Source: Octopus vulgaris (taxonomy: Eukaryota). From it: 64,000 nucleotides of DNA. The first letter of the stretch is position 1. The number at the start of each line of letters is the position of its first letter. Position numbers and translations under genes: made by a program. Below are positions 1 through 64,000 of the stretch, piece after piece. The stretch spans positions 14,446,001-14,510,000 of the forward strand of contig OX597821.1 in the NCBI GenBank assembly GCA_951406725.2, in the 5' to 3' direction. The notes beneath the pieces were generated by a model. It saw only the letters and a program-made list of their open reading frames with translations, was not told the DNA's origin and ran no database searches.

Positions 1-128
1 AGTAACATAGAAAACATTTTATAACAATTTCTATAAATATATTTAGGTAAAAGTTTAAAGATTTTACATATTATACTGATTCTGTTAATTAAATGTCAAA
101 TAAAATGAAACAGTTTGAAAGCACTCAC

Positions 129-1205
129 CTGCATTGAAGTATCAGTTGAAGCTTGGGTCGTCATCCGATGCAAAGACTCCTCATCTATATCCAACAGGTT
201 GGTGTTGCTGGGATTTTCCTGATTCTCTTTGCAGTTGAAGTTTGTTGTTCCACCTTGCCCACTCAACTTGGGTGTATTGGGGTTTGAGCCCCGCATCACA
301 CAAGGCGGTGGTGAACTCATGGATTTCGTCTCCACACTGTTTGTATCCCAGTCGTTTCTAGGAACCTCGGAGGCAACATCCATTAAGTCGACACTTTTGG
401 CGAAGGCATCCCTCAGATTGACGGAGTGGAAGGAGACTATGCTTCCATTCCTCTTCGCCCGCTCGAGAGCCTCCTTACGTTTCAATGCTTTTTCTCTTCT
501 CATCTGATCTTTATAAAATTCGGCGAAATTATTGACAATGATTGGAATTGGAAGCGCAATAACTAGCACACCACAAATACAACATACGCCACCAACAACT
601 TTTCCCAGGATCGTCGTCGGGTAGATGTCACCATATCCTACCGTCGTCATAGTGATGGCAGCCCACCAGAATGTTTCGGGGATACTAACGTACTTAGTTC
701 CTGGTTCGTCTTTTTCCGCAAAGTAGGCAAGGCTTGAGAATAAGAGTATTCCAATGGCCAAAAACATCATTAATAGACCTAGCTCTTTATAACTTCTCTG
801 TAAAGTGTACCCTAAGGATTGCAGACCAGTTGAATGTCTTGCAAGTTTTAGAATTCGCAGAATTCTCATTATTCGAAAGATTTGCACCACTCTGCGGACA
901 TTTTGGAACTGTTCCGTCGTACTCTTGTTGGTCTCAGTCAATCCTAGGGAAATGAAATAAGGCATGATTGCCAATAGGTCTATAATGTTCAAAGGTCCTT
1001 TGAAAAATTTCCACTTATTCGGGGAGGCCCAGAATCGTCCCAGATATTCCAAGGTAAACCATCCAATGCAAACAGCTTCTACAATTGCAAGCTGTGGGTT
1101 ATCAGCCCCTTCCTGCTCTCCTTCACCTTTGAGCCCAGGAATTGTGTTTAATGTTAGCGCCACGGTAGACAGGACAATGAAGAGAATGGACACAATGGCC
1201 AAGAC
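129..1205 (-). CDS. Shab: Kv2/Shab channel, second coding exon (S1-S6, voltage sensor, pore, proximal C-terminus); the gene continues left of the window
   Basis: Acceptor TTTTCAG|GTC at 1206/1205 gives ...MAAR|VLAIVSILF. Contains S4 [29 protein letters not shown], filter [12 protein letters not shown] and Kv2-diagnostic S6 [11 protein letters not shown]. Donor CAG|GTGAGT at 129/128; 1077 nt = 359 codons, phase 0. Confidence 0.96.
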
Positions 1206-1429
1206 CTGAAAAATGTTTTCAAATTCTGGTAACGCTGAAAAAATACACAGGTTAACGAATGGATCTCTTAAAAGATACTCCTAGATAGGGACTTAAATAA
1301 ATAATAGTAAGCTGTTACTCACACCAAAGCATGACTTTGACAAGATAAGGAGTGGGTAAGGAATTTAAAAAAAAAAAATTGGAAGAAAGACAGTTGAAAG
1401 CAAAGTAGCATATGTAAGATATGCTATGA

Positions 1430-1685
1430 ATAGTAGTAGTAGTAGTAATGGTAGTAGTAGTAGTAGTAGTAATAGTAGTTGTAGTAGTAGTAGTAGTAGT
1501 AGCAGTAGTAGTAGTAGTAGGTGGAGGTGGTGGTAGTAGTAGTAATGGAGGACGCGGAGATGGTAGTAGTATTAGTAGTAGTAGTGGTAGTAATAGTAGT
1601 TGTAGTAGTAGCAGTAGTAGTTGTAAAAGTAGTAGTAGTAATAGTAATGATTGTAATAGTAATAATAGTGGTGGTGGTAGTAGTA
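1430..1685. repeat. Degenerate (TAG/TGG)n trinucleotide microsatellite
   Basis: Direct reading; explains the poly-V/T/Y/L/S ORFs here. Confidence 0.95.
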
Positions 1686-1886
1686 AATAATTGTGGGTCA
1701 TCCATAGGGACAGTAGGAGACGGCTTTGATATTTTTATAGCAGCCAGCTTTAGCCACTAAATTGGTAGTGGATGCTGTACATGAAGAGGTGTGCTAGCTG
1801 TTACGCTGACAATCCACAGAATAGCAGATAGTATGTATGGGAATATATAAATACATACATAAATATACATAAATATATACATATAC

Positions 1887-1929
<43 letters not shown>

Positions 1930-2041
1930 ATAAATGTATATATATACATATACTGTATAAGCATATTTATAAAGAAGTCTGAAAATTGGAAGTAATCACT
2001 AATAAAAGCTGGAAGAGAACAAGAAGCAGGGATAACATATT

Positions 2042-2073
<32 letters not shown>

Positions 2074-2541
2074 ACAAACCAAAAATAAATATACAATATA
2101 TAAGAATATAAGCAAAGCCATTGATAGGTAAAAAAACAATAACTATATCAAGAATGAAAATAACATTTATATGAAATAGGTTTCAAGCTGTACTGCAAAA
2201 AAAAAGGAAAAATATTTTAGGGTATATGAAAAGATTTTGAATAAAAAAAAAATGATGGGGGAGTGTGTGTATGCATATGAGTGCATGTGTGTATGTGCGC
2301 GTGTGTGTAGGTGTACATGCATTAATGTACGGACATTTATTCTTGCTGATTATCAACAACTGACAAAGTTGAATTCAAGATTTTGCTTTCATTGTTTTTG
2401 TGGGGGTTGGGGGTGTATGTAGTTTCTATTTTTGAAAGAGAAATATTTTAAGTATGTTTAACCTCCTGGAAAATAGTGTAGGAAATGAGAACTAAGTCTA
2501 TTAAAATACAGGAGGAGTTAGTATAAATGTTAATCTTTCTG

Positions 2542-2572
<31 letters not shown>

Positions 2573-2669
2573 ATCTATCTATCTATCATACAAATAATAT
2601 ATATATTCATATATATACATATGCATATATACATACATATACATGTATATTGTTTACTCTACATGGTAT

Positions 2670-3816
2670 ATAGTTACAAACAGTTCATACAACGGTAATG
2701 TTTTCTAAGCAGGTTTTAATAACATGCCTAGTGTCTGCAAGCAAACTTCAGGCTCTGTACATATGGTCTATACAAGTTATAAATCAGGAGAAATCATAAG
2801 ACAAAAAATGAGAGGAAGGTGGGGGCAAAAAGTGAAAGGGTAACAGAAACAAAAAAAAATGGTGAAAGAAGAAAAATTAGTGTTATATACCCTTTGACCA
2901 TAAAGCCATAAAGCTAGTTAATGTAGAATCAAGAGAAGGGGTCTAAAGTCTGCAACATAGCTGCTGAATATGGAGATGGTGGTATTCTCCAATTCACCAA
3001 AAGAAACTTGTCCATATATATGCATTTGCTGAAACTTTCAGATCTGGAATTTAGCAGTGAAGTGGAATTCTTTAGCTCTAAAAAGTATGTGATTTTTCAG
3101 CTACACATAAGATGCATTTCTTTAATCCATTAATATATGGCATGACTTTTTCTACACTATTCCACTTGATTTTATGTGGCATGGAATTGGTCTTTAAACC
3201 TCAAATGTGGATAGCCAACTTATTAGCATTACTTTTGTCCACGTGCTGGAAAGTAGATAGGCAGTTAGCATTTTTGAAGTCATCTTTGCAATAGTCCTTT
3301 TTGGTCACATTATCATGTAGCATTGCTGTTACATCTACTTCATATAATGCCATATGTTAATGGATCTAAAGAATGTGAGTCATGAGTAGCTGAAAGATCA
3401 TATATCCTTTTCAGATCTAAGAATTCCACCATGCTGCTGAATTGCAGATCTGAAATTTTCAGCAAATGCATATATATGGACAAGTTTCTTTTGGCAAATT
3501 GGAGAACATCACCCTCTCTGGATTGAGCGACTGTAACACAAACTTTAAACCCCTTCTGTTTATTCTGCATCAACTAACTTTGTGGTTTTATGGTCAAAGA
3601 GGGCATAATCTTAAGTCTTCACCTTTAAACCTTTCTTTTTCTATTTCTTTCACTTTTCCACTTTTTGCATCTACTTTTCTCTTGTTTTTCTCATGGTTTC
3701 TCTTGTTCCAATTTGTAACTTGTATAGGTCATATGCATTGAGCCTAAAGATTGCTTGGAGATACTAGGCATGTTATTCAATCCTACCTGGAAAACATCTT
3801 CAATGTATGTAACTAT
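2670..3816. mobile_element. Old long inverted-repeat (foldback) element, arms ~2670-3143 and ~3347-3816, degenerate HHR motifs near the outer ends
   Basis: For example ccaaaagaaacttgtccatatatatgcatttgctgaaa (~2997-3034) is the reverse complement of tttcagcaaatgcatatatatggacaagtttcttttgg (~3457-3494). Similarity extends over both arms. Confidence 0.8.
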
Positions 3817-4745
3817 GAGTAGTTGAGTAGCTCATAACTATATAACTATATTCTGTGTGCAATAAACAATACATACATATATATATATATATATAATGTA
3901 TACATATATACATATGTGTGTGTGTGGGGTGTATGTGCGTGTGTATGAGTGATGAATGTGTGTATAGATAATTCCCCATGTCAATGCATTTACATTGAGG
4001 AATAAATTGAGGTAATTGTATTACAAGTGTTTCTTTATGCATCAGTCAGGATAATAAGAGTGTGTGATTAGGTCCATTTTTATGACATTACGTGGATGAA
4101 AATAAACCACCTTCTCGAAATCCAACCAATGGTGAAGGTACTCCCAGAAAATGCTGGTCCCTATTTTTGAAACTTAGGACAACTGTTGCATGCTGAATTA
4201 CTTTTGTTTTCAAATGTACAACGAAACAACTAAGGTGGATCTAGTTTCACAATCTATGAGCTGGTTTCCTAGTGTATCTTTGTGTTGCAGAAGTGAGAGT
4301 GTATACATAGAGTATATGTATGTGTTCTCACACACTCTCTCTGTCTCTGGCACCCTCACACTCATATATTTTTATGCTTACATGTGTAAATGGTATATAT
4401 ATTTGAAACTAAATATGTATATTTAAGTGTAGCAAGTATACAAATTCAAGTGGAATATAATTGAACAATGAAGAAAGAATATATTCAGTAAGTAAATGCA
4501 GTTGAATGTGAGAAAAAAAAAATGAAAATCATCATTTATAGAGAAAAGAAGATGAAACATATATTTGGAACATGAGGTAAAATTTTATGGACTCTTAAAT
4601 TTCTGCAAGTTTAAATGACATATAAACACAAATTATTTATAACTACAAATTATGGCACCTTTAAAGTGAAGTTTAATAGTAAATTTTTTAAAAGGAGGAA
4701 GAGAAAATATCAAAAAAAAATTATGCATTATTTGGCAATGGAGAC

Positions 4746-4944
4746 AAACTTCCTACTCATAAGAACAATTTTATCCTAAAACCTATGTATGGTAGCGAAA
4801 AGAAACAAGACAGATAAGAGCGGCACCAAAAAGTGATATGTATACCTTTCAGCTAATTTCTTTGCTACCATCCATGGCTTCTACCCGACGACGATCCTTA
4901 ATTAAACCCAAAGAATAAAATTTAACTCATGAGTAGGCAAGTTT
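4746..4944. repeat. Small degenerate inverted repeat, MITE-like
   Basis: aaacttcctactcataag pairs with ctcatgagtaggcaagttt, and atggtagcgaaaagaaa pairs with tttctttgctaccat. Confidence 0.5.
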
Positions 4945-6039
4945 TAGAAAAACTTTCCCTGGAATTGCTCAGTTTTTTTTTTTAGGTAAATTTAAATAGG
5001 CCTATTATTATTATTATTATTATTATTATTATGATTATTATTGTTGTTGTTGTTGTTATTACATAATTATAATTGTTGTTGTTGTTGGAATAGTCATTAT
5101 AAGTAACATTATCATTATTAATATTAACAATTTCATAATTATTTTTTAAAACCTGTCAAATTGCAAGAAAAAAAAAAGCATAGTTTAATCAATGAGATTA
5201 ATTTAATCAAACATAAATTTAACCATAGATCATTTTCAAAATCTATAGTTGTTTCCAATCTTAAGTAGAAATAATTCAAAGCATGTATTTTATAAAGATA
5301 AGATTACATCATATGGTTATTGATGATCAATGCTTAAAAGTGAATGTCTAATGTGTAAAAATGAAAAGTTATTTTGACTTTAGACTAAAAGTGCTCAAGC
5401 AAACTAAAGCTTAGTTTAATTTATGCAACCAACATTATATTTAACAATTTTGTTACAAGTTCTACAATAAAACTATATTTATGAGTAATAAATAGATTTA
5501 TACACCTAAACAATTTGAAGTTACTTGTTTTCATGTAAATTTGAAATAAAATTGTATATTTCATATTTAAAGCGTCTACATACACATTTCTCATACACAC
5601 ATAGACTTCTCTGCTTTATGTAGTCTTCAGTCTTTCATGATATATGTGTTTGTGAACGTGAATAGATGACAGTGGTTACCAAGAAGATGAAAGAAGACAG
5701 GTGGGACAACAAAGTGATAAGATGATAGGAGAGGGAGTAACAGAAGAGAGACAGTGATAGGTAGCTATATATCAGTCGTTGGTAATATGATTGAATAGGA
5801 AACAGCATGAGCAGTGTGATGGGATAGCTATGAATATGAGTCATGACAAGTATAAGATTAGTGGTGGACAGCAACAGAGATGAACAATGGTGGGAAAGGT
5901 AAATGTCTGATGAATCATTTAAAAAAAAATGAATGATGATGTTGGTTAGTAGTAGAGAAGAATGATGGTAAGGAGTAATGAGTCTGAACATGAGTGCGTA
6001 TATATCTATGTATATATGTGTGTAGATATATATATGGAT

Positions 6040-6419
6040 GGAAGCACTCTGTCGGTTACGACGATGAGGGTTCTGGTTGATCCGATCAACAGAACAGCCT
6101 GCTCATGAAATTAACGTGTAAGTGGCTGAGCACTCCACAGACACGTGTACCCTTAACGTAGTTCTCGGGGATATTCAGCGTGACACAGAGAGTGACAAGT
6201 CTGGCCCTTTGAAATACAGGTACAACAGAAACAGAAAGTAAGAGTGAGAGAAAGTTGTGGCGAAAGAGTACAGCAGGGATCACCACCTTCCCTGCCGGAG
6301 CCTCGTGGAGCTTTAGGTGTTTTCGCTCAATAAACACTCACAACGCCCGGTCTGGGAATTGAAACTGCGATCCTACGACCGCGAGTCCGCTGCCCTAACC
6401 ACAGGGCCATTGCGCCTCC
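6040..6419 (-). mobile_element. tRNA-derived SINE, family B
   Basis: Reverse complement of the copies at 8212 and 33054; head GGAGGCGCAATGGCCC.GTGGTTAGG...GTTTCAATTCC carries A/B boxes. Confidence 0.9.
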
Positions 6420-7239
6420 ATAGAAGTGTAGATATATATATACGCATACAAACACAGAAACACACAAAGACACTCTCTCAAGGATGCACACACCTGCATA
6501 TGCATAAATCCACATATGTAAACAGATTCTGCATAGCTCTAAAAGATGATTGCTCAAACTGCTCAGTCAACTGATCTACTAATTTATATTAGCATCTTTG
6601 TAACTGAGTATTTCAAAGACACATGTAAAATTAAGACAATCTTTGCACAACACAATACACACACACATGTACATGCACAAACAAAAAATATACTTAAATA
6701 GAAATATTATACATACATACACATACACAATTTTATTTCAAAATAATTAACCTTCAGTAAATATTTAACATAACATCAATATGATCGAAAGTTGAATATT
6801 TGTTTTCTTAATTGTTAAATAATTTCTTTATTGGTTTGTATTGTGGTTTACTTAATATTTTTATATCGAAGAACAGTATTAGTTTGATTGTTAGTAAACA
6901 CTAATGCTGAATATATAAAAGTTTAGTAACTTTGTTAACAATCCTATAAGCATATTTCAAGAACCTTAAGCTAGCAGTGTTAATATATATTCTGTTAGTA
7001 GAGAATTCTTCAAGTTGATATGCATAAGTAAACAGTGATAATAGAAAAAAAATAAATAAAGGTAGCAATGCATAAAATAAATGTTGTTTAAATAAGTTGC
7101 AATATAAGTTTCTAAAAGTGAAAGTGATAAATTGATTGTCATTTCATAAATTAAAAAAAAAAAAAAATTTCTAAGGGTGCATGTAGAGAAGCATTCATTA
7201 CACATTCCATGTACTTGGTGTGTGTGTGTGTGCCTGCAT

Positions 7240-7263
7240 ATATGTGTGTGTTTATGCATTTGA

Positions 7264-7304
<41 letters not shown>

Positions 7305-7309
7305 TTTGA

Positions 7310-7348
<39 letters not shown>

Positions 7349-7629
7349 TGTGTATATATATATATATGTATGTATGTATATATATATGTAGTATATATAT
7401 ATGTGTGTGTGTATGTATATATATGTATATACATATATATATGTATATATACATGTATGTATGTACATATATATATGTATATATACATGTATGTATGTAC
7501 ATATATATATAATATATGTATATATATATATATATATATATGTAGTATATATATATGTGTGTGTATGTATATATATGTATATACATATATATATGTATAT
7601 ATACATGTATGTATGTACACATATATATA

Positions 7630-7672
<43 letters not shown>

Positions 7673-7716
7673 ATATGTGTATATATATACACATATAATA
7701 TATATATACACATATA

Positions 7717-7755
<39 letters not shown>

Positions 7756-7900
7756 AAAACAAATATATAAACAAATATATACATAAGCAGATAGATAATA
7801 TATATATGTGTGTGTGTATGTGTATACATATATATATCTGTGTATGTGTATACGTATACACATAGATAGCAACAGTGAGAGAGAGAGAGAGAGAGTGAGT
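7240..7900. repeat. Complex (TA)/(TG)/(CA)/(GA) microsatellite field with internal duplications
   Basis: Direct reading; source of the long YI-repeat ORFs. Confidence 0.95.
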
Positions 7901-8211
7901 GACAGATAGACAGAGATAGGAAAAGAGAAACATAGATAGATAAAGAGGTACTCAGACAAAACACATGCATACATCCTTAACCCAATCCCACAGATATAAA
8001 TGCACTTTTTATATTTACAGTGCACAAGGCACATCATCTCCCATCTGATATTATAATCGAACCCACTGTGCTTCATATGCAGGTGAATAGTGAATGAGGT
8101 GACCTTTTTAGCATTGGTACCATTAAAATGCATCTCGTACACACTGTAAAGCAACTGGCGAATTTGTAGAGAATGTGTGGAGCTGTCACCAAGGTCTATT
8201 TAACCTCTAGT

Positions 8212-8593
8212 GGAAGCGCAATGGCCCAGTGGTTAGGGCAGCGGACTCGCGGTCATAGGATCGCGGCTTTGATTCCCAGACCAGGCGTTGTGAGTGTTTA
8301 TTGAGCGAAAACACCTAAAAGCTCCACGAGGCTCCGGCAGGGGATGGTGGTGATCCCTGCTGTACTCTTTCGCCACAACTTTCTCTCACTCTTACTTCCT
8401 GTTTCTGTTGTACCTGTATTTCAAAGGGCCGGCCTTGTCACTCTCTGTGTCATGCTGAATATCCCCGAGAACTACGTTAAGGGTACACGTGTCTGTGGAG
8501 TGCTCAGCCACTTACACGTTAATTTCACGAGCAGGCTGTTCCGTTGATTCGGATCAACCGGAACCCTCGTCGTCGTAACCAATGGAGTGCTTC
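8212..8593 (+). mobile_element. tRNA-derived SINE, family B, with target-site duplication
   Basis: A box TGGCCCAGTGGTTAGG and B-box-like GCTTTGATTCC; flanked by tctatttaacctct / tctatttatcctct. Confidence 0.9.
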
Positions 8594-9120
8594 TCTATTT
8601 ATCCTCTGAATAAAATTCACCCAGTACACTGTAAAGCAGTTGGCAATAGGAAGGACATATTGCTGTAGAAACCATACCAAATAACATTATGCGTACCAGT
8701 ATGAGTAGCAGTAGTGCCCTGTAAAAAATGACTCTAGCTGTTTTAACTTGTCAGCATGGGTTAGACAGAGTGTACTGTGTGCATTTTCTCATTGCAACAA
8801 TGTTTGAGATGTTGGATAGATCTTGGCAAGACGCAGTTCAAAAGATCTCACAGCCTTTCACCTTCTCAGCTCATTTGTCAATCTGTTTACTGTGTGTATT
8901 GGAAGCACTTCTAGTCTCACTTACAGTTTACCTGTAGAGGAAATGCAGTAGATACCTCACAGCATAAGCACAGATGCTGGGGTGCCTTACACATGGGAAA
9001 AAAGAAACTGTAATCAGTAGACAAAGGAGGGGAAGAAATTACATCAGAAGAGATGCTTCATCAGCAGAACAGCAGAGAGAGTCATATGAAAATTACACTG
9101 TTTGTATATATATGTGTATG

Positions 9121-9540
9121 TATTATATAAAGGATCATGGGTAAGGCTAAAACAATGTGAAGTAAATCACAAGAAAACAAATATGTGAATTAATGTAGAC
9201 TGACCTTGTATTCAATATTTCGGGGTTATGACCCCATTTTCAAGAAATTGATGAATGTTGCTGATGTGCGTGTGTGTGAGCATGTGTGGAATGGACATGT
9301 ATGGAAAGGTATTGCTTTCGGGGTTATGACCCCTTAGCAACACCTTTCCATGCCTTTCCACTCCACACACAGGCTCACACACATGCACATCGGCAATATT
9401 CATCAATTTCTTGAAAATGGGATCATAACCCCGAAATATTGAATACAAGGTAAGTCTACATTAATTCACATATTTGTTTTCTTGTGATTTACTTCGCATT
9501 TACTTTGCATTGTTTTTACCCACGATCCTTTATACAATAT
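9121..9540. mobile_element. ~420-bp palindromic element with a variant (U3-A8) hammerhead motif on each arm
   Basis: Arms are near-perfect reverse complements about an axis at ~9326. HHR-like motifs at 9211-9246 (-) and 9408-9443 (+). Confidence 0.8.
9211..9246 (-). ncRNA. Candidate minimal hammerhead ribozyme, U3-A8 core variant
   Basis: Minus strand reads TTC-TTGAAAA-T-GGGGT cata ACCCC-GAAAT-ATT-GAA. Confidence 0.55.
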
Positions 9541-9583
9541 ATTTTACACAATGTTTGATAGTAATTATTCCATTATAACATAT

Positions 9584-9624
<41 letters not shown>

Positions 9625-9738
9625 AATTGAGATAGGGGTTGTAAATGCAACCCTCCATGGGATAACATATATCCAATATACTGCTCGTGAAGTACCCTGA
9701 TATTTGATTTGGATGTATTTCTCCATTTTCTTATTTTG

Positions 9739-9769
<31 letters not shown>

Positions 9770-10744
9770 ATGTAAAATCTTTACACGCTGTCATTTCATC
9801 TTTACAGTTGTTATTAATTATGTGTGATAATATCAATATAAAGTGTGACTGACATTGATGTAAGATAGTGGGATTTATTGCTCGTAAGCCAAGAACAAGA
9901 AAATAATCGCAGACATTGTTCTCTACTCTCATACTCCTGATTCTTTTTTCTATCTAGTAAGGTATATATTTTAGATGAAAAACGAAAAAGAAAAAAAACG
10001 TAAAACCAAGATGCTCTCTCTCTCCCTCTCTCTTTCTCTCTCTCTCTCTGAATGAATGAATAGGTAGCCATTTAATGTTTAAGGAACTTATATTTTAATA
10101 CTCATTCATCAAAATAATATTTTATGTTTGATAGTTTCATGGAGTCAGTTAACTTTGTGTATATTGATAAATATATTACAAACAATGTGACTAGAAGACC
10201 TTTCCTTTTATTACTCACAAAAGCCTTGTAATGTTATAAATTATAATAGAAGTTTATAATCCAAATTGCTACAATTAGACACTTTCCAAATGTCTGAAAA
10301 AAGAGTCGAGTTGATTATTCTTATAACCAGATTTTAACTTTTTAATTTAATATTGGAAAGAATTTAAAAGAAAAGCACGCTTTTTATTTTGTTAATTAAC
10401 TTGATGTAATATTATTGATGTTTTTAAGTTATGTATCTGAATTTTGTAAGAAGGAAATATGAATGTTTCCCTTTTATCAATGTAAAATGAGAAGTAAGAA
10501 AAATGAAATTTGATGAGCAAATAAGCAACAGTAACAAAACTGAAGCACTATGAGTAGATTTCAGATGTGTTGAGTTACTTAAATAACCTTTAACATGGTC
10601 GATGAGACAGTAAATGTGTCTTAGGAACTTCACAGTAAGGGAAAAAAATGAAGATATCTCCAGTAAGTGACATTATAAAGATTACATCAATTGGATAGTT
10701 TCATGAGGAAATTAAAAAGCAGCTGATGGTTATATGCTCTATAT

Positions 10745-11000
10745 GATTGGCATGTAAAAAGCACTATCTGTTCGTGGCCATTGCCAGCCCCCCCCCCCCG
10801 ACTGGCCTCATGCCAATGGCACGAAAAAAGCACCCACTACACTCATGGAGTGGTTGGTGTTAGGAAGGGCATCCAGCCATAGAAACATTGCCAGATCAAA
10901 CTGGGCCTGGTGCAGCCTTCTGGCTTCCCAGACCCCAGTTGAACCGTCCAACCCATGCTAGCATGGAAAGCGGACACTAAACGATGATGATGATGATGAT
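10745..11000 (+). mobile_element. Family C repeat (SINE-like, (ATG)n tail), 3' part
   Basis: Ends ...ccatgctagcatggaaagcggacactaaacgatgatgatg, shared with six other copies in the window. Confidence 0.8.
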
Positions 11001-11991
11001 TAGCACCAAAGCTGCAACTAATAGCTACTGGAACAATTGACATAGTTAGCAGAAGTTCTGTAGCAAATAAGTCAAGTACTTGTTTTCTTCACCAGAAAAC
11101 AGCATTAATATTCCATGCTGCCTCTTAAGCAAGAACTAACTCTTGAGAATAAAAAGTAGAATCAAGAGCATATAGAGAGAGGATTAAAAACATATATAAA
11201 GTGAAAAATTAATGTTATAATTACTTTAATGTAAAGATTGCTTCTCAAATTAACTCCTGACTCCAAGTCTGTTATCAACCCTATCAATAAAATTACATAG
11301 TCTCTCTCTCTCCCAATCTTTCACAATTTTCTCTGTGAAACTGAATATTACAATTCAATGAGATGGTTTAGGTGTGTTGATATAAAACTGGAAAGTTGAA
11401 GGAGAAAAGGCCACTGCAATAGTGATGGAAGATAAAAACATGACTAATGAATCATAAATTGAGATGGCTGAATTAAGCATCTAACTGAATTATATGGCAA
11501 GAAAGTTGACTGAGGTGAATTTAGATATAATTTAAGGCATTAACTAATTCTAGCAATGAACTTTGAACTGTTAAGTCACTTGTATCTGTTAGTTTATTAT
11601 GCTCATCTCTACTACAATGTATCTAACCCTTGTATTAGTCCCTATGGGTTCAGGCATAGCTGTATAATTGAGAAGTTCTTTTTTACAACTGTATGTTTTC
11701 TGGTTTGATCTCAATGCACATCACTTTGAATAAGGAACTTCTACTTCTGACCAACTAAACCCTTGTGAGTGAAATGTGGTATACAGAAACTTTGTGACAG
11801 TCGATTGAAGGGATTATTTCTTGTGTTGGATGGTAGATTTACAATGCCACCTGCTTTAATGGTGTCAACCCAATTCTTGGGAGCTGCTAGCAAAGCACAC
11901 ATTGTAGAAAACATTTGAGCTAAATCTCTCTTCCTCCTACCAGTTTAGGATTCCATAAAAAGGATCATAGGTACTGTCATTTCTTCTCTAA

Positions 11992-12389
11992 TCTTTATAT
12001 ATAAAAGTGAGGTTGTGTGCTGTCTGTCTCCTACGATTTAGATTCCTAACTAATCCCACATTTTGCGGTGCAGTTTAACCAAAACCGGGTATCTCATAGT
12101 CGTGATTCATATTGAGCCCTTCTGGGTATTAGTGTGCGTCTACGATGAGTCTACGATTAAAAAAAAATTTAACATCCTTTTTTCCCATTTTAATGCATTT
12201 TTTCGCTATTATATAAGGGATGTAACTCTCTAAAAATGTCTACGATGAGTCAACGATTTAAAAAAAAAAAATAAACCATCATTTTTTTTCCATTTTTAAT
12301 GCATTTTTTAGCTATTTTTTGGCTATAACTCTAAAAATGTTATAGTTATTTCCCTTATAAACCCGAGCAACGCCGGGCAATACTGCCAG
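11992..12389 (+). mobile_element. Non-autonomous Helitron
   Basis: A|TC 5' end, subterminal hairpin cccgagcaacgccggg, 3' CCAG|T (CTAG in sister copies), no TSD; homologous to the copies at 20076 and 40305. Confidence 0.85.
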
Positions 12390-13183
12390 TATACTATAAA
12401 GACATCAAATATTTGTTCTAAAGACAAGTAATTCAAAACTAGAGTAAAATGTCTATCAACTTGGTTACACTTGCTTCAATTACTTACCATTTTATTTTAC
12501 ATCACTTACAGAGTTGTTATTATACCTTCTAAATAGCTTATCTTCTGATTTTGGATATATCTAAAAGTTTAATCCTTTATCAAGAATTTAGTTCCTTCTT
12601 TCAATATGAGTGTGTGTGTAGGTACGAGAGAGAGAGAGATGAGGGGAGGAGAAGAGAGATGAGAGAATTGTTTAATAATTAGATAGAAGAAAAGATACTA
12701 CAAAGAAAACACTTAAATAACGATCCACATTAATTATATGAAATGTAATTCTAGTCCTCTGTTGTCACAATAAAGGTTCTATTTTTCTCTATATTATGAA
12801 ATCTGTTATATCCATACAATTTTTATGCAGAATCTCAATTTGAATATTTAAATCCTTAGGAAATTCAGAATCTGTGCTAAAGATTTTGTGGTAATTGTCT
12901 GTGAAACATTTTTCTGATGTAAAAAAAAAAATTAAAATCAAACAAATTAAAACAGCATAATGGATTCAGATTTAGTATCACGGCAAATTAATACTGATTT
13001 TTATATCATAAACATCAGCTGCCATCACTAACTTATGTTGCTCGCTTACTCAAATGTCTAGGTCTACCTTGTTAAAAATGTTATGCATGTTATAGTTAAA
13101 AAATGGTATGAATTGGTTTGTCTTTTGATTTCCTTTACCAAGAATTTACTTGCTTCCTTCAAGTATGCCTATGCAAGAAAGGA

Positions 13184-13231
<48 letters not shown>

Positions 13232-14197
13232 AGAGAGAGTAAGTTAGAGAAGAAGTAAGAGAGAGAATGTGTGGGAGAGCGAGAGAGAGAAAGAGAGAAC
13301 TGGCTAATAATCAAAGTATTTATGAATTGATAGGCTGTTGCAGAGTACTCTGGCCACCAGAGATCAGTGCTTTTGATACACTAGACAAATTACTTTCTAT
13401 TGATTACTAAACTGCTAATCAATATTATAGATTTTGAGTCTTTTAAAATTCAATTCTAATTCTATCTTTTACTCTTACTATTCACATCAAACAATTTTGT
13501 TAATATATATCAGAAGTGTGAATAATATATATCATGATTGCAGATAATACATACCACATCTGTGAATAATATATAAAACAGCTGTGAATTTACTTCTGAT
13601 CTGATATTTCCAGTTTGATTTAATTAAATTACAGGTCTTAAACTACTTTTTTACAAAATAGTAGATAATTTGAATTCCAGATTAGCAGTTTTGTAAAGCA
13701 ACTCTATTGTATTATTCCTGATTGGTACCTCATTAACAGCTGCTAAAAGCTCTAATTTAAAAGAAAAACACACACACATATACTCTCTTTCTCTCTCTCT
13801 CTCTCTATGCAACTAATAACTTATTCAAAAAAAAAAAAACAAAAAAAAAACTCATAGCGATTTGCTTTCATATGTCTTTCCTACCTTCCTGTTTGTTAAA
13901 ATATTTTTTCCTTTCACTTTCTTTTTCCATAATCAAATAAACAGTATAATTATAAAAACCATAGTTGCTGATGAGATTCAATCAAATTGAAATGGTAGCT
14001 GTATATGAATAATAATAACTTTATAGTTGAAATGACTCCATTCCATCAAACTCAGGATTGCTTAACATAAAAAAAAATTCTCTGGCTGGACTACTCTTTC
14101 CCTTACAAAAGAAATAAGTGACCAATGAACCAACAATATATCATACATTCTAAAAGAGTAATTGTTATATATAGAAATACTGATCAATTTTAATTTT

Positions 14198-14519
14198 CAT
14201 TATATACATTTGACGGATATTTGTCCTCATCTTGTATGTTGTTAACACATTTCGGCTAATATATACCCTCCAGCCTTCATCAGGTGTCTTGGGCAAATTT
14301 CGAACCTGGGTTCTTATTCCTAAGGTATTTTTCATTGTTGTTGTTATTATCATTATTATTATTATTGTTATTATTATTCAAGTCACTACTTGGAATCAAG
14401 CTCAGAATCTTAGGGTTAGTAGCCTGTTCTCTTAACCATGACACCATATGCCCAAGGGCGTAGTGGTTAAGAGCACGGGCTACTAATCCCTAAATTCCGA
14501 GTTCGATTCCAGGCAGTGA

Positions 14520-14588
<69 letters not shown>

Positions 14589-14786
14589 CAACAACAACAA
14601 CATCATCAAAAATTACCTTAAGAATGAGAACTCAGTTTTGAAATTTCCTCAAGACACCTAATGAAGGCTGGAGGATATATCAACCAAAATGTTGTGTTAG
14701 CAACAAACAAGATGAGAACAAATATCTGTCAAATGTAAATAATGTAAATAATGTACATAATTCCTCATCTCTTAAATATAGAACTG
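14198..14786. mobile_element. Palindromic element with head-to-head tRNA-like Pol III heads, (AAT)n spacers and distal HHR motifs
   Basis: Arms 14198-~14445 and ~14457-14744 are reverse complements. A box GGCGTAGTGGTTAAG (14457-14471), B box GAGTTCGATTCC (14499-14510). HHR-like motifs at 14244-14288 (-) and 14653-14698 (+). Confidence 0.8.
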
Positions 14787-14992
14787 AATTTTCATTTAGT
14801 TTAAAATGACAAAAAAACTTTCCTTCATGAAATAATTTTGGTCAGTTAAATGAATGTTAATCAGACAGTTCTACTGCCTCTCAGATATTACCAATATGCT
14901 TAAAGGTAACCCAAAATATCTTTGTTCCATTATCACAGAAACTAAAATCTGAAGCCTGCACAGACCTTATGATCATAAACTTAATGAATATA

Positions 14993-15420
14993 GGCGCAGG
15001 AGTGGCTGTGTGGTAAGTAGCTTGTTTACCAACCACATGGTTCCGGGTTCAGTCCCACTGTGTGGCACCTTGGGCAAGAGTCTTCTACTATAGCCTCGGG
15101 CCGACCAAAGCCTTGTGAGTGGATTTGGCAGACGGAAACTGAAAGAAGCCCATTGTATATATGTATATATATATATGTGTGTGTGTGTTTGTTTGTGTGT
15201 CTGTGTTTGTCCCCCTAGCATTGCTTGACAACCGATGCTGGTGTGTTTATGTCCCCGTTACTTAGCGGTTCGGCAAAAGAGACTGATAGAATAAGTACTG
15301 GGCTTACAAAAGAATAAGTCTCGGGGTCGATTTGCTCGATTAAAGGCGGTGCTCCAGCATGGCCGCAGTCAAAAATGACTGAAACAAGTAAAAGAGTAAA
15401 AGAGAGTAAAGCGAAAGAGT
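14993..15420 (+). mobile_element. tRNA-derived SINE, family A
   Basis: Head GGCGCAGGAGTGGCTGTGTGGTAAG...GGTTCAGTCCC, internal (TA)/(TG) tract, tail (GTAAAAGA)n; many copies in the window. Confidence 0.9.
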
Positions 15421-15569
15421 ATGTAATTAAATGATTACAATGAATCACCAAGAAAAGAATCTGCCTTGCTATCCTCCAGAGCAAAGCCTTTTCCATTCTG
15501 TCTGCTGGTGCCATAAGAATTGTTGAACTATGACATAGTTGTGTCTACAGTAAATTGGTATGTGGATGC

Positions 15570-15983
15570 ACTCTTTACTCTTTTACTCTTTTACTTGTTT
15601 CAGTCATTTGACTGCGGCCATGCTGGAGCACCGCCTTTAGCCGAGCAACTCGACCCCGGGACTTATTCTTTGTAAGCCCAGTACTTATCCTATCGGTCAC
15701 TTTTGCCGAACCGCTAAGTGACGGGGGACATAAACACACCAGCATCGGTTGTCAAGCAATGCTAGGGGGACAAACACAGACACACAAACATACACACACA
15801 TACATATATATACATATATACGACAGGCTTCTTTCAGTTTCCGTCTACCAAATCTACTCACAAGGCCTTGGTCAGCCCGAGGCTATAGTAGAAGGCACTT
15901 GCCCAAGGTGCCACACAGTGGGACTGAACCCAGAACCATGTGGTTGGTAAGCAAGCTACTTACCACATAGCCACTCCTGCGCC
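15570..15983 (-). mobile_element. tRNA-derived SINE, family A (tail-to-tail with the 14993 copy)
   Basis: Reverse complement of the 14993-15420 copy. Confidence 0.9.
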
Positions 15984-16329
15984 TATATGCACTCATGCAT
16001 AAACAACAGTTATCATTACATCAACAATAAATGTACAACTGTTGTCTGTGTAAAGTAGTTTTAAACCAAAAAACGGGAAATTCTGGAGAAATGTTTAACT
16101 TAAGAACCACAAATGAAAGACCTCTAGACATGAATCAAATGTTTACATATTCTTTATAGAGTATACCAACATATTTGACTAAGTAAAAATGCCAAGTATA
16201 ATGTGTATTTTATAGCTGAAGCTCAGGAACATGAAATATAGACCTCAAAATAATAATAAGAATGTTCTGAAATTAAAGAGCAGTGGTAAGAACAGAAGGG
16301 AAAAACACTTCAGAAATTAGAACTAGGAA

Positions 16330-17162
16330 AGGAATTACGCAAAACTGGGAACTGAGGTCCTTCAGAGAAGTTGAAATCATGACAGTAGTATTAATATGAG
16401 GTATGAACATCAACAGCCTTAGTTAAGGAGACAATATATCCTTATTAACTTTCAATGGAGACCACCTACAAAGTCAGGTAACTACAGCAAATGGTAAAGA
16501 AATATCCATATGAAATGTGAAGTAAACAAAGTTGCCAAAAAGTAAACATCACTACTGCAGGAAAGTCAACTGAACAGGTATCAAAGGCAATATACTTGAG
16601 ATATATGCAATTAGAAAATAGAAAAAAATATGAACTAGAAATCAAAAAGCAGGATTGAGATGGCTGGAAAGTCATTTGAAATAATGTCAAACATAGTAAC
16701 ATCAAGAAACATTAATATCAAACATAGGAAGAGATTATTAAAAAGTTATGTATAGTCTACTCTAGTAAATGGAGCTGAAACATAGACATCAACAAAAGTA
16801 GTATAAAAATATCTTACAAGCTTTTGAGATGTGGACATTTAGAAGACTTGAAAATATCATGGACTGAAGACAAATCCAATAATAAGATAGCAAATTTAAG
16901 ACATTTTATTAGAGACCATCAAAAAGAGAAACCTAAAATATTTTGGACACTTAATTAAGTTGGTGGTGGTAGGGGGGATGGGTGGGGGTGGCAGATGACT
17001 GGGAAATGGAAGAAGAGAGAAAACCAAGAATTAAAGGAATGGATAACATAAAAAATTGAACTGATTTAAAATACAATGAATGCATAAGGACATTTAAGAA
17101 AGAGTGAGATGACAAGCCATGTTATTCAACCTGCTGTGAATAGACAATACCTAAATGATGAT
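16330..17162 (+). mobile_element. Degenerate RTE-like LINE 3' fragment
   Basis: Broken translation resembles the RTE RT C-terminus (..STL.NGAET.T.., AFEMWTFRRL.ISWTE) with many stops; boundaries approximate. Confidence 0.6.
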
Positions 17163-17829
17163 GGCAATTCAACTCTGAGGGAGAGAGAAAAAGAAAGGAA
17201 AAAGAAGGGAAAAAGTGAGAGATACAGAAAGGAGAATGAAGTGGAAGAAAAGTTAAGAAGCTTTTAATCAGTAACTGTGATATCATTGTTTCAAATTGTA
17301 TTGATATGTTAATTACAGATAAAAGTTATAGGCTGGGAAGCTGGCTAAGAAATGAGTAAGTGTAATGATGCTTGATTTTTAAGTGGACCTGCTTCATATG
17401 GTAATGGCTCTCGTGTGTTTTAATTTTATATCCCATCAATTATGCTGTCTTGTATCTTTCAACAAATGACTAAATACTGCCCTGATGTACAACAGTTACT
17501 GAAGGTGATAAAAGAATAAAAAGACTGTCAAACTAGTTGGATATTTAATGATTGGTTGGTTTACAGAACAGAAATAAAATTCCCTCATAGGAAAAATAAA
17601 ATAAACAGGATTTACATAATATAATTGTAATCCTTTGTTTCAATAGCTATATAAAATATTGTGAATTCAAATTACTATTCTTCTTCAAGTCAGATACCCA
17701 TAGACTTTAGCCACCAAAAACAATATATATTTGCAAGAATGAGAATGACAACAATAACAACGATATCTACTACACAATGGCTACCAACATCATCATCATC
17801 ATCATCACCATCATTAGTGGAATGACAAT

Positions 17830-18280
17830 ATCATCATCATCATCATTGCTTAACGTCTGCTTTCCAATCTGATCTGGCAGAGTTTCTACAGCTGGATGTC
17901 CTTCCTAATGCCAACCACTCCGAGAATGTAGTGGGTGCTTTTATGTGCCACTGGCACGAGGGCTAGTAAGGTGGTACTGGCAACGGCCATGCTGAAATGG
18001 TGTTTTTTATGTGCCACCTGCACATGAACCAGTCCAGCGGTACTGACAACGACCTTGCTCGACTGTTTTTTCACATGCTACTGGCACAAGTGCCAGTAAG
18101 GTGATGCTGGGAACGATCACGCTTGAATGGTGCTTTTTATGTGCCACCAGCACTGAAGCCAGTCAGCTGCTCTGGCAATGATCATGCTCAGATGGTGCTC
18201 TTAGTGCTCCACTAACACGGATGCCAGTCATCGAATTTGATTTCGATCTCGATTTCACTTGCCTCAACAGGTCTTCGTAA
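17830..18280 (-). mobile_element. Family C repeat with diverged ~61-bp internal units
   Basis: (CAT)n end, ctggatgtccttcctaatgccaaccactcc core and repeated ggtgctttttatgtgcca units. Confidence 0.8.
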
Positions 18281-18669
18281 GTGAAAAAGTAAAATTATAA
18301 CAGCAATTTCGTCAAGGTATTCCAACTCTGAATCTTAATATTCTAGATTTCAAGAATGACAAGAGAAACAAATTAAAGATATGGAGTAACAGTAAAGAAA
18401 AGTATATCCCTAATTTTGCCTTTCAATTTTCTGTATTTTTGAATAGATAACCCTTAAATTTAAATTCTGGTTAAATTTCTAGCCTCATCCACCACAAAAG
18501 TTACTACTAACAAAACCGTAACATTTCAAGTTCTAGTTTCTATTACTTTGTCCTTGATTGAATAAAATAGAATTGACCCAAAAATTTAGGCTTAAAAACA
18601 AAAAGGATCAAGAAAAATAAAAATTAAAGGTTAACTTTGCTTTCAAAGACTTCCAAACTATAGAATCCT

Positions 18670-18980
18670 GGCACTCCATCGGTTATGAAGATGAGAGTTC
18701 CAGTTGATTCAATCAACAGAACAGCCTGCTCATGAAATTAATGTGCTAGTGGTTGAGCACTCAACAGACATGCATACCCTTAATGTAGTTTTCAGGGAGA
18801 TTCAGTTTGATACAGAATGTGACAAGGCCGACCCTTTGGATTATAAATACAATTCATTTTTGCCAGATGAGTTGACTGGAGCCACATGAAATAAAGTGTC
18901 TCACTCAAGGACATACTACGCCACTGGGAATCGAACTCATGACCATACACTCATGAGCCTAACCACTAAGCCACATGCCT
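18670..18980 (-). mobile_element. Diverged tRNA-derived SINE related to family B
   Basis: Shares the family B 3' part (aacagaacagcctgctcatgaaattaa); B-box complement gggaatcgaactc. Confidence 0.7.
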
Positions 18981-20075
18981 AGACTAACATAGAATGGGGT
19001 AAATATGGATAATGGTAATATTGGAGGAGATTACAGTGTTAACAGCAATTGCTGTGATGTTAATGATAGTGATAAGATTTATATTTAAATATAGTCAATG
19101 TTTTTGGCAGTTATTCCAAATGAAACCCATGAAAAAACAAAATCTCTTTAAAATGCACTTTTAAAATGAAGTTTAAAATCTTTACACGCTGTCATTTTAT
19201 CTTTACAGTTGTTATTAATTATGTGTGATAATATCAATATAAAGTGTGACTGACATTGATGTAAGATAGTGGGATTTATTGCTCGTAAGCCAAGAACAAG
19301 AAAATAATTGCAGACATTGTTTTGTATCACTTTGCAAAGCATTTAATTATGTTCAGCTAATGCTACATGTCAAATTAAGAAATCATTATTTTCTTGATCT
19401 TCGTGGACTAATTAGAAACCAGCAGTGGTATTCACTCAGTCTCACCCATATTTATTAAGGCCTGAAATAAATACTCTTACATGATTTCACTATATTTTTG
19501 GATAAGTTGCTTTCAAGCGATGCAGGCAATGTTCAGTTGATCAGAGAATATTGATTCTCACAGAAATGTTGCATTCAATCCTGCTCAAAGTTGAACTTAT
19601 TAAAAAAGACACACAAAAAATTAAATAGATAAACAAATTTGATATAATCACAGACAAGAAATTCATTTTTCAGTCTTGTGTTTCAGGTTCAGTCCCACTG
19701 TGCCACACCAGGGGCTAATGCCTTCTACTATGGTCTCAAGTCAACCAATAACTAGTGAATGAATTTGATTGATGGAAACTATGTAGAAATCCATCATTAA
19801 AACCAATACTTTTAGTTCTTGGTACTTTCTTGAATTTAGTCAACTGATCTCTATTTATCTCCATTGAAATTTGCTTCTAATACAGTTGCATTTTATCTTT
19901 GGTTTTATTTACTTCCTTGTTTTGAGTTTTATGTCACCTTTGAGGTACACCTGTGTCATTATCTTGCTACAGGTGTTTTATATCACAACCATTTATCTTA
20001 TGTTCTGTAATAATTAGAGTTACTCCCATCAAACAAAATTTCAATTTCATGATATTAAATCACTACAACACCAAA

Positions 20076-20470
20076 TCTTTATATATAAAAGTGAGGTTGT
20101 GTGCTGTCTGTCTCCTACGATTTAGATTCCGAACTACTCCCACATTTTGCGGTGCAGTTTAACCAAAACCGGGTATCTTATAGTCATGATTCATATCGAG
20201 CCCTTCTGGGTATTAGCGCATGTCTATGATGAGTCTACAATTTAAAAATAAATTTATCATCAATTTTTCCCATTTTTAATGCATTTTTGGCATATATAAT
20301 GGAAGTAACTCTCTAAAAATTTATTGTTAAATCTCAGAACGTAAAAAGCTACAGTAACACCCCTCTTTGTGGTTAGCCATATTGAGATGGCTATTATACT
20401 TTACATCTCTAAAAATGCTTATATAGTTATTTCCCTTACAAACCCGAGCAACGCCGGGCGATACTGCTAG
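20076..20470 (+). mobile_element. Non-autonomous Helitron
   Basis: A|TC...cccgagcaacgccggg...CTAG|T. Confidence 0.9.
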
Positions 20471-21062
20471 TTAGTCATATTTTAGTAAGTATTCTAGCTT
20501 TCATTCTCCAAGTTTTTATTAATTTTAATTATTAACTATAAAAATGACTATTTAGTTGCATTACCTTGATAATATTTCTTTTTTCTTATATTTAATTATT
20601 TTTAACCTTCAAATTCAATAGAAATACAATTAAACATTATGAGAACAAATTCTGAATTATGAAAACAAATTCTCTTTTTGTTTGGAACCTATATAAAAAT
20701 AACACACATACTAATGGAGAAAGAATTTTTAATCAGAGTAGAAACTATGATATTAAACCCAGATCTACTTCAGTGAAGACCCATATGATTATTGTCTTTG
20801 CATTTAACAGCTAAGCAGGCAAAAATGATGATCTAGATGAATGATTCCAAACTTTAATTGTGGAGGAGAAAACTAGGTTCATAGCTGCTGAAAACCCTCT
20901 CAGCTCTCTAAGAATAGAATAGTGTAAGATGTTTCCCTATATAAGACATTTTACTACAGAATATTAAAAGAAGAAGAGCCAACTGATATTTCCTTACCAA
21001 AGATGACAACCATTTTCATGAGATACAATAAAGACAGGAATGTTGTTTAAGATGTATAAGTT

Positions 21063-21203
21063 TCATCATCATCATCGTTTAACGTCCGCTTTCCATGCTA
21101 GCATGGGTTGGACGGTTCAACTGGGGTCTGGGGAGCCCGAAGGCTGCACCAGGCCAGTCAGATCTGGCAGTGTTTCTACAGCTGGATGCCCTTCCTAACG
21201 CCA
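21063..21203 (-). mobile_element. Family C repeat, 5'-truncated
   Basis: catcatcatcgtttaacgtccgctttccatgctagcatggg... as in the other copies. Confidence 0.8.
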
Positions 21204-23678
21204 TTAGACATAAAAAAGTGTATACATTATAAAGCTGTTCCTTCCTGCACAAAAATGATGGGATGATAGTGGTGTTCCTAGTGATTTTATACATAACTAT
21301 TTTGATAGCATCTACAAATAATAATAATAATAATCTTTGACAAAGTTAAAAAATCTAAATGATAAAAAATATCCAAATGTGGATTTTGTTAATAAGATTA
21401 TAATATTTCAGGCCATCAATTGAATCTTCAAAGATGTATACATTTTCAATGTTCAGATCTATACTACATCCTAACCTGTCTGATTCCTGACTCTCACAAG
21501 ACATCTTACTGGGTGTGTGCATAGTACTGAACTGATCCCTGCATCAGTGGCTGAGTAGATAAGGACAGTGTTTAGGAACAGAGGTTCCTAGTTCAAAGCT
21601 AGTCAGATACTATGTACACATCCAAGAGGAATAAGACAACCAGTGATGAATGGAGATAAAAACTAATTGAAAAATAGTGCAGATAGAAATACTAAAAATT
21701 CCTTACATCTCCAAAGATAAGGTCAATAGCTTGAAGAATTATTTAGCTAATTTACAAAGTTTTATAGATCTATTTATGTTGGCTAGGTTATCAATTTTAG
21801 GAGTGGAGATATTGATTAAATTCTAAAGATGTGATGCAAAGGCATAAGGAATGAATGTCTAGGATTACCCAGTCCTAACATAGACCTTGTTTTAGGCATT
21901 CTCTGCTGCTTATACTCACTCTTCCCTAGTTATAATTCCAGCATTATATAAACTCAATACTTGCTGTAACAATTTTATTGAATTTCTGAGAAGGTGAAAT
22001 ATACACTACTCTGTCAATAGTAAAACAGCAGAAGGTTGAGAGTTTGCTTGACTTGTAGTAATATTGTTGTTTGGCAGTTGTCCTTCTGAAGGAAGTGAAA
22101 TAATCTGCAGGAACAAACTACAATAATAAAGTCAAAATCAAAATCACACTTGGCATGAGATGTTTATTAGTTTTCCTAAATATTTGATGAATTATCTTTT
22201 GTGATCTAGAACTGCTCAGCTAAAGCTGATTCGCTAGTATGCCCAGCAACAATTCATAGAGATTCTTACTTGTGATATGGTTTATACTATGAAAGATATT
22301 CACCTATAAAAATAGTTTCTCTAGAAACACAAGAGTTTCTAATTCATGCTATGACGTGAGGGAAAATAACAAAAGGATAAAAGGGAAAATATTCATTATA
22401 TATCTATACATATTCTACTTGCGAAGTCATTTATAAGAAAATGTTTAACTAGACAGATATCTAAGAACAATTAATTCACATCTGATGAACAAGCTAATAC
22501 AACCTGGCTAACTGAATATTTTAAGTCTGACCAAATACAAAAATTGGCAGAGGTCAAAATATGTTAGCAGTCACAAATTAATTTTCTACAGTCATCAAAA
22601 TGACATAAAGAAACATTGATAACATTATGGTTACAGAAGCCTCTTTGAATGTAAAAGAGTCAGGAAAAAAGTCTATATCATATTGACATGAGACTAATTG
22701 ACTTCGAAAATAGAGCCAAAAACACCAATAATCATACTAAACATGTTTACTGAGCATCTCACTCAATACCAAAGAGGGCATGAATTTTCCATGAAATTTT
22801 AAAGTCTGGATTTTAATTCTGTTTTTATTAACAACATCCTCTGGAAAACAAACGAAAAAAAAAAGCACAATACAAACTTGGAGTAAATTTCACATCTGGA
22901 AATATATTCAGCAGTAGATTCATACATATTACATATTGGGTAAATTTTGATGATGATGATGAGGAAGGGGAGGAGGGGTGGATTAGGGATAAGGATATAT
23001 TATACTATAATGAGAAAAGAAGAAAGGATAATATGCAAGAAGAGTTTCTAAATCTCAATTCCAGGTGTCTCAGCCCTCCTTTCCACAGAAAGAAACCTGG
23101 CAATCTGTCTCCTACCTGTTTTCCAGTTAACTTCTCATACTCAACTTACATTCAATAAATTCTTTCAGTTATTACCTGAATAAAGGACTAGTTGACATAT
23201 ATGATGAAAATGAAAGGTAAATAGAAATTTATGACATACAGGACAACTGAGTGTTTCTACATAACAGTTAGCTGTAAACTATAAATCTAGTCTGTAGCTG
23301 GAACAAAGAATCATCCAGCAGGAAGAGGACAGTGGTGGAAGGTTAGAGTAGCAAGGTAGAGCCAAGCTAAAAATCTTGAAAATAAAGAAATAAATGGCAA
23401 GTAAATAACAATATCAGGTGACTAGAAAGGAAGTTAGACTTCAGTATACATAGCAAGGATAAAAACTGAAAGTTACAAGTTTGCCAATCTTCTATGATGA
23501 GAAAATTAGAGATGAGGTATTCCTGGTTGCAAAGTAGTGTGTTATGTCAGTGCAAATCAAGAAGTTGGGGAAAAGTGATAATGGAACATTAGCTGGGTAC
23601 TTGACCTCATTGACACTAAGAAGAAAAGAAAGCGGTATAGAAATGTTATTTTGAGAAATTGCTGAATAAAGAGAAAGC

Positions 23679-23723
<45 letters not shown>

Positions 23724-23936
23724 TGAGAATGTTCTAAGAAGACCCAAGAGAAAAACCAGCTAATGAAGTTAACAAAACTGCACAATGTTACAAAACGTGA
23801 TTAAGGTTATGAAACCAGTAAAAAGCAGTGGGACCATCAGCGATAGTTGCTTACATGCTGAGAATATCTGGTGAAGTCTGCCATGTGCTAGTCAGCCCTC
23901 ATCAAGAAAACATAATCAAAGGTATTCCAGTAGAGA

Positions 23937-24462
23937 TCATCATCATCATCATTTAGCGTCCGTTTTCCATGCTAGCGTGGGTTGGACGGTTCAACTGGGG
24001 TCTGTGAAGCCAGAAGGCTGCATCAAGCCCAGTCTGATCCGGCAGTGTTTCTACGGCTGGATGCCCTTCCTAACGCCAACCACTCCGCGAGTGTAGTGGG
24101 TGCTTTTTACGTGCCACCCGCACAGGAGCCAGACAGAGCTGGCAAACGGCCAAGAACAGATGGTGCTTTTAAGTGCCACCGGCATGGAGGTGAGGCGAGG
24201 CTGGCAACGGACACGAATGGATGGTGCTTTTACGTGCCACCGGCACGGGGGCCAGGCAAGGCTGGCAACGGACAAGAACGGATGGTGCTTTTACGTGCAA
24301 CCGGCATGGGGGCCAGGCGAGGCTGGCAACGGACACGAACAGATGGTGCTTTTATGTGCCACCGGCACGGGGGCCAGGCGAGGCTGGCAACGGACACGAA
24401 CGGATGGTGCTTTTACGTGCCACCGGCACGGAGGCCAGTCGGGGCAGTGCTGGCAACGATCA
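23937..24462 (-). mobile_element. Family C repeat with ~6 tandem 61-bp GC-rich units
   Basis: gatggtgctttt recurs at 24159, 24220, 24281, 24342 and 24403 (61-bp period). Confidence 0.9.
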
Positions 24463-24539
24463 TAATATAATTTTATTATGTGAAAAGAATCCAGAGCCAT
24501 ATTATCAAATGCATTATTTTTTTGAGAGACAAAGCAGCT

Positions 24540-24960
24540 AATTTTAGTAGGTCGAGGGAAAACATAGCAAATCCCTTGTTAACCAGGGAAATGTCATAAA
24601 CAATTAGAGTAGTAGAATCATCGTCTACCACAAGGCCTACAAGGCCAAGACTCTAGCAAGAAACGTCAAACACTAATGGATGAAATGATGAAAGTACGGG
24701 AAAAAGTTATCACATAACTAATTAGAAAGACAAATAGCTTAGATGAGATACAGTTTGTGCTTGTGTTAGGGCACTATGCTTCAACCAAATATGATGACTA
24801 CAGCAAAGGTTCTTAGCTTAGAATAAACCACTATACCTAACATTCATCAAACTATAGAAGCCCTATGACAGGATCCAATGTTCTGTAATCTGGTGGTTAC
24901 AAAGAAAAGTAGATGTAAGAGTTATAGAAACCATGATATGGCTATAAGTCATAATTAGTA
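24540..24960 (+). mobile_element. Degenerate LINE reverse-transcriptase fragment (RTE-like)
   Basis: Broken translation ..LDEIQF.., NKPLYLTFIKL.KPYDRI.CSVIWW resembles the RT motif LYLAFIDLEKAYDR. Confidence 0.6.
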
Positions 24961-26400
24961 ATGGTTGTTTTTATGTTTGTGTTTTTAACAACAAAATAAA
25001 AGTGTTTATTATTAAACCAAGTCATTATATAAGAATATAAAGCAACATAATAATCCCCTCTTGGCATTCAATCAAGTCCCCTAGCATCATGTTTAAAGAT
25101 ATCTGTAGAATTTATTTTATTATGGAAACAGCTCTCTGTATCTGTTTTTCTCACCCCTGTACACACACACACACACACATACATGAGTGTGTGTGTGTGT
25201 GATGGATTTGCTCCATCTTTCACTGTTGTCCAAGGATGAGAAAGACGAAACTTGGAGTAATGGCATAGGATAAAACTCTACAACATATATTGAGGGCATT
25301 TTTTTAATGCACCATGTCCATGCCATTTTTTCTCTCTCTCTCACACACTCTGAGGCATGTATATATGTGTGTGTTTGTGTGTGTGTGTGTGTTTATATAT
25401 ATATATATATAGATTGTAGTCAGATCAAAGCTCTGATAATCAGAGGTCGGTTACTGGTAACCAAACATTGGAAACTATTGCAACCTTCGGTAAATTTATG
25501 TTGTCAGAGATTAGATTTCAGTGGGATTAAAGATAGCACCTGTCTAGAGAGCAGATGACCTCAAGAGAATGTGCAAGCACAATACTCATAAACACACAAA
25601 CACACACAATATTTATTTTATGAATTTAAAACATTATGAAGTATAACTTGTAGATTATAAGTACTCAATTGAACTATGCTGTTGCTACCTGTGTCTCAAC
25701 TAAGAATTTTACACATTTCATCTAGGGGTATTTTTTCCAGGCCTGAAATTCTTTAAATACTTAAATTTATCTTAAATATTCAGTTTTAACAATATTCAAA
25801 TTTTCAATTAACTGATCTCTTCAGAATTAACTCCCTTGTTAGCTGATTTTAGAATTTTAGTGTTCCCATATGGAAATTCTTCCAATTGCATGTATAATTT
25901 CACTTAATGTTATATTCTACTTAATTTATACTTAATATACAATTTCCTCCACTCAGGTATTTTCTTTTGCCATATTGATAATATCTATTTCATACTATCT
26001 GGTTGTATCTGGTAAATATGCTTACCATACAACCATTTATTGAGCAAGCCTCTCATTATAGAAGGTGCTTCATAACATATATAGAATTAATAAATTATCA
26101 AGGGAAATCACTCTTAAAACATTTCTTTGTTTTTACAAGGGAGATGACTTCATGCTTCTGCTGAAATTTGAATTTTAATTATACATTTATCTTGCTTATA
26201 ATTCAAATATGCCTGTTGACACACCTGTGTTCAAAATTCAAGCCTGAATATTGCTTCTCAGATCAGTAGAAATAGCTGTTTCCCTCTTCTAGTCAGGAAC
26301 ATCGCAGATATAGCTGATATTGTAAAGTTTTTATGTATGCAAAAACTGTATCTACTGCTATATCTGTGTTATAGTTTAGAATCTTCAAGAACACACCTTT

Positions 26401-26765
26401 CATCATCATCATCATCATCATTTAGCGTCCACTTTCCATGCTAGCATGGGTTGAACAGTTCAACTGGGGTCTGTGAAGCCAGAAGGCTGCATCAGGCCCA
26501 GTCTGATCTGGCAGTGTTTCTAAGGCTGGATGCCCTTCCTAACACCAACCACTCCATGAGTGAAGTGGGTGCTTTTTACGTGCCACCCGCACAGGTGCCA
26601 GATGGAGCTGGCAAACGGCCACGGACGGATGGTGCTTTTTACGTGCGACCGGCACGGGGGCCAGGCCAGGCTGGCAACGGCCATGAACGGATGGTGCTCT
26701 TTACGTGCCACCGGCACGGAGGCCAGTCGGGGCGGCGCTGGCAATAGCCACGATTGGATGGTTCG
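26401..26765 (-). mobile_element. Family C repeat with ~3 internal units
   Basis: Homologous to 23937-24462. Confidence 0.85.
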
Positions 26766-27456
26766 CTTACTACTTTATATAATGATTTTGTTTTCTCCTC
26801 TGTTTTTGATGTATCATATGTACACTGATGATAAAATGTTGTTCTTTTAGCTTTTATATGGGAGTGAATAGAAATGCTATATACGCTGTGTTTTAAAGGT
26901 GTTTCTAGTCAGGTTGATATATAACTATCTGTACCATCTGGTACAACTTAGGTTAAGGGAGCTGATTAATATATTTCTACAGTCTCATATTGGTTGAATA
27001 GGTTGCGTAGTATTGCAGGAATTAAGTAGTGGTTGAAAATTTGTTGGTGTATGCTACCCTAACAGCATTAACTAGCTTTTACTGAACTTCCATTAAATAT
27101 TTTGTGGTAAGTACATCAGGTAGGGGAGTTTATACTCATCAGTGTCAGAATATTTCCAAAATTTCTGAAACAACTGAAATAGTCACTGATGAAATGAGTA
27201 AAAGTGAATCACAAGTCTGAGCTGTGACACAGAAAATATTAGCTGAGCACATTAAATGATGTGTGTGTGTCTGCATATGTGTATGTGGACATAAGTGTAT
27301 TTGCATGTATATGTCTGGATATGTGTGCATATTTGCATATATTATGCAAATAGCATGTGCATTGCTTATGTTATATATTTACACATGCACACACACACAT
27401 ATATGAGCACATGAAAAATCTACATAGGTACATATGTGCATGTGTATGTACATACA

Positions 27457-27498
<42 letters not shown>

Positions 27499-27534
27499 TA
27501 TATATATGGTTGATGGATCATAAACACACACATC

Positions 27535-27940
27535 GACCGGTCTGAGATTCGAACTCACAATCCCTCGACCATGAGTCCACTGCTTTAACCACTTGGCCAT
27601 GTGCTTCCATGTGCATATATTGTGCATATATATATATATATATATCCACATGGCCTAGTCGTTAGAGCAGTGGAGTCATGGTCGAGGGATCGTGCCTTCG
27701 AATCTCAGACCGGGCGATGTGTGTGTTTATGAGCAAAACACTTAAGCTCCACGCGGCTCCGGCAGAAGGTAATGGCGAACTTCTGCTGACTCTTTTGCCA
27801 CAACTTTCTCTCAATTTTTCCTCCGGCATCTTGCAGTTCACCTGCAATGGACCGGCGTCCCATCTACGTGGGGAACCTATACACCAAGAAAACCGAGAAA
27901 CTGGCCCTAATGAGCCAGGCAGGGCTCGAGAAGGAACAAA
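27535..27940. mobile_element. Head-to-head tRNA-derived SINE heads (27535-27605 minus; 27649-27940 plus, family-B related)
   Basis: Minus head with B-box complement gattcgaactc; plus head tggcctagtcgttagag...ccttcgaatctc. Confidence 0.7.
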
Positions 27941-28073
27941 CATATATATGCATACAGGTATGTTGATCCAAACAAGAAAAATAGAACTCAAAATATGAGA
28001 ATATGTATATTTTTATTAATGTTTAGAAGTAGTAACAGAGTCACTCAAGGTCTGAGAGTTTTATACACTGGCA

Positions 28074-28097
28074 TATATATATATATATATATATATA

Positions 28098-28152
<55 letters not shown>

Positions 28153-28326
28153 TATATTATATATACAGCTTATATATATTATATTATATCAATATATCAA
28201 TCATTATATTATATATATATATATTGTATATATATATATATATTATATTATATATATATTGTATATATATATATATTATATATATTGTATATATATATTA
28301 TATTATATATATTGTATATATATATA

Positions 28327-28370
<44 letters not shown>

Positions 28371-28390
28371 ATATTATATTATATATATAT
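28074..28390. repeat. Degenerate (TA)n field
   Basis: Direct reading. Confidence 0.95.
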
Positions 28391-29044
28391 TCATGTTTAT
28401 GTGTGTGTATATGTATACTGACACTCATATATAACACATAAAAATATATAATCATTTGATTATGTAATTCATATTCTATAGCAAATAATTTTCATTTGTT
28501 AATGGAATACACTTAGTATATGAAGCAAAACAAAATATGAGATAATTCTTATAAACTATTGAGCTACACTATCTTATGCATAATGCAGTAACAAAGAAAG
28601 TTTATAAGTTACTGTAAATTACTTTATCAAAATGCATTGCTAAATCTTCAGAGATATGTAATCTTTATAAATAGCATTACTGCATTATTGGAAGAAGTTA
28701 TCATCATTATGGCTGATATCTCCATCATGGTAATTTCAGATCAATAATTCTATAAAATTATGCATAAGTTTATACATCTCTGAGGATTTGAGAATGCATT
28801 TTCATTATGTATTTTACTTTATGCAATAATTATCTTTTGTTAATGAAATATATACAAGATGGTGCAACTGAATATTCTGTAAACTATCTCTTATGTTTTG
28901 TTTTCTACGTGACATACTCAGCTACAGTTTCATACTAAATGATATGAGAACAATAACAAGAATTGGAATACACATGATGTTCTGAATACTGGTTATTTGA
29001 TGAGGAATTTTAATTCGAAATGTCACATGCATGTGTGTGTATGT

Positions 29045-29682
29045 ACATATGTGCAAGCCAAGTGAGATCATAACCCATGGCCTATGCCAGTGGGTGTAAC
29101 CAGCCACTCATGAGTACCCCTCATTCATTGGGCAATAAACTTTGCTTGCAAAGACCTGTTGAGGCAAGTGAAATCAAAATCAAAATCGCTGACGTAGCTG
29201 ATGACAGTATCGCCTGATTGGCACTTGTGCCAGTGGAACATTAAAAATACCATCCAAGCGTGATCGTTGCCAGGGCTGCTGATTGGCTCCCATGCCGGTG
29301 GCACATAAAACGCACCATTCGAGCATGATCATTGCCAGCATTACCTTACTGGCACATGTGCTGGTGGCATGTGAAAAACAACATTTGAGTGTGGTCGTTG
29401 CCAGTGCCGCCAGACTGGCTCCTGTGCAGGTAGCACGTAAAAAACACCTTTTGAGCATGGTCGTTGCCAGAACTGTCTGACTGGCCCTCGTGTTGGTGGC
29501 ATGTAAAAGCAGCCACTACACTCTTGGAGTGGTTGGCATTAGGAAGGGCATCCAAGCTGTAGAAACTCTGCCAGATCAGATTGGAGCCTGGTGCAGCCTT
29601 CTTGCTCGCCAGTCCTCAGTCTAACCATCCAACCCATGCCAGCATGGAAAGCAGACGTTAAACGACGATGATGATGATGATG
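29045..29682 (+). mobile_element. Longest family C copy, diverged internal units, (ATG)n tail
   Basis: Reverse complement of the 17830 and 23937 type; ends gacgttaaacgacgatgatgatg. Confidence 0.8.
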
Positions 29683-29867
29683 ATATATATACATGTACAT
29701 ATACACACAGTATATATATATATGCATGTGTTATAAATATATATATATATTTGTGTGTGTGTGTATCAGATCTGATGAATATGATATGAAATTGAATAAA
29801 TTTTTAACACTGTACTTCTCAATCTTGAATTTTGTCTAGACACATATACACATACATACACACACAC

Positions 29868-29898
<31 letters not shown>

Positions 29899-31061
29899 CA
29901 TGTATATATAGACACACACACACGTATATATATATATATATATATGTGCATGTGTGTGTATATATATATATATATGTATGTGTATATGTGTCTATACAAA
30001 AGTCAAGAGTGGGAAGTATAATGATGAAAGATTTATTAAATTTCATATACTCCTCTCATCTAATTTCTGTACGTTAACTACGTGATTTTTATAACAATAG
30101 AGACCCTTCACAAGAAATTTTGCCAAAACAGCATGAATTCTTTACACATTCTTCTTTTTCACATTATAAAAGATTCTAAATTACAGGCCATACAATTAGC
30201 ACATTTACTTTCACTTTCATACTTCATATATTTTGTGTGTGTATTAGTAGATGTATACTTATGAATAGGCATATGTATGTAGACCATCATTTACATTATG
30301 TATGTATGTGTGTAGGTATGTATATGTGTATGTGTGTATATATATATATATATATATGCATGCGTGTGTGTGAGTTCAAATGATGCTTGTTGCTTACCTT
30401 ACATATCGTATATATTTTTTTCATATAATTTTATGTTGATAACATTTTGATGAGTAAAGTCACCTGTCACTGGAATTTTGTACGTTTGTTTCAATATAGT
30501 GTGATTAGTAACTAATTGTTAATTATGTTGTGATTTTTTGCTTAAGTGTATATATAATATATATGTAATAATCAAATTTATTAATGTTATTTGATAATTT
30601 ATTAAAATGCATTTAATATATTTACCCTGTGTGAACCGAGTTTGGTGATTGGTGATTTACAATGTGCAAATTTTTGTAATAGTAAAGAACATGTTATTCA
30701 GAAATATGTAATATATTGAAAGCAAGCATATAACTAACACACAATAAAAAAGCATTTACAAATGGGTTGGATAAAACAAGCAGCAATATAAAAAACACTT
30801 GGTGGATATTATTAAAATGGGGCTTAATTGCATTACAATCTTGTATGTGTGTGGTCTATTTGAAAGAAGGATGACCTAAGTGTCTTAGGGGCCAAAAATT
30901 GCTAAAGTGGTGCTAATCTTAATTCATGCAAATATCAAGCTGTCAAGTCAGAAAAGAAATTGTCAAACTAGAGTGAGAGATGCTTTAAGATGTGTGAAGA
31001 ACAAGAAAGGAATTAATGTACTTATTACTTGGAAAAGAAAATGTGCATTGTAATGAACTAA

Positions 31062-31448
<387 letters not shown>

Positions 31449-32370
31449 AAAAGCAGAAAATGTCAGACATGCTATTAGAAAAAATAACTAAAATAAAATG
31501 GAATTTGTGAAATGATGTGATGGAAAATAGGTATCTTAATAAGATTTTGCCATTTTAATTTGACAAAATACAATAAACAATTGAAAAATTACATCTGCAA
31601 TAAAGATTTAAAGAACACAGATATTTCTTGAAAAAAATATTATTAACTGCTAAAAATACAATGTAGGTAAACATGAATATAACACATTATTTGGTTTCTT
31701 CAGGTTTGAAATATTAAAAAGCAGAAAAGAAAACAGATGAAGAATTTGTTAATAAAATGACATTTTCAATTATACCAGAAACACCACTGACACAACATTA
31801 ATAACAATACACATAAAGAGGTTCAGAGTTTTAAGTAAAAAATTATTCGAAATATGTCTTTAGGCCTTTTAAATACATTTCCATCTAATTTACCATGCTG
31901 ACATGGGTTAAAGAAATTCTAAGGTTTTGATAAATGGTAAGGGTTGCCGATTTTTTTAATGGTTCATTACACTGTCTAAATACTTTGTTACAACGTAAAA
32001 TTAGTATACTTATCTATAATTATTAGGGCATTAAGTGTAACTAACCTGAGATCAACAATCAATATTATCAGTAGGGTTAGACATAAAGCCTTCATTTTAA
32101 AATTTTAATAATTTTTTAATAAAAATTCCTATATAAAGCTGGAGATTACTTGAGACAATCATCATCACTATTTGTTCTTGTATATTTTACATTCTTCATT
32201 CTCTGTTCATAAACTTAAGGATGTCAATTTCCCACCAAACAGCCAGTAGTAGCAACTAAATTTTCCTCCTATAAATTCTTACAGTCATAAACTTCTTGAG
32301 TACTCATTTCAGACTCAAGATACAAATAAACCTGCTATCCAGGACAGCCATAACTGCTAAAAATTAACAT

Positions 32371-32532
32371 GGCGCAGGAGTGGCTGTGTGGTAAGTAGCT
32401 TGCTAACCAACCACATGGTTCCAGGTTCAGTCCCACTGTGTGGCATCTTGGGCAAGTGTCTTCTGCTATAGCCCCGGGCCGACCAATGCCTTGTGAGTGG
32501 ATTTGGTAGACGGAAACTGAAAGAAGCCTGTC

Positions 32533-32568
<36 letters not shown>

Positions 32569-32787
32569 TTGTGTGTCTGTGTTTGTTCCCCTAGCATTGC
32601 TTGACAACTGATGCTGGTGTGTTTACGTCCCTGTCACTTAGCGGTTGGGCAAAAAGAGACCGATAGAATAAGTACTGGGCTTACAAAAAGAATAAGTCCC
32701 AGGGTCGAGTTGCTCGACTAAAGGCGGTGCTCCAGCATGGCCGCAGTCAAATGACTGAAACAAGTAAAAGAGAAAGAGAAAAGAGAG
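32371..32787 (+). mobile_element. tRNA-derived SINE, family A
   Basis: Full-length match to the 14993 copy. Confidence 0.9.
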
Positions 32788-33053
32788 ATAATTTTAACAG
32801 CAAAATAATCCCATAATGCACTTTTTTAGCTACTAATAACTATAACCTCCAAATTTACTGGAGCCTCATACAATAAACTTTGCCTTTTTAGTGTCACAGC
32901 ATCTGACAAAATCAATAATAAAATCCTTTCAGATTGTATTAAATTAAATGATTTCATGTTAAAAAAGCTTGTTCTTTGAGGCTCAATGGTTATGCCTTCT
33001 CAACCAAATTATTTAATAATAGCAACAACAACTACTATTTAATCAGGTGACAA

Positions 33054-33442
33054 GGAGGCGCAATGGCCCAGTGGTTAGGGCAGCGGACTCACGGTCATAG
33101 GATCGCGGTTTCGATTCCCAGACCAGGCGTTGTGAGTGTTTATTGAGCGAAAACACCTAAAGCTCCACGAGGCTCCGGCAGGGGATGGTGGTGATCCCTG
33201 CTGTACTCTTTCACCACAGCTTTCTCTCACTCTTACTTCCTGTTTCTGTTGTACCTGTATTTCAAAGAGCCGGCCTTGTCACTCTCTGTGTCACGCTGAA
33301 TATCCCCGAGAACTATGTTAAAGGTACACGTGTCTGTGGAGTGCTCAGCCACTTACACGGTAATTTCACGAGCAGGCTGTTCCGTTGATTCGGATCAACT
33401 GGAACCCTCGTTGTTGTAACCAACGGAGTGCTTCCAAAAAAA
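33054..33442 (+). mobile_element. tRNA-derived SINE, family B, with A-tail and perfect 12-bp TSD
   Basis: aatcaggtgaca at 33041-33052 and 33443-33454; B box GTTTCGATTCC. Confidence 0.93.
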
Positions 33443-34489
33443 AATCAGGTGACATAAATGCCTTCCTTCTATGGATTTCATTTGATACCAGTCACTAGTT
33501 GCTATCTCTGAAAAAAATTCAATTAAGTTTCTTTGTATAGTACATTTCACACAATTTCCTCTGTTATGGATAATAATTAAACCAGTTATTTATCAAGTTT
33601 CATTTCTAATAAACAGGGTGGAAAATACATCTGTATGGAACGTCTATTTACCGTGCAACTATAGTCAATTTTATTAATATGCATGACATAGAAGTCAATG
33701 TTAGCCTTTAAATCAACATATTTGACCGCATTTCATTTTATAATGTTTTATTAACATGCATGCATTATATGATACCAGACATATGAACTAAATTAGGTTT
33801 TGACAGGTAGTTTTAGGAATATGTCACAGAAGCTTAGTCTCTGTCATATTACACAAGGAGCTAAGTTTCAGCTCTGAGTTTCATTTGCAAAAGATGAGAA
33901 ACTGATATCCACATAAACAGGAAAACGGGTATTGATGATTATATTTCATGTAGCCTTCATTCTTACCTCTATTTAAACTTAATTCGAAATATATGTGTTC
34001 TACATTCAAAGTTAGATCAGTTGCTGAGTTATTGAAAAATTCATATATATATATATAACTCATGCCAGACAGAGAAAAGCAGACATAAAAACAATAATGA
34101 TGAAAATGATACTGAACTACATATGCATGTGCACTCAAACATATGTATGTCTTTTTCCTCCTCCTCCTTATTGTCGTCATTTGCAGCATCATTAGCAGCA
34201 TCGTTGTAATGTCTACTTAGCCATGCTGGCGTGGATCAGATGCATCTTATTAAGGCTGTTATTTTTCCACAACAGGATGCTCTCTTTTAGCCAACCGCTA
34301 ACTTTTTACAAATAACAAGCTATATTTCCAAGCCCTTCAAACAATGAACAGCTCAATGGCTGCACATACTTTCATGGCAAATTTTAAGACAATGACATTG
34401 CTATACAGATGGTGACATTGCTTTTACACAATGTGCAAACACCATCAAGACAATGAGAAGACAGGTAGTTTCAACACAAGATACTCCTT

Positions 34490-34860
34490 GTTTACTTGAA
34501 CTACTAAATCAATAGTGCAACAATAGACAACTTCAAGATATGGACATGAATGAACAACACAGCACAGCTTATTATATTAAGTGAACCCATTCATTGCATG
34601 CTTGAGATAATCTTCTGACGAGCGAAGATGCACCATGTTGTCTGCAAGTATCAAACAGCCAATCTTACAGGGACCAATTGTGATACCACTTCCAAAATGG
34701 CTTCACATGTCAATCCAGTTCATAAAAATTATGAAAAGGCGGGGTGACAATATGTGCCCCTGTAAAAGTCCAGCACCCATGTTGAACAACTTTGACTCAG
34801 TATCATTTACCTGAACGCAAACATCAGGGCATTTGTGTAGGGACTTTACAGCAACCAGAC
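34490..34860 (-). mobile_element. Degenerate LINE RT fragment
   Basis: Minus-strand translation includes GLLQGHILSPRLFIIFMNWI and a LILADN (FADD-like) motif. Confidence 0.65.
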
Positions 34861-35260
34861 ATGTGGTTCGAGTGTTAAAGGAAAGAACTGCAAGATAGAT
34901 TCTTTAAGACAAGCCAGCTAATGAGCGACCTAGGAGTAAACCAAAAGTGAAATGGTTGAATAATAGCCATAGTTTCAGTCTCTCATGCTTGGGAGTCCAG
35001 CAGGAAAGTGCAATGATGGATGTTTCTAATAGGAGCCAATGGAAGAGGTGCCTGAGCACTCTACCATCATGAACCATTCAAGAATAGTGGTTGGAGAATA
35101 TGGATGGACAAATTCATTGATAAAGTGAATTACTCCCTCTTCCATCAGATGTCTGTAGCTATTACTATTAGTTGCCAAAATAAACCAATATTTGGCGCAA
35201 TGTCTTTTATGCATATGTGTGTACTATATATATTCACACACACACAGACACTTATACATA

Positions 35261-35636
35261 CATCATCATCATCATCGTTTAACGTCCGCTTTCCATGCTA
35301 GCATGGGTTGGACGGTTCAACTGGGGTCTGGGAAGCCCGAAGGCTGCACCAGGCCAGTCAGATCTGGCAGTGTTTCTACAGCTGGATGCCCTTCCTAATG
35401 CCAACCACTCCGTGAGTGTAGTGGGTGCTTTTTATGTGCCACCGACACAGGTGCCAGATGAGGCTGGTGAACGGCCATGCTCGGATGGTGTTTTTTACGT
35501 GCCCACAGCACGGAGGCCAGTCGATGCGGTACTGGCTACGGCCACGTTTGGATGGTTTTCTTATGTGCCACCAGCACTGGTACCACAAGGATACAAATTC
35601 CATTGATGTTCATCTATTTTGATTTGGTTCGATTTG
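35261..35636 (-). mobile_element. Family C repeat
   Basis: Homologous to the other family C copies. Confidence 0.85.
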
Positions 35637-35666
35637 AACATACATATTTCATATATATTTGTGTGC

Positions 35667-35698
<32 letters not shown>

Positions 35699-35769
35699 GC
35701 TGTGGATTATTATATCACTACATACATCTACATGTATTTACACATATATGCATGTTTATAAGCAGACTA

Positions 35770-36210
35770 GCTGAGGTTGCAAAATCAACAAGGGAATTAA
35801 AACTTTATAAAACACCTAGAGTAGAAGGAATCTCATCCGATATGTTAAAAGCTCTCTAGCAACCATAGCACGAATTGCTTAACTGCATGTGGAAAACAGG
35901 ATCAAAATTAACTAGGGTGGAATTAATGAAATTACAGAAAAAGTACTTAGGAACTGAAACTGAGTAATGGCACTCCGAGAGTGGGGCCTGGAGTGCTATT
36001 ACTCTGTTACCAATGATGTTTTGTAGAGTAATTTTAAATAAGATTGAATGCAAAGTTAACAACATGTGGGAGGAGAAAATAGGTTTCAGGGGTGCAGAGG
36101 GTCCAGGTTTTTACAATAAGACCTATATCATACACTAAAATGTTTGGTACACCTTTACAAAGATGACATGAACCCTGTGTTTTGTTGATTTTGAAAAAGT
36201 ATTTGATATA
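35770..36210 (+). mobile_element. Degenerate LINE RT fragment
   Basis: KTPRVEGISSDMLK and CFVDFEKVFD motifs with stops and frameshifts. Confidence 0.6.
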
Positions 36211-36217
36211 TGTGTGC

Positions 36218-37110
36218 TCTTTTACTCTTTTATTTGTTTCAGTCATTTGATTGGGGCCATGCTGGAGCACCGCCCTTCGTCAAACAAATCGACCCCGGGA
36301 ATCATAATTTGAAAGCCTAGTACTTATTCTATTGGTCTGTTTTGTTGAACTGCTAAGTTATGGGGACGTAAAAACACCAGCATCAGTTGTCAAGCGATGG
36401 TGAGGGACAAACACAGACACACAAACACACACACACACACACACACACACATAAGGCTAGTTGAGTTAGAGGTTAAAATAATCGTCTAAGTAACCATTAT
36501 ACTACCAGTATGTTTAAGCATGGGCATACATATGCAAGCATATTATGCTCACAAATTATAAAGACAAGGATAAACATGAGTTTATCAAAATTTAAAGAAA
36601 ACAGAAAATGGAGAAATATTGATGAACAACAATTGACTCACATCACTTATTATTTATTAATTCGATACAAATAGACTGCATCTCAATCCGACAGCTGTTT
36701 CTGCTTCTAATGTTGTATGGAATTGCTATTGATATGCTAAAAATATTTATCATATTTAGTAATAAAACTGATCTGAAACATTGAGCTTCATCAGAGTGAA
36801 GAATAAATAAAAAAAAGAAGAGCCTAGAGAGGAAAAGGGAAAAGTTGAATATAGATATCATTGTAATCATACCATTTTGGTTGTGTGTCTCGTTGGGATG
36901 TTAAGTAAAAAGAAAAACACAAAGATGTACACACACACACACATATATGACATGCTTCTTTCAGTTTCCATCTACAAAATCCACTCACAAGGCTTTGGTC
37001 AGCCCGAGGCTATAGTAGAAGAGATACTTGCTCAAGGTACCATGCAGTGGCATTGAACTCTGAACCATGTGGTTGGGAAACAAGCTTCTTACCATACAAC
37101 CATGCCTGCA
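36218..37110 (-). mobile_element. Family A SINE apparently split in two (36218-36450 and ~36930-37110) by an HHR-bearing insert
   Basis: The 3' half ends in (CA)n and the 5' half resumes at (CA)n; both halves are on the minus strand in correct order. Confidence 0.6.
36683..36800 (-). ncRNA. Candidate hammerhead motif with long helix II
   Basis: Minus strand reads CTGATGA (36794-36788)-agctcaatgtt...aacattagaagca-GAAAC-AGCT-GTC (36701-36690); helix I is poorly paired. Confidence 0.5.
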
Positions 37111-37434
37111 TCTATATATGAATACTGATAAAATTTAATCAAGCCCATCGTTTTTCACAACATGGATACACTAGTATTTCAATATTTACATATTCCTGTA
37201 GCAATTGTTTTGACAGATGTGCAATATCTTACAATGATATATGGATGGTATCTACTACCAACCTGGCAGACTGAGGGGAGGCAAAGATTTATTTACTATA
37301 AATATTGTAGTCTTGGCAAAAATTGGCAACAGTAGTCTTAGCAGTTTTTAGTAAAGTGAATTCTCTGCATTATTGATGAGGTAGGAAAATAGTAGCAATC
37401 AATTGATTTATTGAATAATCACTGCAGAAGCGTC

Positions 37435-37435
<1 letters not shown>

Positions 37436-37512
<77 letters not shown>

Positions 37513-37515
37513 GTC

Positions 37516-37564
<49 letters not shown>
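37436..37564. repeat. (AAT)n microsatellite
   Basis: Direct reading. Confidence 0.97.
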
Positions 37565-37565
<1 letters not shown>

Positions 37566-38098
37566 TACAACCCTTTCTTATTCACATCATATAACCCTAA
37601 GTGCATATTCTCCACTGAGAATTATAAACAAAAATCTAATCTATTTTATCTAACAATAAATTAATCTGAAAATTGCTGCACAATAATGGTTCTCATGGAT
37701 ATTGTTTTGTGCCTTTTATCCCAAACTACACTTTTAAAATAATTGTGTGATATGACCTTCCAGTTAAGCAATTGTAGTGATTTAGTTATTCAAACTATTG
37801 TATACATTTTTAACTACTGCAAAAATTTCATAAATTTTCTTCATTTTTCTGCTTTATTACTACTAATTGGTTTTATTCCCTGGATTATTGATTCAATTTT
37901 TTCCAATTCTAGCTATTTCTTTACTCTAAGCAGCAAATATTTATCTTTAGGCATGATTGTATGGATAAAAGCTTCCAGGTTCAGTCCCACTGCATGGCAC
38001 CTTGGGCAAGTATCTTCCACTATAAGCCTCAAGCTGACCAAAGCCTTGTGAGTGGGTCTGGTAGACAGAAACTGAAAGAAACCCATTGTATATGTATG

Positions 38099-38150
<52 letters not shown>

Positions 38151-38154
<4 letters not shown>

Positions 38155-38352
38155 ATATAATGTGTGATAATTATTCAGTTGCCATAATAAAACTCCAAGT
38201 TTTGGATGTCAGGGCGGAAATCTGCTCTGGCATCTCATCAATTATTTGTTTGTCTTAATAACTGATGAGATGCTTGAGCAAATTTCCACCACGATATCCG
38301 AAACTAAGAGTTTTATTATGGCAACTAAATAATTGTCACATGTTATATTACA
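38151..38352. mobile_element. ~200-bp palindromic element with an HHR motif on each arm
   Basis: tgtaatataa...ttatattaca termini, axis ~38251. Plus arm reads AATAA-CTGATGA-GATG...TATC-C-GAAAC-TAAGA-GTT-TTATT (38257-38317). Confidence 0.8.
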
Positions 38353-38420
38353 GATAAATTCCTCTATTTACATAATATCGAGGTCTCATTCATTCTTTTG
38401 TTATCATACTGTTACAGTTA

Positions 38421-38463
<43 letters not shown>

Positions 38464-39556
38464 CATATATATACATACATATATATATACATATATATAC
38501 ATATATATACACATATATATATATATGTATATATATATAAATATATATGTATGTATATATATATATACATATATAAAACACATGTATGTGTGTATGCAAA
38601 TGTGCATGATTGCTGGTATTTTATTTCTCATCATTTGACCACCCATTCTGCACTTTTAGAAACTTGCAGAATAAAAAAATTCCTTATCTAAAAACAGGTG
38701 AATGTTGGTGGGAGGGAAAGCAGTCAGCCATAAAATCCTGTCTCAAACAGCAACTCCTGTTCACGATGTGCCAGCATGGAAAAATGGCTGTTAAATGACA
38801 GATTGAACAAACCACAAAGCTTTGCCCTTCGCACACGCAATTTTCTGCTAAAACAACATTATGTCAAGTGTGATTCTCATGCCTTACATACTTCTCGCTA
38901 AAAAGCTCTTATTATTTTGATGAAAAATTAATAAGTTGGCCCTTGATCTTCAAATCTCAACACATAACTTATTGATCTTGATTTTTCTTGACTTATTGAA
39001 CATTTAAGCATAAAATGACCAATATCAGTTCCCAACCTTTAAAGTTCACAAAATTCATAACAATTGTTAATTGTTCCATTAAGCTTAAAGTTTTCACTTT
39101 TTATTTATTTATTTTGTCAAGACACGAAACAAGTTGCTATATGAACTGTTAGTTCTATTCAGTTATCATTTATGCTGTGCTGATATTTTCCATGTACGGC
39201 ACAGTTCTGAAAATTTACTCAGGTTGTCTCACTTGTCTATAATTAAATTTGGCTATTTACTGATCAAACAACACAGACACAGAAATATTAACAGTATTTA
39301 TTTTATCCAATGTGAGACAGGATATAAAGTCAATCCTGCTATATATATTATTGCAACAAACATTTTACATTGCTTTTATTAATATTCATTTTCCAACTAG
39401 AGTGATCATACAGTCTGTGTGTAAGACTTTGTCTAGGTTTCCTGTGCATCTGGTTACTATATAAAAATATTTGCCAAAAGTAATTTTATCATTGCAGTTC
39501 AGATAATAGAAGCTAATCTAGTGACAAAATAATGATATAATACCATTATCAATATA

Positions 39557-39983
39557 GGTGCAGGAGTGGCTGTGTGGTAAGTAGCTTGCTAACCAACCAC
39601 ATGGTTCCAGGTTCAGTCCCACTGCATGGCATCTTGGGCAAGTGTCTTCTGCTATAGCCCCGGGCCGACCAATGCCTTGTGAGTGGATTTGGTAGATGGA
39701 AACTGAAAGAAGCCTGTCGTATATATGTATATATATATATATATATATATGTATATGTGTGTGTTTGTGTGCCTGTGTTTGTCCCCCTAGCATTGCCTGA
39801 CAATCGATGCTGGTGTGTTTACGTCCCCGTCACTTAGCGGTTCGGCAAAAAGAGACCGATAGAATAAGTACTGGGCTTACAAAGAATAAGTCCCGGGGTC
39901 GATTTGCTCGACTAAAGGCGGTGCTCCAGCATGGCCGCAGTCAAATAACTGGAACAAGTAAAAGAGTAAAAAGAGTAAAGAGT
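39557..39983 (+). mobile_element. tRNA-derived SINE, family A
   Basis: Full-length match to the other family A copies. Confidence 0.9.
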
Positions 39984-40304
39984 ATATCTATTTTCTTGTC
40001 TTTTGCTGACATGCCATTAAATCTTTTTTCATTATTTTCTATTCTTTATCTAATATTCTCAAGACTCTATAAAAGATATATTTTATATTCTTTTGTATGA
40101 AGTAATCTTAGCAGACCAGTGAAGTTCAAAATAGAAACTGATCAAATTAATCAAGTGTTTGGTAATAAATTTACCAAGTTTCTATAATGAAACTCCCATA
40201 ATATGTTCTGGTGATGACCCAAATGAGTCAAGAAAGTAATGTAAACTTGTGTTTATCTTTATTTCTCCTACATTTGCTCTGTAGTTCTTAACTATTTATA
40301 CTAA

Positions 40305-40685
40305 TCTTTATATATAAAAGTGAGGTTGTGTGGTGTCTGTCTCCTATGATTTAGATTCCTAACTACTCCCACATTTTGCGGTGCAGTTTAACCAAAACCG
40401 GGTATCTTATTGTCATGATTCTGGGTATTAGCGCGCGTCTACAATGAGTCTACGATTTTAAAAAAAATTTACCATCAATTTTTCCCATTTTTAATGCATT
40501 TTTGGCATATATAACGGAAGTAACTCTCTAAAAATTTATTATTAAATCTCAGAACGTAAAAAGCTACAGTAACACCCCCCTTTGTGGTTAACCGTATTGA
40601 GATGGCTATTATACTTTACATCTCTAAAAATGCTTATATAGTTATTTCCCTTACAAGCCCGAGCAACGCCGGACGATACTGCTAG
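40305..40685 (+). mobile_element. Non-autonomous Helitron
   Basis: A|TC...cccgagcaacgccgga...CTAG|T. Confidence 0.9.
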
Positions 40686-40795
40686 TTTAGTATAAAAGAT
40701 ATACAACTATACAGGAAGCAAGCTAAATTATGATAATCTATGTAGAGTCCTAACTGTAACAGTTGTACATCTATTTGTACACACAATCTCTACTA

Positions 40796-41140
40796 TATGT
40801 ATAATGAAAAAGTTCCCGGATTAATTCTATAGCACACCAACAGATGGTAGCACACAGTTCTGTGTGCAATGAGAGCTAGCAGTGATCTTCATGAGGCAGT
40901 GTGAGTAACATCAACTTTGCAAGTTGTGAAATTTATGTTTTTGTGATCATGTGTGTGCTGTAGTCTGTGATTTTGTCATGGACAGGAACATAGAGCCAAA
41001 GTGAAATTTGCATTAAACTTGGGAAATCTGCTACAGAGACATTGAGCATGCTTTTGCAAGCTTATGGCTATGAGGCAATGAGTTGTACACATTGTTTTAA
41101 GAGGCATGGGTGCCTCAAAAGTAGAGGAACATCCCTGGAA
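40796..41140 (+). mobile_element. Tc1/mariner 5' relic (TIR region + transposase N-terminal HTH)
   Basis: Translation EHRAKVKFA/..KLGKSATETLSMLLQAYGYEAMSCTHCF resembles the mariner N-terminus; truncated where the next palindrome begins. Confidence 0.7.
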
Positions 41141-41183
41141 TCTGATTCCAGGGAATGAAAAATAAAAACATTTACCATCTTTC

Positions 41184-41254
41184 TCTCGGACCATGGTTTC
41201 AAACTCTAATTAGCAAATAAAGTAATTTGCTAGGTGAAGTTTTCATCAGCAGGA
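41184..41254 (-). ncRNA. Type I minimal hammerhead ribozyme, sense to the Kv2 pre-mRNA
   Basis: Minus strand reads TCCTG-CTGATGA-AAACT...AGTTT-GAAAC-CATG-GTC-CGAGA. Confidence 0.72.
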
Positions 41255-41367
41255 ATGCCAAAAGGCAATACAAAACTGTGCTTGCGTAGTGGATTTGAAA
41301 AATTATAATATGCAAGTACAAAGCATGTACTGTATTGCCTTGTATTTATATGTTAATCTTTTGGTAT

Positions 41368-41438
41368 TCCCACTGATGAGAACTTCTCCTAGCAAATTAC
41401 TTTATTTGCTAATTAGAGTTCGAAACCATGGTCCAGGA
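41368..41438 (+). ncRNA. Type I minimal hammerhead ribozyme
   Basis: CTGATGA (41373-79), helix II GAACT...tagcaaat/atttgcta...AGTTC, GAAAC (41422-26), CATG, GTC (41431-33), CAGGA; predicted cleavage after 41433. Confidence 0.8.
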
Positions 41439-41665
41439 GAAAGATGGTAAATGTTTTTATTTTCTATTTTTCATTCCCTTCGAAATTACCCTTAATAGTG
41501 GTTTGAATTTTGACTACCCCTTCTAGCGTATTAGGTGTCCTATTATGGTCATCTCTTATGTGTTTAAATGTACACTGTATTTATATGAATTATACATAGT
41601 CTATTGACTAGTTTCTACATGTTAGGCCACTGGTCCTAGATATATATATATACACACACACACCC

Positions 41666-41702
<37 letters not shown>

Positions 41703-41929
41703 ACACACACACATGATGCACTTCCTTCAGTTTCTCTTGTCTACCAAGTTTACTCACGAGGCATGGCTGGTTGGCTTGAGGCTATATTAGCAGACACTTG
41801 CTGAAGGTGCTGTTCATTTGTATTGAAGTTGAATCCAGGTGGTTGTGAAGTGAACTATTTAACCACATAGTCATACTTATTTTTAAGAAATGCATTCATA
41901 CTTTGTGTAGATTTGAACTATATACAAAT

Positions 41930-41978
<49 letters not shown>

Positions 41979-41980
<2 letters not shown>

Positions 41981-42363
41981 TTTTACTCTTTTACTCTTTT
42001 ACTTGTTTCAATCATTTGACTGCGGCCATGCTGGAGCACTGCCTTTAATCGAGCAACTCACCCCGGAACTTATTCTTTTGTAAGCCCAGTACTTATTTTA
42101 TCGGTCTCTTTTGCCGAACCGCTAAGTGACGGGGGACATAAACACACCAGCATCGGTTGTCAAGCAATGCTAGGGGGACAAACACAGACACACAAACACA
42201 TACACACACATACATATATACGACAGGCTTCTTTCAGTTTCCGTCTACCAAGTCCACTCACAAGGCATTGGTCGGCCTGAGGCTATAGTAGAAGACACTT
42301 GCCCAAGGTGCCACGCAGTGGGACTGAACCCGGAACCATGTGGTTGGTAAGCAAGCTACTTAC

Positions 42364-42368
<5 letters not shown>
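41979..42368 (-). mobile_element. tRNA-derived SINE, family A
   Basis: Reverse-complement copy, head slightly truncated. Confidence 0.9.
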
Positions 42369-42415
<47 letters not shown>

Positions 42416-42528
42416 AAACCTATGTAGTAGACAGAAACATGGCAGATTTAAATACCTCAGTGTATATTGTAAAATAAGAAAGTAAAAATGTTTAATCTAT
42501 TTTTGATCTTTATTGGAGCTTCCTCATA

Positions 42529-42940
42529 GGTGCAGCATGCCTGTGTGGTAAGAAGCTTGCTTCTCAACCACATGGTTCCAGGTTCAGTCCTACTGCATGG
42601 CATCTTGAGCAAGCGTCTTCTACTATAGCCTCAGGCTCTCTGAAACCAAGTGCGTGGATTCGGTAGAGGGAAACTGAAAGAAGCCTGTTGTGTGTGTGTG
42701 TGTGTGTGTACGTTTGTTTGTGCGTGTGTGTGTTTTTGTGTCTATGTTTGGCCTCCACCACTACTTGAGAACTGGTGTTGGTGTGTTTGTGTCCTTGTAA
42801 CTTATTAGTGTGGCAAAAACAGACTTATAGAATAAGTAGAAGGCTTAAAAACTGAGTTCAGGGATTGATTCATTTGATTAAAACCCTTCAATGTGGTGCC
42901 CTAGCATGGCTGCAGCCAAAGGAATGAAACAAGTAAAAAG
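42529..42940 (+). mobile_element. Diverged family A SINE (head-to-head with the 41979 copy)
   Basis: Same layout with more substitutions. Confidence 0.85.
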
Positions 42941-43094
42941 TAAATGATAAAAAAATTAGGTTTTCTGTATCACTTGACCAATCCTAGAGAAACAAACAAC
43001 CAATTTGTTTATATAAATAACAAACCCAATAGTTGAGAGAACTGGGGCAACTACTTTGCATACCATTAATGTTTTACATTTTAGTTATAGCCAT

Positions 43095-43310
43095 ATGAAG
43101 GGGTGCTGATAAAGTCCTGGTTTTAAGGGTATCGTGAAAAGTTTGGTTGGAGGCCCAACATTTTGAGTTCTTTTACAGGGCTTAGAAGAACCGAAGGACC
43201 AACGCAATAAGTGTGTGAATCCAAGAGAGGAATATGTTGATTAATATAATTAACTGATAATATAATTAACCTCCTGTTTTCTTTTACTGAAAGCCAGGAA
43301 CTTTTCAGGA
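43095..43310 (+). mobile_element. Mariner-derived MITE
   Basis: TIR-like gctgataaagtcctggtttt vs aaagccaggaacttttcag; internal transposase C-terminus ..RNKCVNPREEYVD*. Confidence 0.65.
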
Positions 43311-43319
43311 ACATGGCAA

Positions 43320-43590
43320 ATTTAATTATTTATCCATAGATTAAATTTTGAATAAGACTAAAAATTCACGCTGTTTTTACCATATTTCTGTTGATATGCC
43401 CTGTGTTTCTTTCAATTAATTTTAATTATAACAAAGAATTTAGTAAAATAACTTAGTTATCATTAAGTTAGTGTTAAAAACATAAATTCTAAGGTTTGGT
43501 GGAAGACTTTAATTCAGAACTTTCAAAAACAAGACATTTGTACTAAAGAGCCAGAGTTGGTTTCAGACAGGTTGATATCAAAAGGGTTAA
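43320..43590. mobile_element. piggyBac-like MITE fragment
   Basis: Ends in ...atcaaaaGGG|TTAA (CCC terminus + TTAA target); the other end is not evident. Confidence 0.4.
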
Positions 43591-44133
43591 AGGTAGGTTT
43601 AAATGATGGGTTATGAATTTGTACAGAGTGTCTAATTGCCATAATATCAATTTGATATCATGTTCAGTGATATTGAAATTAGTTTCATTTGTTCAAAGGT
43701 AATATTATTAATATCATATTATGTCTCATTACCTGTGTCTTACCTATGCACTACAAAGCTGGAGCATGAACCCAATGAATATAAATTCAATTAAAAAAAA
43801 AATGCTATGATATAGTATTAAATAGCAAATATTTATGGTCAATACTGAAATATGCATGAAAAATATGCACACTAAATTGCAGATATTTGATGCAACCTAT
43901 TTTTAAATGAAGAAATCAATGGAGAGCTATTTAACTATATTAGCAGTTAATAATTGCTACCGCTGAAAATATTTGTTAGGTATTACAAAATACCATTTTC
44001 TATTTTCTACACTTCTTAAAAGAACAACCATTCCACCCAGCTCACAACCCACCAGCAATAATGACAGGTATTTAAAAAAAAAATTTGTTAAACATATTTT
44101 CTTTAGATTAGTTTAATCTCATGCAGGTATGTA

Positions 44134-44217
<84 letters not shown>

Positions 44218-45013
44218 TACACACACACACACATATATATACATGCACATATATTTAGACATATATACATCTATAGATATTTATATATGTATCTATACAT
44301 TTATATAAATATATATATGTATATATGAATTTCTATATGTGTATATGTGTGTATGTGTGTGTATATATATGTATGTATGTATCATGTGTGTGTGTAAACT
44401 GAATAAAAAGAATAAATATAATAAATTAATTCAGATTTTCATTTTGATTGAAAATTAAACATAAGCCTTATTAAAGATGGCCGACTCACTTGTTACTGTT
44501 GCTTCACAGCAGTTTCTTACTCTCCATCAAGTGGATCTATTGCCATGGCAACTAGATCAGAATCTTCCATAGCAATTATAATGCATGCAGCAATGGCTGC
44601 CGTGATAACAAGAAGAACAACAGAGAAAAAAACAGAAGAATAAATTTACGATAGTGGAAAAGATGATAAAAAGGGATGGATATGTGTGTGCAATTGAATG
44701 TCTGTTTGTAATTGCAAATATATATATATATGTGTGAGTGTCTTTGTGTATGTGTGTACATATGTGGATATATGTAGCCATATTTATATACATTCACACA
44801 GACACATACACACATGTATAGATATGTCCGTAAGTAAACATAAGAACACCCATGCATATAATCACAAACACACTCACACATGCATGTGTGTATACACACA
44901 CACACACATATATATATATTGATAGATATATATAATATATATATGTATGTAGGTATATATTATATATATATGTATATATATATATGTGTGTGTGTGTGTG
45001 CATATGTGCTTGC

Positions 45014-45066
<53 letters not shown>

Positions 45067-45158
45067 TATATTTACATATGTATACACATATATATATACA
45101 TATATACATACATATATATATATGTACATACATAGATGCAGATATATATGTATATATA

Positions 45159-45210
<52 letters not shown>

Positions 45211-45245
45211 CATACATATATATATATACACATATGTACTTACAA

Positions 45246-45277
<32 letters not shown>

Positions 45278-46474
45278 TTGCATACACTCACATACATATG
45301 CACACACACATATATACAGGTAGGTAGATAGATAGATCTAGATAAACATACATACAGATAGATAGATTAGATAGGTAGATACAAAGACTGATAGATGGAT
45401 ACATAGGGAAAGAAAGAAAATGCTAGAATTTAACAAGCATATATGTTTGATGACTGATATTGTTCGGCTGGCTGGTTGCTTAGCTTAGGCTTGGCTGTTC
45501 GTATATGACAGAATCAGTGATGGCTGCCATGTTAATTTCAGGTGGTGGTGGTGGAGAGGCTGGCATGAATAGATCGCATGTAGTGGCCAGGTATTGATCG
45601 AATTTACTATGTGGTACTGTTACTGAGCCTACTGTTATTAGTACATCTTACTTGCTTTTCTAATTTACTTTTTCTTGATATTTATTTATTTTTGTAAATG
45701 AATGATATGGACAAGACAAGCTGAAAAGAGTAGGAAAGATTATCTGAATACAGTGTCATCAAGTTTTTGAATTGAGAAAATAAGAAAAGAGAAAGAAAGA
45801 AAGAATATGTAATAAATAAATGTCTCAAATACTGTTAGAATTTACATGAAGATGCTTTTCTTAAAGTACTCGTAATCTCTGTCTCTTTGTCTCTCTCTTT
45901 CTCTGTCTGCCTGTCTTTCTCTCTGTCTGTCTGTATGTCTGACTCTCTTTTCAAGTGCCATGCTTATTTTACAGGTGTCAGTAGTCATGGACCTCCATGT
46001 CAAAGTCTGAAGATACATGATTTATGTCAGATATTTAGCTTACTGTTAAGAAACAGGGCCTATTTAACTCTAGGCAGGAGGACGTGTTCATGTGACATGA
46101 GGGTATGTTACACACATTGGTGGGCCCATGAGAAATGTGTTTTGGGGTTAGACCTCTTCTGAGTTTTGTGTGCATTAACTCAAGGAACATCTTGCCATTT
46201 TCTCCATAACTGGAGCCTTTAATTAGTACCATCCTAGGTCAGAGCAGACCTGCAGGTAGTGATGATTTAGGGATAATACCATACTACCCAAAATTCTTGA
46301 ACTTCTTTACCATGGAAGTCCACAGTCACTGATGCCTGTAAAACAGATAAGGCACATGAAGAGAGAAAGAGGGAAAGGCAGAGAGAGAAAGTGGAGAGAG
46401 GTCTGGTAATGCTAATTTTTTTATAGTGTGTGTGAGCATATGCATGCAAGTTTTTTGTTTTGTTTTACTATATA

Positions 46475-46637
46475 GGCGTAGGAGTGGCTGTGTAGTAAGT
46501 AGCTTGCTTACGAACCACATGGTTCCGGGTTCAGTCCCACTGTGTGGCACCTTGGGCAAGTGTCTTCTACTATAGCCTTGGGCCAACCAAAGCCTTGTGA
46601 GTGGATTGAGGAGACAGAAACTAAAAGAAGCCCATCG

Positions 46638-46684
<47 letters not shown>

Positions 46685-46902
46685 ATGTGTATATGTTTGT
46701 GTGTCTGTGTTTGTCCCCCCAACATCGCTTGACAACTGATGCTGGTGTGTATACATCCCCATAACTTAGCGGTTTGGCAAAAGATACCGATAGAATAAGT
46801 ACAAGGCTTACAAAGAATAAGTTCTGGGGTCGATTTGCTTGACTAAAGGTGGTGATCCAGCATGGCCACAGTCAAATGGCTGAAACAAGTAAAAGAGAGA
46901 GT
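46475..46902 (+). mobile_element. tRNA-derived SINE, family A
   Basis: Full-length match to the other family A copies. Confidence 0.9.
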
Positions 46903-47291
46903 ATACCTTTTTATGTAGCAGATGCTGTATTGTTTGATCTTTATCTTTTAGTTTGGAAGAAAGGCAGTATTCATGACCCTTTAGCTACCATCCAACACAG
47001 GAAGATTAATCCTGAATACTTGCAACAGGGTAAGCTCTGGTGCCAGGCATGATGAAGGAAGTAATAGATGCACACACACACACATATGTATAGCACAGTA
47101 TGGCTGGGGGATTAAGAATTTCCCTCCTAACCACGTGGTTTCAGATTTAGCTTCATTGCGTAACACCTTGCACAACTGTCTACTCTAGCCCAGGCTAACC
47201 CAAAGCCTTGTGAATTGATGGAAACTGAAAGAAGCCATTTTTATGTGTGTTTATGTATGTATGTATATATATATATATATATGTGTGTGTG

Positions 47292-47338
<47 letters not shown>

Positions 47339-47455
47339 TATTTAATTGATTTTCATGCTTTACTCTGAATTGTAAAGGTCACAATGACTGAAACCGGTAC
47401 TAAAATGTTCTCCATGATAAAATTATTTTAGCATTTTCTACCTTGTCTTATTTTT

Positions 47456-47530
<75 letters not shown>

Positions 47531-47856
47531 CATATTTTTGTGTGTGTTTGAATCTCTTTGTCTAGACATCATGGGATAGTTATAAACAGGCAACACTGTC
47601 ATACAAGTTCCTTATTCCTTGTCATTTGTGAAAACTTGTTTGGCTATGGGGAAATATTGGCTTGCTAGGAAACAAGTGAGGGCTGGTGACAAGAAGGGAA
47701 TCTGACATCACTGAATTCCATCTGACCTAGTCAAGCATGGAAAAGTGAACATTGAGATGATGCTCCTCTTGATACTGAGACATACGGTATGATACAGAAA
47801 CACACAGTACAAGCATCAAATATGACTTGGTAATATGTACCATGTATTCTCTAATT

Positions 47857-48195
47857 CAGTGGTTCTCAACATGGGTCCAGATGACCCCTGGAGATCCATA
47901 TAAGACTTTTGGGGGTCCACACAAGCAAAATAGTAAATTGGGCACCCATGGTAGCATATTAAGGGTCCATGAAAAAATTTTCCTGTTGATGTATTTATGG
48001 CAAGAAACAGCTAGATTTCTTTTTCTTACATTCAACCTACACAAGGTAACGTGTGAAAAGCAAAATAGGAATTTTGAAAGAAGTATTTATAAAGCTAGTT
48101 TTTAAATACTGAGTGGCTATGGGGGCTTCATCAGAGTAAAATAGTAATGACAGGGGTCCATAGTTAAAAAAACAAAAAACAGTTGAGAACTACTG
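47857..48195. mobile_element. hAT (Charlie-like) MITE
   Basis: TIRs CAGTGGTTCTCAAC / GTTGAGAACTACTG; imperfect 8-bp TSD ctctaatt / tcctaatt. Confidence 0.85.
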
Positions 48196-50065
48196 TCCTA
48201 ATTATTTGAGGTTCTTGTGTAGTCATGAGCAGGCGTAGATATCCTTATGGTCCTCTCAATATTACTTAACTGACTGTGAAGGATGTGACAACCACAGAAA
48301 CAGAGAAAGGGTTTTAGAATCACCCTGTATGTATGTGTTGTGGAGTTGAGTTAATTACTAGAGAGTTTTTAACAACAATACAACATACATCCTAACAATT
48401 TAGGAAAAAAGATATACTGCTGCTCCTAAGTAGGTGTTTACAGAATTTTCAAAAGCCATCATCAAATTGCAAAGGGTTTAATTGTTTTATGTAAGAACAT
48501 TAGTGACACGTGAATTAACACAGATAATGTTATGAAAATATGAATGTCAAGGATTTAGATATATGTAACAGATCCTCAAAATATCAAACCTAACACAAGT
48601 GTGGGTGATTACAGATTAATTACATGTAAGAAACAGTTACAAAATCATTCAAATGCTTACACATTTTGTTTTATTTCATCTTTTATTGATGTACAATGTG
48701 TTTTTTTTTTTACTTTATTTTCAAGATAGAAGATGGGAAGTATAGCTTTTATGTTGAAAACAAAATATTATTTTTGTTAAGTAACATTTACATCTCTGCA
48801 TGATTTTACTTATGGCAGGCTAGTAGTCAATTAAAACCTTGAGATGGGAAATCTCATCTAACATAGTAAAATATGCCAAGGTTGAGTTTAGTTTTGGATC
48901 TTGCTCTGCATTGGTTATATAAAATGTAATACGCAAAGTTGTTTTTTTTATCACACTATACTGTTATTTACATTCTGTCTGTCATAGTAAAGCTATACAA
49001 CTTTTACTAACACTTGACAGATGAATAGTTTTTACAAGACAGTTTTAGTCCAGAAAGGTATATGAAAGTTATATTGTATGTTAGAAAATCATCTTTGCTG
49101 GAAGAATTTAGAAGGGTATACAAGGAGAATTCTTGAGTGTTAAGAAAAATTGTGTTGATGAGACAGGTGCTTGCTCGTTTTTATCTTTTCAGTGATGCTT
49201 GGAATTCTGATTTTAGCTTGCCTTTCATTCTTCTGCATCAGTTACTTATATATATATATATGCTTGTGTGTGTGTTTGTGTGTGTGTATATTAAGAAGTG
49301 ATGTCAATGGGAGTAGTTAGGATCTCATCTACCTCTTAGTCAAAGTATTGTTTTACAGGCTGTATCAGTATTTTATAGAAACATATGTAAAGAACCATAA
49401 GCATACACAGACATAAGTTTATCTTTCTGCCTTCTGTTTCAAAGGAGGTGTAATAAATGATTTCTACATTGACTGAAAGTTAACATATTCACTACCAGAT
49501 CTTTTTAAAGCACTCAAAAACAAGCACATTACATTGCCTGAATTGATAATACTCAGGGATATAAGCTCATAAATATTAAATTAAAACCCCAATATATATA
49601 CGCTGTATTTTTGTTTTTTGACCTTTCATTAGGTATATAATTCTAACCACAACCTACTAAGCCAAACAACTGTTTCTCTTCTCATCTCAATATTCAGATG
49701 ACATTAACAGAATAGTTAGCTACAGTAATTTGCTTCTGCAACTAATTAGTGTAAGTGCCTTAATTTGCAGGACCATTTGAAAAGTATTTCACTATAAAAA
49801 AATGGATGTAAAAATGTTAATAGGGAAAAGGGAAATAAGGTGCAATCCATTAATAGCTTTGTTAGAGCTTCATTGCTTCTACTAAAGCAAGCATTTAATC
49901 CATTTGATATAATTACTATTCATAATATTCATTTGGAAGAAATAAATTTTGTTTATTATATTACATAATTTACTAAACTAAATGTAAGCTAAGTTTGACT
50001 TTCAGCAAATATTTTTTGAGAACCTCTGACCTTGCTATCATGGAATATATTTATAGTGCCTTCAA

Positions 50066-50275
50066 ATTTTGGTACAAGTCCATCAATTCTGGGGGAGGAT
50101 TTTTAAAGTTGATTACATAGATCCCAGTATTCAACTAGTTCTTATTTTATCATCCCCAAAAGTTTGAAAGGCAAAGTTGACCTCAGTGGAATTTGAACTC
50201 AGAATGTAAAGATGGACGAAATGCAGCTAAGCATTTTGCCCAGTGTGCTAATGGTTCTGCTAGCTTGCCGCCTTG
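50066..50275 (-). mobile_element. Diverged SINE-like repeat
   Basis: B-box complement ggaatttgaactc; tRNA-like head on the minus strand. Confidence 0.5.
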
Positions 50276-52603
50276 AGGAGTATGGTTATATTATTAATTA
50301 TAAGGGGCAAAATAATGTTTAAGGCTAAGTACTTTAGGAAAGTGTACAATTTCTCCATATATTAAATACTGGTTCAAAGTTCTAATTATATATCAAAAAC
50401 AAACTTTTGTCAACAGTTTTTGATTAAGTTTTTGTGTGGAGGACTGGTTTCTGTAATCTTTTCACTTTTGTTGCTAATCTTTGGCCAAGACTTTAAGCTC
50501 AAGATAATTAATTTGGCAGCTGATTCTTTTTTTTCTTTGTTTTGTTTCGTTTTGTTTTTAACAATAAGCTTAGTAAATCAATTGGAGTGTAACTATTGCT
50601 GTCTAACCTGTTGACAGTAAGGTTACATGAGATAGGTTAGTGAAATTAAATTTTTACTTAAGTAGGTTTGATGGCTGATTTGTTCAAATAATGAACTATT
50701 GATTCTAAGGTTTTGAGTTGTCTTATCTTTGGCATGAGTTTTCCCTGGTGTCATTTCTTTTCATTAATTTAAATTAAAACTTAAACATTATCTCAATTTC
50801 ACAGTGGAGCAATTAATGTGAATAAGGTTATCCAACTATAAAACAGATGCTTTAACAACAGACAAAAATAAATTATTTAACCTATGTCAGTATAGAAAAT
50901 GATATAAAAATGTTTTTAAATATTCCACTGTTACCTTGATTGTATCAATTTCTCTCAAATTTCTCATATTAAATTATTATCATCACCCTTTTCTTCTACA
51001 CAAAGAGAACTTGCATCATAGCCTTATCAAGAATTTCTCAATACTTCTACAGTTGAAAGTGCTTATGAGTCAGGCTTATCTTGAACAATTGACTTTACAT
51101 AAAATTTCTAAACTGATTCTATAAAAAAAATCAGCACATAAAGTCTTTGAATTGGATAGTACTTCTATCATAAAATTCCTAAGATACTATTTTTTCTTTT
51201 ACAGTTACAAATCTATCTTATTTCTATTTTTACACATAGCAGAAGCTACCATTTGAAGTTATAACATTGTTAAAGACAAAGATCACTTGTCTGTATAAAG
51301 CAAAGATTTCTTTAAAATAGCTTTTGTGTATTCCACAGTTTATCTCATCCCAAACAGAAAAAACTTTTTTACCCTTCCAACTATCACCTCAAATGTGATA
51401 GAAACTATTGAAAATAATGCTCTCATTCATTCCCTTAGGTCTTTCTCCCTTCTCAGAACTATCAGTAGTATTTCCATAAAGCTAGATCAACTGGAAACTT
51501 TTTCTTGTGTTATGCTCCAAAGGTAATTCCTCCTTAAGAACTTTGCTTGAAACAGTGTTGTTGCTTTTGACACGTATAAAGCCTCCAATGCACTAACTTC
51601 TTTTATTCAAGTCAACTTCCCAAATCTTGTGCTTTGCTTTATAATTCCTTCACAGAATTGTAATCTTTTGGAATCCCCATTGTGCACAAAAATTTTTCTT
51701 GTCAAAATTAATCTCCAGATGTTCTGAGTGAACCTCAGTCACATAAATCTCACCAGTGAAGGAGAATTTATAAAGGTTCTTGGCAATGTCTCTTTCTTTG
51801 TAATTAACTGGAATTTAAAATTTAATGTTAAACTCAAAGTGTATTTTGCTTATCTTTGTCTTTCAATGATCTTCATTAAACTTAATCTTTGAGTTGCTCT
51901 TCTACATTGCTTCTCTGCTTTAAATAAATAAGAGCAGAAAATAGGCAGTTAAATTACACTTCTATTTTCTTTGGCATTACTCTAATGATAGTATCTGTTC
52001 ATAGTGCCATTAGAAATTATCTGTCTGTTGTGTGTAAACTGTGTAAATGTACTGTTGTGTAGTGTCTTGCCTTTCTATGAGCAAAATGAACAACAGTTAA
52101 TGTTTAAGTTTTCTCAATTCTCATTCCTAACCTTCCACTGTTGTCATCAATATCCTTTACCTTCCACCAATGAATGACATGATTAACCTTCATGTGTATT
52201 TCTTATCAATCATAAATGAAATTTTTTACAAATATAATCTAATAGTCTAATTTTATAAGTTAGTTGGCATTTATATTATCCCTTCCACAGTTCATATGTA
52301 CATGTTGCTTAACAGTTATTATCTGTTCATTTTGCATTTCCATGTCAACATATGCTTTTCTTTTCGATTTTTTACCCTACTACAATTCTAAGTTACTATC
52401 TTATAATAATTCAATAAATACATTCCATCCATTTTTTTTTCTTTCCCTTCTGCAAATATTATAATTTATTAAAATAATTTTAGAAGAGATTATCAATGTT
52501 TCTGATAAGTAATATCCATATCTTTTCAATTTATGCACTAAAACTTTTACTCTGCCATAAATTTGCTATATATAGTTTTTATATATTCTCTTTCAAACAA
52601 CCT

Positions 52604-52666
<63 letters not shown>

Positions 52667-53025
52667 CTTGTCCCAGTTTGTATTTTTCTACATAATAAAA
52701 TATATATATATATATACATGTATGTGACATAACATTCAAATAAATTGCAGAGGTAGTTGGTCAGCGCAGTTTTGATATGCTTTAGCATCTGTTTTCACCC
52801 ATAAAACACTACTAACACCTCCTAAAATAATTGTAATATGACACTGCCATCCGAACCATTTAAAATCTGGCTATATTAGAGAAAGCCTTTAGTATCAGAT
52901 ATGAGTGGAAAAGTTAAAGTTGTTGGGGGTGCATGGATTCCCACCGGCTTCTGATTTTGTTATTATGCATCCCTGCTGTAACTGTGGATTTCATGCCAAA
53001 ATTGACCTAATAAGACACCTTAGAA

Positions 53026-53226
53026 CAGTGCCTCTCAAACTTTTTGCTGAAGCAGAACCCCAAGGAAACATTCCACTGGCTTGGGGAACCCCCGTGCAAT
53101 AATTTAATAGTCTTATGCACACATATCTGCACAGGAGAATTTAAAATTACTGCCGATTTTAGCAGTTTTGTGACTTCTTGCAGAACCCCTGGACTGTACT
53201 GGTGGAACCCTGGTTGAAAACCACTG
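53026..53226. mobile_element. hAT MITE with perfect 8-bp TSD
   Basis: TIRs CAGTGCCTCTCAA / TTGAAAACCACTG; ccttagaa at 53018-53025 and 53227-53234. Confidence 0.9.
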
Positions 53227-53662
53227 CCTTAGAACCTTCAAAGTAAAACTGATAACCTAGACATCTTCAAAGGTGTGAAGGATGAACCAAACAGACTGGG
53301 CCTTTAACACACAACTATTCTAACTTTATTACTTAACAAAACAAAATTCATGAATATGTGTATATGTCAGTGCATCTGTTTGTGTAACTGGAAATAATTC
53401 AGCTTTCCAACACATGCAAACACATGCATATACATATGCACACACCAGTACACAGGCATTTATATAAAATTGTTATAACGTTTTCATTGAAAATGGAAAG
53501 GCAAACGATTCAAAGCATAAAATGAAGAGGAGGATATAATTGGATTTATTGAATTAAGAACTCTTTCAGGACTTTATTGTTTCATTCTCAGAATAATTCA
53601 TCTTCAATTAATTCTTTTGAAAAAGAAAATCTATTAGTTTCATATATATATATATTTATATA

Positions 53663-54227
53663 TTGGGTTGTCCGGAAAGCTTGTGCCGATTTTTAAAGGA
53701 AAGAAAAAGGTCAAAAATACTTGCCATTACATTTTTAATCAACCAAGTATAAACCATTTTTTTGCACAATGCGTCTCCATCTTTCCTTTAACTTGAAAAT
53801 ACTCTCTTCCCAGAATTGAGGTGGTTTCATAGCAAAGAATTCATCAAGGTATCTTTTTACATCACCCAAGGAATTGAAATTTTTACCATTAAGACTATTC
53901 TGCAGAGACCTGAATAAGTGGAAATCTGAAGGAGCAATATCTGGTGAATATGGAGGGTGGGGTAACACATTCCAGCCGAGCTGCAGCAATTTTTGTCTGG
54001 TTCCCAAAGCATCAAGTGCCAAAAATGAACTTTCTTATCTTCGATTTTAAAGGGTTACAGAATTGACACAGGTTATAGGAATATAAACCTTCTTCCAAGA
54101 AAAGATAGCTCAAACTGTGCTCTAAATGGAGGTGTAGTCAAATCATATTTTATGGACTCAACTATGTTCTAAAATAAGTTGAAAGGTAAGCTACTATAAA
54201 TCGGCACAAACTTTCCGGACAACCAAA
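53663..54227 (-). mobile_element. Internally deleted mariner transposon
   Basis: TA-flanked ~30-bp TIRs ttgggttgtccggaaagcttgtgccgattt / aaatcggcacaaactttccggacaaccaaa. ORF 53735-54022 has the mariner motif LPHPPYSPDIAPSDFHLF and the transposase C-terminus. Confidence 0.93.
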
Positions 54228-55465
54228 TACATGTGTGTGCATATACATACACACATACTGTACGTATGTATGCAGGTACATATGTATGTATAGCTTTATG
54301 TATAGAGAGTCATTCATATGTTGAATTAAAGTTGAAAAATGCTGATCTTTGACTGTAGGAAAAATTTAGTACCAGAGAAATAACATAAATACTATTAAAA
54401 TGTCCCCCCACCCACTCACCACATACACTAAGACCTAATCCTATTTATTTTCAGATAATTTTTCTCACACTAAAATTTTGCGTGGAGCTGATTATTTTGT
54501 CCTGAAAATAGCAAAATTCATCTAAATAGCTCATTTATGACTACGACTTCAAGAGTACCGTTCTTACTCTACAACTATTATTACTTTTAATATTTGATGT
54601 GAGCAATTAATGAGATGGTGTATTTTGTGTGATCTTTAATAGAAATTTTAAAGAATGCCATGTGTTTCTCCAGCTTTGCTATTCATAAATATTTTATAAT
54701 TGTTACTTTTCTTATGGAAAAATATTGATTAATTCTAATTGTACAAATCCAAATTCTATATGGGTGAGTATCTATGTAGGTCAGTTGGATAAATCTCCCA
54801 GAATATGATTACTTCATGGACTTCAGATTATTAAACCTAGTTTATACATATTTCATGGGTGTCAGATGGATAAAACATGAAGTAAACATCATAGTTATCA
54901 TCATCATCATTACTAGTGTCATTATCATTATCATTGATTAATGTCTGTTGTTCAGTACTGGTGTGGATTAGGTTTTCTTTGGAAGTATTTTATAGTAAGA
55001 TCCATTTCCTCTCATTGACCCTTTTAGTCATCTCAAATAGGGAACTAAAACTAAATAATTTGACATTTAATTTGATAGTCCACCATTTATACCGTTTCAC
55101 TAACAAACATTAGAATACTGTATAAAGAACTAACGGATTTCAATATTTCTGATTAATTCTTTCATTTTGTGTAATATATTATTCAGGAATGATGATGGAA
55201 TAAATCTATGGTGTTAGTTTATTACAACTTGAAACAACTACAGTTTAGTTTTAGAAAATGTTAATGGACACCACCTAAGTATGATGGGTTTCTTTTCATC
55301 TTTATATGTATTTGTTTAATAATTAATGTCTCTAGGAAAGTTTAAGTTTGAATAGAAATGTTTTTTTCTATAATAGAACAATATAGCAATAAAGAACTGA
55401 ACCTCAACAGTATGACAAACATTATAAATATTTTACAGTGAACAGATTAACAGTACAAGAATATA

Positions 55466-55532
<67 letters not shown>

Positions 55533-57869
55533 ACCACACATAAACATAGACATGTATTCATTTAACATGAAGAAATTGTGATGATACTTGTATACATACA
55601 AATATAAATATATATAATAGATATGAAACATGAAACAAATTGTGATATACACACATACACACACACACATATATATATATGATTCATATAATAACAAAGA
55701 AATTGTGAGAAGATTAATTCAACAAACAATTACTCATAAAACTCATATTATAATTAATAAATCAATCACATAATATCAAAGATAAATTTATGGAAAAAAT
55801 AACGAAAACTTACCATACCAATAAAATTAAATGTTTAGAGTATTAAATGATAAAGATTGGGCAAATGGTACATTCTAATTACTCATCATCTTAAAACTTA
55901 GAAGAAAAGAGAAAAATGACAAATAACAAAGAAATAAAGAGAATTATTAAAACTAAACTGACTGGAAAATAGATGAAAAATCTCATAAAAAAACCTATGT
56001 AAGAACTATCCAGCAACTGGCTTTAACAGATAAAGACTGATTATTAATATATATATATTACATTATTATGTATCATGATGAAATAAAAGTCAATAAAACC
56101 GTCTATATTTGTTTTTAATAGCTATATTGACTCTACCTCAAACTAATTCATGCGTGTGTGTATTACATATATATATATATATTACATATATGATATATAC
56201 AAATACACACATCTAACACCTTCACACTAGCATACACACAGCACACATACACAAACATACATATATCTAATATAACAACTAAAAAAATTAGATATTTTAA
56301 AAAGATTTCTTTTGCCATTAAAAATCTATAACTAATAGACAAGATGAGACATTTAAAACTTTCATGGAGATATTTTAATCTGTTTGTCTTCAGTTCATCT
56401 TAACTATTTTCAGTGACATCTTCAAAGGTCTTTGAACTTAAAGTAATCAACATATTGCATGTTTCTCTTGATCTTAACATTATTTAAACTTTATTTGAGC
56501 GAGTTAATAACATAACAAAGAAAATGAACTAGAATTGATGCTTCCTCCATAAATTAATGATCCATTTATTTAACAAACAGGTTAAATATAGGATCGTTCG
56601 TTAAATAGGAAATAGACAATGTGCAAGAATGCCTTCCTAAGATAAGATTGCTTGTGACAGTTGTTGAGATTATAAACCGGTACTTAAATCTGTAAGATCA
56701 GGAGACATAAGAGAAGCTCAGTGAAACCAGTAACTATTTTCAATGTGCATGTAGGGTATTAATAGTGATAACTATCTTTGATCAGAAACTTTCTAAACTG
56801 TGACTTAATAAGACAGAGAAATACATTGCATGACTAGATAAATCTTGCAAGTATCTATGACAACTATTGAATGTCATATCAACATTATGATTTTTCATTG
56901 AACAATGGCAAATATATTGATTCAAAGAGTTAGTACAAATATTCTCAACTGTAATGTCAATAATGCTATTTAAAAGAGACTGAGGCAGCATTAATTTGTA
57001 AATAATGCTTAATAATAATGCTATAATAAATACATAACCAAAAGTAACAAGTAACAAACCTAGACTGTCCATAGTAAATTTTAATGCAAGTTATTCAAAG
57101 TTATGTTACAGGTACCCTTTGATGAAGACCTTAATATTCAACAAAACCTGATATGACAGATCCTTTAAACTATAAAAAATTTTAACTAAATTTTATTAAT
57201 TGGTGTTAAAAAAACAACATACCACTTGTCTTTAAAATAATCAATGCTATTGTAAATATTATGCAATTGCACAGTGTGAAAACTTAATAAGATAATTTAA
57301 AATGACTATGTAATAACTTCACATTTTAAAACCTTTGTAATAAAGAACATCATATCTTTTAAAGAACTTCTAAAGAACCCTTCAGAATAAGAACTGAAAT
57401 AAATATCAACAGCAACCATTTACTTTAAAAAATTAAAACCTCAAAGTAACCTTAAAGCTCTCAAGTAGATCTTGAAACTGTCACAAATATATGGCTTGAA
57501 ACAATCCAAAAACACAATAAGTACTTTCTAAATAAATATGTAGCACCAAACTATGATAGTGAACCATATGATAGAACCGATAACTTTTACCACATGACAA
57601 CAAAGTTATTCTAACATTAGTAAATTATTAAAATGGACTATATGAATTTCTAGCTGAAAAATTAGGAATACTCATAAAACAAAAGTAAACACTGCATTAA
57701 TTTCAGTAGCTTGTCACTGAAATTATGTACCATGAAAATGTGCTAAAAAAAAGAAGGACATCAATGCAATCTTAGGTTATAAACAGCAATATGTAGCACA
57801 TAACATATACTCAAACGTTTTATGTGTCTAGGTATGCGTGTATATGTGTGTGTCTAAAAGTGTATGTGA

Positions 57870-57928
<59 letters not shown>

Positions 57929-58655
57929 CATACACACAAACACACGTTTATATGGAAATGCACACACAAATATGCCTGCATGTATGTGTTTGCATTTATA
58001 TTCATATAGATAAGGTCTTTCATGAAATTAATAAGGCATCTATTTAAATGAATTATTACCATATTATGCCTTTAATTGCTTGATACTTATCACTTGATTG
58101 TTCTTCGACATCACAATACACATTGCTATTATTTAATTACTTGTTTAATTAAGAAATATTTGATAGTGTCTTTGTCAGTACTGATTGCAAGAATATAAAG
58201 CAATGTAATTCTTGACATAGAAGCATAAATATTTAAAGAGTTCGTATAAAAAGACAAATCAATTTGTATGCCAAGGGGGGGAAAAATTCCAAATGCTTCA
58301 AGCACAGCAAGTATGAAGACAAAGTTTTGTTGATTAAAAGTCTTCTTGATAGAAAAAGCAATTATTCATGATTGATACGCCAACAGGAAGTCTCCACGAC
58401 ACAAGGCCAAATCATGAATCAAATGTTTTGCATAAAATTTTCAATGGCTCTGAGAAACCTTTTGCGTTAAAACCTAAAAGTTACAAAAATTGGTTTCATA
58501 TAATTCAGTCAAAGACTATTGCTAATTTTGGAGTTTGGCCTGTTTTGTATTATAATGCTCCTGCAATAAAGATATTTACCATATATGGTCTCTACTGCAG
58601 TGCTAATACACTGAATTTGGTTGGGAGAAACTGTGAGGAAGTCCAATATATATAT

Positions 58656-58688
<33 letters not shown>

Positions 58689-58690
<2 letters not shown>

Positions 58691-59061
58691 GCACAATGGC
58701 CCAGTGGTTGGGGTAGCAGACTTGCTGTCGTAGGATCATGGTTTCAATTCCCAGACTGGGCATTGTGAGTGATTATTGAGTGAAAACACTTAAAGCTTCA
58801 TGAGGCTCCAGCAGAGGGTGGTGGCGAACCCTGCTGTACTCCTTCATCACAACTTTCTGTCACCCTTTCTTGTTTCTGTTGTACCCATATTTAAAAGGTC
58901 CAGCCTTGTCACACTCTGCATCACGCTGAATCTCCCCAAGAACTACATTAAGGGTACATGTGTCTGTGGAGTGCTCAGCCACTTGCATGTTAATTTCACA
59001 AGCAGGCTGTTCTGTTGATTGGATCAACTGGAACCCTCGTCGTCGTAACCGACGGAGTGCC
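58689..59061 (+). mobile_element. Diverged family B SINE
   Basis: Homologous to the 8212 and 33054 copies. Confidence 0.85.
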
Positions 59062-59104
59062 GTAGTATAAATATGTATATGTGTGAATGTATGTATGTAC
59101 ATAA

Positions 59105-59160
<56 letters not shown>

Positions 59161-59240
59161 ATATATATACATACATGTAAATATATATACATACATGTAA
59201 ATATATATACATACATATAAATATATATACATACATATAA

Positions 59241-59274
<34 letters not shown>

Positions 59275-59497
59275 AGAATTCACAAAAAAAAACAAAAGAT
59301 GAAGACAGGTGGTGTAGACAACAAACAGATGTATTAGTTTAATGTCTTTAATGTTTCAAGCCTATGTTCTTCCACAGAAAGAAATAAGGAGAGAAAATAA
59401 AGAATGTGTAGTAGCTAGCGATCTATCATAAAGAATGTGTAGTAGCTCTCGGTTCAATAATAGCATGAGTGAGGGGTCTAAGGCAGGCCGTGCTTGA

Positions 59498-60053
59498 GTG
59501 TGCATATGTTAAATAAAACAAAATAACAAGGCCAAAGAAATTTGATATTCCTAGGACATTTATAAATAGAAAGGTAGTCTTACAGCTGTTTCAGAGAAAT
59601 AAATGATATTCCATCATCAGAGACAAGTTAAAAGAGCCTCAATATAAACAATTAGTAGAGTTCCTATTTTTAGAAGAAGTTATTCTGGAGATATATATAC
59701 AAGAAATTAGATATAATGCAGAAAGTATAAAAGGAAAATAGGAAAAATAAAAATACATGCTGGATGTTAAACCTGGTCTTCTTTAACATCCAACATGTAC
59801 TTTTTCTTTTTCTTTTATACTTTCTGCATTATATCTAATTTCTTGTACATCTCTCCCACTCCAGAATAACTTCTTCTAAAAAAAAAAATGAACTCTTCTA
59901 ATTCCTTATATTGAAGATCTTTTAACTCATCTCTAATGATAGGGTGTCATTTATTTCCCTGAAACAGCTGTAAGGCTACCTTTCTATTTATAAATGTCCT
60001 AGGAATATCATATTGCCTTGGCTTTGTTATCTCATTTTGTTTAACATGCACAC
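59498..60053. mobile_element. ~555-bp palindromic element with an HHR motif on each arm
   Basis: Arms are reverse complements about an axis at ~59776 (tggatgttaaa / tttaacatcca); HHRs at 59577-59624 (-) and ~59929-59976 (+). Confidence 0.88.
59577..59624 (-). ncRNA. Type I minimal hammerhead ribozyme with intact core, sense to the Kv2 pre-mRNA
   Basis: Minus strand reads GTCT-CTGATGA-tGGAATA tcatt TATTTCtct-GAAAC-AGCT-GTA-AGAC; helix I GTCT/AGAC, palindromic helix III ACAGCTGT. Confidence 0.72.
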
Positions 60054-60329
60054 GCACACATCTGTGTGTGTGTGAAACAATTATAAAGAATACCGAAACT
60101 GGTACATTCCAAATTTTACTTTTAATTTTACTGTTAGTCATATACCACAATCAGTTGGTTAAAATGACTGACACATGTTTCTGCTACACACAGTGTGTGT
60201 AGTTGCAACCCAGCTGAGCACCTTCATTCAGTGGTTTGGAGTCGACTAAGTTAACTGATGTTTATCATTACTTGATGTGGTTAGCTGAAACCAGGTGTAT
60301 ACACGGGAGCTATTATGGTACCTGCCTGG

Positions 60330-60580
60330 ATAATTTATCCCTATATATTCACCTTAGACACACACATGTGCATGTTTGTGTTTGTATGTATATCCCACCA
60401 TCACTGCCTGATAACCAGTGTTGATTTGTTTAAGGTTCTTGTAATTTTGTGGTTTAGTAAAAGAGACTGATAGAATGAGTACCAGATATAAATACTGAGG
60501 TTTATTTCTATGACTAAAATTCTTCAAGGCAGTACTTTGGCATAGCTGCAGTCCAATGACTGAAACAAATAAAAGAAAAA
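60330..60580 (+). mobile_element. Old family A SINE 3' half
   Basis: aaagagactgatagaatgagtacc...gcagtccaatgactgaaacaaataaaaga. Confidence 0.6.
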
Positions 60581-61021
60581 GAAAAAAGAAAGAAAAAAAA
60601 AGAAAAGCTACAAGTCTTAAATTTTTTTTTTTAATAAAAATAGCTGTGACCTATTTACAGAGAATGGACAGAAGAAAATTTTGAAGAATTTTCTTGGAGC
60701 CGAAGAACAATGGCGGTTATAAGATATATCTGAAGAGAACTATTTTAAAGAAACTATAATTAACAAAAAGTCAATATCCAATTAGATCTTAAACATTATC
60801 TCATTAATTTCATGACAGATCTTTTAAAGAGTATATGAATTCATAGTGTCTATATGTGCTTAAGTAAACACACACACACATATGTGTGTGTGTGTGTGCA
60901 TGTATGTATGTATGTATGTATGTATGTATGTATGTATGTATGCATTATGTATGTATTTGTGCATTTGCATGGATGTATACATGTGTGCGTGTATATATAT
61001 ATATATATCTATCTATCTATC

Positions 61022-61053
<32 letters not shown>

Positions 61054-61887
61054 TATTGTTGTATATGTTTAAATACATTTTGAAGACTCAGGTAGAAGTC
61101 TGTCATCAGTTTTGAACCATTATTTCAAGGTTTATTACAAACCATTTGACCAAGTAAGATACCATATCTCAAAGTCTCAACTACAAAGAGATTCTGAGGA
61201 TAAGTAAATTTTGTTTTGATTTGATTTGATGAACTTGTACTCCATCAATTTGAAAGATATGGGGAAAACTTTATATTAATGGTTTAAAACTGGCAGCAGT
61301 CTTAAAATACTAAGTCCTCGTACCTTTTATGATTGTGTATATATGTATATTTATTATATATGAAAGGTTTCTTCTTCTGTGATGCGTAACTTATGATAAG
61401 TATATATACATACATACATATATTTACATATACATATATGCACACATACAATATATATATTTCAAATATGTGAAGATATTTATAATTTACATGTTTATAT
61501 ATATATGTATATATATATTATATATATATATATATATATACATATAGTGTGTGTGCAGAATATATATATATATGTAAGTATGTAATATGTATTTACTCAT
61601 AATTTTGTGAAAGACATTACACATAGAATACATATAACCATACGTGTATATACAGGTAAGTACAATTATATATTTATTTGAATACATAAAAATATTAATC
61701 ATTCAGTTTTTATACATTAAATTTTGAAGAATAATGAAAATCTGCAATAGAAAAATGCAAATTGCTTTTTAGATTATAAAAATAACATTTTAATTTTCCA
61801 AGTTCTTTTTCAAAACGTATTAACATAATCAAATGCATTCAAGAGAAATATTGAAATAATGTAATAAAAAGAATCCTTTTGACTTAC

Positions 61888-62973
61888 CCTCGCAGCCATG
61901 GACGTTGTCGGCTTCTCAAGGAGGTCCCAAACTCGTTGTCGCCATTTGGCAAACGAGCCGGTACCAAAATCTTCATCCTCTCCCTTTCGGAGACTCTCAG
62001 CCTCTTTGCGTATCTCCTCAAACACATGTTCTTTTTTCTGATGATATTTATGCTGACAACATGACTCTAAATAAAGTTCGTCTACACCCCAGTACTCCAA
62101 GTCCTCACTGAATGCCAGCACACACATTTCCTCCACCAAGTGAAGTTTTCCAGTGCGGTAAAAGTTGAGGATGGAGGCAAACGATCGAGGATGTCGATCA
62201 AAAAAGTATTCATTTTCGGCCAAGCTATAATCGTCACAAAGGTCAACAATTGCATCATGTGTATTACAGTCCCTCAGCTTACCAAGCCGAGTATGAGGCA
62301 TGCGGTCAAGAGTGCGCCACAATACCTCATGTTTTACCCCACCCACATTTAGGATAACACGTTTAGAAACTTCCCTACTCCTCAAAATTGAAGCCGGATC
62401 AGGAGGGCTTCCTATTGAGGATGTTGCATAGAAGGGTCGTTGCAGGGCCGACGACATGTCTCCTACTCCCACACCTACCACACTACCACTGCCAACACCA
62501 CCACTGCCAACTCCTCTGCCACCTCCTTGAATAGGAAGGTTATTGTTGCCTGCAGGAATAAGACTACCTGGAGGTTGCACGACTGCTGGAGACGCTGCTA
62601 GCTGTAAAGAACCACTAACACCACTCGTCACTACAGGATCAGCTATTTTCACTTCGGATCGACCTTGTTTAGCACGGAATGATCCTGATGTGGCTGTGGT
62701 TGGATCTCCCGCAGTCGTACTAGTTGAAGACAATAATGGTGGAGGATGTTGGTGGTGATGATGATGATGTGAGTGGTGATGTGGAAAATGGTGATGGTGA
62801 TCGGATGCCGCTGTGTTGGCCGATGATGTGGGGTCCCTTTTCCGAATTCCTATTGATGTGGGGTGTTGCTGTTGTTGGTGACGGAGCGAGGCGTTTCGAG
62901 ATGCTGCCAAGGATGTGGCTGAAGGGAGGTCGCTCCGGCGATCTGAGCTGGCTCCAGAGCTGTGGTAAAACAT
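61888..62973 (-). CDS. Shab: Kv2/Shab voltage-gated potassium channel, first coding exon (low-complexity N-terminus + T1/BTB tetramerisation domain)
   Basis: ATG at 62973-62971 with an in-frame upstream TAA at 63030-63028. Translation contains the Kv2-type T1 domain [29 protein letters not shown]...EYFFDRHP...[14 protein letters not shown]...[14 protein letters not shown]. It ends at donor AGG|GTAAGT (GT at 61887-61886); 1086 nt = 362 codons, phase 0. Confidence 0.95.
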
Positions 62974-64000
62974 GGTTAGAAAAAAATGGTCAGGAGGGCA
63001 TAAACTTAAAAATATTTTAAGGTTAATTTATTATTTTAATTCTACCTAAATTAATTGATATACTTTTTTTTTGTTTTTCCATCAAAGATATTTAGCAGTT
63101 CATTTTAGCATTTTCATTTCATTCCTTCTTAAATTATAAAACTTTAAATTGTCCTCATTAAAATAATGTGTGTTAACCAAGTCGGAAAGCTTCAGTTGTA
63201 AAAAAATGAAATCTTTTATGAAGATCTTCTTCATCTTTGTTTCCTGATTTGAAACTGAGAACTTTACTAGAATTTACTTGAAAGGTTCATGAAATGATGT
63301 CATTTTGATAAATTTGATTAAAATGTTTGCTATTTCTTCACAACTCTTACCAAGTTGGCTCTTTTCAACAAGCATTTAGCTTTGATTAGAATTCAAAATT
63401 TGTGTTTTTTGTATTTATTGCCACATCATTAAGAATATTGAAGATATTGTATGAGTAATATCAGCAATAGAGCAGTACTACCACAATAAATATTGAATGC
63501 TGAACAACATCACACATTATTATATCATATCAAGTAAAATTTAAAAATATGATATGATAGTTGTATAAATAACAGTTTAATGGTGCCATAGAAATAAACA
63601 ATCATTTATAAATGACAAATCAATAAAATGTTTTATGATATAGTAATGAGTGATATTGAAGTACTTCATTTTCCGTAACTAATATATATTTATATAAATA
63701 TAAATCCTAGATATTTAGTAAGGCTGAAAATATTTTCTTGACAAACTTCTCCAGGTAATTTTGTTTATCTTAACTAGTTTATTTCCTGTAGTTAGGACAG
63801 AAGTAGCAGCTAAAATGGAGGGTAGAGTGAGGGTGAGGAGTTTTGGTATTTGCTAAAATCTACACTAAATGTGCAATAGTTGGAGGGTAAACTGAGGTTT
63901 TAGCAAGGATGAAGGCCAGGTACAAAAGCAGGGTGCGACAGCAGGAGTAAAGGTCACGTCACAGATGAGAGGCGGGAACGAATAGCCAACACAACGACTG

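Follow-up and report, generated by a model that had tools for sequence, protein, structure and literature searches.

A U3-A8 minimal hammerhead motif on both arms of a palindromic repeat insertion, probably of PLE origin, in Octopus vulgaris

Minimal hammerheads of PLEs and the octopus motif

Minimal hammerheads of Penelope-like element (PLE) repeats have an extra base between positions 9 and 10.1, a G10.1-C11.1 pair and a palindromic dinucleotide at 15.2-16.2, and helix I measures 2-5 bp in the published rows (PMC4209133). Such motifs occur in pairs on opposite strands, 100-700 bp apart, and their activity is nil as a monomer and low as a dimer (PMC4209133). The U3-A8 variant is found in the Cercyon family of Schistosoma mansoni, with about 1,300 matches (Cervera & de la Pena 2014, PMC4209133). 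Table row S. mansoni(4)* of that paper gives UUGAAAAA with a 3-bp helix I and U17, and rows C. remanei* and Latimeria(1)* have U-A with AUU. Natural U3-A8 hammerheads are also present in bacteria and phages, and such pairs are stated to be active in vitro (Perreault et al. 2011, PMC3088659). The hammerhead of Poseidon PAc from Anolis cleaves only with protein present; a double mutant of its 3-8 pair gives partial rescue, and cleavage is not required for insertion in vitro (Frangieh et al. 2024, PMC11167929). In PLEs, copies that are 5'-truncated and inverted are common at the 5' end (Craig et al. 2021, PMC8557442).

The octopus locus lies in a window, the whole 64-kb stretch of DNA analysed here, whose composition is that of AT-rich animal DNA with many TA/TG microsatellites. 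The features of the host gene, the palindrome and its motifs are as follows.

96..1202, minus strand: exon coding for the Ion_trans domain of a potassium channel (Pfam PF00520, E 6.8e-55)
61810..62973, minus strand: exon coding for the BTB/T1 domain (BTB_2) of the same channel (Pfam PF02214, E 5.1e-31)
9118..9316, minus strand: left arm, a 5'-truncated family copy (self-match, arm alignment, family depth declining 5'-ward)
9335..9542, plus strand: right arm, a second 5'-truncated copy (self-match, arm alignment)
9211..9246, minus strand: minimal type I hammerhead, left copy, from sequence, with the architecture of PMC4209133; U3 9243, A8 9238, extra U 9236, H17 9214; helix II 9235-9222, GAAA 9221-9218, U-A step 9217-9216, U16.1 9215
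9408..9443, plus strand: minimal type I hammerhead, right copy; U3 9411, A8 9416, H17 9440

The palindrome is a head-to-head inverted repeat of about 425 bp at 9118-9542 (blastn self-match 85% over 434 columns), both arms of which point away from the axis. It sits inside the interval (intron) of about 60 kb that separates the Ion_trans and BTB/T1 exons, and the sense strand of its left arm is the minus strand, the strand of the host gene. From features of the translations we take both exon blocks to belong to one Kv2/Shab-type channel.

Both arms read TTC-TTGAAAA-T-GGG(G/A)TCATAACCCC-GAAA-TA-TT-GAA, which confirms the U3-A8 motif of hammerhead shape that a sequence-only reading of this DNA had described on each arm. 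In the core, where the consensus has (C/U)UGAN(G/A)A with a Watson-Crick 3-8 pair, both arms have U3-A8. One unpaired base (U 9236) lies between A9 and 10.1, followed by G10.1-C11.1 (G9235-C9222); GAAA is followed by the palindromic 15.2-16.2 step and U-H (GAAA-UA-UU), and a helix I of 3 bp by sequence, UUC/GAA, would close the motif. The published minimal-hammerhead consensus is matched at all positions except for the known 3-8 swap. The left copy keeps an intact UUGAAAA core and helix II, with a predicted cut after U17 (9214). Rfam gives no hammerhead match at the gathering threshold in the 64-kb window, nor any among the 15 matches to E 10 in 9050-9600; its matches at the palindrome are miRNA-type hairpins only, all below threshold. 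This confirms that such U3-A8 families are missed by Rfam and, as had been expected, by CUGANGA descriptors.

The octopus motif resembles the Cercyon U3-A8 hammerhead of S. mansoni in being type I, with no real helix III and a short helix I, and it shares with row S. mansoni(4)* not only U3-A8 but the identical UUGAAAA heptamer (PMC4209133). The earlier view of the variant as out of the ordinary is not supported, since PLE minimal hammerheads with U3-A8 and this heptamer were reported in 2014 (PMC4209133); the literature on this class already contains U3-A8, an additional base behind A9, a palindromic U-A step and AUU, each of them individually. Unlike the Cercyon motif, the present one has a cephalopod host and a shorter helix II, of 4-5 bp. 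It also joins U3-A8 to U-A/AUU, a combination absent from the rows of PMC4209133 covered here, among which there is no cephalopod. The family shares with PLE minimal hammerheads its thousands of dispersed single copies and its opposite-strand pairs (PMC4209133), but this locus, as judged by eye from the translations, has no linked RT frame. The U3-A8 hammerheads of bacteria and phages have the same 3-8 covariation as here, but are full three-helix monomer ribozymes and not retroelement repeats (PMC3088659). Poseidon PAc, as a PLE hammerhead whose 3-8 pair has been tested with single and double mutants, is a model for weak, protein-assisted cleavage; its core, however, is C3-G8, with activity shown in that system (PMC11167929). 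A search of the open literature found no report of a cephalopod PLE hammerhead, and 'hammerhead' occurs nowhere in the main text of a paper on the repeats of Octopus vulgaris. The family may already be catalogued in Repbase/Dfam or in the subscription literature. With it, the U3-A8 class of PLE minimal hammerheads gains more than 1,000 copies, which occur under four organism labels.

The two arms and their repeat family

The two arms are identical at 178 of 198 aligned positions and differ at 20, with indels of 6 and 2 nt. Each has damage of its own. In the right arm G>A at 9422 weakens helix II, and in the left arm a change at 9202 falls in a donor-like GTAAGT, at a position where 96-99% of family depth has a different letter. 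A 10-nt tandem duplication that is complete in family contigs has suffered different small deletions in the two arms (9135-9165 and 9490-9525), which indicates that both decayed independently after insertion. The 10-nt deletion of the left arm also clips family contigs at 9160-9164, so that the family's outer end is unreadable there for the partial tandem (pseudo-LTR) and the optional 30-40 bp tail of PLEs. Both arms share the minor letter at 9252, where 80-91% of family depth reads C, and carry the same two transitions at 9301-9302 relative to the loose-end consensus; these shared letters favour a common origin of the two arms. No clean target-site duplication was found around the palindrome.

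Beyond the motif, the right arm has the intact form of the donor-like site.

9447..9455, plus strand: splice-donor-like AAG|GTAAGT, from sequence, ten bases beyond the predicted cut site; damaged in the left arm at 9202

This site may be the intron donor of a PLE 5'-UTR, although no matching acceptor or spliced read was seen. Its position after the ribozyme differs from that in D. virilis Penelope, where the intron ends at helix I.

The family was surveyed in the contigs of 4 of 24 public runs (X1, X5, X8 and X17), one for each of the organism labels A-D. The query was the 551 nt of left flank, left arm and axis, matches were taken at 80% likeness, and alternative letters were tabulated from 6%. 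Matching contigs number 1159, 1231, 893 and 601 in the four runs, and relative to the unique flank the summed depth at helix II is 2359-, 2494-, 1679- and 1445-fold, figures that give an order of magnitude and no true copy number. Free variation of TTGAAAA from copy to copy, which the sequence-only reading had named as evidence against it, is not seen: no alternative letter reaches 6% at U3 (9243), at A8 (9238), or at 9210-9220 and 9234-9247 in any of the four runs (601-1231 contigs each). Within the motif, the 23-row difference table holds only 9221 and 9222 (a CpG; 1-7%) and 9233 (4-6%), and flank sites such as 9185, 9209, 9250, 9252 and 9262 vary far more. Since U3-A8 and U-A/AUU are uniform in four runs, they derive from the source element and not from local decay. 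This uniformity shows inheritance rather than selection, because the 37-nt ribozyme has 3 variable rows and the 50 nt on its 3' side also have 3.

A better hint of selection comes from a sister set of contigs, which match 9211-9248 and diverge outside. Loose ends lie before 9211 in X1, X5 and X17 and behind 9248 in X5, X8 and X17, and depth falls by 13-20% between 9248 and 9249. Both groups of loose ends appear to belong to one sister family with the same core, new flanks and a 5-bp helix I. AAG|GTAA is also present in its divergent flank, among the loose ends before 9211.

Depth declines steadily toward the 5' side of the element (136,093, 73,682, 25,574, 9,249, 2,158 and 227 in X1), as expected from 5' truncation. 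Very few family contigs reach beyond 9316, and the loose ends give just 30 nt upstream. In addition to this gradient, the family has the inverted partners that are characteristic of truncated PLE copies. The 15 joints listed, of 19, are all between opposite strands, at scattered places and with an asymmetry of 32-82 nt; each is represented by one contig per run at about single-copy depth, and four recur in two or three runs, as expected of shared old insertions.

Similar motifs were sought in viral and metagenome contigs. The exact family pattern has 0 loci in viral contigs. The general U3-A8 pattern has 16 loci in metagenome contigs, 10 of them in eukaryote-like contigs, with CG or TG at 15.2-16.2. 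Only three of these ten (L012, L013 and L014, the last two of the same sequence) have a helix I of at least 2 bp; they read UUGAAAA-U-GGGG..CCCC-GAAA-CG-UC, with 2-3 bp in helix I, and may represent additional U3-A8 families or else U3.G8 copies that have decayed. Given these helix I lengths, and as all are single copies, the metagenome loci were not counted as support, and no PLE-like protein was seen by eye among their frames of at least 120 aa. Four related phage-like contigs (L004, L006, L011 and L016) have an intergenic UUGAAAA-helix-GAAA motif (for example L006:4001-4039, plus strand), in which an upstream C-run can pair with the G-run too. Rfam has no match in 3700-4300 of L006. The phage-like motif is possibly a U3-A8 hammerhead of another type, or else a plain hairpin.

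The axis of the palindrome

Between the arms, the axis contains a short piece of the hammerhead, enclosed by the halves of a native palindrome of the element.

9310..9341, no strand: fold-back junction, made of halves 9310-9316 and 9335-9341 of the native 14-nt palindrome with the insert between them
9317..9334, minus strand: locus-specific templated insert that copies helix II and GAA(A) of 9219-9236 in antisense

An exact second occurrence of the 18-mer of 9218-9235 lies 98 nt away, at 9316-9333, as had been noted before. With up to 3 mismatches it has 3 matches in the window (9218, 9316 and 9419) against 0.02 expected, and none of 100 shuffles reached 3. The axis had been described as a third partial copy of the hammerhead. 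This is correct for helix II and GAAA, which are present, but UUGAAAAU and UA-UU are not: the axis piece is GAAA-GCAA, without UUGAAAAU, U-A step, UH or core.

Family contigs that reach 9316 run on into ATAGCAACC and not into the 18-mer (10 contigs, agreement 0.91 in X8), and the same ATAGCAACC letters occur inside loose ends of X1 and X17. Together with the aligned letters before it, ATAGCAACC forms a native palindrome of the element that is perfect over 14 nt. Past the second half of this palindrome the window mirrors the left arm and leaves the native path. The earlier suggestion that the axis marks the fold-back point is supported, since the halves of the native palindrome flank the insert. 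Microhomology at the ends of the insert amounts to 1 nt on one side and, should 9334 be a later A>T change, to 2 nt on the other. Its left junction is covered by contigs of X1, X5 and X8 with 0-1 differences. Depth is 0 at 9332-9350 in all four runs, where no contig covers the axis, so that the insert is seen in the assembly only.

The axis insert, to judge from the family contigs, is no family trait and probably a one-off patch of this locus. Of the joints listed (15 of 19), one has one end at 9316 and none repeats the junction of the palindrome, so that inversion of other copies at the same hairpin, a possibility that had been raised for them, is not supported. The junction is most simply read as a fold-back at the native palindrome with a patch of 17-18 nt that would have been templated from helix II. 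Fold-back with microhomology is known to give short templated insertions at DNA breaks (PMC11724301), and a search of the open literature on the mechanism of PLE inversions found no report.

The native 14-nt palindrome (the family form of 9310-9341) also looks similar to an RFX X-box, and could be a promoter element of the repeat.

Origin of the insertion and its likely behaviour

The best explanation of the palindrome, with a probability of roughly 0.8, is a single old, folded-back insertion of a high-copy family of PLE pseudo-LTR ends, or of a non-autonomous derivative, with a U3-A8 hammerhead. The RNA motif and the insertion pattern point to the PLE origin; no RT or GIY-YIG reading frame was seen at the locus when the translations were read by eye. 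The compensated U3-A8 minimal type I hammerhead would have been inherited from the source element, whose RNA, like that of other PLE minimal hammerheads, may have shown weak cleavage after AUU by a double hammerhead, paired by way of the self-complementary A-U-A-U at 15.1-16.1 and probably helped by protein. During insertion the cDNA would have halted some 70 nt upstream of the ribozyme, at the native palindrome of 14 nt, then folded back and copied itself, which would give two equally truncated arms head to head. The axis 18-mer would have been copied from helix II, 98 nt away, either through a polymerase jump during that event or through later repair of the hairpin tip. The result is similar to the inverted, 5'-truncated PLE insertions described before in its head-to-head arrangement, AT/TA-rich target and lack of a clear target duplication. 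It differs from those covered in PMC8557442 in its equally short arms, its symmetry at a native palindrome, its templated insert and the absence of a coding body. The family, with its many dated inversion junctions, is usable material on how inverted PLE copies form.

The family might instead be a short non-autonomous hammerhead retroposon, retrozyme-like or SINE-like, and not a plain pseudo-LTR remnant, which would leave the model otherwise unchanged. In favour of this, the CA-rich DNA upstream of the ribozyme has a non-coding appearance, very few contigs pass 9316, and animal retrozymes have been proposed as derivatives of PLE pseudo-LTRs (bioRxiv 10.64898/2026.07.22.740005). Animal non-LTR retrozymes are, like this family, non-coding and PLE-related, with a type I hammerhead (bioRxiv 10.64898/2026.07.22.740005; Cervera & de la Pena 2020). 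However, retrozymes are by definition tandem units, each of which has its own hammerhead (bioRxiv 10.64898/2026.07.22.740005), whereas the locus has an inverted pair with an incomplete axis piece, and the 15 joints listed of 19 are all inversions and none tandem, even though a 551-nt query misses longer units. The retroposon is thus an unlikely account, but one with some claim to attention.

A more elaborate history of the insert within the PLE reading is improbable. After the stall at the palindrome, the RT could have jumped onto the hammerhead of a second element RNA, of which the insert would be a fossil, and the copied helix II hairpin could have turned the cDNA back. This partner RNA could have been held in a double hammerhead, or just cleaved, as might be suggested by the start of the copy 4 nt inside the predicted 5' cleavage product. 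If true, this would be a genomic trace of PLE hammerheads helping to make inverted insertions, a role not shown for them, and the many asymmetric inversions of the family would make it testable.

Since depth is 0 across 9332-9350 in every run, the axis and its 18-mer could also be an error of assembly that joined two family copies. Long hairpins are often under-sequenced by short reads, and the contig records pass a filter that omits some. Moreover, the 20 differences in 198 positions and the indels between the arms are unlike a fold-back read artefact, and the break is centred on the native palindrome. An assembly error is accordingly quite improbable.

A function of the motif at this locus has very little in its favour. 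The axis 18-mer had been proposed as a tandem partner for dimeric cleavage, or the ribozyme could cut the pre-mRNA of the host channel here. The left copy does lie in sense on the host strand, with core and helix II intact, and the insert lies 98 nt upstream of it in the same orientation. However, the axis piece, GAAA-GCAA, has no UUGAAAAU, U-A step, UH or core and can form neither half of a double hammerhead, which disposes of the tandem partner. The antisense arm is also transcribed first, and the ribozyme fold is predicted to cost 54-56 kcal/mol in context. The palindrome folds at about -297 kcal/mol with a helix II probability of 0.0 on both strands, and forcing the ribozyme fold in the full palindrome costs 53.8 (plus) and 56.4 (minus) kcal/mol. 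Even in a lone arm the formation of helix I is not predicted (P 0.002-0.004, ViennaRNA), and two copies give -10.4 kcal/mol as a double hammerhead vs -22.0 for the best cofold, although these nearest-neighbour energies leave the hammerhead core out of account. Dimeric PLE hammerheads are reportedly treated by Lunse et al. in 2017. The poor energies predicted for helix I of the lone arm and for the double hammerhead fit the weak activity reported for the class.

Equally hard to credit is a MITE or a fold-back DNA transposon as the identity of the palindrome, with an incidental likeness to a hammerhead. A near-perfect inverted repeat of 425 bp in TA-rich DNA would be in keeping with this, but fixed terminal inverted repeats, a matching internal structure and a fixed target duplication are not seen; copies are truncated on one side, their inversion points are scattered, the native sequence at the axis is different, and the published minimal-hammerhead consensus is followed throughout, the known 3-8 swap aside. 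Decay of a CUGAAGA core by two chance transitions, to U3 and to A8, has next to no likelihood and is refuted at the family level by the four-run letter table: both changes are transitions, and the agreement of the arms is not independent since they share one ancestor molecule, but C at 3 and G at 8 are both below 6% of depth in four runs of 601-1231 contigs each.

On the folded-back PLE insertion, the locus is concluded to be a fossil, with arms privately damaged at 9422 and 9202. Transcription of either strand yields the antisense arm first, which would bury the ribozyme in a duplex of about 200 bp and most likely leaves it inert. There is no sign of host function beyond this long intronic RNA duplex, which could be an ADAR substrate in neural pre-mRNA. 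A complementary role of the element in editing of the channel exons was considered and dropped, since the best complementarity with the two exons is only 24/30 nt (E 0.04), which is not convincing. Over 528-641 of the minus strand the channel exon gives an Rfam match to K_chan_RES, a potassium channel RNA editing signal, with 65.6 bits (gathering 51), which sequence homology of the S6 region alone may explain.

No further copies of the palindrome's repeat family were found within the 64-kb window. Upstream of the palindrome, two 19-nt look-alikes (89%) at 8141-8159 and 8626-8644 probably derive from a different dispersed repeat. Another minimal hammerhead, unrelated to the first, lies at 14240-14290 on the minus strand. 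Its core is the canonical CUGAUGA, it has one extra A and GAAA-UG-UG, and its helix II is longer. It adjoins an (AAT)n tract and has the look of a copy, now decayed, from a different PLE-type family.

Follow-up and report, generated by a model that had tools for sequence, protein, structure and literature searches.

A dead head-to-head insertion of a Penelope/Poseidon terminal repeat in Octopus vulgaris, with a tRNA-derived head that may have served as an internal Pol III promoter

Introduction

PLEs of the Penelope/Poseidon clade, such as PAc of the green anole (PMC11167929), Pen2a of Adineta (PMC3846280) and Penelope of D. virilis (PMC2377424), are described in the available sections of these reports as carrying an ORF with a reverse transcriptase (RT) plus, at its C-terminus, a GIY-YIG endonuclease, a terminal repeat (pLTR) that holds the first codons and a hammerhead, an inverted 5' copy, a 30–40 nt tail on one arm only, target-site duplications of 8–10 bp and two RT start sites ~110–150 nt into the ORF, features that are shared by the octopus family described here. 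The family differs in its promoter: the pLTR promoters described in those sections are Pol II-like (TATA/Inr or DPE), and no tRNA-derived head with A and B boxes is reported there. The minimal type I hammerheads of metazoan PLEs share with those of the octopus family, according to the accessible text of PMC4209133, a short helix I, a bulged base preceding helix II and a palindromic AACGTT that replaces helix III; they occur as thousands of solo copies and, in Schistosoma, as opposite-strand pairs 100–700 bp apart. Unlike the solo copies in that text, those of the octopus lead back to a tRNA head as their defined starting point.

Small-RNA-derived Pol III promoters within a terminal repeat are likewise found in TRIMp3 elements (Cassandra, Helenus and Ajax), which the available sections of PMC10886601 present as short, non-coding LTR elements whose autonomous partners are held to need Pol II, whereas the octopus element is a PLE that codes for protein and has the head in its own repeat. 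Sm-alpha and non-LTR retrozymes share with our family a type I hammerhead in a short repeat, but in the accessible descriptions (PMC7761336, PMC7229834) they are tandem, with canonical hammerheads and circular RNAs, whereas the octopus family is dispersed, inverted and contiguous with an ORF.

tRNA-derived SINEs resemble the family in having a head with intact boxes and decayed stems, a high copy number and a fixed 5' end, and differ from it in that the family has neither a LINE-derived tail nor a separate lineage. The octopus repeats OK, OR1 and OR2 are tRNA-derived SINEs, and the short form of the family may have been catalogued earlier as a SINE. Pol III boxes have reportedly been found in the Schistosoma Sm-alpha repeats as well. 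The prevailing view is that autonomous retrotransposons need Pol II (or Pol I read-through) and that Pol III heads occur only on non-coding passengers (SINEs and TRIMp3). No Penelope element whose pLTR is tRNA-derived came up in our literature search, which extended neither to subscription papers nor to Repbase and Dfam; the family may already be present in these two databases. Here we analyse a pair of inverted repeats in a 64-kb stretch of O. vulgaris DNA (henceforth referred to as the window).

Results

The arm pair is a single insertion

The locus consists of two inverted arms, 14201–14459 (−) and 14457–14786 (+), with a mutual identity of ~84%. Since a 9-bp target-site duplication (AATTTTCAT), missed by the first-pass annotation, flanks the pair, the two arms represent a single insertion. 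Its features are as follows.

14192–14200 (+): left copy of the target-site duplication, AATTTTCAT, 9 bp
14201–14459 (−): left arm, a pLTR copy that terminates at the short (tail-less) end and extends ~14 nt upstream of the A box
14244–14288 (−): left minimal type I hammerhead; its helix III palindrome has lost 3 nt and it is probably inactive
14335–14378 (−): left (AAT/AAC)n tract, separating the head from the start of the ORF
14379–14445 (−): left tRNA-derived head, with a damaged A box (14436–14445) and B box (14392–14403)
14446–14459: inversion junction, where the left-arm leader was probably joined to the right arm via a short GGC microhomology
14457–14523 (+): right tRNA-derived head, with A box (14457–14466) and B box (14499–14510); 94% identity to the family majority
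14524–14607 (+): right (AAT)n(AAC)n tract
14624–14786 (+): start of the Penelope ORF (~55 codons), with 14624 as the first in-frame ATG; a stop interrupts the ORF in this copy
14653–14698 (+): right minimal type I hammerhead, whose core is altered to CTAATGA and AAAAT
14710–14770 (+): predicted 9-bp stem whose loop contains the site of the short end (AATGTAAAT repeats); RT probably initiates in this region, from the family-majority fold and the end positions
14750–14786 (+): optional Penelope 'tail', 35–40 nt, on one arm only
14787–14795 (+): right copy of the target-site duplication

The coordinates bear out, on both arms, the order that the first-pass annotation had proposed, namely a head with A and B boxes, then an (AAT/AAC)n tract, then a hammerhead motif. 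The damage that it had read in the left hammerhead (3 nt absent, 14244–14288) and in the right one (the CTAATGA and AAAAT changes, 14653–14698) is present, and the right arm does extend ~40 nt beyond the paired region. The hammerhead 'tail' turned out to be protein-coding sequence, namely the first ~55 codons of a Penelope ORF; this ORF start (14624–14786) is 40% identical over 43 residues to an intact relative, P0123 (residues 18–59). No further family copies were found within the 64-kb window. Rfam and ARAGORN called neither a tRNA nor a hammerhead at the locus and detected neither the head nor the hammerhead of the pLTR family, and single-copy folds of the window's damaged motifs were not better than those of shuffles.

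Head and hammerhead travel together in a large family

A pattern of the intact hammerhead core had 3,934 exact matches in the genome and the reversed pattern had none; the motif is not a product of chance. Head and hammerhead form one travelling unit, as suggested earlier, and their chance nesting was rejected. All 100 hammerhead matches listed belong to the window's pLTR family. The decay-corrected family size is ~15,000–30,000 arms, a rough figure as the correction drew on older-biased loci, and family sequence, including the ORF, is also present in the contig sets of three other organisms. Scored with a tRNA profile built from 10 of the genome's tRNAs, the head reached 11.1 bits in the window and 18.2 bits in the family majority, against 1.5 and 2.3 bits for the best of 500 shuffles; its best match is tRNA-Arg, a weak assignment among the six isotypes sampled. 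The family-majority head has intact A and B boxes and broken acceptor, anticodon and T stems.

Helices I and II of the hammerhead fold in the family-majority model; in a dimer fold of two hammerheads, an intermolecular helix III was not the minimum-energy structure, which speaks neither in favour of dimer cleavage nor against it. Related elements retain the hammerhead core with different helix II sequences. The core decays at the neutral rate (21/465 versus 209/4,379 sites) after insertion, and pLTR copies are therefore inert. The internal (AAT)n tract of the element is a target for at least three further mobile families (L116, L124 and L298, with RTE-type 3' ends; L006, L022 and L029; L003, L294 and L309), whose insertion masks the head in many copies. 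Approximately 1,300 further minimal hammerheads lie in head-less pLTR fragments (L197–L226; control 55), and a family with a TTGAAGA core was also seen (L169–L194).

The arm is the terminal repeat of an autonomous element

The autonomous partner of the family was recovered with a Poseidon-like fragment as the query. A Pfam search for GIY-YIG and two motif searches gave only Neptune-type and other families, whose ends differ; other minimal hammerheads were discarded as a clue to the partner because they belong to head-less families; and a search for the body without the microsatellite (30 loci) returned mostly inversion junctions or later insertions and none led by an ORF. The tRNA head lies 37 nt after the stop of an RT/GIY-YIG ORF at 13 of 19 family endonuclease loci (among 30 loci), and it also follows the ORF stop in 15 of 20 larger loci. 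Along the unit, the ORF stop is followed after 37 nt by the tRNA head, (AAT)n and the start of the ORF with its hammerhead, and then by the short end, the tail and the rest of the ORF; a nearly full-length copy, L469, reads head, tract, hammerhead, tail, ORF, stop, head. The pLTR, found both before and after the ORF in L469 and others, consists of the 3' UTR and the first ORF codons. Hammerhead and tail of the window arms match this pLTR, in agreement with the Penelope-type terminus put forward in the first-pass annotation. Its candidate Penelope-dependent SINE survives in part: insertion by Penelope enzymes stands, and a separate SINE lineage does not, as the autonomous element's terminal repeat makes up the entire arm and its head. 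The locus is a dead back-to-back insertion of a Penelope terminal repeat and not a separate SINE.

The pLTR body translates into the N-terminus of the intact relatives P0123, P0129 and P0269 (P0123 residues 18–141 versus L442: 47% identity, E=2e-32). The RT domain matched RVT_1 on L446 (E=2.8e-10) and an endonuclease motif is present at the ORF end, giving a single ORF with RT and C-terminal GIY-YIG (CCHH-type); the Pfam GIY-YIG model had no match on two decayed pieces. Relatives of the RT range from 72% down to 44% identity, the latter to an Anolis carolinensis protein; the nearest, P0121–P0129, are 53–72% identical. In a tree from a quick search (27 rows, SH-aLRT 100) the RT clusters with P0211 of Anolis and separately from Neptune-like elements. 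A Neptune-type CxxC zinc-finger linker between RT and endonuclease is absent in P0121, P0123 and P0211 and present in L095. All family copies seen are broken, the longest open piece having 301 residues. Judged by these sequences, the element is an old PLE of the Penelope/Poseidon clade. Young Neptune-type PLEs with intact 781-aa ORFs and an extra upstream ORF were also found (L091–L097 and L269–L272); they have variant hammerhead-like ends (TTGATAAG core) and are inserted in (TA)n.

Pairs contain one long and one short arm

Of the 100 hammerhead matches listed, the first 94, which all lie on C1, were used to sample arm pairs; four overlapping loci were dropped, leaving 86 loci with 131 arms. 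Among the 39 head-to-head pairs, 36 had a long and a short arm, three had two short arms and none had two long arms, and four Neptune-type loci of the same genome obey the same rule. Target duplications of at least 8 bp were present in 22 of the 39 pairs as opposed to 6 of 195 swapped-flank controls. An earlier mixed set gave long and short arms in 46/50 and duplications in 33/50 (1/50 in the control). The duplications of family insertions are 8–13 bp long, with one long and one short arm inside. Head sequence was present on both arms in just 9 of the 39 pairs, and the axis of the palindrome is therefore not tied to the head, contrary to the expectation that copies are consistently centred on it.

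An inverted 5'-truncated copy, a 30–40 nt tail and a short duplication make up the Penelope pattern given in the accessible parts of PMC8557442 and PMC3846280. The family displays each of these hallmarks, including the tail on one arm, and the window palindrome is an ordinary Penelope 5' inversion. The pLTR repeats have two fixed internal ends and their microsatellite is internal, so they have no LINE-type 3' end (poly-A or simple repeat). The available sections of a study on the anole element PAc (PMC11167929) report that in vitro it nicks both strands of AT-rich DNA and that its RT starts at two internal sites, the spacing of which equals the tail, hammerhead cleavage being unnecessary. The one-long-one-short rule provides genomic support for the two internal RT start sites known in vitro.

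Insertion in the octopus family could have proceeded as follows. The RNA would start at the pile-up of 5' ends just before the A box (see below), and the element's own GIY-YIG nuclease would nick both target strands ~10 bp apart. Each nick would prime one cDNA, with the RT using two internal start sites, the short end and the tail end; the loop of the predicted 9-bp stem contains the short end, and the long end follows closely after this stem. If the start sites in the first pLTR were used, both cDNAs would run off the 5' end of the RNA after ~300 nt, and the two short cDNAs would then be joined head to head by microhomology to give a 'twin', a type of junction of which examples were seen.

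Copies begin just before the A box

We compared the 5' ends of 40 complete heads from the hammerhead-picked set. Of these, 32 begin 0–15 nt before the A box (mode −8) and eight continue into the ORF (four of the eight were assigned by eye, having small deletions), whereas the stop rate inside the head predicts ~4 starts there (binomial P ~1e-24). A head 19-mer has 4,735 exact matches in the genome, whereas the 20-mer at −32 to −13 has 947. In a set of 38 loci with the 5' part of the ORF, plus L469, seven ORF-leading copies have a whole head; three of them start at −5 to −10 and four run upstream into a preceding copy. RNase P cutting was disfavoured as the sole cause of the 5' ends, which reach −14/−15, the acceptor stem being broken. 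In a PLE hammerhead family that is head-less, the 5' boundary is fixed as well: among 21 anchored copies, 16 lie within 14 nt (30 loci were sampled, nine of which had no anchor or were used as the reference). The pile-up therefore points to where PLEs in general start and not to the polymerase; in the pLTR family, this start is at the tRNA head. The start of the tail (body position 131–143) is a second preferred 5' boundary, at which 9 of the 38 ORF-leading copies begin (L584, L589, L594, L595, L602, L604, L607, L611 and L613).

Terminator-like runs and transcripts

The majority sense strand (2,875 nt, with low depth in the first 600 nt) contains no TTTT run versus 31 AAAA runs. In its coding part (2,244 nt) 2.8 TTTT runs are expected by synonymous shuffling and none is found (P=0.03, for one family). 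Other PLE ORFs of the genome, not all of them independent families, have 1–9 TTTT runs in 15 of 15 cases. Across 38 related ORFs there is no depletion overall (120 runs versus 120 expected), and 11 of the 38, mostly short pieces, have none. The absence of TTTT is, to a modest degree, compatible with Pol III read-through. In three RNA-seq runs both directions were equal, 70–81% of reads ran into unrelated flanks and there were no discrete ends; no splice joint for a pLTR intron of the kind found in D. virilis was present among the RNA joints listed. Among metagenome relatives (31–54% identity), a weak tRNA-like stretch was found at the head position in 1 of 28 (L474), with a score of 4.7 bits versus a shuffle maximum of 4.3 and with TTTT runs downstream. 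This tandem, intact Poseidon-like metagenome element (L474:2820–2960; JGI1357J11328_10009043) has an AAT run and the weak tRNA-like stretch between stop codon and hammerhead and is possibly a second case.

Discussion

The family is ordinary in its insertion and unusual in its promoter. The reading towards which we lean, on balance, is that the window holds one dead head-to-head pLTR insertion of the Penelope/Poseidon clade, the tRNA head of which likely served as an internal Pol III promoter. Use of Pol III by the element is plausible from its sequence, and the odds that Pol III makes the short RNAs of the family are about even. The further step, in which the whole 2.8-kb RNA of the autonomous element would be made by Pol III from the tRNA-derived pLTR promoter, with an ORF purged of TTTT and cap-less translation, and promoter-first fragments would act as SINEs that come ready-made, so that the family would be a living link from autonomous elements to SINEs, is rather doubtful. 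In the available text of PMC10886601, Pol III is regarded as making only short RNAs and described as poorly processive, and ribozyme-driven cap-independent translation exists according to the accessible part of PMC13725137. The predicted site of hammerhead cutting is ~70 nt downstream of the ATG, and cleavage cannot therefore simply release a translatable 5' end.

It is possible, though we think it unlikely, that the same Penelope pLTR merely carries the head as a passenger caught in the 3' UTR, which would have been an old SINE or a pseudogene of a tRNA, together with its AAT tail; Pol II would then transcribe from a TATA-less internal promoter and a palindrome before the head (GCCCACGGGC) would help to fix the 5' ends. 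The D. virilis Penelope pLTR has an internal, TATA-less, LINE-like promoter in the available sections of PMC2377424, the head-less PLE family of the octopus genome has its fixed 5' boundary too, and a capped mRNA would account for the translation of an ORF of ~810 codons; moreover, the absence of TTTT reaches only P=0.03. However, starts at 0 to −15 from the A box are where Pol III would begin, many uninverted copies with unique flanks start there too, and the A and B boxes have been kept while the acceptor, anticodon and T stems are broken. The head-less family, furthermore, has T-runs directly after its start, whereas the tRNA-headed family has none.

A separate tRNA-headed SINE lineage that used Penelope enzymes in trans, with short copies as its own source genes, appears improbable to us. 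Short copies outnumber ORF-linked ones ~5:1, every long-arm copy has the promoter boxes and the RT start region and could be a template, and non-autonomous PLE derivatives are known from the accessible parts of two reports, namely Chlamys MRC1 (PMC8557442) and retrozymes (bioRxiv 10.64898/2026.07.22.740005). Yet 49 short arms (starting at the head and partly chosen by head likeness) and 19 ORF-linked arms showed no fixed diagnostic difference, dimorphic sites are common to both, and non-CpG divergence is equal (4.4% in short and 4.5% in ORF-linked arms, P=0.28); the short copies therefore derive from the same sources as the long ones, although there may be minor short-only subfamilies given the small sample. 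The head, moreover, belongs to the autonomous element, and full-length RNA alone suffices to yield short copies. The Pol III retrozyme named in the first-pass annotation, in which the ribozyme would excise a monomer to be circularised and copied by rolling circle, is very improbable indeed: a type I hammerhead is present, and animal retrozymes are proposed to derive from PLE pLTRs in the available text of bioRxiv 10.64898/2026.07.22.740005, but copies are dispersed and inverted instead of tandem, with a head-to-tail second body at 1 of 26 loci (L130), and their ends lie 45–95 nt beyond the cut site with none clustered there. In addition, the twin arms are on opposite strands, giving one hammerhead per RNA, and the core decays at the neutral rate.

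If the head did act as we favour, a Penelope element with its own tRNA promoter would break the division between autonomous elements served by Pol II and passengers served by Pol III; it would also raise the question of cap-independent translation for a long Pol III RNA and show a route to a SINE with no separate fusion step. Even when read cautiously, the results explain many thousand repeats of the octopus 'SINE plus hammerhead' type as terminal repeats of Penelope.

Other features of the window

A different, very abundant tRNA-headed SINE is present in the window as two tail-to-tail copies at 14985–15411 (+) and 15573–15991 (−), with 92% identity, and as approximately ten more pieces. Arrays of 61–66 nt units of another dispersed repeat family are located at 24099–24445, 26568–26726 and 29212–29508. 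At 528–641 (−), the Rfam model of the potassium channel RNA editing signal scored 65.6 bits, corresponding to an exon of a Shaker-type channel, and inverted repeats upstream of this exon could form double-stranded RNA in the pre-mRNA.

Follow-up and report, generated by a model that had tools for sequence, protein, structure and literature searches.

A decayed head-to-head hammerhead repeat in a Kv2 intron of Octopus vulgaris and the retrozyme-like family to which it belongs

The window analysed here is a 64,000-nt stretch of the Octopus vulgaris genome (contig OX597821.1, positions 14,446,001 to 14,510,000) that contains a Kv2/Shab potassium channel gene on the minus strand (96..63027), recognized by its Pfam BTB_2 and Ion_trans domains and by a best PDB match to Kv2.1. 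The T1 exon of this gene occupies a frame at 61810-63027 (Kv2.1 residues 10-198), and the pore exon a frame at 96-1280 (Kv2.1 residues 186-464), both on the minus strand. Judging from the contiguous protein match, the pair of hammerhead motifs described below would be situated between these two exons, within an intron of ~60 kb. The pore exon also contains an Rfam K_chan_RES match (528-641, minus strand, 65.6 bits), and a second fold-back repeat is found within the Kv2 intron at 9121-9540, where long inverted arms are evident in the sequence.

Directly beside the hammerhead pair is a mariner-type relic (40804..41146, plus strand) that represents the left third of a ~930-bp element. It shares 81-83% identity with many genomic copies, and three fuller copies carry terminal inverted repeats of 30-36 bp. 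The relic includes a decayed transposase N-terminus at ~41012-41140, with a weak match to Pfam HTH_48 (E=4e-4, under the curated cut-off), and it stops at the repeat insertion. The original prediction had placed the hammerhead element at the truncation point of a mariner relic, and this is correct: the relic breaks off at 41140-41146, and a search of the 64-kb window did not recover the other ~590 bp of the mariner element. A 9-bp hairpin at this junction (41132-41140/41146-41154) was considered as a mark of template switching and set aside, since chance likeness of the two elements may suffice. A separate repeat, at 40303-40701, lies directly left of the relic and shows 91% identity over 416 nt to a copy at another locus (L020). 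In other public runs, near-identical contigs (0-2 differences) read across the mariner junction (41036-41177, 0 differences) and across the central junction between the two arms (41205-41359, 1 difference). Therefore, the fold-back structure is real DNA and not an assembly artefact.

The left arm (41150..41271, minus strand) is an inverted, 5′-truncated copy of a repeat; it is sense to the Kv2 pre-mRNA and ends 45 nt beyond its cut site. The right arm (41272..41634, plus strand) is antisense to the pre-mRNA and is likewise 5′-truncated, retaining ~360 nt of a ~450-nt unit at 80-89% identity to family copies. At the 3′ end of the element is a (TA)n/(CA)n tract (41639..41715), the usual neighbour of this repeat family. 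The element is thus longer than the interval first flagged (41150..41479), with the right arm reaching 41634. The two arms differ at 8 of 105 aligned bases.

Both arms present the hammerhead core, CUGANGA, GAAA and NUH around three helices. In the right arm the type I hammerhead (41356..41445, plus strand), delimited from sequence, pair counts and folding, comprises a distal helix I absent from the original prediction (ATCTTT/AAAGAT, 41356-41361/41440-41445), a broken helix I (TCCCA 41368-41372/CAGGA 41434-41438), the core CTGATGA (41373-41379), helix II (GAACT 41380-41384/AGTTC 41417-41421) with its extension (TAGCAAAT 41390-41397/ATTTGCTA 41404-41411), GAAA (41422-41425), a palindromic helix III (41425-41432), and a GTC ending at 41433, after which the RNA would be cut. 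The left arm carries, on the minus strand, TCCTG, CTGATGA (41249-41243), AAACT/AGTTT, a GTC ending at 41189 with the cut site after that position, and CGAGA; a deletion of ~19 nt near 41264 takes out the 5′ strand of its distal helix I. Accordingly, the helix II variants, the helix II extension and the GUC triplet of the original prediction were all found where it had placed them, and the elements are a hammerhead pair, of type I, with both catalytic cores intact. The motif occurs far beyond chance, with 76 genomic matches to a tight core pattern as compared to 0 for the reversed control. Rfam hammerhead models gave no match at gathering score in the window, nor at E<=5 in five loci, and likely miss the motif because of its long helix II.

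Searches of the 2.8-Gb genome revealed a dispersed, non-coding repeat of ~450 nt that carries this type I hammerhead and occurs as monomers, partial tandems and fold-backs. The unit is circularly permuted: in many loci the sequence 3′ of the ribozyme re-enters the sequence 5′ of it, and no coding DNA was found between the two in these loci. Same-strand hammerheads are spaced 437-463 nt apart in six loci, with one additional partial case. More than one unit is present in 16 of 98 loci, the longest spanning ~1.5 units. Same-strand pairs account for 6-7 of the 98; in L034, L053, L068 and L069 both matches are near full length, and all are decayed. No array longer than ~1.5 units was found among the 98 loci, and the window copy has no same-strand pair. 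Two further loci hold the unit twice through local duplication and not as tandem units, 2,373 nt apart in L111 (G000:C3:168222084 and 168224457) and 784 nt apart in L092. The family looks old, as the best non-self long matches reach only 87% among the first-look candidates that were scored (40 of 1,671 and 40 of 3,383).

The head-to-head layout of the window copy is common in this family. An orientation-neutral pattern retrieved 61 loci, of which 11 show it; among the 29 loci retrieved with a fold-back query, a biased sample, the count is 13. Both arms carry a hammerhead match, full or partial, in 14 loci, counting the window copy. A (TA)n/(CA)n tract lies within 20 nt of 74 of 127 mapped segment ends, in a tally that includes non-terminal segments and has no background control. 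Published accounts of Penelope-like insertions describe an inverted, 5′-truncated copy and a bias toward TA (Craig et al. 2021, PMC8557442), and hammerheads paired on opposite strands 100-700 bp apart have been reported (Cervera and de la Pena 2014, PMC4209133). Because the layout is both common in the family and published for Penelope-like insertions, we conclude that the hammerhead pair is an insertion footprint, namely two 5′-truncated head-to-head copies from one old insertion. A palindrome made at the DNA level, whether MITE-like or a fold-back repair product, might merely contain a hammerhead-like motif, as a near-palindrome next to a mariner relic could suggest. This explanation is extremely improbable: it is refuted by inversion points that vary between loci, most copies are single-armed and lack fixed terminal inverted repeats, and the covariation described below fits an RNA structure.

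For the covariation analysis, 119 distinct hammerhead copies were aligned and 110 were kept, nine partial rows being dropped. Core columns are conserved at 93-100%, although 75 seed copies had been chosen on part of the core. The original prediction had interpreted a G-C versus A-U difference between the arms, at the pair closing the core (10.1-11.1), as a compensatory change. G10.1-C11.1 is reported as highly conserved (PMC4209133). In our alignment the pair is G-C in 60 copies, G-U in 28, A-C in 8, A-A in 6, A-U in 4 and something else in 4. The four A-U copies compare with 3.84 expected under independence (Fisher p=0.58; p=0.74 without the window's arms), no excess appears in either half of the sample, and the four are scattered tips that need four separate changes on the tree. 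C11.1 belongs to a CpG, and 32 of the 110 copies now read TG there as a result of decay. The swap is therefore two independent decays, as random decay gives, and the compensatory reading is not upheld. A subfamily (L022, L024, L025, L111, L113 and L119) has the core UUGAUGA, which is U3 with G8 unchanged, together with A-A at 10.1-11.1; in five of these copies the adjacent pair has also gone from A-U to G-C, a compensatory change. This subfamily spread despite its non-canonical core, either as a variant ribozyme or as a passenger cut in trans.

Other pairs behave differently from the flagged one. The original prediction had proposed that genomic copies be checked for covariation, and in this check distal helix I, helix I and pairs 2-3 of helix II covary, whereas 10.1-11.1 does not. 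For example, the central pair of distal helix I is G-C in 41 copies and C-G in 34, with two C-C and no G-G. Across the 110 copies, helix II pair 10.3-11.3 is A-U in 86, G-U in 12 and G-C in 11, with no A-C, and pair 10.2 is A-U in 103, G-C in 5 and G-U in 2. The inner helix I pairs also covary (p<1e-10), with a contribution from mutation bias as both lie on CpG. Over the whole structure of 19 pairs, 87% of cells are paired, and the covariation score is 0.226 as compared to 0.163 for shuffled alignments (above all 500 shuffles) and at most 0.072 for slid controls. The number of pairs with two-sided change (nine) shows no excess over shuffles (190 of 500). These counts are of copies and not of events, with ~1-5 changes per pair on the tree. 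The tree itself has little resolution, with 3 starred branches out of 105, and the short left arm, which fills 23% of columns, is misplaced in it, so that the position of this arm is unusable. The helix II extension TAGCAAAT/ATTTGCTA shows little compensation, one of its pairs being broken in 40 of 110 copies.

Helix III is palindromic in the family, as ACCATGGT (32 copies), ACCTAGGT (17) or a 9-nt near-palindrome (14), and the palindrome swaps between subfamilies (CATG/CTAG). Folding predictions give it -8 to -11 kcal/mol as a duplex and a positive energy as a hairpin. Such a helix, stable between molecules and unstable within one, fits a dimeric hammerhead of tandem repeats. Covariation between subfamilies shows that the ribozyme fold of this family was at one time under selection. 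In the ancestor the ribozyme was likely active and probably acted as a dimer within tandem transcripts; an active ancestor had also been proposed originally, and that proposal is retained here on the different ground of between-subfamily covariation.

The helix I of the ancestor was probably not the one first proposed. The left arm reads TCCTG/CGAGA and the right arm TCCCA/CAGGA, so that each arm does keep one strand of the consensus TCCTG/CAGGA that the original prediction had assembled. Among five non-window copies with the same subfamily diagnostics, the relevant dinucleotide is CG in three, TG in one and CA in one on the 5′ strand, and the same counts are found on the 3′ strand. When the same dinucleotide reads TG in one copy and CA in another, this marks a CG in the ancestor. 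The ancestral helix I of the window copy was thus likely TCCCG/CGGGA, a perfect helix as in the nearest subfamily, that would have decayed mostly by CpG transitions. TCCTG/CAGGA does occur in sister subfamilies; as the ancestor of the window copy it would need four non-CpG changes and is probably wrong. What had been described as complementary helix I defects between the arms is, likewise, CpG decay.

In its present state the window copy is not predicted to cleave. Neither arm has an intact helix I, with mismatches at the inner pairs, and folding predictions give helix I a pairing probability of 0-0.13 in the left arm and 0 at the two inner pairs of the right arm. By the same approach, helix I at the core folds in the intact copies L004, L015 and L079 (0.73-1.0), though not in L058. 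For RNA of the whole locus the predicted fold is a single hairpin (-182 to -192 kcal/mol) in which the hammerhead helices have probability 0, and the arms are predicted to pair over ~110 bp and thereby hide the ribozyme. On the gene's strand the right arm would be transcribed first, and the left ribozyme would be captured on emerging. With helix I broken and the arms paired together, the window copy is predicted to be dead as a ribozyme.

These results bear on the notion of a functional pair, in which two ribozymes held in register by selection and by a compensatory change would cleave the Kv2 pre-mRNA or regulate it. In favour of this notion, each arm retains an intact catalytic core, the left arm has the same sense as the Kv2 gene, and the locus is ~99% identical in runs under three organism labels. 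We nevertheless consider such a function highly improbable, because covariation is absent at the flagged pair, neither arm keeps an unbroken helix I, and the 8 differences in 105 aligned arm positions fit neutral decay. Moreover, the arms are on opposite strands and pair with each other, so that no dimeric hammerhead is available in cis and mutual sequestration is predicted. The claim of a functional pair is therefore not sustained.

In ADAR-edited intronic inverted repeats, two repeat copies within a pre-mRNA pair as a long, near-perfect hairpin, and A>G changes cluster on the gene's strand. The present locus differs in that a single insertion event gave rise to the two arms, one of which is a ribozyme relic. 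A single contig with a depth of 5.9, from a run presumed to be RNA (X3), reads across the central junction, which is unique, and shows 16 differences. Six of these 16 were itemized, and these six together with five in a loose end are all T>C, which is A>G on the gene's strand. In the interior of the contig, 6 of 17 arm positions are changed as compared to 0 of 33 spacer positions (p=0.0008); the arm count is 5 of 17 without position 41365, which is ambiguous since T>C there is also seen in DNA-like runs. The adenosine singled out by the original prediction, at 41242, is opposed by a mismatched C, and the presumed RNA shows G at this position. The same change in runs X1, X2 and X4 was rejected as evidence of editing, as it falls 8 bases from contig ends and may originate from the other arm or a paralogue. 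The T>C cluster is absent from locus-specific contigs of DNA-like runs. This arm-confined cluster, seen in one contig of presumed RNA that has no matched DNA, suggests A-to-I editing.

We compared the repeat with known hammerhead-bearing elements. It appears to work like a metazoan non-LTR retrozyme, sharing the sequence features of that class that could be tested, except for long arrays. As described for non-LTR retrozymes (PMC7229834; 10.64898/2026.07.22.740005), the unit is non-coding, low in GC and head-to-tail, with one type I hammerhead; it has a short palindromic helix III that suggests action as a dimer, occurs as dispersed monomers and dimers, and co-occurs with Penelope-like elements. 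Reported retrozymes measure 150-450 bp, which puts the present unit (437-463 nt) at or just above the top of this range. It differs from typical retrozymes in that no long arrays were seen, and its helix II, unlike theirs, is prolonged via a 5x5 internal loop by eight more pairs, a form that Rfam models miss. Retrozymes are expressed as linear or circular monomer RNA, and for this repeat such a monomer is putative. With endonuclease-bearing Penelope-like elements (PMC4209133, PMC8557442) the repeat shares partial tandems, an inverted 5′-truncated copy at the 5′ end and (TA)n neighbours, and with the reported Penelope-like pseudo-LTR hammerheads it shares opposite-strand pairs, a conserved G10.1-C11.1 and a palindromic helix III. 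Unlike Penelope-like elements, the unit has no RT/GIY-YIG frame belonging to it. Minimal hammerheads, as described, carry an extra base between positions 9 and 10.1 that this motif lacks, and its helix I is two-part and canonical-like, unlike that of the minimal Penelope-like hammerheads. The literature on octopus and cephalopod hammerheads, retrozymes and Penelope yielded no published account of this repeat family; supplements, Repbase and Dfam were outside this search and may hold a record.

A potential helper is encoded in the genome, which holds many intact 781-residue frames with RT and GIY-YIG domains whose 3′ ends abut (TA)n. Ten such Penelope-like loci (L162-L171; RT, CxxC-type linker, GIY-YIG) are 95-98% identical with (TA)n ~1.27 kb downstream, and by eye their 3′ end shows a hammerhead-like motif with a U3-A8 core. 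These frames presumably belong to the Neptune clade. The unit itself matched none of 45 GIY-YIG loci (blastn and profile searches for 30 of them, a profile search alone for the other 15). Similarly, tblastn of eight Penelope-type proteins against 123 loci (L001-L123) and the window hit only L056, where an unlinked coding relic lies on the opposite strand and across a microsatellite from the repeat. A profile match in L135 was dismissed as a helper link, being a separate, distantly related repeat beyond a TA tract (E=3e-6). None of the family loci examined has an RT and GIY-YIG frame joined to it between pseudo-LTRs of this unit, and the repeat is not an autonomous Penelope-like element.

An alternative holds that, instead of being a separate non-autonomous element, the unit represents a 3′ pseudo-LTR stub left by an extinct coding Penelope-like family. 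The 5′ truncation, inversion and TA neighbours described in PMC8557442 are expected in either case, and coding copies would be rare among truncated ones. An unrelated young hammerhead repeat, moreover, looks like such a stub and forms the same fold-backs in 6 of 19 loci. However, in many loci of the present family the sequence downstream of the ribozyme re-enters the upstream sequence with no coding DNA between, and no family locus joins Penelope coding sequence in sense, which makes the stub explanation unlikely. The young repeat end just mentioned (L140:95-575 and L177-L196) has at least 40 copies at 96-98% identity with a 3′ end in (TA)n. Its hammerhead follows the same plan, with a 5-bp helix II bearing a long insert and the palindrome ACGATCGT, and it is a better bench candidate than the window copy. 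Further hammerhead-like motifs with a long helix II are seen in repeats beside microsatellites (L135:600-720, L139, L153 and L163).

We therefore favour, with considerable confidence, one old and now decayed insertion of a ~450-nt non-coding hammerhead repeat as two 5′-truncated head-to-head copies, likely laid by a Penelope-like RT and endonuclease. Mobilization by a Penelope-like enzyme is suggested by the insertion footprint, which consists of 5′ truncation, partial tandem, inverted 5′ copy and microsatellite target. Tandem transcripts would have self-cleaved through a dimeric hammerhead with palindromic helix III, and the resulting unit-length RNA, perhaps circular, would have been copied more than once round. 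Target-primed reverse transcription may then have inserted the copy at (TA)n tracts together with an inverted 5′ piece, and both arms would afterwards have decayed neutrally, mostly at CpG. In the Kv2 pre-mRNA the hairpin predicted from the two arms would conceal the ribozyme and is likely ADAR-edited.

The repeat family is an addition to a known class, and the window copy is ordinary. As a dead copy of that class, whose inverted pair is a published insertion footprint, the single locus matters little. It does carry a lesson: where one side of a pair lies in a CpG, finding both sides changed between two sister copies cannot be taken as evidence for compensation. The family as a whole offers a natural covariation series for a hammerhead, missed by Rfam, whose helix II is long and interrupted and whose helix I has two parts, and this series could test whether an internal loop can replace loop 2 in the tertiary contact. 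A speculative and very improbable extension is that Penelope-type fold-back insertions build ADAR hairpins in one step, and that the one in this Kv2 intron both cages its own ribozyme and attracts editing by which the channel transcript is tuned. If many of the edited hairpins in the neural introns of this organism turned out to derive mainly from fold-back stubs, retrotransposon insertion chemistry would be linked to RNA editing.
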